From contig OZ024745.1 of the NCBI GenBank assembly GCA_964016885.1, forward strand, positions 55,428,001-55,492,000: a DNA stretch of 64,000 nt. Direction: 5' to 3'. The stretch's first letter is position 1; each line of letters begins with the position of its first letter. This document shows, in pieces, positions 1 to 64,000 of this stretch. A program made the translations under genes and the position numbers. The notes beneath the pieces are model-generated. The model searched no databases. It was not told where the DNA came from and worked only from the letters and a program-made list of their open reading frames with translations. This DNA is from Eledone cirrhosa. Its lineage: Eukaryota.

Positions 1-1134
1 CCCATCGAATTTTACCTGAGATAATATAATTTTAGAAAAAAACCGTATCTCGAAAAATATATATATTTTTAGTTTGGTAATTCAATTAAATGTGTCCTGT
101 TTTTACTTTTAACTTTAAAAGAAACCGTGTTTCAATAAAACAATTCAGTGATTTTTATATGCTAATTTGTCAATCTAAATTATTTTACGTATATAGGACT
201 TTCCAAGGAAGTGGAAGGAGGAATGCAAAAAAAATTAAACAAAAGTTTACATTAGATGTGAATAAAATTTCATGCTATATGTAAAAATCATATGAATAGG
301 ATGTAAAATTAAAAATAATATATGTCGATAATTAAAAATATTGAAGTTGTGAACATCGTACATAATATATAACACGGCGAAAATAACAAAACATGATTCA
401 TCTTACTGCTGTACAGAAATTTCAATCCTTTTCACAATCACAAGTTAACTGAAACTGCGTGAATGTGTACTTAAATTTACACATGTTAGTATAATGACAT
501 TAAAAATACAAACATGCAAAATGTATGCAATTAACTGTAAAATGAAAATAATAATTAACATTTTAGAAGATATTTGAGCATTGAAATTTTTTTTTTTTTC
601 CTTCAGAAGGTCATTATATCCTCCAAGCAGATACAAGGAGCCATTCTACTGGTGGGATTATATTTGCTAGCACTTATAGTAGCATCCTGAAATGCATGTG
701 CTAATTTGCACAATATTAGCGCCCGTGTTGGGAATTAATTAAGATATTTCTTAATTATATAGGCTAAACAGATGCACTTCGAAATGGATATTCTCGGCTT
801 TTTTCGATACCTATATGAATAGTGTGCATATATATTTATATATTTACGTAGTGCTAGGTACCTTTATTCGGCATGTATATATACATACATATCTATGTAT
901 ATATATATATGTGTGTGTGTGTGTGTATTCGTGTACATGTATTCGTGTGCAAACTGCCGATATGCATGTGCCAAAAATGTTGCTAGGGTATTCCATCTCA
1001 GTAATCTAATAGAGACAGGAAGTTGTACGAGCAAAAGCAGCTCCAAGAGTGACGCAGCAGTAGCAACATCATCAACAGTAACTACCCCAGTGGTATTATC
1101 AGCAGCAAATGCAACGTCATCATATGTCCCCGTC

Positions 1135-1151
1135 GTAGTAGTAGAAGTAGT

Positions 1152-1189
<38 letters not shown>

Positions 1190-1230
1190 TAGTAGAGCAG
1201 CAGCAGCAGCAGTAGCAGCAGCAGCAAAGG
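1135..1230. repeat. (GTA)n/(GCA)n trinucleotide microsatellite
   Basis: Direct reading. Confidence 0.9.
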
Positions 1231-2436
1231 CAGTGATATTAGTTGTAGCAACATCAACGGATGTAATGGTAGTAGTAAACTCACAGTTAAATATGTGATA
1301 TGTGATATCTTTAAAGTTTGGGTTTAAGCGGAATAATCCATGAAATCCTTGTTTTTCATTCTTTACGGCATTTGGGGATTGGGTAGGAAGAAGTTATTTC
1401 AATGTAATATTTACTTGTATACTGAAACAGAGGCAATTCAGCCAGTCACAGCAGACCAGTGAAGTTGTGAGTATGCCATACAATGCAGAATGTAGATTTA
1501 GACCATCGAACGAAAACTAACACACATTTATTAAGGTGTATTTAGCGATGTTCACCTTGTTGCAGTCTCTCGGATCACATTTTTATTCTAAATATATTTA
1601 AACCACTAGTCTAAGATATACAAATGGTAAAGGCTGCTTACATTTGTTTTAAATTCAGATAATATAAAGCACCGCCTAAATATAACAGATCGATTTCAGT
1701 CACAGAATGGGAATTGTTTTAGCCATGGTTATACAAAGTGCTGTTGACTTGATCGATCCATTAAACCTGCGTATGTGCTCGTTTTCATATCTACTGTGCC
1801 ATTCACATTTCCGGCAAGTTATATTTTTGAAAGGAAATAACTTGCTTCTAAATCAATAACTTCACAAACATTTGCATTGGTTTTGAGATATTGTTAATCG
1901 CACATGTATAGATTTAAAAGCCATACGAATATGTTTGTTAAATCCTCGGCTTGAAAGTATGAGTAATGATGCAAGCGTGATGTATATGTAAAAGCCTGAA
2001 TAGATATAAATTTATACCTTCATGGTTACAAATTTCGAATAGATCATTAATGTTAAAGATCAATATGTGAATTGGTATCTTCAAAGAACTGCTCTAATGG
2101 TAATGCTTATCTTGGACCTTAGAACATTAAAATTTACTTTAGAGTTAGTCAATATAGTAGGAGTGCATATCATGCTCCAGTAGTTAAATGGAAAGTGTAG
2201 TAGAGAAGTGTGAAAGTGTGATGGTGAAATAGAATGTGTGCATGTAGGTGTTGAAGCGAAACAGTGAACAATTAGACACGCACGACCAAAGAGAGCGTTG
2301 ATGATGGCGGTGCAATGATGGAGATTATGATTTTCACCATCGTACAGATAATGGTGTTGATGATGAAACAGTACTATTAATATTACTTTAGTTATATCAC
2401 TTTTCTTCTTCTTCTTTAGCATCTCACTACTACTAT

Positions 2437-2472
<36 letters not shown>

Positions 2473-2770
2473 CACTACTGCTGCTGCTACTACTACTACT
2501 TATAATAATAATAATAATGATTTCATTTATTGGCCACAAGGGCCGACATATAGGGGACAACACAATAGACAGGGACAGTGGGGGTTTACATAGAGATCGA
2601 GTAAGTATAAATAACAAAAAACAAAATAACAATAAAAATACAACAATGAAAGTTCCCCAATAAGAGGGATCACCACCCAGGGTTGACTCAAGCACCCCAC
2701 CAGTCCTGAGCCACCCGACGCTCCTAGGGCACCCGGGAAGGGCACCCCTCTCCTTCTCGAATTCACCAGC

Positions 2771-5700
2771 CTACAGGCGCATGATCAGAGTAGGCCCACT
2801 CACGCGGGCCATTCTCGCCACATTCACCCACCTTTCAGTAAATGTACTGGGGGGCAGCACTTCTCTCTCCACCCTCACCTTCCTTTCCAAGTGAAACTTG
2901 AAGAAGTTGATGAGGGATTGGCCGAAGAGAAAAGTGTCTGTCTTCAGTCCTTTCAACCTGGTCCACCATGCAACCTCTTTCGCTACTGCCACCAGGCAGA
3001 GGAAAATTGCCTGCCCTTCCTGACCAAAAGAAGGCGGCGGGTCAATCTTCACTATGGACTCGGACGATAGCCGGATCCGTTCTACACGCGACAATAGCTG
3101 TTCGACATAACCCCACAAGTCAGCAATGCACGGACACTGGACGAGTGCGTGCAGAACGGTTTCGTCGCTCTGCGCGCATCTCGGGCAGGTTCGTCTGACA
3201 GCACTTCCGTGCCTGTAGAGTTTATCCCGAACCGGCAGCGCCCCCCGGTAGCACTGCCAAGCGAGGGATTTCTGGAAGTTATCCATCGTCCCCGGCTCGA
3301 AAGTCCTCCGGAACATACTGGTCAGTTCTACTTCGTTGACGCCCAGAGCCTCTCCTAGTACGTCATCGCACTTGCCCTCCACTAATCCTCTATAGAAATC
3401 TTGAGTGGAAGTTCCACTGACCGCATTGCCCACCTTGCAGAGTGCAGTGAGCGCCTGGAAACATTCCAGATGCCAGTCGCCCAGTCTCGGTCTCTTCTTG
3501 ACCCAGGACTGCAGCTCAGTCAAAGAGATGAGCTGCGGAAAGGCCCGTCTAACAAACGGCGACCACACCTGTTCACCGTTTAGGCAAAATATCTGGAGAT
3601 GTCGCAGCCTCAGCGCATGTCTGCGCATCATTAGCCACGGCATGCCCAGCCCTCCACGAAGAGGGTGCTGGCAGCAGATGGACCGCCTCACCAACGGGAC
3701 CCGTCCCCTCCACAAAAATTTGAAAAGGAGCCGTTCCAAATTGGCGAGGCGTGGACGGGGGCAAGGCACGACGGTCAGGCGGTAGTAGATGACGGACGCG
3801 ATGTACGCGTTCGCCACCTCCGCCCGCCCTTTCAGTGATAGCTTTCTCTCAGCACATTTCTGGGTGAGGTTGGCAATCCTGCTCGTCACCTCGTCCCAAT
3901 TCTTATCCACCTGGAGGTCTGGTCCGAACCAAACCCCGAGCAACTTTACCGGTCCGTCTGTCCAGCGCCCAACGACGCTGTTGGACGGCATGGACTTGCC
4001 TCTCCAGGTGCCGAGCTGCAAGCCCACCGACTTTTCCGGGTTAAGTTTTGCTCCCGTCAACCTTTCATATTCCTCCAAATGGGTGCGGATCACCTCGATT
4101 TCCGAGGTGTCCGACACCATCACGGTGATGTCGTCCGCATAAGCGGACGCAGCCTTTCTACGTCCCGGTTCGAGCGGGATGCCCTGCAACAACTCCAGCT
4201 TCCGCAGTAGAGGCTCAAGAGTCAATACGTACAGAAGTGAGGATAGAGGGCACCCTTGACGGACCGATCGAGAGATCTGAAACGGTTCCGAGAAGTGGCC
4301 ATTAACTTTGACCACCGAGCAGATGCCGCTGTACATTGCAGCGATCCAGCTTCTGAAGACGGGGCCGAAGCCAGCCGCCTCGAGGACAGCCTCCAAGTAC
4401 CGATGGTCGACCCTATCGAATGCTTTCGATTGATCTAAATTGATCAGAGCCCCACCGAAGCCAGGTTTGCACCCAACCCTCTCCATGATGTATCGCATGA
4501 GGTGGAGGTTGTCGTGTATGGACCTGGTCGGGATTGCGCAAGTTTGCGCCTCCCCAACCAAATCTTTGACGACAAGCGCCAACCTTTTCGCTAACACCTT
4601 GGCCAAAATCTTAAACTCTGTGTTGAGCAGGGTTATGGGCCTGAAATTATCTAGTGTGTCCCTCTTGTTCTCGTCTTTCCTTATCAGCGTCACTACGCCA
4701 CGGCTCACAGAACTGGGAATGCTCCCGTTCTGCTGCCAGTTGCAGTAGAGCGCTTCGAGGAGATCGGAGAACAAGTCTGGCATAATTACGTAAAACTCGT
4801 AGGGCAGACCATCCAAACCGGGTGACTTGCGACTCGAGCAGCCGACAGGGGCGTCCTGAATTTCGACTGATGTTATCGGCTCTTCGCAGCGCTCAGCGTC
4901 GGCCGTCGAGAGGCGTGGCAAGCCGTCGAGGTAGGGACTGAAGTCCGCCGCCGTCTCCGACTCACCCATCCTCCCGAACAATCGAGCAAAGTGCTGGCGA
5001 AAGGCCTCACACATCTGCTTGGAATCGCTCAGTTCGTGTCCATCTCGATCCGTCAAAGACCGAATTGTGGTTTTATTTCCACGTTGCGTCTCTGCAAAGC
5101 GAGCCCATCGGGCAGCTTTGGTTCCCTCGTTCCTCAGAGCACGCGCCTTAGCTCTGACAATGCAACCTTCGTGTTTCGCATTGAAGAAATGGTCTAGTGC
5201 CATTCTCGCCGCTAGCAGGTCTGTTGCAATGCCACTACAAATAGCCTCGTCTAACTTAGCTATCAGCCCCTTCTCCTTTCTATTTTTCTCTATTGCTACT
5301 TCTTTGCTAAATCCTATCGAGGTTGCTCTAATCTCTCTTTTGAGTGCCCCCCACCACCTGTTGTTGACAACCCCCCCTGTCAACTTTTGCTTAACTAAGT
5401 TGTTGACCCGGTCCCTGTAAGCTTTACGTGCCGGAAACGACATGTTTAGCTTCCAGTAGCTAGGTCCTAACCTACGTGTCTTATCTAGGTCGACCATACA
5501 GATCACAAGCTTGTGATCTGAATAGGCAACCGTTTTAAAATGTGGACATCCTACACTATTTCTATCTCTTTTCCTAATGAAAATCCTATCTATGTACGAT
5601 CTAGATGACCCTATGCGATTGGTCCAGGTCCATACTGGCGCATTAGGGAAATCTAGTCGGTACCTGTCAGACAGTTGAAACTGGCTGATCAGGTACTTGA

Positions 5701-6190
5701 GGCTTTTGCACCCCCCGCTCCTATCAGATACTCCCACACAATCCCAGCGTGCTTCTAAGATGCCATTTCAATCACCTATTAACAGTAAAGGGCGAGACGT
5801 AAGCAGAAAGTTTTCCAGGCGCCTAAAGAAGTCCGGCCGACCGGCCCCAGTAGGGGCGTAGACGGCCACCAGTCTAAAGGCACCACCTTCGCTATTGCTC
5901 ACGTCCAGGACCACCAACTTTCCGTCAGGATCCCGGAAGATTGACCTTACCTCGAGATCCAGACATTTCCTAAACAGCACAGCCACTCCACCTCCCATTC
6001 CCGGCCGACTAACAGATGCAAAGATCTGATAATCGTCGAAAATCGGCGCCAGTGCGCGTGTGTCGGAAATTCTGGTCTCGCTGATGGCAATTACATCCAT
6101 TCCTAGTGACCTGAGGTCGTTGAGCAAGTGACCTTGCTTCCAGGGCGACCCCAGGCCACGAACATTTAAACTTCCTACTCTTATGGCCAT
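2771..6190 (-). pseudogene. Tx1 ORF2 (APE endonuclease + reverse transcriptase + zf-RVT-like tail), 1139 codons with one in-frame stop
   Basis: ORFs 5768..6190 and 2771..5737 are in the same frame, separated only by TGA at 5768-5770 (GD*N for GDWN). Motifs SLNVRG, SETR, VYAP, YSDH, KSPGLDG, FRPITLLN, LDQSKAFDRV, RQGCPLS, YADD, CPRC..ETVLHALVQC. Confidence 0.95.
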
Positions 6191-6219
6191 GCTGGCAGGA
6201 TGAATGGGAGAGGAAAGGT

Positions 6220-8124
6220 TTACTTACCTTCCGGGGTCTTGTGAAGGTCGGGTGGTTCGACCTCCATGGTTTGTGGGGTTTCTTTTGGGAACCCCTTTAA
6301 TAGTCTTGACGTGGGTTTTACGTTCGGGGTTCCCACATCCCGAGGAAAGCTCCTTCGAATTTCTTTGTATGAAGCGAGCGACATTCGCATCAGAAGCAAA
6401 TTATCTGGTACGCGAAATGTGCTCGCTTCAAATGTTTCCCCGTCTTTTTCGATGTTTGTGCTTCGTGCTACATGGGCCATCAATTCCTTGTTGGCCCTTC
6501 TGGCAAGCACGAAGTTTTTAATGTTTTGTTGCTCGGGTTTTATTTGTTCGTGTGATTGTGGTGGTGATAGCTTTGTTAGTGTTGTTTCTATTGTGTCTGC
6601 GTTTGTTGTGGGTGGGGTGTCTGTAGTTTCTGATGTTTGTGTGTCTATTTGTTCTTGTGTCTGTTTAGCTTGTTTGCGTTTGGGGGATTTTGGTGGTTGT
6701 GTTGGTGATGCTGTGGGGAAAATGTTTGTGTGGGTGGTGTGTGTATTTTTTTTGTGGGGGTGTTTGTGCTTTGTGGATTTCTTTTTTTTTTGTGTTTTGT
6801 TTTTTGTATTTTGGGGGACTTTGGTTTTCCCTCATCTTCACTGCTGGAGGATGAGGGGTCTGTGGCTGTGAGCGTGTTTGTGTCTGAGTGAGTGTTTATG
6901 TTCTTGTTCGTGTGTGTATTTTTGGGGGGGAGGGGGAATGGGAGAGCTTTCCTCGTTTCCCCCCTGGGTGTGCAATTTTGGTGGTTCCATTGTTGACGGT
7001 GTTGCTGGTGGTCCTTGTCCCGGCGTCGCCAGCAGTGGAATCTTTCGACCCCTTGCGCTTTTCGGCAGTTGAGGGCAGAAGGCTCGCAAGTGTGTCGTTT
7101 CCCCACAAAGGAAACAATGCGGCCTTTTGCCCTCAGTCATTATATGCAACACCCTCCCGTTTTGGAGGCGGATGTGGTCCGGGATTGCTTTTACGTTTTC
7201 GGGTCTGATTTGGAGCAGTATCTCCAGATCAACCCCGGACCAGTCGTCCCTGGCAGTTCTCGTTGCCTCTACCGGGACTGTATCCGTTCCTTCCACGATT
7301 ACGCAACCCAGGAGCCACCACATATCAAGTCCTGGTGGAATCCTGGGAATGCGCACACGTGCTATTCGTTTTCCCATGTGGGAGGGGTACATTATAACCT
7401 TGCTGGTTTTGCAAGGGGTCATTGAATGCTTCACAGCGAGGGCTTCAGACTTGAACAGCACCGAAACGGTGCCGTATTGCCTGCCCCTCTCTATGAAGTC
7501 TGTGTCCTCTCTGATGTATTTCAGTGCGGCTTCTATATCAGCTTGGGCGATTATCGCTGCCCTCTTTGTCTCTACTGAGATGCATCTGAAATGCACCGTT
7601 CTTTTTTCCACTGCCTCAATGGCTTCTGCCGGGACAGTTAAGTTTGCCCAGGTCTGCTCTTGATTTATGATTTTCCAGGCCTGGGCCAACTTTTCCTCTG
7701 TGTTGGTTAAGTCGATGCTGTAGCATGGTCTCCTTTTAGCCGCTGCCACAGCAGCGAAGGTGTTCTTGTTGGTGTTGTCACTGTTGTTGTTCTTGTTGGT
7801 GTTGCTGCTGCTATTGCTGTTGTTCCCTGTGTCGTGGTTACCCTCTGTGCTGTTGGCCTTGTTGGTGCTGTTGCTGTCGCTACTATTACTCTCTGTGCTG
7901 TTCGTTTTGTTGGTGCTCTCGCTATTACCACCTTCTGCGCTGTTCGGCTTGTTGGTGTTGGTGTTGTCGCTGTTACCACCTTCCGCGCCGCTCGGCCCGT
8001 TGGTGCTGGCACTGTCGCTGCTCACATTCGTGCTGGTGGCGCTCCTCGCCTCACCTCTCCTCTCAACGCTCAAGTCGCCGTTGCACGACAGCAGACCCGC
8101 CTCTAGGGGGCGTGGCTCCGCCAT
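6220..8124 (-). pseudogene. Tx1 ORF1 (gag-like, zinc knuckle), broken by two frameshifts
   Basis: 428-aa ORF with N/S/T-rich N-terminus and CFLCGETTHLRAFC knuckle. It continues in other frames (6645..7106, 6220..6510), with shifts near homopolymer runs at ~6925 and ~6720. Confidence 0.85.
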
Positions 8125-8354
8125 GTTTTTTTGAGAAAAAAATTATTATTTTTTTTTTTTCAAAATAAAGTTCAAATATTTGGGCCAAAAGGCCCAAATA
8201 TTATGAGTTATTCCTTCACAGGATACAAATTAATGTCTTATAATGCTTCAGCGGTACAAAAAATAAACAATTCTCTACAATTAATCCTCAAAAAATTGCT
8301 TACTCACGGAGCTTCAAAAAACGTACATCCACTTTCGTCAATAATAATAATAAT

Positions 8355-8444
8355 AATTGTTTCTACTTTAGACACAATGCCAGCAATTATCCCAGTGTAT
8401 TACTGGTACTTTATTTTATCGACCCCGTAAGGATGAAAGGCAAA
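8355..8444 (-). mobile_element. tRNA-derived SINE, 3' half
   Basis: GCCTTTCATCCTTACGGGGTCGATAAAATAAAGTACCAG core and ...GTAGAAACAATTATT tail, matching full copies elsewhere in the window. Confidence 0.9.
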
Positions 8445-8469
8445 TAATAATAATAATAACAATAATAAT

Positions 8470-11400
8470 GGTTTCTTTATTGGCTACAAGGGCTGACATG
8501 AAGAAAAACATTAGAGACTGTACAGAACAGTACAGGACGATACAAAGTGGGTTTTGGTCGTGTAAACAGGTTATAACAAAATCGGGCTAGAAATCAAAAG
8601 AATTCAAACAATAAAAATTCCCCAAGAAGGGGGAAACCTCACAGGGTCACTCGTGGTGAAAACCACAGAAAAGACCACGGCCACTCTGACCACCAGGGCA
8701 AGCGCCCTCTCTCACTTTTCCATTCTTCAGTCTACAGGCGCATACTCAGAGCGAACCCGTTCACTCGGACCAGACTCATCACTTTCACCCACCTTTCAAC
8801 AAACTTTGTATAAGACAGCACTTGACTCTCCACCCTGATTTTCCTCTTAAAGTGAACCTTGAAAAAGTTAATCAGGGATTGGCGGGAGAGGAAAGTGTCC
8901 GTCTTCAACCCTTTCAACCTTGTCCACCAAACAATCTCTTTCACCATGGCCACCAGGCAGATGAAAACTACCTGCCCTCCTTCCTCTTTAAAAGAGGATG
9001 GCGGGGCTACATGCAACAGCAGCTGTTCGACATAGCTCCACAAGTCAGCAATCCTCGGGAACTGAACGCGTGCGTGTAGGACAGTTTCGTTGCCCTGCTC
9101 GTATCTCGGACAGGTTGGGTTGACAACACCTCTGTGCCTGTAGAGCTTGTCTCGAACCGGCAACGCTCTCCGGTAGCACTGCCAGGCTAGGGATTTCTGG
9201 AAGTTGTCCATAGGCCCCGGTCTGAAAGTTCTCTTGAAGAGAGCGAACAGCTGACCGTCTTCGACGCCCAGGATCTCCCCGAGAACGCGTCGCTCTTTCC
9301 CTCCACTAGCCCGCTATAGAACGCCGAGATGGACGTTCCACCAATACTAGTGGACAGCTGGTAGAGGGCGATGAGCGCTTGGAGACATTCCAGCTTCCAA
9401 GCGCTATCCCTCGATCTTTTCCTGATCCAGGACTGCAAATCCGTCAAGGAGACGAGTTGGGGAAAAGCGCGTCTGGTAAACAGCGACCACACCTGTTCGC
9501 TGTCAAGGAAGCACCAGTGATGTGGCAGCCTCAGCGCATGATTGCGTATCTTCAGCCACGGCATGCCTAGTCCTCCACGCAATGGGTGTTGACAGTAAAT
9601 GGATCGTCTCACCATGGGAGCTCGTCCCTTCCACAAAAAGCGGAAGAGAAGGCGCTCCATTTTGATCAGAGTTGTGCGGGGACAAGGTACGACGGTCAGG
9701 CGGTAGCAGATAACGGACGCGATGTACGCATGTACGCATGTACGCGATGTACACATTCGCCACCTGCGCCCGACCTTTCAGAGGCAGCCCTATTCTCGGC
9801 CCATTTCTGGGAGAGAGAGGCCACCCTGCACGGCACCTCGCTCCAGTTTTTCTCCATCTGGAGGTCAAGACCGAACCAAACCCCGAGCAGCGCCACACAA
9901 CACTGTCGGACGGCATGGAGTTGCCTCTCCAGTTGCCTAGTTGCAAGCCCACCGACTTTTCCTGGTTTATCTTTACTCCTGTTGTCACTTCGTATTTCTT
10001 GAGAGCGGTACCGAGTATCTGGACGTGTTTCGTGCTCGACAGAACCACAGTGACGTCGTCGGCGTAAACCGACACGGGTCTCCCGCATACCAGTTCGCGT
10101 GGGATCCCACTCATCGTCTCCAATTTGTGCAGTAACTGCTCGAGGGCCAGTACGTACAAGAGGGACGTGAGGGGGAAATCCTGGAGGATGGGGCGCATGA
10201 AGCTGAAAGGCTGCGACAGGTAACCATTCACCCTCACAATCGAGCAGATGTCGCTGTGCATCGCAGCGATCCAGCCCCTAAAAACGATCCCGAAGCCGGC
10301 CGCCTCGGGGATCGCAGCCAGGTACCGATGGTCGACCCTATCAAATGCTTTAGATTGATCCAAGTTGATCAGGGCCGCGCCTGTACTAGGTTACTTAAAC
10401 ACCCGCTCTATGATGTATCGCATGAGATGGAAGTTGTCGTGGATAGATCTGTCCAGAATGGCGCATATCTGCGCGTCTCCAACCAGACAACCGACGACAA
10501 GCGCCAGTCTCTTTGCTAACACCTTGGCGAAAATCTAAAACTGCGTTTAGCAGATTTATGGTCCGGAAGTTGTCTATAACGTCCCTCTTGTTCGGATCTT
10601 TTATCAGCAGCGCCACCGCTCCCCGGCTCACACAACTGCGAATTCTCCCGTTCTGCTGCCAGTTGCAGTAGACATCTGCCGAGAGGTCGCCGAACATGTC
10701 TGGCATATATGCATAAAGCTCGTAGGGCGGACCATCCACACCTGGCGATTTACCCCTCGTGCAGTCAGACATCGCTTCCCGTATTTCACCTGCCTTTATC
10801 GGCTTTCGCCACACTGCGCTGCGGTTGTCGAGATCCACGGCAGTCCGACGAGGTATGCACCGAAGTCCACACTCCGCTTCGGCCCGCCGCCGCTCCCGAA
10901 CAATTGAGCAAAGTGCTCTTGAAAAGCCGCACACATCTGTTCGGGTTCGAGCAACATGCGCCCGTTTTCATTAGGCAAAGACCGAATTGTAGACGTGTTG
11001 CCACGTCGCGACTCCACCACCCGGGCCCATTGAACGGCTTTCGTCCCCTCGTGGCTTAGAGCACGCGCTCTAGCTCTGACAACGCAGCCTTCATGTTTTG
11101 CGTTGAGGAATTGGTCCAGTGCCAATCTCGCCGCCAGCACGATGGTTGCGATGACTGTCCTAAATGCCTCTTCTAGCTTTCTAACTAACTCCCACTCTAC
11201 TCTATTTTCCTCTATCACTACTACTTTGCCAAACCTTATCGATTCTTTCCTAATAGCCCTTGTCAGGGTAAGCCACCACCTGTTGTTGAGGAAATCACCA
11301 GCCAACGTACGCTTAACTAATTCGCTAATCCGGTCTCTGTAAGCGTTGCGCACCGGGAATGATACGTTCAACTTCCAGTAGCCGGGCCCTTGCCTATGAA

Positions 11401-13970
11401 GTCTATCTAAGTCAACTTCACAGATCACAAATGTGTGGTCCGTGTAGTCAACTACTTTAAACTGTGGACAACCTACACTAGCCTTATCTGTTTCGCTACA
11501 GAATACTCTATCTAAATACAATCTGGATGACCCAATGCGGTTTGCTCATATCCACATTGGTTCATTCGGATAATCCATTCTATACCTGTCAGACAGTTCA
11601 AAACGTCTGAGCAGGTTGTTGAGGCTTTTACACCCTCCTGCACTGTCTACTAGCCCCACATAATCCCAGTGTGCATCTACGATACCGTTCTAGTCGCCCA
11701 CTAACAGTAAAGAGCGGGACGTTCCAAGAAAGGTCTCTAGACGTCTGAAGAAACCTGGCCGTTCTGCCCCTGTTGGCGCGTGACGGCTACTAGCCTGAAA
11801 GCATTGCCTTCGCTGCCGGTCACGTCCAGCACCACCGACTAACCTTCTGGGTCCAGGAAGATGGCCCATATGGCGAGATCCAAGCCTCTCTGAAAAAGCA
11901 CAGCAACTCCTCCCCCCGATCCTGGACGACTGGGAGATCCGTTTACATCGTTCGTAGCCGCCGAAGATCGGTACGAAGACTCATGCTTCGTAGATTGCGG
12001 TCTCGCTGATGACCACCATATCTATGTTTAGTGACCTGAGGTTTCGAGCATGTGGCACTGCTTCCATGACGACCCCAGTCCACACGAATTTATGCTGCCT
12101 AATCTGAGTAAGGTCATGTTGAAAAGGAGTGGAAAAAGATGGGAAAGTCCACTTACCTCACTTCTTGTGGAGGAAAGATGGTTTCTTCGTCCTTCTCACG
12201 GTTTGTGCCCCCCCCCCCCCTCCGTAAGGATGTCTTTATAAATCCTTCTGGAGAGTGTTTGTCGGAAGTTTCCGATGTCCTTGTGGAATTTTAATATTAG
12301 TGTCGTATACGTTTCCTGTGTGATGCGAGTGATTTGTATGTGTGTGTGTGGGGGGGGGGGGTGAATTTGTTGGGGTGTTGTATAGTATTTTTCTGTGATG
12401 ATTCTGTTGTGTTGGATGTAGTATAATAATTGGTTGTTCAAATTTAATGCTGTGTAGTGTGTATCGTTTTGGTTGCTTAGTTTTGTTTGCCCTTGTTGTG
12501 GGGTTGTTTCTGTTTGGCTTGTTGGTGATTTTTGTGGTGTTGGTGATGGTGGTGATGGTGTTGGTGTTTGTGGTGATGGGGCTGTCTTAACTTCTTTGTT
12601 AGCTTGTTTGTTTGTTTCGCCTTGCATTTTGTTTTTGGAGGGCGAAGGAAGGGGATTTTTTCTTTTTTGATTTCTTTTTTTTCTTTTTTCCTGATAGTTT
12701 CCCACTCCTCCTCGTCGTCACAACTGTCTCCAGTTGCGATAGGTCGGGGAGTGGAAAATCCTCTACGGGCGTTCGTTTTGGTTGTGGCGTGGTGGATGGT
12801 GGAGGCGCTGGTGCTAATTCTGGCGCGGTGGGTGGTGCTACAGTTGCTTCTGTTGTTGCTGCTACAGTTGTTGCTGCCATTTCTGATGCTGGTTTTGATG
12901 CTGGTTTTGATGCTTGCTGTGGGTTCCAAAGAATACGCCCACGTCTGACGTGGGTTTTTTGAGCCCACACATGTCCCAAAGCTTTTTGTATCTGGAACTC
13001 GGATGATCGTTCAACTCGGCACGTTTTAATAGTTATCATCCGATATCACACTGTGCATAGGCGACGATGCTCCATGGTATTAGATTTGAGGCTGTCCCTG
13101 TAACCATGTTTTTTTACCATTCGCTTGGCTTCATTCAATTCTTCCTGGCTTACCTCAACCGTTTCATTTGTGTTTGTAGCTTTAGCAAATGACATATTTG
13201 GTTTTACGCTAGTGTTGATATGGTTGTTATTATTCTTATTATTGATGTTGTTGTTGTTGTTGTTATTTTTGTTATTATTATTTTTTTAGTTTCAGTTGTG
13301 TTTTATTCAGTGGCGTTCGGCGTGGAAGAGTCGAATTTTGGAGAATCCATTTCGATATCACGAGAAAATAATTTATTTTTTGTTTCAGTTGTTGCTGTGG
13401 TGGTGGTGGTGGCGGTGGTATCAGTGGTGCTGGTTGTTCTTTTTGTCATAGTGGTGGTGGGGATGGCGGCTTTAATACCTGTAGACATTTGTAATGGCGG
13501 GAAATCCATGTCTGCATGTAACAAATGTAAATAATTGCCACTGCTATTACATATATTTTCAGTGTTGGCATTTTTTTCTTTTATATGTATTTTGGTTGTC
13601 GCTATTATTGTTGTAGTTGGTGTGATAATTTTTTTTTAATTAGTGTTCTCAGTGTTGTTATCTCTGTTCACGTTGTTTGTGGTGGTGTTTCTTGTATGAA
13701 TTTCTGTAGCCCTACTCTAAACTTTTAAGCCGTTGTCACACGACAGCAGACCTATTGCTGGGGGCGTGGTTCAGCCATGTTTTTTTGTTTTTTTTTTTTA
13801 AGTAAAATGTTCAAATATTATACTTTCACAAAGGTCCAAATATTATACTTTCCCCTCTCAGGGCAAAAACCAAGGGCTTATATCCTTTACACAACAAGAC
13901 AAATTTAAATACAAATAATTATAATTAAAGCGACTTACTGGGAGCGAGCTAAAAGACGTCGGAACAGACC
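8470..13970 (-). mobile_element. Tx1-clade LINE copy 2, decayed, with an internal deletion in ORF1
   Basis: ORF2 fragments 8732..12117 are homologous to copy 1 (DQSKAFDRV, YADD, GKSPGVDG). ORF1 starts MAEPRP like copy 1. Same 3' end; (AAT)n flanks. Confidence 0.93.
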
Positions 13971-13988
13971 AATAATTATAATAATAAT

Positions 13989-14171
13989 AATTGTTTCTAC
14001 TTTTGGCACTAGGCCAGCAATTATCCCTTGCGGGAGGGGAAAGTCGATTAAATCGACCCCGTAAGAATGAGAGACAAAGTTGATCTCGGCGGGATTTGAA
14101 CTCAGTTCGTAAGGGACGTAACTCTGTGCTGTAAAGCATGGCATCCGACCCTCTACCAATACTGCCAATCT
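13989..14171 (-). mobile_element. tRNA-derived SINE
   Basis: A-box-like TGGCAGTATTGG, B box GAGTTCAAATCC, core and CCTAGTGCCAAAAGTAGAAACAATTATT tail. Confidence 0.9.
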
Positions 14172-14193
14172 AAATAATAGTAATAATAATAAT

Positions 14194-16750
14194 GCTTTCT
14201 TTATTAACCACAAGGGTTGGCATAAAGTATAACATTACGGACAGCACAGGACAGTACAGGATGGTACAAATGTGTATTTCTGTGTGTAAAAAACAAAAAC
14301 AAAATTACATGTATGAAAATAAAAGGATGTAACAAGAACAATATTACCCAATGGTGTGGGTGTGGGGTGACTTCCGAGGATCACTCCTGGAGAATGCACA
14401 CAAAAAAGCCACGTTCACCCTGACGCTAGGGCAAGCGCCCTCTTCCAGTTTTCCTCGTACGATACTACAGACACACGCTCAGGGCAGACCCATTCACACG
14501 GGCCATTCTTACCTGTCTCACCCGCCTTTCACCAAACTGGCTGGAAGGCAGCTCTTCCCTCTCCAACCTAATTTTATTTTTTATGTGGAACCTGAAAAGT
14601 TTAAAGAGGGCATCACGGAACAATAAACTACCGGTGTTCAAACCTTTCAAACGAGTCTACTATACGACCTCTTTTACCATGGCCACCAGGCAGATAAAAC
14701 CTTCCTGCCCCTCCTGGTTAAAGGAGGGTGTTGGGGGGCAATCTTCACTATGGATTCAGCTGATAACCGGATACGTCCTACACGTGACAGCATATGTTTG
14801 ACATAAACCCTCAAGTCAGCGATGCTCGGACACTGGACGAGTGTGTGCAGGACTGTTTCAACGCCCTGCGTGTATCTCGGACAGGCCCGTCTAACGGCAC
14901 TTACATGCCTATAGAGTTTATCCAGAACTGGCAAATCTCCTCGGAGGCTCTGCCAGGCCAGGAAAGTCTGGAAGTCGTCCATTGGCCCCGGCCAGAAAGT
15001 TATCCCGAAAAGATTGACTAGTTTATTTTCGTCGACGCCCAGAGTCTCCCCAAGGACATCGTCGCACTTTCCCTCCATCAACCCTCTATAGAACGCGAAG
15101 GTGGAGTTTCCACCATTCGCATCGCCCGACATGTCGAGGGCTGTGAGCACCTGGAGACATTCCAGGCTCCAAGCGCTCCCTCTCGTTCTTCGCTTGACCC
15201 AGAACTGTATCTTGATATCCAAACTTGTACAGAACAACACAGCCTCTCCCCACCCCCAGATCCGGGACTGCTTGGAGACGTATACACCTCATAGCCGCCG
15301 GAAATGGGTGCAAATGCACGTGCCCCGGAAATTCTGGTCTCACTGAGAGCCACGACATATATGTTTAGCGATCGTTGAGCAGGTGAGCATGCTTCGAAGA
15401 CGACCCCAGGCCACATGCATTTATGCTTCCTATCCTGAGAGAAGCCATGTTGGCTAAGATAGGAGGAAAACAAGTGAGAGGTGAAAAGTGAAGATTTTAC
15501 CTGTGGCTCTTTTTCAGGAAGGTGTGGATGATCTATCACTCCGATCAGTGGTGGATTTCACCACGAGAATGTCAGAGTATATTCTTTTAATGAGGCTTGC
15601 TCGATAGTCTCCAACTGACGCGGGGAACATTTTCTTTAGTGTTGTGTAATTCCTTTGAGTGATTTCAATTATTTTTATATATGTGGGAGGTGCAATTTTG
15701 GTTGTCTGCATGTTGTGCTTTCCTGCGATGTTGTTGAGGTGTTGGATGAAATTTAAAAGAATTGTGTTGTGCGCGTCTATAGCTGTGTATTGTGTCTGCT
15801 TTGGGGATGTTGGTGCTACCTTCGTTTGCTGTGGTGTTGCTGAAGGTGACGATGGGGTCGATGATAATGGTGTCGGTGATCGTGGTAGCGGCGGTGGCGT
15901 TTTCATTGGTGGTGGTGATGGTGTAAGTGGTTGTGGGGGGGGGGATGTTGATGGTGATGGCGGTGGGGTCATTGACCTTTTAATTTTTTTTTCTCCTCTT
16001 TTTTTTTGCCGCGATGGTTTTCCAACCTTCAGCGTCACCACACTCCTTTTCCGATTTAGCGATATTGTGAAGGGGCATGCTCTCCATTGGTTTTGTTGGC
16101 GCTGATGGTGGTGGAGGACATGGTGCATTTTTCGTTGGTGCTAGGGTTTTTTCTGCCATTGCGGCCTTGGGTGGCTTGGCCACTCTAGTCGTGGGGCTCG
16201 GCGTAGGGAGAAAGGGAGAGCGCGTACCCGCCTTGATGAGTTTGGGGCAGACGTCCTTAAGGTACGCCTTGTCATCACACACTTGACACCTAGGGTTTCT
16301 ACATTCAACAGACACTGCTACATGGTTGCATCGTCCAGGTCGATCACATTTGGGAATGGCCTCTATGCTCTCATGGTCTGCTTGGATGATTAGCTCCATC
16401 TCCGAGCCTGACAAGTTTTCCTGTCTTATCTGCATGACGTCTAGGACTGCTGTTCACTCCTCTATGTCATTGAGGATAGCTGCCAACTGCCAAGCGATCT
16501 CCACTGAGGGCGGAACCTGGGTAACTCGGACCTTCGCGAATCTCTGGCTGCAGTTGGTGGGCAGCATCACTCTTTCGTCGATGTGGAGTTGCGTAATGGA
16601 GTGTACTCTGCCTTCTTCGGGTGTAGCGAAGAGAACATCCACTGTGCCAAACTTGCTATGTAGGTTTTCTGTGCCCAGACGTCACACATAGCCCTTTGAA
16701 CCTACGACTCGGTCGCCCATTCCACCCGGCGCGATTTCAGTCGAATTGTG
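14194..16750 (-). mobile_element. Tx1-clade LINE copy 3, 5'-truncated, lacking most of the endonuclease and all of the RT
   Basis: ORF1 remnant with decayed knuckle (CQVCDDKAYLKDVC). ORF2 N-terminus (LSETRIS) is fused at ~15205 to the C-terminus (FWVKRR..CPRY..ETVLH). Same 3' end; 5' boundary approximate. Confidence 0.88.
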
Positions 16751-18812
16751 CGGTAGTAGACAGAACACAAACGCCGGTTGGCAACTTCTTAGAAATGATA
16801 AATAAAGAAATGCGTTTTACATGCGAAGGCCTCGCAGAACCTTTCCACAACAACAACACACCGTTAAAAATATTTTCCAGTTAGAATCGAACAAACAATG
16901 TCGAGATTAAGAAATGTAGCCATTCCAATGTATACATAAATATTAAATAGATTTACTCTTTCGGAAACTAATTACTGGAAGAAAACCTAAAATTATAAAA
17001 AAAAAGAATTACTTATAAAATCTAATGAACAAATATATGACATACTTTAGACGCTAATAATTATAGTTTAGAAATTCATTTAAAATGAGTAGTTATTGGA
17101 TTTATTATGCTGCACGTCAATTTCCATCAGCCAGACGTTTGATGGATGTTACTTCATAGGTTTCCTGGAAAACGTGCTCCTACTAACATTCTATATAACG
17201 TGCCACTTTCTTACGGAGAGAGTAACGGCTTTTTGAAGAATTTGCCACTATTTCTAGCATATTGTTGGAACATGTGTGTGTGTGTGTCTGTGTGTACATA
17301 TATATAGAGTCCTTTAACATTATTTTTCTTGTTTACTCCGATGTCAATCTGATTGATTAACATTATGGGTAAACACATTGCACCCATCACAATGCCATTG
17401 TGATACAAACATTGTGTATTAGAAACGGTATTTCTCTTTTTATGAAATGATAATCGCGTTTTCCCATTTCAAAGATATCAATCAAGAGCATCTTGGATTC
17501 CTGGACATATCGCATATATTAGTTTTATATTAATATAAAAGGCAATTTTCTATACAGTTTCATGTCTGTGTTATGATAATTGACAATTAATAATTTACAA
17601 TTAATGATAATAGAATGTAGTGTAAAGTGTATCAATTTTCATCTAAATACCTAAATTTATATTCAAAATATACTTCAATAATTATTTCTTCGATTGAATT
17701 CAATCAAAATATTGTAATTGAATTTTCTATAAAAAATACCTTTAGGTAATATATAAACAGAACAGTGTCAATGTCCATGTGATCGATAAGTATTATGCAT
17801 ATTTATTATATGGCATATCATTATTGGTAAAATGTGAGTAGCTAAATTATAAGCTGGATGTTCAATATAAAAGCATTTCACATCCCCAATAGAACACAAT
17901 AAAATAAATATGTATTGGATGATCTTTGATATCATGGTTAACACGGAGTAAAGCCGACAATCAATGTCCTCGACATATGTGATAAATGAAATGAATTTAT
18001 GTTTAGCTACTGGTACTGGTGCGTTTTCACTAATTCCCGCTAAAGTCTGAAAACCGGAGATAACCAAACCAATATAGTTTACCCTCCAAAGCTTTCTTAA
18101 ACGCATTTATACCTCCGGTGATGGAATGCAAGGCATAATATAATCTATCCATCAGAGTACATGCTAGAAATTACGGGCCTATCCTTCTATATGCAGGTGG
18201 ATATTCTCGCATATCCATCTAAATCCTATTATAATTCACATTTGACATGGCCGGTAGAAATTGCTTCTATCCTATTTTTTCATTGCCACCCAACCCATTA
18301 GATACCCAGCTTGCAACAGCAGATACAGTAGCCCGATTGCAGGAGATGGTTTTTACCTCTTTGTTATTTTAGGTTTCTCTCCCAACTCGCTTGCTGATGT
18401 AAGCCATGGTCTTAACTTAGTTGATTATCGACTGATAATAAAAGAAATTAACAGATGTTTTCATTGCTGGAAACTGCGTAGTACGGGCGTATTCAAAATG
18501 TGATTACTTTGACGGTTTTCTGTTAAACAGTCGAACTAATGGCAACATGGAATTTGTGTACAATTGCCGTAAAACATTTATTGTTGAAGATTTGACTGTA
18601 AATAAATGATTTCTTGCGCCCCTGTTTATTGGGTATTTATCTGCAATTCAATCAATACTGTTGACTACATTACTATTATATATATATATATACATAATAA
18701 AACACACACACGCATGCATACATTAACACAAACACAAGCATACACACATACACACACATATACACCCACACACGCACACACACACACACACATAAATATA
18801 TATATATATATA

Positions 18813-19291
18813 CATTATGAAGAGAGAAGAAACATTTTAGATATAATTAGTAATAAAATGTATCATACCTAAACTGCTCCTAGATTCCTCGACTACGTAG
18901 TTTCGTGGCATAAACAAAAACAATATATCATAAAGATATAGAGTCTTTGCGAGGTCTGCCGACTTATCAAGAGGATACCTCATTTTACTAGCTTCAAGAA
19001 CGCGTCTACACGACGTGAGAAAGAATCCCAAAAGGCGGAGGGGGAGATAGTCACGCGATATAACGGTCGAGAAACAGAGCTAAGCCTCCTATAACCCCGA
19101 AGAAAATACCACGGAGGCGGAGGGGGTATTTATATCGAAGCCGTAGAAGAGGTGGTGAAGGAGGCGAGAAGTATGAGTAATGGCAGCTTTCCAGCAGTCA
19201 TCACACTTCAAAGATTACTCAACCAGAGGGAGTTATTAACAATATATTTAGAAACACACATGTGTGTCCGCATGTATCTGTGTGTTTCTAA

Positions 19292-19298
<7 letters not shown>
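18813..19298 (-). mobile_element. Hammerhead-bearing non-coding repeat, family A, partial copy with short terminal inversion
   Basis: Highly similar to 21819-22755 and 50137-50690. Bounded by (TA)n; inverted end at ~19241-19298. Confidence 0.85.
18886..18975 (-). ncRNA. Type I hammerhead ribozyme motif, family A (U3-A8 core)
   Basis: TCCTC-TTGATAA-stem II-GAAA-CTACGTAG-TC-GAGGA on the minus strand. Confidence 0.72.
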
Positions 19299-19366
<68 letters not shown>

Positions 19367-21186
19367 TTTCACTTTAACGCAGGGAATAAAACTTTTATTC
19401 TCATTACAAAATAGAGGAGGATTTTTGTCTGTATCCGGTACTTCTTTAAGTGTATTCATATTGGGTTGGTGTGTTCCTTTCTATGCACTATCATACCAAG
19501 CACACCGATATAATGTAGAAATGATTCTTTTGGTTTCATATTTTCTGTCTATCATGCAGTATTCTATCGCATGTTCTATTCTGTGGTTTTTGTTTTATAC
19601 TTATTTCCCAACCCTTCAGGTATTTGGTCTATTTCATTCAATCTTTTTATATTAACTAGTCGTGGTCAGCATACGTTAGCTTGCTATATGTTTCTTTCAT
19701 CTGGTATTTTATTGATATGATGTATATCTTACAGCATTCATCAGTCATGCATTATATATTTATATTTATATTGCGATTTCGATGCATAATATAGTTATAT
19801 TTGCATGTGACCTTATTGGGTGTTCAGGGGTTGTTTTCTAACATTCATGCACGTTGCTAAGCATCTATCGTAGAAATATTACTATTACTTCAACAAGGAG
19901 ATTTATAAACTGTCCGTCACATTCTGTGCAAAAGTGTTGGTATGTGTTGTTTTTCGTGCATTTTTGTAATGCATTGCTTCATAATACTAGGGTTAGATAT
20001 TAGAGCTTGGAGGTGTCTAGTGAGGTGTGTCATCAACTATGTATTAACTCAAGATATTTGTATTTGATTTTAGTAATCCTGTACATTGTTCTTTGGTGTA
20101 CTGGCAGACGGCAATATGGAATTGGTTAAATCATATACATATGGTGATATCCTGAAAACAATATTGATGGAAATGTGTATTAGTGTTTTGGTATGTAATG
20201 GAAGGGATATAAACCTTTAGCCAAGTTGTATTTGAGGTTCAAATGAATTTGGTCTATTTGAAGCATGTAGTGTGTGGTGTTGCCACTGCATGGATTAAGT
20301 CTTGGTCTCTGTCTGAAAGTCATCAACCCAACACTCATCCTGGGTTAGAAGACATTCAAGGAAACCGACTGGATTTGCCTAAAAAAATGTTAGATTTTCT
20401 TGTGATATACTCAGCCTGGTGCAACTTTGGTTACGTGTCAGAAGTGGCAGTCACTTTACAATCCCATCAAATATTTTATTCTTCTGGTTGATAAAATAAT
20501 ATAAAACCTGATTTAGAACCAACTATATCTGAAAATATACTAAATGTTATTTTTTTTTATGAAGTTTCACTTTTCGGGGAAATTCCTATTTCTAATGTGC
20601 GTACATGTCTATATGTTGAAGTTCTGTATATTTATATACCTATTGCCACAATCTTGTTTACTTCCTCTGTATATATAAATATGTCTACCAGACACTTCGG
20701 TTGCTCTGTGTATTTCCTAATATTTCTATATCGCAATATTTATATATGTAAATGAGTGTGTATATTGTGAATAAGAGAGAGGTGATCATATGGTCATTTA
20801 AAGTTGATTTATCATCATTTCCTCCAGATAAACAGGGCCTCGTTATATTATATATATATTTTTTTATAATTTTAATTCATATATCATACCTAGCAATCAT
20901 ATGTATTAATACGGCTTTCAAGATGAAACTTGTGTGGTGAATAAATACAAACAGTAATTCCCAAGAAAATTAATTTTTTATAATTAGTTGCAGTTCCCAC
21001 AGTAAATTTTTGTATTGACTGATTACATGATAGCGCACGAGATATTATCAATATTGTTTTATATTTATTTATTTTCATGTTTAACTCTCAAAGCTTTTCA
21101 AATTCTACATATATGTGGAAGTAAATATCATATATTCCCACTCCCTCTCGTCGTCTTCCCCTCTATATATCTCTCTCTTTCTTTTC

Positions 21187-21376
<190 letters not shown>

Positions 21377-21737
21377 CGCAGGTGTGTATGTGTATGTGAG
21401 TGTAAGCAAGTGTGCGTCTGTATGTACGTACTTATTTCTATAATATTTATATTTAAAATAACTAGATGCTGCAGTTTGAAGAATGACAAGGCGGCCAAAG
21501 AGAAAGAGCTCAAACAATTACATTATGCGTTATCTCCATACAAGTTTCAACTAGTGATGTTAGTATAGAGTCACGTGAAAGAAAGAAATAGTATAGTTAA
21601 GGTTGTTCCGTTAAATTTCAGAAAATGAATCCAACGCAACATGGAACCGTGTTTTAAACAGACACACACAGACACATATATAGCCACACAATTGTACATG
21701 CATTGCTACATAGATGGATATATATACAAACACCTAA

Positions 21738-21821
<84 letters not shown>

Positions 21822-21890
21822 TATGAAGAGAGAAGAAACATTTAGATATAATTAGTAATAAAATGTATCATACCTAAACTGTTCCTAAAT

Positions 21891-21978
21891 TCCTCGACTA
21901 CGTAGTTTCGCGGCATAAACAAAAACAATATATCAAAGATATAGAGTCCTTGCGAGGTCTGCCGACTTATCAAGAGGA
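21891..21978 (-). ncRNA. Type I hammerhead ribozyme motif, family A
   Basis: Reverse complement of 22428-22515. Confidence 0.78.
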
Positions 21979-22427
21979 TACCTCATTTTACTAGTCTCAA
22001 GAACGCGTCTACACGACGTGAGAAAGAATCCCAAAAGGCGGAGGGGGAGATAGTCACGCGATATAACGGTCGAGAAACAGAGCTAAGCCTCTTATAGCCA
22101 CGAAGAAAATGCATTCATGTATATATGTGTGTGTCCGCATGTATCTGTGTGTTTCTAAATATATTAATAACTCCCTCTGGTCGAGCAATCTTTGAAGTGT
22201 GGGGACAACTGGAAAGCTTCCATTACTCATACTTCTCGCCTTCTTCACTACCTCTTCTACGGCCTCGATACGAATACCCCCTCCGCCTCCGTGGTATTTT
22301 CTTCGTGGCTATAAGAGGCTTAGCTCTGTTTCTCGACCGTTATATCGCGTGACTATCTCCCCCTCCGCCTTTTGGGATTCTTTCTCACGTCGTGTAGACG
22401 CGTTCTTGAGACTAGTAAAATGAGGTA

Positions 22428-22515
22428 TCCTCTTGATAAGTCGGCAGACCTCGCAAGGACTCTATATCTTTGATATATTGTTTTTGTTTATGCCGCGAAA
22501 CTACGTAGTCGAGGA
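22428..22515 (+). ncRNA. Type I hammerhead ribozyme motif, family A (U3-A8 core, long stem II)
   Basis: Stem I TCCTC/GAGGA, core TTGATAA (22433-39), stem II G(T)CGGCA/TGCCGC, GAAA (22497-500), palindromic stem III CTACGTAG, GUC cleavage triplet. Confidence 0.8.
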
Positions 22516-22766
22516 ATTTAGGAACAGTTTAGGTATGATACATTTTATTACTAATTATATCTAAATGTTTCTTCTCTCTTCATAATGTATTTTTAACTCT
22601 GATACTGGTTCAGTCTGGTTCAAACTGAATTGGTCTGTCCCAGTCATTCATTGAGCAACATTGGTGAAGTTGGCACCCTTAACTCACAGTTGGGTACGGA
22701 TGCATTCATGTATATATGTGTGTGTCCGCATGTATCTGTGTGTTTCTAAATATATATATATATATA

Positions 22767-22985
22767 TAGGAACCAGTAAGACCCCGACGGCTGAGCTCAA
22801 GCCGTTTCGACGGCTAATTCGACGGCTAATTCTTTTTTTTTTAGTCCAGAATTAGCCGTCGAAACGGCTACAGCTCAGCCGTCGGGGTCTTACTGGTTCC
22901 TATTAGCCACTCTACTACCCTAAGTATTGAGTACTTTGGTGCTTTATGGTCCACCTGGTTCCTTACCACATTTCCTTCGTTATAT
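22767..22985. repeat. Fold-back repeat containing the 3' half of a hammerhead (family F)
   Basis: Arms ~22767-22820 and ~22849-22902 are reverse complements. Stem II GACGGCTAATTC/GAATTAGCCGTC, then GAAA-CGGCT..AGCCG-TC; no CTGANGA. Confidence 0.7.
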
Positions 22986-23099
22986 ATATATATATATATA
23001 TAGTGGTAGAACACTGGAAGGTAATATCCGTAGTGGTAGAGCACTCTGTCCAAGGGACGAGTTAGATAGAAGTGGTTACACAACAGTTAGTTCACCATA

Positions 23100-23138
23100 C
23101 CGAGAACAATTGTTTCACCTTCGCGGATCTTCAGCTCG
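23100..23138 (-). ncRNA. Minimal type I hammerhead motif, family B (mirror copy)
   Basis: Reverse complement arm of 23144-23183. Confidence 0.72.
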
Positions 23139-23143
23139 AGATC

Positions 23144-23183
23144 CCGAGCTGAAGATCCGCGAAGGTGAAACAATTGTTCTCGG
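23144..23183 (+). ncRNA. Minimal type I hammerhead motif, family B
   Basis: CCGAG-CTGAAGA-tCCgcgaaGGt-GAAA-CAATTG-TT-CTCGG. Stem I is perfect, stem III is palindromic, triplet GUU. Confidence 0.8.
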
Positions 23184-23210
23184 TATGGTGAACGAACTGT
23201 TGTGTAACCA

Positions 23211-23268
<58 letters not shown>

Positions 23269-23324
23269 TATATATAATATATAAAAAGACGTATGTATGT
23301 GTGTGTGTTTGTACATAAATACAC

Positions 23325-23446
23325 CATGACTTGTTCTGGATGTTGCTATATCTTTATGCATGTATGTCTGTATGTTTATATATATATATATATATGCATA
23401 CAGACATACATGCATAGAGATATAGCAACATCCAGAATAAGTCATG
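23325..23446. repeat. Palindrome with ~50-bp arms around a (TA)n centre
   Basis: CATGACTTGTTCTGGATGTTGCTATATC... and ...GATATAGCAACATCCAGAATAAGTCATG. Confidence 0.85.
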
Positions 23447-23982
23447 CTGTATTTATTCAGTTATACAGATAGCGCATATTTTTTATCTACTAAGTAAAAG
23501 TGACAGTAGCTGTTACTGTCCTAATGTTTCTAGGAAATTCGTATGCAACAAAAATTGAGATAAATATCACGCCATTTAATGCAAAATATGGATAATAGAT
23601 CTTCAGTTAAATCTGTGGTTGTTTTGTTTTAGCTATGATTGAACATGACATGTATAATCACTATATACTTCATGTTCCTCTCATACGCAGTGTAGTCGTT
23701 TGTTTTGTTTATCCACTCCTCGTATGCATATACGAATATGTTTCATTCTCTCTAACGTAACACGAATGAATATAAACATACAAATGCAGCATTGCATGAT
23801 ATACTTGGATTTCTCGGTGGTTTTAGTCGTTCCTATAGAATTACTCAAATACACTTGCGTATTACACTTGATTTATATGTGTTCATTTATGTCTTCACCA
23901 AATTTGCTTCAGAATCATATATGTAGTCGTTTTTTTTTGCATATCTCTCTTTCTATATGTATATATCTTTCTATATACATTC

Positions 23983-24761
<779 letters not shown>

Positions 24762-26672
24762 CATTTACCCTTGCAGTGTAACACGCACACATACACTACT
24801 TTTCATTTGCACACTTTTTCTCTCGTATCCATGCTCGCATCCTTACACACTCTCCCTATCTCTTGCGCTCTTTCTCTCTCACTCTGTAAATATATATGCA
24901 TATATATATATGCATATATTATATAATCATATATAAATGCTTGTACTTAACGTGTAGACAAATACACTTGTAGACGATATTAAATAGATTAATAAGTCAT
25001 GCGTATATTTATGGAAATGGAATTATTTATGTAGCTAGGAATTTGTGTTAATTTAACAAGAAGGATGGCTGATCTACGTCCACAGGAAAATATTTAGTGA
25101 AGTAAAATTGAATGATATATCTTTCCAATTACATTAATCGCTTGAAATGCCGAACTTGTATTATAAAGAAAAGATAATAATGTTTGAAAATCATACAAGC
25201 ACGGATTACACGAAACTCTTCACTAAATCCTCTCCGATTATGTCAATCTCAATATGTTTCTATGTTTGACTTACAATTTGTAACATCTAAGTTTCAGTGC
25301 AAACCAATTCGTAAGAATTTACCATCAATCTCATCAACCAATATTCTTACGCTGTAGTCCATGCAGTTCAACCAATTACTAAGATTTGTTTTCATTAATC
25401 TACTAATCACTAATTTGTCCTTAGTACAAGCACTAATATTTATTATTGAAATCCCACTTTAAACAACAAATTGATTAAATATAAAAGCCATAAAACAGTT
25501 TTCATTAACAAGAGAACATTCCCACTGTTACATCAATCCACATAGTAATTCGATCCATAAATTTTAAAAAAAGCAATAACTACTTCATGAACATCATTGA
25601 TTTTGTTTATTTTTATTTTTTATGGATTACTGGAAGAAACCTATCTGCTATTACATTTTTTTATCAGTTCAAAAATAATTAAGGAACATGTTCGACGAAG
25701 CTTTTATCATACAATTCATTAGACGATTGTTTGTATCCACTAATAGTAAACTAGACCCATTCGATGGTGCTAATTCGGGCGGCAAAACAGGTTTTGATAT
25801 TTACATATTTTAGCATATATGATTGTATTAGAGTTTACAAATATGATTTGGTAATGAGTATTCATTCAAATCAGGTGTTGCTAAGGAATGATATTCTTCA
25901 TTCACTCATGCCTCATTATTAGTGATCAAATATTAATGGACAATTCCTTTTATATGCCAGTTATATGTGCAGAAAAAATTGCAAATACCCGTATATATGG
26001 ATACAGGCATGGTTATTAAATTATAGATAAATATCATATTTAGAGAAATGAAGAATTTTAATATATACCTGTGTGCAAATTTAAAAAGGATAAAAGTTAC
26101 TGATTAAATGAAGTAATATATCTGGTAAATGACAGAGAAGAGAATTTGAAATATGAAATACATAGTAGTACATGTTTTATTTGCTGATATATTGATTTTC
26201 TTTTTGGACGGTATGTTTTTGTAGTTTTAAACTATGTTATGCACGTAAACTTACATAGTATTAAAACTTGTTATCAGGTAAAACCCAAATTAATTACATT
26301 TCGATCACGAATCTCACACAAGCTTGCAATTATTTAATTCGTTTCAACCTTCTCGAACATATTTCTGTGTATAAAAATATTTAATGATATACAGCGAACA
26401 AAGCTATGTTTTAACGACTTCACGGAGCCTGAAATATACGAATATCTGCAGATCCCCTACCAATGAAAAGCGCCAACCTCTATGATAGCACATTGGCCAA
26501 ACTCTCAAACTCTGTGTTTAGGAGTGTTATAAACATGAAGTGTTTTAAAGGTTATCTCGTCTTTCTTCATCTACGTTACTACTACTCCTCGGCTGGCATA
26601 CCTGGAAATTTTCCCATTGTACTGCCAGTTAGATTTCGTAAACGGAATCCTTTTGTACTGCCATTATATTAC

Positions 26673-27145
26673 GGCGGTGGTGGTGGATTGGCAGTATAGG
26701 TAGAGAGTCGGACGCCATGCTTTCCAGCATAGTTACGTCCCTTTGCGATCTGAGTTCAAATCCCCCCGAGGTTAACTTTGCCTTTCATCATTACGGGGTC
26801 GATAGAATAAAGTACCAGTAATGTATTGGAAAATTGCTGGCCTTGTGCCAAATGTAGAAACAATTATATTACGGCGGTGGTAGATTGGCAGTATCGGTAG
26901 AGGATCGGACGTTATGCTTTGACGCATAGAGATACGGCCCTTGCCATTCTGAATTCAAATCCCGCCGAGGTCAACTTTGTATTTCATCCTTACGGGGTCG
27001 ATAAAATAAAGTACCAGTAATGCACTAGTTAATTGCTGGCCTTGTGCCATAAAGTAGAAACAATTATATTAGTGCGGTGGATTGGCTGTATCGGTAGAGG
27101 GACGGACGCTATGCATTAACGCATAACGCATCAACAATTATATTA
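26673..27145 (+). mobile_element. Head-to-tail array of tRNA-derived SINEs (26673-26870, 26873-27070, internally deleted 27073-27145)
   Basis: Two full units with A box, B box (GTTCAAATCC / ATTCAAATCC), Deu/Nin-like core and AGAAACAATTATATT tail; the third unit keeps only head and tail. Confidence 0.92.
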
Positions 27146-27210
27146 CGGAGAAATTTAACAATTGTTTCATTCTAAAAATAATCATATTATATATAATAAT
27201 AATAATAATC

Positions 27211-29175
27211 TATGATCTACCATCACCTCCACACAAACAACTTGTTACCGGACGAACAGAAAGGATGCCGAAAGAAGTCACGTGGTACAAAGGGCCAGTT
27301 ACTTATTGATAAGATGGTAATGAGGAATTGCAAGAGGAGACACACTGGTCTTGCCATGGGATGGATAGACTACAAAAAGGCATTTGACATGGTGCCTCAT
27401 TCTTGGATCACCAAAAGCCTGGAGATCTTCAAGGTGGCAGATAACATCAGACAGTTGTTGGTCAAAAGTATGAAGTCCTAGGAAACAGAGTTAACATCAA
27501 CTGGAGAATCCTTGGGAAGCGTGAAGATCAAGAGAGGTATCGTCCAGGGTGATAGTCTGTCCCCTCTGTTGTTTGTCCTTGCCCTGATGCCCCTGACCAG
27601 TGTACTGCGAAAAGTGAGAGCAGGATACAGGTTGGGAAAGGGAGGGCTTACCATCAATCACCTCCTCTTCATGGACGATCTTAAGCTCTTCGGGAAGAGT
27701 GAGAAGGAGTTGGATGTGCTTTCCGTATTTTCAGCAATGATATATGTATCCAATTTGGTATTAGTAAGTGTGGAGTCATTGTGATGAGGAGGTGTAAGTT
27801 GAGCAGAAGTAACGGAATTCAGATACCAACAGGTGAGATGATAAAAGAAATTGACTCTGATGAAGGATACAAGTATTTGGGCGTTCTGGAGGCTGATGAC
27901 ATCAAGAACAAAAAAATGAAGGAATTGATAAGAACTGAATACCTTCGGAGAGTAAGGAGCGTATTAAAGTCACATCTGAACAGTAGGAATGCCATAAGTG
28001 CAGTAAATTCCCGAGCTGTGTCTGTTGTTAGGTACAGTGCGGGAATTCTGAGATGGAATGTTGCTGAACAAAAAGAAATGGATAGGAAGAATAGGAAGCT
28101 ATTGACTATCTACAATATGTTCCACAAGAGGAGTGATGTCGATAGACTCTACTTAAGGAGATCTGAGGGTGGAAGAGGTCTTATCAGCATAGAGGACTGT
28201 GTTCAGATGGAGAAAAACAACCTACACAAATACGTGACTGATAGTAAGGAGCCAATGCTCAGAACTGTACTGAAGGAGGGGACAATAGGCCAGGGGATGT
28301 CCAAGGAGGAAATAACATCAAGGAGAAAGAGCAGCCTTCAGGAAAAATCCCTTCATAGTACCTTCTTTGAGAAAACTGAATTTAGAGATTCACAGACATG
28401 GAACTGGTTGAAAAGAGGAGACCTTAAAAAGGCTACAGAAGGAATGTTTATGGCTGCGCAGGAGCAGGCCCTCAAAGCGAAGTGGTTGAAACACCACATT
28501 TACAAGGAGGAGGCTAGCCCACTGTGCAGGATCTGTGGAGAGAGAGAGGAGACTGTGGCTCACATTGTATCCGAGTGTAAACACCTAGCCCAGACTCACT
28601 ATTAGGGCTGGAGACATGATGTGATGGGCAGGGTGATCCACTGGCACCTATGCAAAGTAAACAATTTACCACATTCTGAGAAGTGGTATGAGCATAAGCC
28701 AGAGGCGGTGATAGAAAACGATCAGGTGAAGGTGCTGTGGGATTTTAGGATACAGACGGACAAGAAACTGGAACACAATAGACCTGAACTGGTGGTTTTG
28801 GACAAAGAAAAAAGATCGTGCCTGATTGTGGATGTGGCCTGCCCATTCGACACGAGAGTGCAAGAGAAGGGGAGGAGAAAATTAACCGATACCAGGACTT
28901 AAAGTGGGAGGTAAAAAGGATTTGGAACTGCTATGAAGTCAAAGTGATCCCGATTGTCATAGGCGCACTAGGGACTATCTCAAAAAGTTTCCAGGGATGG
29001 TTAAAGAAAATTGGCCCCTTCACGCTTTTTGGAACGCTTCAAAAGGCATGTTTGCTGGGAACAGCAAGAACCATCCGATACGTCCTGAATATCTGAGGCT
29101 GCAGGTAGTGGCTTGATATTCATCTCAACAAACTTTCCAGTTAACTAACATCAATGACTGAGACTCAAGGAGTAA
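27211..29175 (+). mobile_element. 5'-truncated R4/Dong-type non-LTR retrotransposon (RT + CCHC + restriction-like endonuclease), disrupted
   Basis: [68 protein letters not shown]. Stops at 27479 and 28603 plus frameshifts. (TAA)n on both sides. Confidence 0.92.
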
Positions 29176-30199
29176 TAACAATATAATAATAATAATAAAT
29201 GTGAAGACTAATATCAAAAGAGGGCTCGAAAAGGAAAAATATATCAAATATATAATAACCATAGAGCAAATATTTATTAAAATAACAGATTAAAGTTTAA
29301 GCAAAGAATCGCTGCTTTCACTCATAACGGGATCTTTTGAAATTAAAAAAATCAATCTGTGAACGCAGAAGTAAATATTTCGAAAAACGTTACAACCGAA
29401 GGAAAACAGGAAGACGATACTTTGGTTCGTGAAGACTTTCCCTGGCAATGAATGGAAAAAAGCGAAGATAATACGTGTATGGTGTAAATGGAGTCGTAGA
29501 CTAATATTCTATTTAGGAAACCGAATGATTCTCAGTTTCATAGTTAAGAATAATGTAAATAAATTAGTAGAACGAAAATGACAGAGGTTATTAAAATCAT
29601 AAAAGTAATATTAATTAAATATATACATACTCGCATCTATATACGTACATACACGTGCATACGCAAAAACACCCGCCATGCATGCATATACATACGTACA
29701 TATAAACACGCGCGCACATACATAAACCCGTGCGCACATACGAACGTATACACCAAATACACATTAACAAATACATATATATATGTGTTTGTGTGCGTAT
29801 ATATACATATAATTATATGAGCGTATATAAATATACACACATAAATACGTATATAACGTACACATACACATACCTACAGGTAAATAGACATATGTTCACC
29901 AAATCTACGTCAGCCAAAACACAATGCACACATATACACACCTTACCTACGTGCAAATACGCCTTACACACACACACACAATTTACACATATACACATAA
30001 CCAGTATATATATATGTATATATACTGGTTATGTGTATATGTAACAAATATACACCTATAACAGTATATATAATAAAAATACACCTATAACAAATACAAG
30101 CGAAAGTATACGTACCTTCACAAAACATACGGGTAAGGTATACTACCTATACAAATAAGAAATGGTATAAACATAAATTATACTTAGCTACCACATCAA

Positions 30200-32030
30200 G
30201 ACATAAATTAACCGCGTATTGCTCGTACTATCCGTTATGGTATAACGTGGGACTGTAATACAGGAACGTTTTATGCAATTTGTGCTAACAAGCCGATGTT
30301 GCCTCAGATTTTTGTTTAAGATGTGATCATTGGCGTAGAGTATTTTCAGGGCTTCAGTGGCGTAAACATCGCATGGTCTTTTATTTTCGTTATTCGATCT
30401 AGCTTTACTACGATCTCCCAGTTTAACCTATATTGAGTGTGGTTGTCTTTTAGACTCCAGATAAGAGCTGAAAGTGACGTCATATTCGTTGTTAAAGGGT
30501 TAAGAAAAGAATGGGTGTGCATGTAAAGACGCTGCTTAAATCTATTGGCGGTTAACCCTATGTAGGCTCTAGTAGACGTGGGTGTTTCGACCTTACATTT
30601 GTAGACAATGCTAATGGAGAGGCATTTCCCGGATAGAGGGCAGTCAACTTGATGCCTACAATTACAGTTAGTACTAGCTACAGGGTTGCACGTGTTCCTA
30701 CGGCTAGGTAATTTAGCTAAATTTGAAACAGTGATGTTATATGCAATGTTAGGAGTCGTAGAGTAAGATATTTTAATGGTATTTCTATTAAAAATATTAT
30801 TATATTTATGTGCTGAGGTGAAATGCTTCTTAATAAAGGAGAGAAAGATCTAATGGAGTGGCCACCTCCATATTATATGGTGGGTTATACCATATAATAC
30901 GTTACTTCGGGATCTATTTTTCCTTGGTTTATGCTCATACTTAGTATATGTTACCTCATCGACAAATCCACTCAGAGTAGGAGCTTCATTGTAATATGTG
31001 GAATGGTCGGTGCAAATATTCTCGTTTGTAGATAGACCGGAAAGCCTCTAAGAAACGTTTCTTACCAGCTTCTTGGTAATATTGGCAGGATGGTTAGAAT
31101 GCTTACTGATGTACTTAAGCGTATCATTCGGATTTCTATACGGGTCGTGCAAACCATTCGACAATTTGAGGGTAACGGAGCTAATTAACGACCAAGACTT
31201 TGGCCTTTAAAGAAGGCTGTGACTTCATTTTTAAACCTGTCGCAAGCGCGTGGACAGCACCTTGTCATGGTCAAAAGACGGTCATCGTGGTACAAACCAC
31301 CGCCCATATTGGAGAATTCTTCCTTGATAGAGAAAACAAGGAAAAGGCCGATAAGATCTGTAACCTCCGCCGAATCGCTGGCGCCCATACTCGCGTCGAA
31401 TGGGGTACTATTATATTTTTTTTATCCTAATAGAGTCGTCGAAATTAATCACCGACTTACGGGCATTGAGGCTGACATTAACTTCGAAATCCTTAACAAC
31501 CGTGAGCGTTTTAGCGAAATTGATAGCTCTAAGAATAAGTGGTAAATTGATGCAGGAGTAGTAGTTATTGATGTCGAATTGGATAAAACGGCAATGTTCC
31601 TTGTTGCATATGCCATTGAACCAATCAATCACAGCGAAAGAATTATTCCACACTAAAAGAGGGGCGAAGCTTCTAATTTCAGGCATAATTCTATCTAAAG
31701 ACCTTTTACTAAGTCTACCTAAATCAGACTTCGTACAGTTAATTAGCCGAATAAAGGGGTTGTTGTCGAAATTGGATTTGTGATCCTTCATGGAAAACTG
31801 GGGAGAAATAGGGTCCAGAGGTTCAGTCTGGTCCTGGATGTTGAGTTCAGAAGTGATTTTAAACCCAGCATCGTTGATGTCATTAATGCCACTCCGATTG
31901 GTTTTCCGGTAATCCTTAGTACAAGATTATGTAGCAGCTGATGGTAAGTATTGCGGTCCACTTGATATACATTACCAGTTTTGTCGGGATGGACGTGAGC
32001 GGCATTAGAATCCTTAATAGAATTCGTTCT
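30200..32030 (-). mobile_element. Decayed Penelope-like element (RT + GIY-YIG endonuclease), Naiad-like
   Basis: FIQFDINNYYSCI, MGASDSAEVTDLIGLFL, GLYHDD (YRDD-like). Hand translation at ~30500-30670 gives CNCRHQVDCPLSGKCLSISIVYKC..RAYIGLTANRFKQR. Confidence 0.88.
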
Positions 32031-32034
32031 ATAT

Positions 32035-32129
32035 ATATGTAACGAAGGAAGTGTGTTTCGACGGCTATTTCAGCCCAGAAATAGCCGTTGAAAAGGCTTG
32101 AACTCTGCCTTTGGGGTCCTGAACCTTTT

Positions 32130-32132
<3 letters not shown>
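32035..32132. repeat. Family F hammerhead-half fragment abutting the Penelope-like element
   Basis: GACGGCTATTTC/GAAATAGCCGTT-GAAA-AGGC..GCCT-TT-GGGGTC, homologous to 22810-22900. Confidence 0.6.
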
Positions 32133-32182
<50 letters not shown>

Positions 32183-32240
32183 AACGAATGATTACCTATA
32201 ACGATAACTGGTTATCCCATGTATATATATATATATATAC

Positions 32241-32625
32241 AATGATATAAAATAAATGGAAACTATATTTATAAAACCATATTTATTATATCATATATAT
32301 TTCAAGGGTACCAAAATACTTTGGTACGCTTTCATCAGTTAAAATACAAAGAGTGTTTTATAAATTTTGACATAGCCAAGGAAAATCATACCTTATCAGT
32401 TGAATATTCCCTGGGTAGTCAACTGATAAGGTATAATTTTAATGTATGATAAGGTATAATATTCAACTGATAAGGTATGGTTTTCCTTGGCTATGTCAAA
32501 ATTTATAAGACACTCTTTGTATTTTGTCTGATGAAAGCGTACCAAAGTCTTTTGGTACCCTTGAAATATATATAATAGAATAAATATGGTTTTATAAATA
32601 TAGTTTCCATTTATTTAATATTATT
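32241..32625. repeat. Inverted pair (~165-bp arms) of family C hammerhead repeats
   Basis: ~32241-32408 is the reverse complement of ~32458-32625. The minus-strand motif at 32284-32346 has a non-cleavable AUG triplet. Confidence 0.88.
32520..32582 (+). ncRNA. Type I hammerhead motif, family C
   Basis: TATTTTGT-CTGATGA-AAGcGTACCAAA..TTTGGTACcCTT-GAAA-TATATA-TA-ATAGAATA; AUA triplet. Confidence 0.82.
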
Positions 32626-32773
32626 GATTATTTACTCCAGAAAAACTGTCGAATACTCTGAATCAGTTATAAACATTTATATTTGTTCGATTTCCAACAA
32701 ATTAAATATCCCTTCTACATATATATATATATATATATAATATTTTTAGAAGTGAAAGGATCTCTAATTTCTC

Positions 32774-32855
32774 AACAACTACTGAGGAGCAGAGAAACGT
32801 GAGAGCTTCACTTAATAAGTCGTTGCCGAACAGTCTCCAGTAATGTCTAGTTGTT
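32774..32855 (+). ncRNA. Degenerate hammerhead motif, family D, copy 1
   Basis: AACAACTA-CTGAGGA-GCA..TGC-cGAA-CAGT..aaTG-TC-TAGTTGTT; the GAAA is damaged. Confidence 0.65.
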
Positions 32856-33292
32856 ACCAGGCGTTTTGCCCAATATAGGTCTGTTATTCTTCTTAATGTT
32901 TCTTAATTTATTATTTAAAATTAAGGATAACAAACCATATTGCTGTAGTTAGTATTTTTTCACCCTAGCAAATTTGGTCCTTACGATTCGATCACATGTA
33001 TGTTTATATTAGTGTTCATCTCTCTTGTTTCTTAAATTATATTGCACGGCTCGGAAAAGCTTTTTTCTTAGAGCTATTTAATTGTAAGAGACTACTCTGA
33101 GTTCTTAACTCAATATATATTTGTCGGCTCCATCGTGTAGAGCTAATTTTTAATGTCCTATTAGCCAGGCTGCTATTTTTAGCGGCAGGGAATTTCAAGA
33201 CAAGCTGGGTTCCGAACGACACGTGCGATAATTCATATCGTACACAATTCATTCTCTAACATTTTTAGAAGTGAAAGGATCAATAATTTCAC

Positions 33293-33360
33293 AATAACTA
33301 ATGAGGAGAACTTCACTTAATAAGTCGTTGCGAAACAGTCTCCAATACTGTCTAGTTGTT
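33293..33360 (+). ncRNA. Degenerate hammerhead motif, family D, copy 2
   Basis: AATAACTA-aTGAGGA-..GC-GAAA-CAGT-ctccaat-ACTG-TC-TAGTTGTT; C3 is mutated. Confidence 0.65.
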
Positions 33361-33560
33361 ACCAGGCGTTTTGCCCAATATAGGTCTGTTATTTTTCTTA
33401 ATGTTTCTTAATTTAATATTTAAAGTTAAGAATAACAAACCATATTGCTGTAGTTAGTATGTTTTCACCCTAGCAAATTTGGTCCTCACGATTCGAACAC
33501 ATCTATGTTTATATTAGTGTTCATCTCTCTTGTTTATTAAATTATATATATATATATATA

Positions 33561-33595
<35 letters not shown>

Positions 33596-33608
33596 GTGTA
33601 TTTATTTG

Positions 33609-33699
<91 letters not shown>

Positions 33700-33847
33700 A
33701 GATACTATTTATAACTATGTATATACTAAACTATAAACAACTATAAACAGGGAAGGTGAGTAATTTATTACTTCCTTATTACCAGTAAGAGAAACAGCTC
33801 AATTTAAGAACATCAGTTGTTTTACAGAGCAGTAAACTTGATTACAG

Positions 33848-34649
33848 AAGTTATGTTTAAAACATTTAATCGCTGACAATTGTTTCTTCCAAACTTAAGC
33901 TTGGAATTCTCGGAGCATTACTAATGTTTGTACATATAATTAAACACCTATTCAACTGATGAATCATACAGATACATATGTACTGATGTTGTGGGCAACT
34001 CTAATCCATAAATATGGATTAAATAACACCAAGTTACAATCCATTACTATAACAAACATTCAATACAAATATAACTTAACATATGTAATGGATGTGAAAC
34101 CTGTAACTTTCATATTTTTCACACATACAAATTTGAACTATACAGTAAATATCATCGCATTGCACCCTCCATAATACACTAACATATTCGCTTATAGTGC
34201 TTGTATTTCATGTAATACCTTGCCATACTGTACTCACATATGCATGATACATTTGCTTGTTCCATTCCTTTATATATGACTAACGCATGTAGTATCTCTT
34301 TAATTTAATTATTAGACTATTCTCTTGTATTATCTGTCGCATGTATTCCACTCTTTGCTTTTAATTTTAATTTTTATTTTTAATTTTAATTTTAATTTTA
34401 ATTTTAATTTTAATTTTAATTTTAATCTTAATTTTAATTATTGTACAATTCTCGTATAATATATGTCACATCCATTCCACCCTGTAAACATGAGACTGTT
34501 CTCCACAACATCAATATATATGTATCTGTATGATTCTTCAGTTGAATAGGAGGTTAATTATATGTACAAACATTAATAATGCTCCGAGGACTCCAAGCTT
34601 AAGTTTGGAAGAAACAATTGTCAGCGATTAAATGTTTTAAACATAACTT
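33848..34649. repeat. Inverted pair (~145-bp arms, 33848-33995 / 34502-34649) carrying family E hammerhead-like motifs
   Basis: Arms are reverse complements, with motifs at 33867-33920 (-) and 34577-34630 (+). The spacer includes (TTTTAA)n. Confidence 0.82.
34577..34630 (+). ncRNA. Hammerhead-like motif, family E (core CCGAGGA)
   Basis: TAATGCT-CCGAGGA-cTCCAAGC ttaa GTTTGGAa-GAAA-CAATTG-TC-AGCgATTA. Confidence 0.65.
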
Positions 34650-35251
34650 TGATACTTGTGTAATATATATATATATATATATATATACATGGATTGTGTG
34701 TGTATGTAGAAGTGCATTCGATTTTGTTCATACATATTCTATGTTGTGAATCTTTTGTTCATAGGGAGACCAACAGATTAGTATTCACATCGAGGGAGAT
34801 CAAATGTGAATAGAAAGCTCTTGGTACATGGAATTTCTGGAAATATAATTTGTAAGGATTCATGAACAAAATCCTGCGGACCATACCAAATTATATTTTA
34901 TAAAATCGCTCTAGCGTATGTTGAATTGATATTTACGTATGCAATTCATATTATTTGGGATCTTAAGACTTACAACCAACTTACAAAAGTGTTTAATACT
35001 GTTTCAGCACAGCATCATTTACTCACACACACTGTACACACACTTGCACATGCACACTCACACACACATACATACACATACACACACATACACACACACA
35101 CTCACACGCACACACACACATGCAATACACATAATGTTAGCTTACACGTCCAGAAACAGGAGGTCTTGGTTTGACTCCCATATACGAGAGAACCCATCTT
35201 TTCCCGTTCAACGTGTACATAAACCCCATTATTAGACTATATTATTTACTA

Positions 35252-35606
35252 GCATAGTTACGTCCCTTTATGATCTGAGTTCAAAATCCGCCGAGGTTAA
35301 CTTTGTCTTTCATCCTTACGGGTTGCTTAAAATAAAGTACCAGTAATACACTGTGATAATTGCTGGCCTTGTGCCTAAAGTAGAAACAATTATTTAGTCT
35401 AAAGGGCGGTAGATTAGCAGTATCGGTAGAGGGTCGGACACCATGCTTTGAAGCATAGCGTTACCGTCCTTTATGATCTGAGTTCAAATCCCGCCGAGGT
35501 TAACTTTGCCTTTCATTCTTACGGAGTCGAAAAATTAAAGTACCAGTAATGCACTGGGATAATTGCTGGCCTTGTGCCAAAAGTAGAAACAATTATTTAG
35601 TCTAAA
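35252..35606 (+). mobile_element. Tandem pair of tRNA-derived SINEs (5'-truncated copy plus full copy)
   Basis: B box, core and tail occur twice; both copies end CAATTATTTAGTCTAAA. Confidence 0.9.
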
Positions 35607-35689
35607 ATGTTACAGCGTAGCTTCTATTTTTATTTAATATATTTATATGTATATACAGAGAGAGAGAAAGATTGTGTGTGTGTGTATGT

Positions 35690-35723
<34 letters not shown>

Positions 35724-37519
35724 TGAATACAATTGGCTCAGAACTCCTTGTTCGAAAACCCTTGGCAATAAAAACATTATATTCCGCCTTTCGAATTCTA
35801 TAATGTAGCATTATAATACTGCGGTGAATTCTTCCACTACATTTCTGTCAGTATTTCTCCCTATCTTTCACTGAAAGAACTTGGGTGTGTGCAGTCCTTG
35901 TGAGAACGTTGCTATGATTACAGGTTCAAATATTCACAACGAGAATCTTTTGTATTATACACAAACATATCGTACATATCTACATATTCATCCCTACTAT
36001 ATATATATAAATATATATATGGGGTGGGGTGGAGTGAGTGTGTGTGTCTGTGTGACTGTGCTTATGTGCATGCATATGCATATGTGTGTATGTGCTTGTG
36101 TGTATGTGCGTGTGTGTATGTGCGTGTGTGTTAATAAATGTTAATCTATAGGACTAGATCAATCGTTGTTAACTGTTAGTTGGGTGATCAGGGTATTGAT
36201 AAAGTGTCAATACTTGCAGTGTGTTTATAGTTATTTTTGAAGACTAGATATATATGTTAATGTATGTGCTTTGCTTTTGGTGATTGATTGGTAGGAAAAG
36301 AATACAAAAAAGACCATCAGTCAGTAAATTAGGGGTCTTTGAGCTCTATCAACATCGGTAGTAGTTGTGAATATGTTTCGGCTGGCAGTTTCTGTATGAT
36401 TATATACATGTTTTCTTTGATAGTATTTTGATCAAGATAAGTTTAAAAGTTATGCGTGTTTAAGTTTTATAATAGAGAAATCCCCGGAGTGATTGATACA
36501 GCTATATGTAAAATTCTGTGCCGTTTTGGTGTGACGGTATTTGTATTTGGTGTATTAGATGTATATGCGGAGAACATGATTTCGAATAATATAGAGGTAG
36601 ACTTGAAGAAAACCCACTTAAGAGTGCATATATTAGGTTTATGTTTATTCTACTGCGCCTACAATTGTGTCTATAATGAAATATTTCTATAGCATTCAAA
36701 TATGTTTGATATGAGTAAAATATGCATGAAATGTCCAGTTTTCTTGGATTTATGTGCATATATTTAACAATTTGGTGAAATAAATGAGTAATATTTCCGC
36801 TAGAATATTTGTTTATACATTTTATGATGTTATAACTACTTACATGCCACATCACTGTGAAATGAATGGCAACGAGAAGAAACGCATCAGGTAATATCTG
36901 ACATGTTTTCTATGTATGCTCGAATATCATACAGGTTTTACACATCAGTCGTTATCAGTTTGTTACGTCTAATTAAAAACAGAAATATGTATTTATATTG
37001 ACACAAATGTACATCTAATATATTAATATACGCTGTATTCTAAAGTTTTAATATATGTATCTCTATCGTAACACACATGCCTTCCATGTTGATTAATGTT
37101 TGCATCATAGAGTCACAAGTGCTCATTTGTAAAAGGTTAGAATGTGTGAAGGGAAACACAAAAACAAATATTAAAAATATTATTTTTGCCAACAACATAT
37201 ATCTATTCATAGATAAAGACAAACAAATCTATACTTATATAAAGACACGCACTAATATGTTTATATATAAATTCATCTAAGTATATCTGCATATATATAT
37301 ATAAGGCGGGTAAAATTCCCGAGATGAATATATATATATATATAACAATTTATGTAACATCACCATCTTTCTTAATGTTATTCATATATATATAAGTTTG
37401 TCTCGAGTTATATATATAAGTTTGTCTAGAGTATACATATTTAATATAGAATGGCTTCTACAGGACTAGAACTGATTCATTCGGGAGAAATCCTCAAATA
37501 TATATATATACATATTTGA

Positions 37520-37650
37520 TTATTATGGCTATTGGAGAGCTTTGTTACTGTAAGATTTCACCTGCGCACTCACAGGATCACCAATCTTGATTGATGATCC
37601 TGTGAGTGCGCAGGTGAGACACCTGAGTAACATGGCTTAGCCATAATAAA
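37520..37650. repeat. Fold-back of two degenerate hammerhead-like motifs
   Basis: Palindrome at 37558-37617. TTGATGA-tCCTG..CAGGt-GAGA on +, TTGGTGA-tCCTG..CAGGt-GAAA on -. Confidence 0.55.
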
Positions 37651-38754
37651 TGCATTTTTAAAGTCTACTCCGGTATTGAGTATTCATTCTTACGTCCGTC
37701 AATAATTCAGGTACGAATAAATCCCATGTTGAACTTTTATGATATGGTCTGCAAAATATACGTTCTCAGATTTCGTATGTATTTATGATTGTTAAAATTA
37801 ATATAATTGGCCGCGGATTATTCTCTCTTAAAAAAAAATTGAAATTATTGAACTTTGAATTCAAGGTCCCATCCTGTAATGACACTATCATATATCTTAC
37901 TTAATAGTCAGTATATTTTCGGTGAGATAGACAGTAAGGAATATAGTGAATCCAATATCCACAGTCAAATTCTCGATTTACGAGGATTGGACATTAAATA
38001 AACACTATATTATGAGATTGTTTAAGCATCGATTTTAATTAGTTTGAAAGAGAAATATAATAACTGTATATTTCGTAAAATTATATGACATTACGTTGAA
38101 TTATTTAAAGTAACCCCGGAGATGTTTGTAATGTTAATATGAAAGCCAATATTAAACATCGACGAGGGAGTTATCGAGAGAAGACTATGTGTGTTGTATA
38201 TTTCGAGCATCATATAAAAAGAGTATAACAAATAAGAACTGGAAAATTATACGTGACTCTGTTTAATTAAAAGAAGAATTTAATGATAGATCAAAATGCT
38301 GTTATTAAAATTTAATGAATTTATTGGTATCGTTTTGTTTACGTTGTGATATTAGACTATATAATAAGGAAAGAATATATATTAAATATTAATTGATGAA
38401 AATATTATTAGAATATTTCGAATATTAATTTTATTCTATTAAATTATTTGTACAGGATTGAGGTTGTATTAACTTGACATTGTGCTTTCCACGTTATCCA
38501 AGGTCTTTTAAACCAGCATGAAATACTATAGTAAACCATCAACAAAAGTCTATACAAAATGTATTAACCTGTATTAAATGATGTATTTAACCTACAAAAA
38601 ATATCTATATATTTTGTTGAATGTGTAGTGCTTTCCATAACAACTTATGTCATATATATATATATATGTATGTGTGTGTGCGTGTGTGTATTTGTGTGTG
38701 TGCGTGTGTGTGTCTGCGTGTGTGTGTCTGTAAAGGTAATTAGGTATATATACA

Positions 38755-38820
<66 letters not shown>

Positions 38821-40369
38821 TATAGATAAATACATACATACGTATCAAATTCGTGGAGTGGGTTAGCAAATATATAATGATTAAACCTCTTTCATAATAC
38901 AGTCGCAGCAGATCTAATTGGAGAGTATACAGTTACCTACTACAAAGCCACTAAATCTGCTTCAAAGAAGGAACTATTTAAAAATGAAAAATATATTCTT
39001 AAGCAAATCTTAGAATTTAATATGTTATGACATGTAATGGTTATCATGAAATCTACAACAGTTAAAAAAAGCTTAACAAATCGACAAAAAAATGATAGTT
39101 CAACATCAAGAATTTAGGGATCCGTACAACAGAATGATCCAACAGTCAACATGTAGAGAACTGTGGAGGTGAAACTAAATGTCTATGCTTTCCCACTATA
39201 CTAATGTAACCAATCTATAACGGAGGAAAATGAATCAGAAAGGAAGGTTTTCCAAAGATAATTTTAACTGAATCTCAAGTCATAACACTTATTTTGTTCT
39301 TAATTAGTCAACCTAATGTTACTTTCTATGACATGAATTGTATTTCCCTCGATATGAGCAAAAGCAGATAAAGCCAGCTGCGTCCCTTCTATCGTCAAAC
39401 ACATAAGCGAGAGAACAATAAACACGTTTAGAACAGAATTTCTAACATCGAATATAATATCATGTGAAACATTAGGGTATAATGGAAATATATAATAGTG
39501 TTTAAAATAAATATTATGACTTGGGAAACTTTTTATCATGTGCCCTATTTTTATATTCTTTCAAAATATCAGTTTATTCCTGGAGGATATTTACTCTTCC
39601 TGCAAAATAAGTTCTCATTCCTGGTCCTATGTAAAACATATTATATTATTAACAATACGAATAATATTCATATTCACAATATATCTTTTATTATTATTTG
39701 AAACCGAATATATGTTTTTAAAATTTCTATTGACACTATCACAATTGTGTACATAATTATTTATGTTGTTAACTTTTTCCACGTTAAGCAATATATTCTG
39801 GCATAGGATTATGTGCAATTCAATTTTAAAAAGATAGTGACTGCGATTCTGGTGTGGAATATTTTTTTAGTTCCACTGTAAATAGATATAAAAACATTGT
39901 GCTTTCTCTCCTTCTTAAAGCAAACTGTGTCCTATTATTGTATTTTCCCATTTATGAAAAGAGAGTGTTTTTGTTCTCGAAAGACAATTATGAATATAAT
40001 GTAAATCTATGCGATATACAATACAATATAATAACCCGTGCTGGGATTTTTTGTTTTTATATCAATATATGTTTTTTTTCTGATTTATTGAAGCTTCCGA
40101 TATTATTGAATATTCTGTTGTAAAATTTAATTACGTAGGAATCTGTCAAAGAAAAAGCTAGAAGGTAATAAAAATTTCACCTTGTTAACAAGAAAAAATA
40201 ACTATGACGAATAAACAAAGGGCTGAAGCAAATATTATCTGAAACATAAAACATTCCCCATTCAAATAATGAGCTCCTTCATGTGATCATTTCACACAAC
40301 AAGATACTGTTGCTGGTATTGTAGGATCCATATGTATGAATGACGTAATCATTCTTCTTTTCGCCCACT

Positions 40370-41110
40370 TATTCATAAGAGGGTCGTGGGGGGCAGCCTC
40401 CTCAAACTCTCATGCTAGCGGCTGCTAGCAGAGGCAACCGCCTCCAACTGATCTGGCTGGATCTCAAAGTGAGACCAAACAAGCTCATTGATGTTTTCCA
40501 TCCATCTTGATCCTTAGGGTCTCCTGCCGGTTGGTTTTGACCATCACATCTGTCCAACAATTCTTTCCTGAGAGATTTAAAACATATGCTCATAGGATCG
40601 GAGCTGTGATCTCTCAATTGGGAGAAATAGCGGCTCTGTAGTGACTCCCTGATCTCCGGGCTAACCACTCTATCGAGTGCGTTACTGCAACCCCCCCCCC
40701 CTTCGAAGGAACTCTGTTTCGGCACGAAAACTGAATTGAATATAGCGACCTTTCCTTCTACGCCTACCTGCCTTCTTTAGATTATTGAATGCTGAAGCCA
40801 GAGAAAACGTTCCTATTTTAAGGATTTTAATATCTCGGATCTGATTTCATGTAATGTCTTTAGAGAGGAAAATCCAAGACGCGTTCTTAATAGCAGGTGT
40901 GGAGGATGGCTTCTTAATATGAATTCGGTGGATGGTCTACCAGAACACTTTATTTGGTAATCTGAAGTTACATTCCAACTCAACCCAAAAGTTCTTCGAT
41001 GTCTCAACTTTGGACGCCTTTACTGTATTTGCTGCGATACTTCATGCCTGCTGCTTGTACTGCTAGTGCAAGAATGAGGGCTTATTTCCATGCGAAGATT
41101 TGTAAGTCTT
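40370..41110 (-). mobile_element. Highly decayed, internally deleted RTE-clade LINE remnant
   Basis: Hand translation gives LECNFRLPNKVFW*TIHRI and the C-terminal KPTGRRP*GSRWMENINELVWSHFEI..LRRLPPRP. Confidence 0.6.
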
Positions 41111-41878
41111 CTTCTTTCCTCGGATGATATTATTATGATATTACGCCTTCTAATTTTAAAGATTACCTTTACGACAAAAGAATTAGGCAGCACTAGATTT
41201 TACTTGTTTTATTACATCGGCTGGTTGAGAGTTCAAGATGTCTGATGATCTAGGCACGTATTAGATAATGCAGTGTGAAGTGCCTGATCTCATTATTTGG
41301 ATACAACACAAGTGAATGAAAAGAATGGACAGGAGATGGTGGGATGGTGACATGATACAGCTATAACATCAAGAGTAGTAGTAATTTGACACCAGTCCAG
41401 AAAGTAAAATGTAACAAAATTATACAGAAGATTAATTGAATAGTATATTATACGGAGTATTTACACCCTTAGAGCCCTGAAACATAACTTTTACTATTAA
41501 TCATGGTAGCCGCTGGGTATATCAATCATAAGAGAGAACATTTAAAGAATTAATCTATGAGTAGAGAAGGAATATATGACGCACTTTTCCACAAATGAAA
41601 GTTCAGTGAATATGGTTAATTAAAGATTTTTCGGGGAACCAGGAATTAAGTATAGAAAGGTAAATCCATATTCTTTAGAGTTCATGAGTTAAAATAAGAT
41701 TCTGGATTCATGCTTGGTTAAGATGGTATTGAATAATTTCTATATACTTGAATACTGCTTCAAGAAAACAATTCTCATCAGCCTGGTAGGTTTACCTCCC
41801 CCGCAAGAAGAGAAGTGACTGTTTCTGCACATGCGTATTCGTACAGTTGTTTTTCTCTTTCCGCACAACTTTATTTAG

Positions 41879-41921
41879 ACCGAGCTGATGATCCAAGTAA
41901 GGTGAAACAATTGTTCTCGGT
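41879..41921 (+). ncRNA. Minimal type I hammerhead motif, family B, solo copy
   Basis: ACCGAG-CTGATGA-tCCaagtaaGGt-GAAA-CAATTG-TT-CTCGGT. The downstream 30 nt match 23184-23213, then (TA)n. Confidence 0.82.
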
Positions 41922-41964
41922 ATGGAGAACTAACTGTTGTGGAACTACTTATATATATATATAT

Positions 41965-42148
41965 AATTGTTTCTACTTTTGGAACAAGGCCAGCAATTAC
42001 CCAGTGCATTACTGGTACTTTATTTTATCGACCCCGTAAGGATGAAAGGCAAAGTTAACCTCAGCGAGATTTGAACTCAGAATGGCAAGGACCGACCGTA
42101 ACTCTATGCCTCAAAGCATGGCGTCCGACCCTCTACCGATATTGCCAA
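41965..42148 (-). mobile_element. tRNA-derived SINE
   Basis: Full head, core and tail match to the other copies. Confidence 0.9.
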
Positions 42149-43046
42149 AATGCTGATTGTGTGAGCGTGTATAAAATGTATTTATTTATTTAATCAAGTT
42201 AAACATCCCAGTAAATCATTACAAATGAGAAAGGGTTTGTAAGCGACTAATACTTTTCAATGTTGATATGTGGTAGTGGAGGATTATAATGTGATAGATT
42301 ATCTCTATAGATTTCCTAATATATTTCTCTCTTCACTAATAATATTTTGCTCAATTATTTGAATTGTGATAGATTTTAGATGTAGCCTGAGTCTAATATC
42401 TTGTTTCTTATGTTATGATAAATAAGTATCGATTTCTAGCAGAACACTTTTAATGTTTCTAATCCGACAATTTTTGTCTTAATAATTATAGCTATTTGAT
42501 CCATACAGTTTTCAGTGTATAGAATGCCTCTGACCCATATCATTTAATTAGAGGAGCCTCAGCAAGATGTGCTTCGAACCACTCTGCCTTAAATATAGAA
42601 ATCCCTCCTTTAATTTGAATTTCATAATGTTGATAATATTTACAAAAGTCCAGATAGCACACCATTATATATTATAAGCTGATCTATCACTACAAATGAT
42701 GCATTTGTTAAAAGTTTAAATGTGATGTTTTTTTGCTTTCTAGTTTACATGTTTTATTTTTATATTGAAGGATCTCAATTATTTTCATTATTGGCGGGAT
42801 AGATACCATATTGTATTCTTTTAGGATGAAAAAAAAACATAGGTTACCAAGTAACACATCCTAGATAATTCTCTGAACGTATTCCTGCTTCGTGAACAAT
42901 GGCTAATTGCGAGCAAATCTTAAATTACTAAATATATTTTACTAATTGACTATATAAGCTTTAAACAGTTTCAAAATGGCTAAGGCTAATTTCTCGCCAT
43001 AATCAATTAGCATATATATAGTGAGCATTCATAGAACCATTATTAT

Positions 43047-43230
43047 GGATTGGCAGCATCGGTAGAGGGTCAGACGTAACTTTGCAGTACAGTTACATCC
43101 CTTTACAGACTGAGTTCAAATCCCGTCGAGGTTAACTTTGCCTTTCATCCTTACGGGGTCGATAAAATAAAGTACCAGTAATGTACTGGGTAATTGGTGG
43201 CCTTGTGCCAAAATTAGAAACACTTATTAT
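43047..43230 (+). mobile_element. tRNA-derived SINE with TTATTATG target-site-duplication-like flanks
   Basis: B box GAGTTCAAATCC, core and tail. TTATTATG at 43040-47 and 43224-31. Confidence 0.9.
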
Positions 43231-43489
43231 GTAATTTAAATATGTTGTTTTCGTGTAAGGCAGTAGAATCTCTTTGATGTAACTTTAATGACAAAACCAT
43301 TGGGTGTTCATGTCGGTTTTAAAAGACAATTCTGATGATTTTCCCATTTAATACAATATTGTAACGAAAGAAGATGTATTTTTAAGGTTATTTATACACA
43401 TTTATAAGTATAAATCATATACATCTACATACACACACACACAAACACATGCGCACACAAACATGCGCACACAAACATGCACACACCCC

Positions 43490-43561
<72 letters not shown>

Positions 43562-43608
43562 AAATAAACATGTTTTAACGGTTTGTTCTCCTATATTTAT
43601 TTCGCCAC

Positions 43609-43658
<50 letters not shown>

Positions 43659-43718
43659 TGCCACTACAGGAATTGAATATTCGAAATCTTAGCGGTATGT
43701 CGCATATCCAATGTCGCA

Positions 43719-43785
43719 TATATTTCATCTGATGAAAACGTACTGAAACACCATTGTACCTTGGAAATATATATAACAAAATATA
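43719..43785 (+). ncRNA. Type I hammerhead motif, family C
   Basis: CTGATGA-AAAcGTAC..GTACcTTg-GAAA-TATATA-TA-ACAAAATATA; stem I has two mismatches. Confidence 0.68.
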
Positions 43786-43826
43786 TATTTTGGTTATGAG
43801 AATATTTTTCATTTATTAATATTTTG

Positions 43827-43949
<123 letters not shown>

Positions 43950-44083
43950 AAAGTTTTATTTAAGATTGTTGGGTTACAACGAGTAAATATTTTATAACTG
44001 ATATAAAAGCACTCAACAGTTTCTGGAGTAGGTTTACGATATTAAACAAATGGAAACTATATTTATATTTATAAAACCATATT

Positions 44084-44149
44084 TATTTCGTTATATATAT
44101 TTCTGGGATATCATATTAAAAATATGGTATGCCTTCCTCAGACAAAATA
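44084..44149 (-). ncRNA. Type I hammerhead motif, family C
   Basis: TATTTTGT-CTGAGGA-stem II-GAAA-TATATA-TA-ACGAAATA. Confidence 0.75.
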
Positions 44150-44884
44150 CAATACATAAGCTGTTTTATAAATAATTAGTGACATACCTTGTGATAATGC
44201 AACTTCCTTTTAAAAAGTTGATTTGGTAGTGAAACTGTTATGATAGTTATATAGAAAGAAAACGAAGATGAGAAGAAGAAGATGAAGAGATGTATGCAAA
44301 CAAAGAAGAAGATGGAGAGATGTATGCAAAGAAAAACAAAAACAACGGAGCGAGATAGAGAGACAAGGAGAGAGAGAAATACATTGATGGTGAAAAAACA
44401 TAGTAGGCTGCTTTTTGACAGATGATCATCGTATATGTGAGAGGTTAAGGGAAGGGATACAGTTAAATTAGTGCATAGGAGAAAAAGAAAGAAAGATGAT
44501 ATATTTAAAATATATTAAAAATATATTATGTCTCATCCATTTGAATTATCAGTTTTTATGAATTAGGTATTATAATGTAAATATCAGTATTCATGAATGA
44601 GACACATATCTATAATGTGTGAAAAAAAAAATGACCACATGCTCAGTTAAAAATTCTTAGGTCTATAAGCAAAATCTGAGATAAAACTTCAAACATAAGT
44701 ATATATGCATTCTCGTGAAAAAAGAGAAAAGAGAAGGTTATCTCAAATTCAAGTTGATAAATATAGACGCACATGTGAACCTACGTGAAACGCTGCACTG
44801 CATATATATATATATGTGTGTATATGTATATATATATATTATTCAAAATATTAATAAATGAAAAATATTCTCATAACCAAAATA

Positions 44885-44951
44885 TATATTTTGTTATATA
44901 TATTTCAAAGGTACAATGGTGTTTCAGTACGTTTTCATCAGATAAAATATA
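44885..44951 (-). ncRNA. Type I hammerhead motif, family C
   Basis: TATATTTTAT-CTGATGA-AAAcGTAC..GTACcTTT-GAAA-TATATA-TA-ACAAAATATA. Confidence 0.75.
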
Positions 44952-47627
44952 TGAGACATTGATATGCGATATACCGCTAAGATTTCGAATATTCAATTCC
45001 TGTAGTGGCAGTATATATATATATATGTGTATATATATATATATATATACTGGCATAGAAACACTGGCATAGAAAAATGAAAATCAATGATGATATTTAT
45101 TTTAACATGTGATATAATAGAAAACTTGTCTTAACGTTTATGAAGTTAGTCCTTCCTAGCCACATAGTATGATAGACAATGGGGGAGAGAACTGTGTATG
45201 TCTTGGAGATAGAAATTTGAGAGAGTGAAAAGAAACCGGGTAAAATATCAGGTAGGAGAAACATCACGTGTTTTTGTTTCTCAGCCACCTTGAAGCTTCT
45301 AAGCACACACACATACACATATATATAAATACACGGAGAGTGTAAGTAATGATGGATATAATCCAAAATTGAAATGTGATGCATTCATAGTTACTGGTAT
45401 AGTATAGATTATATCGAACTTGAAATCTACATGGTCTTTGTTTTTTATGCATATTGTTTACAGTGAAACAGAGAAACGATAAAAGAATGAGTATGACTGG
45501 AGAAAAATTAAAGATAACTATAAATATTAAAAAAAGAACAAGAATATAATACATATTTCATTAAGATAATGCATTCATAAATTCGTAAAAAGATTGCTAC
45601 AATTCGTTGCATAAAGCTTGATACAGCAAACAATGGAAACATATTTCTTGACAAAAAAATATATAGACACTGTTTCTTTTTATTTAAGTTTTCAACAGAT
45701 TTGTATTAAATTGCTTTCGGTGTTTTGTTCTCGAAATATCATTATACGTTATCACAGAATCTCTCAGAAAGACAATCAATTATGTAAAATATGAATTATC
45801 TACCTTTTGCTTTCACTTGGATGCACAACATATTATAACTCTTAAATTTGTTTTATACCTACATTAATCTAGAGACATGTAAAACCAGGCGGTGAGTGAT
45901 AAATAGTTTCCCAGAATTATTTTCTTTCTGAAAGTTATATATATACATTTATTTTCCTGTTAATACATTTTTGTTCAGCATATGATTAATATAAGTAATT
46001 AGGGAACTGACAGTGCATTTATATTTAATTTTGTTTTTCGTTTTATCGCAATTCTTAGCTGAAAATAAAATAAATATGCATCATGCACCAAATTTATTCT
46101 ACGCGAGGAAAATCCTTTACCTAAAATATATATTTGAGCAAACATCATTGAAGAATCTATCCCTGAAAATGTTTTAGAAAGCAGGATATTGTTTCAATTC
46201 TCACGGCAACCCAATTCGTATCTCGAATAAACCAGAAAAACACTTAACTCAACAACAGCGAAAGAAACTATTGATAGCTGTTTACATTTCTTCATTCAAA
46301 TTCAGATGATTTTTAGAAGAACTGATATACACGATAGGTAGCCTATTGTTTTCTGATATACCTGAAAGCTTAAAAATACATGAAAGCTTCACAACATTCG
46401 CGTAATGTACCTAACAGGCACTTTATATGTGAACTGGTGGCAACATAAAGCGAAAACGTATAATACTAAGTGCGTATTCTAGTGAATTTGTTAGGGAAAT
46501 GATTGGTTTAACCTGAGTAAAATCTGTACTTTGACTATATGATGATAAAAAACAATGGCCCAGATTGTTACCTATCAACTCAATATAGCAAAACAGTATT
46601 GTCTTTCCACCAGTTTAAGAGGGAAAATAAAAACAAAAGTTTGCGCCTCTCTGCAAGGGGATGAATATATTTAAACAATAATTTATATTTTGTACACATA
46701 GAAAGCTAATATTGAAGATAAATGTTGCCTCGTGCATACAGAGCAGATTAACGCCTCATAAAATGTATATTCCTCTGAATAATATGAAACAGAATATCTA
46801 GAGAGTTATAAGACATGAGAAATCAATCAAAATTCAACCTCATGGAGTTCATATGCAGTTATCACGGCTATTTATGAAGAGTTTATTGTCATTCATTACG
46901 TTAGAAAATTATAACCACTTAAAGAAGAAGGACCGGTTTCTATAATTAATGACGTGTTGTATTCTCTTATATTCTGTATCATGTATGTAAAGAAGCCATA
47001 AGATTGCTTAAAGTAAATGATATTTTTGGAAGAATTTCTTTGATGCAGAATTGGATAACTTTAAACAGAGAACATTTTTTAATTAATTAAACCGGTATGT
47101 TACTCATAGAATTGTTCAATCATTCTTATTTACCTCAGATTACATTTACAGTATCACATTGCTTGAATAATAAATGATTGTATTACTTGAATAATAAATC
47201 AAATACACTTTAAGGTGTACTGTGTCTGCATGAAAATTGTTTCTGTATATTATATGAAATAATCTGTATTGCAGTTTATTTTGAATGTTATAGTTAAACT
47301 TTCCATCTGGTGTGTGTTTTTATTTATTTATTCCTGAAATCATTATCTGAATAATAGTGTATTATTGAATGATGTTAAATTACAACAGATTTTTCTCAGA
47401 AGATCTATAAGATTTTTTTTTCATTTTCCTAAATAAATTAATGAATATGAAGAATTATAGAATTGCGTGTAATATTTAATATCTGTATACACGATTAAAT
47501 CGAAAAAGTTTGGACATATGCAATGGTAGAATATCGCCACAATATAACTTTATCTCGCACAAGAAATATAGAGGATATAAACTTATATATATATATATAT
47601 ATATAAGTGTATATATATATAAGTGTC

Positions 47628-47753
<126 letters not shown>

Positions 47754-47794
47754 GACATATATATATACACTTATATATATATATAAATTTATAT

Positions 47795-47883
<89 letters not shown>

Positions 47884-48189
47884 GATTATTAGGAAGACAA
47901 ATATTTTTTTTTCATTTTTTATTTCTCTCTTTCTTTTGGGTTAGAAAATGATTAAAACAAAATGTTTTACTTTGTGTGAAGTGTTAAGGTATTAGTAGAT
48001 TTATTTATTAATTAACAATGGTATTTATTTATCTATTTATATATTTAATAATTGTCTATTACCGGTTGCAGCATTTTTATGCATTATCAAATGATAGTGA
48101 TACGTATTAGTCTGGAATGGTGGTGTCGCACATGTTAAAGAAATGGTGCAGAAAGAATAATGTTATTTACCAACAAGGTTTATGAAGTG

Positions 48190-48357
48190 AAAAGAAAAAA
48201 GAAAAAAGAAAAAAGAAAAAAGAAAAAAGAAAAAAGAAAAAAGAAAAAAGAAAAAAGAAAAAAGAAAAAAGAAAAAAGAAAAAAGTAAAAAGAAAAGAAA
48301 AAAGAAAAAAGAAAAAAGAAAAAAGAAAAAAAGAAAAAAAGAAAAAAAGAAAAAAAA
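48190..48357. repeat. (AAAAAAG)n simple repeat
   Basis: Direct reading. Confidence 0.97.
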
Positions 48358-49304
48358 TGGGGGTAATGTAGAGCATAAAAAAGTTAATGTGAAAGAAAAA
48401 ATAATGTTATTTACAGGCATAGTTCTTGAAGTTAAGCAGATCAAAATGTGTTAATATAGCAAGGGTGCTTAGTTGATCCATGATTCCATGATGGAGGAGG
48501 CAAAATTATATATATATATAATTGAATTTGCTTGTAAATATTCAGAAAATATAAATAGTATACTCATTTAATGCCACATGGGCACTTTTTTGTTATGAAA
48601 TATAAAATACCTTACTTCCGAAGGATGTATTCTTTGATATTTTCCAGATATATTTCATGGTGGTTTGTCTAATTATCGCAACGAAGCTTTCAAACGTTTC
48701 ACACGCAAAGGAAACGAAAATAAATCGAAATTTTATTTCACTAGTTTTGTTTTTAATGTAAAAATAGTTGTAAATTCGTGAATCTCACTATGAATTTGAA
48801 AATGTATAAGCATTTATAATTAGAATACATGAATACTGAAGACGCATATTCGATGTAATTTTAATAATAGAATTTTATGCAAGGTAATCCATCTTAATAT
48901 AAACATGAATCAACGATATTAGAATCGTAGAGGACATGCATATTTACATCTAATTTGTTGCATTAATCTTTTAAATGACTATTTTCTGTTTTCATGTGTG
49001 CATTCACAGATTGATGCAATCAAAATATCGCGGATTCACGTGAACGCATAGAAATATAAAAAAATATATATAAATACATGCATAACGTTACGGACTAATG
49101 CAAATAAAAATAAAAACATTTCAATTAAAACACAATTATGTTAATTGATTCTATTATCAGTAAAGAAATAGTAAATGTGTCGGAATATAAACATAACATC
49201 GAAATAAAAAGTGATCAGTATTAAAATCTCATTCAGAGAATCCCATACATATAGAAAATCATATGGCACTCAGAGGTGGATTACTGCAGAATCATCTTTT
49301 CCGA

Positions 49305-49415
<111 letters not shown>

Positions 49416-50102
49416 AATATATATATATTTATGGATGTGTGTGTGTTTGATCGTATTCCCAATTATTATATATTATATTGCACATTAAATCAAAGATGCA
49501 TGTGATTTAGTTAGTCTCAGATGTACAAAATACATCACCATTGTCTACAGTGTACCTTTACTAAATATTTCAGTGTGTTTTTTGTATGAATAATCAATAG
49601 GCTTTTATTCGCATGCTTTGAATACAATTTTTTTTTTCATACACGATAGAATGCACACATCGTTATTTTGTTCTCTATATGTCATGTGGATTTGTTACTC
49701 TATTTTTCTTAATCAGAATATTAATAATTCCAAATTATGTGTTTATACTGATTGTTTTCTTTCCATTCCCTATAATCTCAGAATATTTATTTCTCGCTTT
49801 TTATTGGCCCAGCTATTTCTTCGTTCGGATGTTATTCTATATGACTACTTGTTTAATAATTATATATCTAGTGGCAACTCGAAAATAAATAGATTTACAA
49901 ACATATGGCATTGTGTGATGTATGGCAAAATACAACTACTTTCGCAAGCATAAGAAGCATTGCGGATTAAGAAAAACATTAACGATCGAATTATCAAATA
50001 TGGTTATCAAATAAAGTGTTACTCCCTTAATAATATCAGAATATCAATTTTGTGTCTACAAAATAATAACACGTTGAAAATGTCTATATACATGTACTTA
50101 CT

Positions 50103-50136
<34 letters not shown>

Positions 50137-50142
<6 letters not shown>

Positions 50143-50687
50143 GAAACACACAGATACATGCGGACACACACATATATACATGAATGCATCCGCACCCAAC
50201 TGTGAGTTAAGGGTGCCAACTTCACCGATGTTGCTCAATGAATGACTGGGACAGACCAATTCAGTTTGAACCAGACTGAACCAGTATCAGAGTTAAAAAT
50301 ACATTATGAAGAGAGAAGAAACATTTAGATATAATTAGTAATAAAATGTATCATACCTAAACTGCTCCTAAATTCCTCGACTACGTAGTTTCGTGGCATA
50401 AACAAAAACAATATATCAAAGATATAGAGTCCTTGCGAGGTCTGCCAACTTATCAAGAGGATACCTCATTTTACTAGTCTCAAGAACGCGTCTACACGAC
50501 GTGAGAAAGAATCCCAAAAGGCGGAGGGGGAGATAGTCACGCGATATAACGGTCGAGAAACAGAGCTAAGCCTCTTATAACCACGAAGAAAATACCACGG
50601 AGGCGGAGGGGGTATTCATATCGAGGCCGTAGAAGAGGTAGTGAAGAAGGCGAGAAGTATGAGTAATGGAAGCTTTCCAGTTGTCCC

Positions 50688-50690
<3 letters not shown>
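50137..50690 (-). mobile_element. Family A hammerhead repeat, near-complete unit
   Basis: Near-identical reverse complement of ~22198-22755; (TA)n on both sides. Confidence 0.88.
50374..50461 (-). ncRNA. Type I hammerhead motif, family A
   Basis: As 22428-22515, with a compensatory stem II change CGGCA/TGCCG to TGGCA/TGCCA. Confidence 0.8.
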
Positions 50691-50771
<81 letters not shown>

Positions 50772-51344
50772 GAGAGAGAGATATATATATATATAAATGT
50801 ATGTAAGGGTGGGGGCGGAGGTGTTTGTATATTTTGTGTGTGCCATCAGTTCTGTAACTATGTATCTATTTTCAGACATCCATAACTTTCAGAATAACTC
50901 TACGAGAAGTGCATTACAAAGTAATAAAATAATAAAATTTATAACTTGTCACCAAATTACATGTAGACGGGAAACATTGTCATATGTCCCTACTATGAGA
51001 TACGTGACTAAAATTATTACGTTCAAAATGAGAAAATAATGCTTTAAAATATCAGGTGTATCCATAGAATTGTGGTTAAAAAATTCGCTGTAAAATCTAT
51101 GGTTGTAAATGTTATACTTTTATATACCAACTTTGATATTTGCCATCTACTATTTATCCAATGCCTTTCAATGGAGTTTGGAATAAAGAAATTTTTAGAT
51201 TATTGTAAGGACAGTTAGCTTTCCTGGTGATTTATTTCAAAGGAATGAGTTCGAATCCTGTAGAAGCCATTTCTATTCATCTATATCTATATGTACATAT
51301 GTCTATATATATATATATGTTATATCTATATCTATATCTATATA

Positions 51345-51381
<37 letters not shown>

Positions 51382-51456
51382 GTTATAGCTATGTCATATA
51401 TATATAGATATATAAATAAAAGAAAATTTCGCTCTACATCGCTGAATACAATAGAC

Positions 51457-52089
51457 GTAATCTGAGTTTTTCGAATATTAATAATTGTTTCTACTTTTGG
51501 CACAAGGCCAGCAATTTCCCAGTACATTACTGGTACTTTATTTTATCGACCCCGCAAGGATGAAATGCAAAGTTAACCTCGGCGGGATTTGAACTCAGAT
51601 CATAAAGGGAGGTAACTATGCGTCAAAGCATGGAGTCCGACCCTCTACCGATACTGCCAAATCACCTTCGATTCGTTTGCAATTTTGCAAGCAAGCCTCA
51701 ATTTTATAGCCATGTCAATAGAATGAACATTTCATTATTGCTCTTGTGTTGGCATGCGAACAAAACTGCAGACATTAATGTTTCTGGGTGTTCACCCTTC
51801 ATCAGTACAGCTCACTGTTCACCTGCCAAACTGTCAGAGCTAGTGAAAATATATGTTATTTTCAAAAATACACGGTGACTGATCGGCCTGATTTGCATAT
51901 AAGCAGACTGGTTGATCAGGCAGATCTGCATATTAGCAGATCCACTTATACACTTATCCACTGATCTGTTCGCATGCCGACACAAGAGCAAGAATGAAGT
52001 GTTCATTCAACTGACGTGGCTATAAAATTGATGATTGTTTGCAAAATTGCAAACGAATCGAATGTTATTAATATTCGAAAAACTCAGAT

Positions 52090-52092
<3 letters not shown>
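51457..52092. mobile_element. MITE / fold-back element with ~125-bp terminal inverted repeats, left arm interrupted by a SINE
   Basis: 51457-51484 plus 51668-51764 is the reverse complement of ~51967-52092; no coding capacity. Confidence 0.8.
51484..51667 (-). mobile_element. tRNA-derived SINE nested in the MITE arm
   Basis: Full head, core and tail. Confidence 0.9.
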
Positions 52093-52164
<72 letters not shown>

Positions 52165-52165
<1 letters not shown>

Positions 52166-52480
52166 CCTCCTGTTGGAGCAACCTTCATTGGTTGATCACT
52201 ACCGCTTCCTATATCTGGCCATGTGGGACTAAGCTATCAAGTCAGATCACCGAGGTATTTGGCATTTGTCTGCCCTCAGGTTCTTCTCCACCGTCTTTAT
52301 ATATACACTGACACACGCACAGTCCAGTTGTTCTCACTGAAATGGAAGACGTGGTCATTTTTTCTATGTTTATCCTTCTTGGTGTGATGCTCTAGATTAT
52401 GTCCTTCTCGCAAGTCTGCTGTTGTATCCAGCTGCTGCACATCCTGTCATGTAAGGTGATGCCGACCTTGATCCATTTCA
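52165..52480 (-). mobile_element. Possible very old RTE 3'-end remnant
   Basis: Weak hand-translated resemblance (ENNWTVRV..RRWRR..PTWP) to RTE C-termini. Confidence 0.3.
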
Positions 52481-54702
52481 TTTTACCTTTGTTCAATGCA
52501 AACCATATATTTCCAGTAAAGAACATTGTTACAATATTTTACTTCGTACTTCATATTTGAAGAATATAGAATGCAGTTTCTTTTGGTTAATGGAGATCAT
52601 CATTTTCGATGGCGAATGAGAAATTAATCACAATGAGTTAAATTCACTTTCTTCTATCTACTTCCTGGATTAGGTATACTTTGTTTGTCATGTGTAGTAT
52701 ATATTGAAAAACTTAGTTGAGAAATGTCAAATTAAAACCACAAAATGCAACAAAAAACTCAGACACGATGACATTGAATATCATGCTATGCAATTGATAA
52801 TTTATTTTTATGCAAGTGTGATTTAGTAGTTTTCTAGTTTTTGTTTTCTTCCCTGTCCGTTATTTATATTGTATTTGATAAGGTTAGGTGTGGACGCTAT
52901 CCCGGCAGATTTCCTTTAAAGTGGATTTGTCTTTATCTCTCTAAACTCTGGTTATTTTGAATTGTTCAACTGTCAAAATATTATGAATAATGTTGGTAAA
53001 GATATGCATAGATGTAATTTGTAAGGGTTATATTGTGTTAGTGTCGCATTGAGATTGCATAATGTGGTTAGTCTATGATCGGTACATAATTTTAGAGATA
53101 ATGTTCATGGCCTATTGTATTGAGGTTTCCACTGAGCTGTGTATGACATTGCTTGATTATGTAATTTCGGTTGCCATTGTAGAAAACTTTACATAATGGG
53201 AACTAATTTTTTTGATAACTTTACATTTATTATGTATGCAGTATTCTATAGGAAATATTTTAGCATTGTGGATAGTTAAGTGTTGCGTAAAGGGTTGGAT
53301 CTCTGTATTTGATGGATTGTGTATCTCATAAGGGAAGTCAACAGAGTGGACTATTGGATTTCTATTGTCGGCTTCATGTGTACGCATTTCCTTTGCCGTT
53401 TATAACAAATGTCCTTATTACAGAAGGTATAATTATTCGTGTCGCGTTGTGTGATATCCATGTATTCCTTACATCTGGGTTAGTCTAAAAAAAGATTTTA
53501 GCATGGTGGTTTGTGTTATTATACAATCATGCCAGGTTGTCTGTGTTTTTTCTTGTTTGTCGTTGTCATTGTATTACGGTTGCTTTTATTTATGTGTAGT
53601 ACATACTGCTTGATGTATATTTGAAACACCGTGTGTTTGTACGTGACATATAACCACTAAATATCGATATGGATATCTAATGATTAGTTCTGTGTGCGTG
53701 TGCAAGTGTAGGTGTTTGTGCGTGGGTGCATGTGTTTGTGCACACGTGGGTGTGTGTGTCTCATAAAACTAACAATTGTCTTACACCCAGGATCATGTAT
53801 TTTCGTTGACGTGTGTATTAAATACCCTGTGTCTAATGTATTTAACTTATCCGATTACGTGCTGTTCATGTGGGATGGTCCCTTCAGAGTAGATGCTTCC
53901 CGGAAGGTTTAAGACCTTAGATATACATTAATTTTATTAAAAGTAATGTATATCTAAGATGGCCAATTAGGAAAATGGGGAGGGTAATCAAAGTGTTGAA
54001 AAACCACAAACACGCACAGTAGACATTGAAAATAAGTATTTGTGTGCTGGAATTTTGTCCTGATGAACCATATCGACTTTCAACAGATTTAGACAGCCTG
54101 TTTCTCGATAGCTTTTTGTAAACGCCTCAGCAATCTGGCATACTACTCATCAGTGACTGGCGACCGTTTAGAAGGTATTCAATAACACAATTACCTTCTA
54201 AAATGCAGAGGGAATCACCCTTCCTGCAAGGGAAAAAAAACTTGGTCTATTTGAAGCATATAAGGAGGAGTGTTTCCACTGCATCGATTATGTGTTTGTC
54301 TCTGTTTCAAATGACGTCGCTACTAGTTGGATCTGAGGCCTTCTTTGAATAGTCAAACAGTTTACCCAGAAGGAGACAATGCATGTATTAATAAACATGT
54401 AGAAATTAAAACATTCAAAATCTCACAGCTCTAGTCTCAATTCTTCATAGTCCGCCGATAAATTTTCTCACCACGGCCTGTAGTTTAAAACGAATTGAAA
54501 TATATATCTACATATACATTTTCCAATTGAAACTCAATCGTAAATAAACATGCCTTCGCGTAGGTACATACTTACACACAAACACATTCATACACACACA
54601 CTCCAATATATATATATATATTAGTATATAGTAATAATAATAAATTTGAAGTCTAAATTCTTTGCTTAAACTTTAATCTGTTATTTTAATAAATATATAT
54701 TA

Positions 54703-54760
<58 letters not shown>

Positions 54761-56100
54761 GCAGGGAGAGGGAGAAGGAGTGTCGGAGAGAGGGAAGGAG
54801 AGACAGATCATAATATATACCCAGATAATCTTCCATATACAAATGAAATGCTCACTGCTTCACAAAGCCCTACTATTCATTAATTACTACGCCAAGCATC
54901 TATCTTTAAACTAAATAGTGTTAAAGGGACAAATTTTTTCTTTTCCCTGGCTGCCTTTCAATGTGAGGTGGGTTTTAAGCAATGTTCGTTACCGCCAAGC
55001 CTTTTCCCGATAAAACTTTTGTGTTGGTTCTATTCTAATCATTTGCAAATGTTTATGTACATATCGATTTGAGATAATTTCTACAACAATATTTTATTCT
55101 TGAATAGGCAGCATTAACATAATATTGAAGTTTCTCAGAAATTAAAATATAGTAGGATATATACAATACCTTATTCTCGACATATTTACATCGAAGACCC
55201 TACAATGACAACTAAACTACTGATGCATTGCATAAAGTAATAAAGGATAACTATAGTGGCTTGCCAGTAAGTTTGAATTGCAAATAGAGTCCTATAAATT
55301 TACAAATCAGTCTTCTAGGCATTAGATTATTCAATAAATTCCCTAACTGTTAATGCAGAAATATATATAGAGGAAAGTGTTTCCTCACATGGCATTGATA
55401 TGTTATTCAATAAATATTTCGCTTCCACGTTTGTTTTCAAAGATGAATAGCGGAACATGTTTTGGGAATTTTCCAGCATATGAGATTTATTTATTTTTAT
55501 TTTATTGCTTCTTTACTCTAAATACCGTAGTGAACTGTATATATAATAACAAAATACCAGGATTAAATCTACAACCATTTATAATGAAACTTAGGTGTTT
55601 CTTTTCACTGCTTCCCATGGGATTGACATTGTGTTAAATTGTTTTTATTTATTTCAAACGACTGGTGAATATGACATGCAATATGAGATTGTTGCTTACC
55701 ACGACACGATGGTTTTATTTTATGATGGAGAATAATATCATGTAAGTTATACTTGGCAGTTTTAGTTCTAATAATGCTGCAATTTAATATCATTCCTGTT
55801 ATTTGGAAATCTGTTTTGAAATATTTGAGAAATTGCCAATTTTTATTCGTAATATTTCGTGAGATTCCCCTGGGAATACATGTCCAAGTATCCTCATATT
55901 TTTTCTTCAGTGCTTTGCATATAATAAGTAAAATAAAATATGCTCGTATCAAGTGAAGCAGAATATATTCATATTTGTGGTAGCAATATATTTATATTTA
56001 TAGTTTGTAAAAAAAATGCATTTAGTAAAGATTGGATTTTTGTCATAAAACATGGGCATCGTGATTTCTACATGTAATTATGCACAAACATGAATTTGAA

Positions 56101-56194
<94 letters not shown>

Positions 56195-56861
56195 GCCAGT
56201 GTACCAGTGGACACACACAACCTAAATTGCGCATATATCTATTTGCATATATATATATATATTTATAGAAATGATAGAAAAAGGATATACAGTTTGCTTA
56301 TATATATATATATATATAAACATATATGATTAAACCTAAGTCAGTGTCAGCCAGAAGCTTTTGTTCTACGATTAACTCAGGTTCCTGTTCATTAAATTAC
56401 AGTCTAAGCGGTTACTTATAGCGAAGGCACGTATACAATTAACAACATTTCCGGAAATAATCACTGCAAGATATATCAATTTTGGATAGTTGAAAGATGT
56501 GTAGAATTGTTCAGAAATGCTTCCAAATATTCGTCTTGGGTCAAGCCGATTTGATGCTACACGCAACTTGCTAGATATCATAACCCGCATTGATACCAGC
56601 TGAAATCTCATTATTAGGTAACATTCTTAATATAATTGCCATAATTACATCTCCTATGGCAAACCTATCTTCAACCATACAAACATATATGGTGTTGATG
56701 TTTGCAATGGTTTCTGGATTAACAGTAGTGTTAATTTGCTCGACATTTCCAATCGCGCTCACTTGACAGGTGACACATTGGGTGAGGGCTTATTCTGTCC
56801 ATGTTTTCTCAGACAAAGAATTTTTAAAAAAGATGTATATAAAGTTCAAATATAATGATAA

Positions 56862-57050
56862 TGATTTCTACTATAGGCAGAAGGCCGGCATTTTGGGGAA
56901 GGGAAATGTCGATTAAATAGACCCCAGTGCGTTAATGGTACTTTATGTTATCGTTCCCCTTAGGATGAAAGAGAAAGCTAACCTCGGTGGAATTTGACCT
57001 CAATGCTACAAAGCAGGTTGTCTGACATTCTACCGTTACTGCCAATCCAA
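56862..57050 (-). mobile_element. Diverged tRNA-derived SINE (older subfamily)
   Basis: GGATTGGCAGTAACGGTAGA head, TTTCATCCTAAGGGG..ATAAAGTACC core, GTAGAAATCATTAT tail. Confidence 0.8.
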
Positions 57051-57064
57051 CGTCCTTATAATAA

Positions 57065-57098
<34 letters not shown>

Positions 57099-57235
57099 GA
57101 TTTCTTTATTAACCACAAGGGTTTACATAAAGTAGACATTAAGGACAGTGCAGGACAATGCAGGACGGTACAAATGGGCATTTCTGCGTGTAAAAAAACA
57201 AAAACAGAGGATGTAACAAAAATAACAATGAAAAT
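57099..57235 (-). mobile_element. Extra ~135-bp copy of the Tx1 3'UTR terminus
   Basis: Duplicates ~57248-57378, separated from it by AATAATAGTAATAAT. Confidence 0.85.
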
Positions 57236-57247
57236 AATAGTAATAAT

Positions 57248-60200
57248 GCTTTCTTTATTAACCACAAGGGTTTATATAAAGTAGACATTAAGGACAGTAC
57301 AGGACAATAAAGGACGGTACAAATGGGCATTTCTGAGTGTAAAAAAACAGAGGATGTAATAAAAAATAACAATGAAAAATTCCCCAATAGGGAGGAGACT
57401 TCCGAGAGACATTTGTGGATAAAGCCCATTAAAAGGCCACAATGACCCTGACCACCAGGGCAAGTGCCCTCTCCCAATTTTCCACCTTTAATTTACAGAC
57501 ACATACTCAGAGTAGGCCCATTTACTTGCTTCTCTCACCCATCTTTCAACAAAATGCTGGGAAGAGTGCACTTCCCTCTCTACCCTGATTTTCCTTTTCA
57601 AATGAAATTTGAAAAGGTTAATCAGGGCATCACCGAAGAGGTAAGTGCTCGTCTTCAGCCCTTTCAAACGTGTCCACCATACTATCTCTTTCGCCATGGC
57701 CAGCAGACAGATAAAAACAGTCTGCCCTTCCCGGCTAAAGGAAGAGGGCGGGGCAAACCTCACGATGGACTCAGCTGATAGTTGGATCCGTCCTACACGT
57801 GACAGCAGGTGTTCGACATAAACCAACGAGAGTGCAATGCTCGGACACTGAACGAGTGAGTGCAGGACGGTTTCGTCGCCCTGCGCGCATCTCGGACATG
57901 CCCGGCTGACGGCACCTCCATGCCTGTAGAGTTTATCCCGAACTGGCAAGAGCTCCTCGGTAGCACTGCCAGGCCAGGTATTTCTGGAAGTTGTCTATAG
58001 GCCCCGGCCCGAAAGTCCTTCCGAAGAGATTGGCTAGTTGATTTTCGTCGACGCCTAGAATTTCTCCAAGTACGTCGTCGCCCTTCCCCTCCACTAATCC
58101 TCTATAGAACGCCAAGGTGGAGTTTCCACCGATCACATTGCCCAATTGGTCGAGGGCTGTGAGCGCCTGAAGACATTCCAGTCTCCAAGCTGTCTTCGCT
58201 TGACCCAGGACTGCAGTTCCGTCAAGGAGACGAGCTAGGGAAAGACGTGTCTAGCAAACGGCGACCACACCTGAACACCGTCGAGGAAGAGGTGAAGATG
58301 TTGTAGCCTGAGCACGTGTCTGCGCATCATCAGCCACGGCATTCCCAGCCCTCCACGTATCGGGTGTTGACAGAAGATGGACCGCCTGACCATCGGAGCG
58401 CGTCCCTTCCACAACAAGCGAAAGAGCAAACTTTCCAGCGCAGTCAGGCGGGGCTTAGGACAATGAAGGGTCGGTCAGGCGGTAGTAGATGATGGACGCG
58501 ATGTACGCGTTAGCCACCTCCGCTCGACCTTTCAGGTATAGCTTCCTCTCAGCCCATTTCTGGGTGAGAGAAGCCACCCTGCTCGTCACCTCGTCCCAGT
58601 TTTTTTTCCGTCTAGAGGTCCGGACCGAACCAGACGCCTAGCAATTTAACCGGTCCGTCCGTCCAGCGCCCGACGACGCTGTTGGACGGCATGGACCTGC
58701 CTCTCCAGGTGCCGAGCTGCAGGCCCACTTACCTTTCCTGGTTGATCATTGCTCCTGTCACCGCTTCGTTATCTCTTAGTGTAGTGCCGATCGCCTCGAT
58801 GTGTTTGGCGTTCGACACCACTACGGTGACATCGTCCTCATATGCAGACAGGATCTTCCGCATCCTAGTTCGCGCGGGTCCCCACCTCAACATCTGGAGT
58901 TTGTGCAGTAATGGATCGAGAGTCAATACGTACAAGAGGGACGAGAGGGGACATCCTTGGCGGACCGAGCGCATGATGTTGAGCGGTTCCGAAAGGTGAC
59001 CGTTCACTCTCACCACAGAGTAGATGTCGCTGTGCATGGCAGCGATCCAGCCTCTGAAGACGGGCCCAAAGCCAGCCGCCCTCAGGACTGCCGCTAGGTA
59101 ACGATGGTCGACCCTAAAGAAAGCTTTCGACTGATCTAAATTGATCAAGGACCCACCCGTGCCAGGTTTCCTAGCTACCCTCTTTACTATGTATCGCATG
59201 GGGTGGAGGCTGTCGTGGATGGATCTGTCACGAATGGCGCATGTCTGCGCCTCTCCCACCAGACCATCAACGACAAGCGCCAACCTCTTTGCTAGCACCT
59301 TGTCCAAAATCTTGAACTCTGTGTTTAGCAGAGTTATGGGCCTGAAATTATCTATGTTATCTCCCTTGTTCGGATCCTTTCTCAGCAGTGCCACCGCTCC
59401 TCAGCTCACAGAGCTGGGAATTCTCCCGTTCTATTGCCAGTTGCAGTAGACGTCCGCCAAGAGGCCTCCGAACAAGTCTGGCATCTGTACGTAAAGATCA
59501 TAGGGTAGACCGTCCAAACCAGGCGATTTACCCCTTGTGCAGCCAGTCATTGCCTCCCGTACTTCAGCGGCTGTTATCGGCTTTTCGCAACACTCCGCCT
59601 CAGTGACCGAGAACCGCGGCAGTCCGTCGAGGTAGACACTAGAGTCCATCCCTTGACCCGGCCCACCTCTGCCCCCGAACAGCTGAGCGAAGTGTCGCTG
59701 AAAAAGTCACACATTTGCCCGGGATCGAGTAGCATGCGCCGGTCGTGGTCAACCAAAGACCGGATCGTGATCTTTGTTGTCACGACGCGCCTCCGCTACT
59801 CGGGCCCATTGAACGGCTTTCGTCCCCTCGTGTCTGAGAGCACGCACCCTAGCTCTGACAACGCAGCCTTCGTGCTTTGCATTGAAGAATCGGTCAAGGG
59901 CCAATTTCGCCGCAAGTACGTCGGTCGCGATGCCTTTGCTAAGCGCCTCGTCTAATTTTCTAACTAATTCTCCCTCTGCTCTATTTTTCTCTATTGCTAA
60001 AGCCTTACTAGACCTAATGGACTCTATTCTAATCGCTATTTTCAGAGCAAACCCCCACTTGTTGTTGACGATGGACTCCGTCAACGCCCGCTTAACTAGA
60101 TCGCTAATCCGGTCACTGTAGGCCTTGCGCGTGGTAAGGACGCGTTTAGCTTCAAGTAGCCGGGTTCTCGTCTATGAAGCCTATCTAAGTCAAGCACACA

Positions 60201-63200
60201 GATCACGAATTTGTGGTCCGTGTACGTGACTATCTTGAATTGTGGACAGCCTATGCTAGACCTATCTATTTCCCTACAGAATACACTAGATATGATGTGG
60301 ATGACCCTATACGATTTGTCCAAGTCCACATTGGCACATTCGGGAAATCCAATCGGTATCTGTCAGACAGTTCAAAACGCCTGAGCAGGTTGGTGAGGCT
60401 CTTGCACCCTCCGCCCCTATCCGCTAATCCCACAGAGTCCCAGCGTGCATCTAAGATCCCGTTCCAGTCGCCCACTAACCCTAAAGAGCGGGACGTTCCA
60501 AGAAAGGTCTCCAGACGCCGGTAGAAATCAGGCCGCCCTGCTCCTGTCGGGGCATAGACGGCCACTAGCCTGAAAGCTTGCCCGTCTCCGCTGGTCACGT
60601 CCAGCACCACCAACTTACCTTATGGTTCCAGGAAGATGGCCCGTATGGCGAGATCCAAACCTCTCCAAAAAAGCACAGCAACTCCTCACCCCCGATCCAG
60701 TTCGGGTTGGAGATGCGTACACATCGGAGCCGCCGAAGATCGGTGCGAAGGCCCGTGCTTCGGAGATTCTGGTCTCGCTGATGGCCACTACATCTATGTT
60801 TAGTGACCTGAGGTCGTTGAGCAGTTGGCCCTGCTTCCATGACGACCGCAAGCCACGCGCATTTATACTGCCTATTCTGAGTGAGGTCATGTTGAAATGG
60901 AGTGGAAAAGAGGGGAAATACCACTCACCGTACTTTTCGTAGAGGAAGGATGGTTTCTCCATCCTTTTTCACTTGATCGTCTGGTGAAGGGACTGTTGAA
61001 TCGTTCCTTCGTCTGGTCGTCGGCTCTTCTATGAGTATGTCCGAATATAATCTCCGGTTGAGAGTTACTCCTAGCTCTCTGAAATCATCAACTGCGTTGG
61101 GGAATTTCGTTTTAATGTTTGTGTATTGTTTCTGTGCTATTCTTACCAGTCTTATGTTCGTTGGTGTTTTGATTGGTGCTGCTATTATGTAGTCGTGCTG
61201 TGAAATGTCTGTGTGTTCAATTATGTGAGTCATTAGTTTCTTGTTGTGTGTATTTATTGCCGTGCATTTGTTTTAATCGGGGTGCGGTGTGGTTCTGCTA
61301 TTTTCTTATCGTTGTTGCTGGGTGTGTATGTTTTTTTGTTGTGTTTGCGATGTTGGTGCTTGTGGTGGTGATGTTGAAGGTGTTGTTGTTGTTGGCGGTG
61401 GGGTTGTCGCTGGTGGCGATGGTGGTGCTAGTGTCGGTGGTGATGGTGTTGGTGGTGTTGCTGCTGTGAGTTTATTTGCAGTAGCCTTTACTCTTTTTTC
61501 ATTTCTTTACTCCCTTTTCGAAGGCGACGAAGCGCTGATTCTGCGTTTGTGCCTTCTTGCGACCTTTTGCCATCCCTCTCCCAGCTCACACTCCATGTCT
61601 GATTGTGTGAGGTCGGGAAGGGGTACCAGCTCCACTCTTTCACTTGTTGTTGGTAATGTTTGCAGTGGAGTCTCTATTGCAGCTGCAGTTGGTATTACTG
61701 TTGTTGTTGTTAATACTTCCACTGCTGCTGCTGTTCTTGATTTTCGTGGCGTGGGTATGGGTGCCACAGACCTATCGTTCCTGGTTGCCGCTTGTCCTGT
61801 TTCTGGTATCAGTGGAGCCGGTTTCGGAAGGAGGGGGGTTTTCTCCTTTCTCAGGCTCTTCTCGTTGCAGAAGGCCCTGAGGTGAGTCTTCGATCCACAG
61901 CGAAAGCATTTCGGGCGTTTGTCCTCAACACTTATGGGCAGTTGAGTGCCGTTATCGAAGTCTATCACATCCGAGATAGCTTCGATACACTCCTGGCTGG
62001 TTTGGATTAACATCTCAATGGAGGTGCCGACCCAATCTACTCTTACCTTTTTCTGTACTTGCAGTACAGTTGTTTTGTCCTCGATTCCGACGAGGACAGA
62101 CGCGACCAGCCAAGAAGGGGCCATCCCGGGGGGGGGGGGGGTGACGTGGGTCAGTTTGACCTTCACAATTTTTGGCCCGCAGTAGGAGGGAACCAACACT
62201 ATTTCCTCGTTCCTTAGGTTCACTAAGGATTGAGCCTTTGCCTGCAGGGGTGTGGCAAAAAGCACGTCTACGGTGGCATATTTCTTGCCTCGGGTGATAT
62301 GCGTTTTCCGCTGCCACACAGATCCTAAGGCTTTTTGTATTTGAGCCTCTGTGGCTCTTTCAACCCTACGGGATTTTGTGCTTACTGTACGGTACGTGAC
62401 CGTACAGTGCTGTTGGGTTTCGAAAAAATGTTCGGCTGCCTTGCAGATTGCTCGGTGTCCGATTTTCGTCACCATCTTCTTTGCTTCCTGTAATTCCTAA
62501 TTTGTTATGAGGTTGGTTTCCAGGTTCTTTGCGATACCTGCAAACGAGATTAGTTTTTCTTTGCTGCTGTTATTGCTGTTGTTGTTGTCGTCAGAGCTGC
62601 TGTTACTTGTGTTGTTGCTGAAGGTACTACGACTACTGCCACCGCCGCTGTTGCTGTGGTTGTTGTTGTTGTTGCTGCTGCTGCTGTTGTTGTTGATGTT
62701 GCTGCTAATGATGTTGTTGTTTATGCTGTTGCTGATGCTGTTGCGGCTGCTACTGTTGTTTTCCTTGTCACTGTTGCTGCTGCTGCTGTTATTACGGCTG
62801 CTACTGCTATTATTCCTGACGTCAGACGAATGAAATGGGTTTTCGTATTTCCCGCACACCTTTTTCGTCGTTGTCGTCGTCGTCGTGGAAAAATCTTGCA
62901 CGCTTTGCACGTGATTTTTCTTTTCTGGTGTCGCTTGCGAAAGAGAAGGGAGGGAGAGAGACACATTTAGAGAAGGGAGGGAGAGAGACACATTTAGAGA
63001 AGGGAGGAGAGAGACAATCTTCTCTCTGCTGTAGTGACGATTGAGGAAGAAGAAGACGGAATGAGTGGGAGTGACCTATGAAAATTCTTTTTCGTAGCCA
63101 TGTTTTTTTTTTTGTTTAAAATAAATATTGGGCACAAAACTCCAATAAGCGGTTATTTAACTTCGAAGGGCCAAATAACGGGTAGAAAGACCCCTCCCAC

Positions 63201-63317
63201 GAGGAGGAGGGTGTTTTTGTCTACAATTTGGTTAAAGTTTTAAACAATTTGCAATTGTTATAGCGGTCAAAATTTACAATACCTTACACAGCCGAGCCTC
63301 CGTCAACCATAGCATTC
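57248..63317 (-). mobile_element. Full-length Tx1-clade LINE copy 4, frameshifted
   Basis: ORF1 pieces 60925..63101 (CFRCGSKTHLRAFC knuckle; 27-bp tandem repeat at ~62944-63016). ORF2 pieces 57488..60890 (GDWN, FRPITLLN, RQGCPLS, YEDD). (AAT)n flanks. Confidence 0.94.
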
Positions 63318-63363
63318 AATAATAATAATAATAATGATGATGATGTTCATGGGAATGGGGATG

Positions 63364-63424
63364 AGAAGAAGAAGAAGAAGAAGAAGAAGAAGAAGAAGAA
63401 GAAGAAGAAGAAGAAGAAGAAGAA
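63364..63424. repeat. (AAG)n microsatellite
   Basis: Direct reading. Confidence 0.95.
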
Positions 63425-63864
63425 TACATAGTATGTTTTTTCTATAATTATTAATATTGTTATTCATATTTTTGTAAACGAAAAAGAATGAAAATTAATT
63501 TTGATAATAGTTATGGTATTGTACGCAATAGAATGGTAGGGATACATGTTATATTATTTCAGTAATGGATGATGCGCTTAAAACAGCAGTAGATTTTTGG
63601 CATTAATTAAATTAGTTTCAAGGAAACACGAAGGAACTCATTCAATGACATGAGCACATAAGTAAAATAGTTTACCGCTTACGGTTTCTGATAAACGAGT
63701 ATAAATATGGAGCGTATTTAATGTTTGAATATTAAGAAAGAAAAATAATTTTTTAAATTCACTCGGGATGCACTCAGGTAAAGGTTGACAAATAATAACC
63801 TGTGTATATATGTTTGTGCGCGTGCACACACACGCACGCATACATACATACATAGACACACACA

Positions 63865-63932
<68 letters not shown>

Positions 63933-64000
63933 TATATAAAAATATATATATACATATATATACATATATAAAAAGAATATGTGCGTATATCTATGAATCT

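Follow-up and report, generated by a model that had tools for sequence, protein, structure and literature searches.

A 591-nt hammerhead repeat of Eledone cirrhosa, likely a retrozyme copied repeatedly from two fixed sites into (TA)n

The 591-nt element and its hammerhead

The stretch of DNA analysed here (the window) comprises 64,000 nucleotides of the Eledone cirrhosa genome and contains three insertions of a 591-nt element, two of them two-armed and one single-armed (Table 1). The right arm of the focal insertion, 22109-22755, repeats its own ends with a period of 591 and an exact terminal overlap of 56 nt, in agreement with the first-pass annotation of this DNA, and we number the unit from this arm (phase 1 is 22109, phase 402 is 22510). 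The left arm is joined to it head to head, the join linking a minus arm of phase 482->188 to a plus arm of phase 1->56, and the two arms are 100% identical over 295 nt, with the variants 201C and 387G common to both. The annotation had counted these arms among several copies lying on differing arcs of one circle. Related copies are indeed present (the match to the focal unit is 94.0% for 18810-19260, 100% for 21816-22110 and 98.7% for 50134-50691, each of them on the minus strand with (TA)n on both sides), but 21816-22110 and 22109-22755 are the arms of a single insertion, and the copy at 18.8 kb, which had been taken to read through the junction, does not do so: it is collinear with 22590->22146 and inverts at 19260/19261 into a 39-nt second arm. 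The copy at 50 kb crosses the unit boundary defined by the focal copy. In every copy in the window the 3' end lies at phase 482 or at phase 56-58.

Table 1 Features of the 591-nt element in the window and of related elements elsewhere in the genome (window positions unless a locus is given)
Feature	Position	Strand	Remarks
Two-armed head-to-head insertion, 591-nt element	21816..22755	.	inside (TA)n; arms overlap by 2 nt
Left arm, 295 nt	21816..22110	-	phase 482->188; outer (3') end is start site A
Second hammerhead copy, in left arm	about 21891-21978	-	position mapped via phase numbers
Right arm, 647 nt (591-nt turn plus 56 nt)	22109..22755	+	outer (3') end is site B, phase 56
Type I hammerhead	22428..22515	+	motif scan: stem I TCCTC/GAGGA, core TTGATAA, bulged stem II with long loop, GAAA, palindrome ACTACGTAGT
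Hammerhead cleavage site, predicted	22510..22511	+	copies with a 5' end exactly here are enriched genome-wide
AU-rich long hairpin, predicted	22520..22572	+	just upstream of site A; RNAfold
Start site A (..CATAATGTAT)	22581..22590	+	80 nt 3' of cut; putative RT start, primed from (TA)n
165-nt 'tail' between sites A and B	22591..22755	+	at one end only of two-armed insertions
Hairpin, predicted	22681..22747	+	just upstream of site B; RNAfold
Start site B (..CTAAATATAT)	22746..22755	+	245 nt 3' of cut
Second insertion, older subfamily, two-armed	18810..19299	.	minus arm 18810-19260 (482->38) and plus arm 19261-19299 (20->58)
Third insertion, young subfamily, single arm	50134..50691	-	B end, phase 56->90, 5'-truncated
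Coding Neptune-like element, 4,979-nt unit	L061:2273-7914 (G000:C1:145868500-145877500)		U3-A8 minimal hammerhead, 68-nt tail
485-nt family, examples	L197:3833-4617; L289 (G000:C1:149204500-149211500)		others exist

The remaining description of the unit was accurate: it carries one hammerhead, holds no credible ORF (the longest ATG-started frame in the circularised unit encodes 75 aa, and no ORF starts 3' of site B) and sits in (TA)n. Its GC content is below 50% (G or C at 228 of 534 scored positions), and the hammerhead (plus) strand folds more stably than 40 dinucleotide shuffles of it (z=-5.0, compared with z=-1.3 for the minus strand). The hammerhead is of type I, with one per unit; its core reads UUGAUAA (U3-A8) and not CUGAUGA, and Rfam reports no hammerhead at the gathering score in the window and none at E<=10 in 21800-22800. 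Replacement of the usual C3-G8 pair by U3-A8 is known from Schistosoma Penelope-like elements (PLEs; PMC4209133; here and below, papers are cited from their available portions). A GUC at 22508-22510 places the predicted cut after C22510 (phase 402). The palindrome in helix/loop III is predicted to form an intermolecular duplex at -14.3 kcal/mol, so that helix III may pair as a dimer and the ribozyme probably cleaves in that form, as is known for dimer-acting metazoan hammerheads (PMC4209133, PMC7229834). A short-loop hammerhead pattern gave 3 matches, all of them deletion variants of the 591-nt family.

Other repeats were noticed in the window. A MITE-like, short near-perfect inverted repeat with a T-run at its centre (22771-22902) follows directly after the TA flank of the focal insertion. 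Minus-strand LINE-like elements, assigned to family by eye only, occupy 2774-8142, 8430-12194, 14173-15207 and 57208-62496, and the part at 2774-5767 has a 998-aa RT-like ORF with endonuclease-like and zinc-knuckle-like ORFs upstream. An abundant dispersed repeat of about 190 nt, SINE-like and often in tandem pairs, is found at 26663-27128, 35251-35607, 41946-42149, 43036-43242 and 51468-51666, and shows very high depth in DNA-like sequencing runs. Inspection by eye also suggests degenerate fragments of GIY-YIG/PLE-like ORFs and the remnant of an RT-like ORF at 30349-31926 and 27703-28602.

Ends, arms and variants across the genome

The 19-mer of the hammerhead has 7,681 exact matches in the 3.0-Gb genome, compared with 0 for a control. 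Ends at site A (phase 482) adjoining TA number 2,609, and ends at site B 678, the latter in the phase-58 form only and thus not comparable with the A total, since the search pattern missed the phase-56 form. We mapped 158 loci, mostly on contig C1, of which 30-odd were found by BLAST and the rest by the hammerhead pattern, the A end (40) or the phase-58 B end (40). Together with 25 matches at the cut site (below), they make up the sample studied from a family of at least 2,609 insertions. The 3' end falls at site A (phase 478-488) or site B (phase 53-64), 165 nt apart, in 232 of 247 non-edge arms, and 227 of these 232 run into TA-rich sequence, while the 242 sampled 5' ends are scattered round the unit. 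The copies are therefore defined by two fixed starts and scattered stops, and the free circular permutation of arcs proposed in the annotation, like random permutation of the copies in general, has to be rejected. The tandem multimers sought as a check on that proposal were found among the fetched loci, from which they were sampled rather than counted genome-wide: 113 of the 232 A/B arms are longer than one unit, and head-to-tail arms reach 2,907 nt (about five turns) of unit sequence only. The terminal overlap varies with arm length, and there are no LTRs.

The two ends are combined in a regular manner. From 84 adjacent head-to-head arm pairs, 71 could be classed at both ends (one of them a duplicated locus, L232/L233), and each consists of one A and one B arm (71/71, with 0 A/A and 0 B/B); in the other 13, one end is lost at the edge of the locus, has been rearranged or misses A by a few bases. 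The arms mostly overlap by 0-8 nt at their join. In one case (L005:2175-2400), a B-end arm is joined directly to another repeat, apparently with its own hammerhead, by template switch or nested insertion, and at L105-L110 whole insertions are locally duplicated.

How many templates contributed to each insertion can be judged from 49 informative sites that are polymorphic within the family. Units are discordant in 42 of 5,611 cells (0.75%) within an arm and in 34 of 4,458 cells (0.76%) between the two arms of an insertion, compared with 320,525 of 1,607,346 (19.9%) between insertions. The 51 young insertions whose coverage overlaps carry 33 haplotype sets. Of the variant events in the young insertions, 91 are shared and 87 turn-private, and a single site among 19,674 cells is mixed (the indel-prone phases 9-31, 54-65, 360-365 and 508-523 and the duplicate L233 were left out of the variant analysis). 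Only 2 turn-private variants recur between insertions. At L111, a private variant set is present in 7-8 of 7-8 turns and in both arms; a few insertions have discordant arms, among them L006, which differs at 3 sites. The common haplotype of the units in an insertion shows that they derive from a single monomer by repeated copying, and only by way of such a monomer can a new variant come to stand in every unit. The simplest template for such copying would be a circle, for which the internal homogeneity of the multimers is better evidence than permutation. Tandem cDNA from circles has been proposed before (PMC7229834, PMC4209133, PMC7761336). A self-closing 621-nt contig in run X1 was rejected as an RNA circle, being explained by trace DNA; an unrelated dispersed repeat is there at far higher depth. 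In 113 insertions not chosen by hammerhead pattern, template-borne variants are absent from the 33 positions of the core, stem I and loop III (0/33) and occur at 90 of 501 others (p=0.003), which indicates purifying selection on the ribozyme.

A second retrozyme-like family, with a 485-nt unit, a C3-G8 hammerhead, a 10-nt palindrome and arms of up to 4,909 nt, has 2,154 first-look candidates. It too has two fixed ends, 82 and about 190 nt after the cut. At 35 loci there are 14 two-armed insertions, of which 11 follow the one-each rule, 1 is B/B and 2 show an end of another kind. The units within a multimer agree with one another, as at L289 (13/13). The two-site and single-template pattern is thus replicated and general in this genome, which does not hold for the A>G bias described below (A>G 7 and T>C 10 of 49 variants in the 485-nt family). 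A third hammerhead repeat, at L022:2050-2720, has a period of about 486 and the palindrome ACTGATCAGT, and ends in (TA)n about 88 nt past its cut.

Template, enzyme and proposed mechanism

Among the 38 distinct template-borne variants of the young subfamily, from which variants equal to the older subfamily's majority base were removed, 21 are A>G, 5 T>C, 5 C>T and 7 of other kinds, compared with 5 A>G and 11 T>C among the 87 turn-private variants (Fisher p=0.003). The base 5' of the A>G sites is U in 12 cases, A in 4, C in 4 and G in 1, with G depleted (p=0.04), a preference that matches that of ADAR. In the older subfamily, where the spectrum is only mildly skewed (A>G 21 and T>C 15 of 103), 12 of the 21 A>G sites recur (p=5e-6), compared with 3 of 17 variants of other types (difference p=0.02). 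The twelve recurrent sites lie at phases 88, 151, 168, 206, 234, 247, 348, 358, 423, 534, 560 and 578. Deaminase-domain genes (ADAR, ADAT and ADAD taken together) are present at four loci of the genome. On balance we lean towards A-to-I editing of the monomer, which would have become fixed as recurrent A>G changes. The signal may instead reflect selection on RNA structure, misincorporation bias of the RT or exchange between subfamilies, an alternative to be taken seriously in view of the 14 of 21 A>G sites lying in predicted A-U pairs, which would tolerate a change to G-U, of the absence of the bias from the 485-nt family, of a polarity set by majority base and not by outgroup, and of context tests that are marginal (p=0.04, 0.045). 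The surroundings of the A>G sites are no more paired than those of other A's (p=0.83). Tolerance of wobble pairs should, however, favour C>T equally, RT errors should leave turn-private A>G changes in greater number than the five seen, and the recurrence across subfamilies and the presence of deaminase-domain genes both speak for editing.

Cleavage of the template would be expected to leave its mark on the copies, and 3 of the 242 sampled 5' ends lie exactly on phase 403. Genome-wide, a pattern for 5' ends at the cut gave 25 matches, compared with 5 at one control six bases upstream; as 4 of the 25 belong to one amplified locus, 22 are independent (22 vs 5, p=0.0015; 20 vs 5 without the two that prompted the test). 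That locus (L248, L249, L256, L257) holds a very small two-armed insertion that ends at the cut site and has been multiplied inside an expanded (TA)n/TACG tract. Of the 22 copies, 17 end where the cut is first reached, 78-85 nt from A or 245-247 nt from B, and 5 run through the site once or twice before stopping there; in several insertions both arms stop at or near the cut. Judged from these ends, the hammerhead of the 591-nt family probably cleaves in vivo. The five later stops suggest that some templates were linear multimers, which fit them at least as well as circles do, or that the RT pauses at the ligation junction.

This raises the question of whether the template was linear throughout, the same element and enzyme operating on a cut monomer that is re-read by end-to-end jumping of the RT along one molecule, or on a multimeric transcript of a homogeneous parent array. 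Linear cut RNAs appear to be used at least sometimes, given the copies that end exactly at the cut, and uncut RNA is the main substrate of an Anolis PLE in vitro (PMC11167929). We nevertheless consider an exclusively linear template unlikely. Inheritance of linear multimers can neither regenerate length nor spread a new variant to every unit, and is difficult to reconcile with so many haplotype sets among the young insertions, a single mixed site and only two recurrent turn-private variants; jumping between different molecules would give mixed units, an argument that does not extend to jumping on one molecule.

A circular template would gain nothing from the homogeneity of the multimers if this had been acquired once the copies were in place, through gene conversion, slippage or unequal crossover, as in satellite DNA. 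Tandem repeats can homogenise, and some whole insertions (L105-L110) are duplicated locally; local amplification of retrozyme repeats has also been proposed (bioRxiv 10.64898/2026.07.22.740005). We regard this explanation as very improbable, since inverted arms are as homogeneous with one another as units within an arm (0.76% vs 0.75%), the 87 turn-private variants of the young insertions persist unconverted, the 5' ends are scattered with microhomology joins, and shared variants are strand-biased while private ones are not. Repeated copying of one monomer, most simply a circle, remains the preferred reading.

As to the enzyme, 5' truncation, an inverted arm, a one-ended tail and a (TA)n target together make the anatomy of the 591-nt family that of Penelope, and a PLE protein is known to cut both strands and extend them, the tail being delimited by two internal RT starts (PMC11167929). 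The genome contains 10,595 GIY-YIG candidates, and coding RT+GIY-YIG elements with the same two-site, (TA)n-targeted ends occur here. One of these, L061, codes for an RT+GIY-YIG protein of 937 aa, whose RT score of 28 falls slightly below the cut-off of 29.6 and whose nuclease is preceded by a C-x4-C-x2-C motif like that known from Neptune/Nematis (PMC8557442). Its repeat has a site A 82 nt after the cut and a second site 68 nt further, ending TTTCTAATATAT, with (TA)n flanks, and one-each arms of this type are found at L066, L070, L072 and L249, the last with both arms ending at their own cut site. Its alignment with the 591-nt unit scores 129, the same as shuffles (129+-8). L061 shows that the mechanism exists in this genome, but with no significant DNA similarity to the unit its enzyme is a candidate partner only.

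Linkage of the unit to an RT ORF, a check called for by the annotation, was found neither at the sampled arm junctions, where no arm continues into an ORF, nor by BLAST among 50 GIY-YIG loci (from 150 listed of the 10,595 candidates), none of which holds a coding element homologous to the unit; the only BLAST matches there were an unrelated neighbouring insertion in L056 and low-complexity sequence. Nor was any junction convincing as a chimera: at L122, TA separates the copy from a Neptune end, at L207 and L023 the PLE remnants close by are separate, and L005 joins another repeat. That the copies are only 5'-truncated pseudo-LTR (pLTR) pieces of one coding Penelope element, rather than an independent family, is hardly credible, even though the insertion anatomy equals that of coding PLEs (PMC8557442) and Xenopus retrozymes are homologous to pLTRs (bioRxiv 10.64898/2026.07.22.740005), because the longest arms hold unit sequence only, no sampled junction enters an ORF, no ORF starts past site B, and tblastn of six PLE ORFs against the unit gives nothing at E<0.1.

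Taken together, the annotation's central proposal, a young non-autonomous hammerhead retroelement copied from circular or multimeric RNA by a Penelope-type RT, is supported, and all tests run fit it, namely copy number, tandem arms, Penelope-type anatomy, single-haplotype multimers and the coding RT+GIY-YIG elements. It is likely, in our view, that each insertion represents one unit copied repeatedly from two fixed sites into (TA)n, and that the 591-nt repeat is a retrozyme whose circular RNA is read by a Penelope/Neptune-type RT. Tandem copies would be transcribed, and their U3-A8 hammerheads would cut, probably as dimers via the palindromic helix III, releasing monomers that a host ligase would close into circles (as can be supposed from PMC7229834). 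A Neptune-type RT/GIY-YIG protein would then cut both (TA)n strands, and the two sites and the one-each rule suggest that the two 3' ends would prime at different sites on one RNA, one at A, the other at B. Synthesis of each cDNA would cover a variable length, in many cases more than a full turn; the two would presumably then be joined at short microhomologies, giving a head-to-head insertion with the 165-nt tail at one end, or a single arm when only one cDNA is kept. In a minority of cases the template may be a linear RNA that has been cut, which would account for the 5' ends at the cleavage site. A-to-I edits of the monomer, a weaker step, would be fixed as recurrent A>G changes. In its most specific form, in which a dimer of the Penelope-type RT primes the cut (TA)n strands at two sites of one circular ribozyme RNA, the insertions are clonal prints that include heritable A-to-I edits, and the hammerhead cleaves in the germline, we offer the model tentatively.

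How PLEs build tandem and inverted insertions with a one-ended tail is stated as open in the available parts of PMC8557442 and PMC11167929, and so are circles as templates for tandem cDNA and the in vivo cleavage of PLE-type hammerheads in those of PMC7229834, PMC4209133 and PMC7761336. On both points the 591-nt family provides quantitative genomic evidence, and it names exact substrates, namely the 591-nt RNA, two start sites, a cut site, the (TA)n target and candidate coding RTs from the same genome. Should the A>G signal prove to be editing, a retroelement would be carrying such edits from RNA into germline DNA.

Comparison with known systems

In the sequence features compared, the 591-nt element works like a non-LTR retrozyme mobilised by Penelope/Neptune. 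With metazoan non-LTR retrozymes (PMC7229834; bioRxiv 10.64898/2026.07.22.740005) it shares non-coding tandem units with one type I hammerhead each, a GC content below 50%, thousands of copies, coexisting PLEs and the proposed reverse transcription of circles into tandem cDNA (PMC7229834). Its unit of 591 nt compares with a typical 150-450 (PMC7229834) and a range of 51-972 (bioRxiv 10.64898/2026.07.22.740005), and it differs in its U3-A8 core, long loop II, dispersed short (TA)n arrays and head-to-head arms. Circular RNA has been demonstrated in metazoan retrozymes (PMC7229834), whereas the 591-nt family is known from DNA copies alone. The available portions of the retrozyme papers make no mention of two fixed starts, of a one-each rule, of single-haplotype multimers or of cut-site scars.

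The EN+ PLEs Neptune/Nematis and Naiad (PMC8557442) have in common with the element 5' truncation, partial tandems, an inverted 5'-truncated arm, a one-ended tail and the (TA)n target. The 591-nt unit, however, has no RT + GIY-YIG ORF, and on this evidence is not an autonomous PLE; its tail is 165 nt, compared with 30-40 in theirs, and among the 50 loci it has no detectable homology to a coding family. Chlamys MRC1-type elements (PMC8557442) are likewise non-autonomous PLE derivatives with multicopy head-to-tail insertions, but resemble their autonomous partner at the 3' end, a homology not found for the 591-nt unit among the coding elements compared. Xenopus retrozymes, as mentioned, resemble pLTRs.

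A biochemical parallel is the Anolis Poseidon element PAc studied in vitro (PMC11167929), where both DNA strands are cut and extended and two internal RT starts bound the tail. The RT start lies about 85-92 nt past the hammerhead cut in PAc (111-118 minus 26) and 80 nt past it here. In PAc both strands use the same start sites, which are not homologous to the target, while here each arm uses a different site and the starts match the target by 3-6 nt of AT. For PAc, hammerhead cleavage is dispensable for insertion in vitro, and RNA ends at the cut site were looked for and not found, whereas cut-site ends are enriched in the DNA copies here.

The PLE hammerheads of Schistosoma Cercyon (PMC4209133) share with ours the U3-A8 covariation, G10.1-C11.1, a palindromic helix III and predicted cleavage as dimers, and circle-templated copying of more than one unit has been proposed for them; in the 591-nt family, by contrast, the motif lies in a non-coding tandem unit, is highly conserved among copies and has a 10-nt palindrome. 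Among cephalopods, 235 hammerhead matches are listed for the giant squid (PMC6962438). The available literature contains no description of the 591-nt family, of the one-each rule or of edited retrozyme copies, which repeat databases and some supplements may hold. The class to which the family belongs is already known, and within it the 591-nt family is a real, young, high-copy retrozyme variant.
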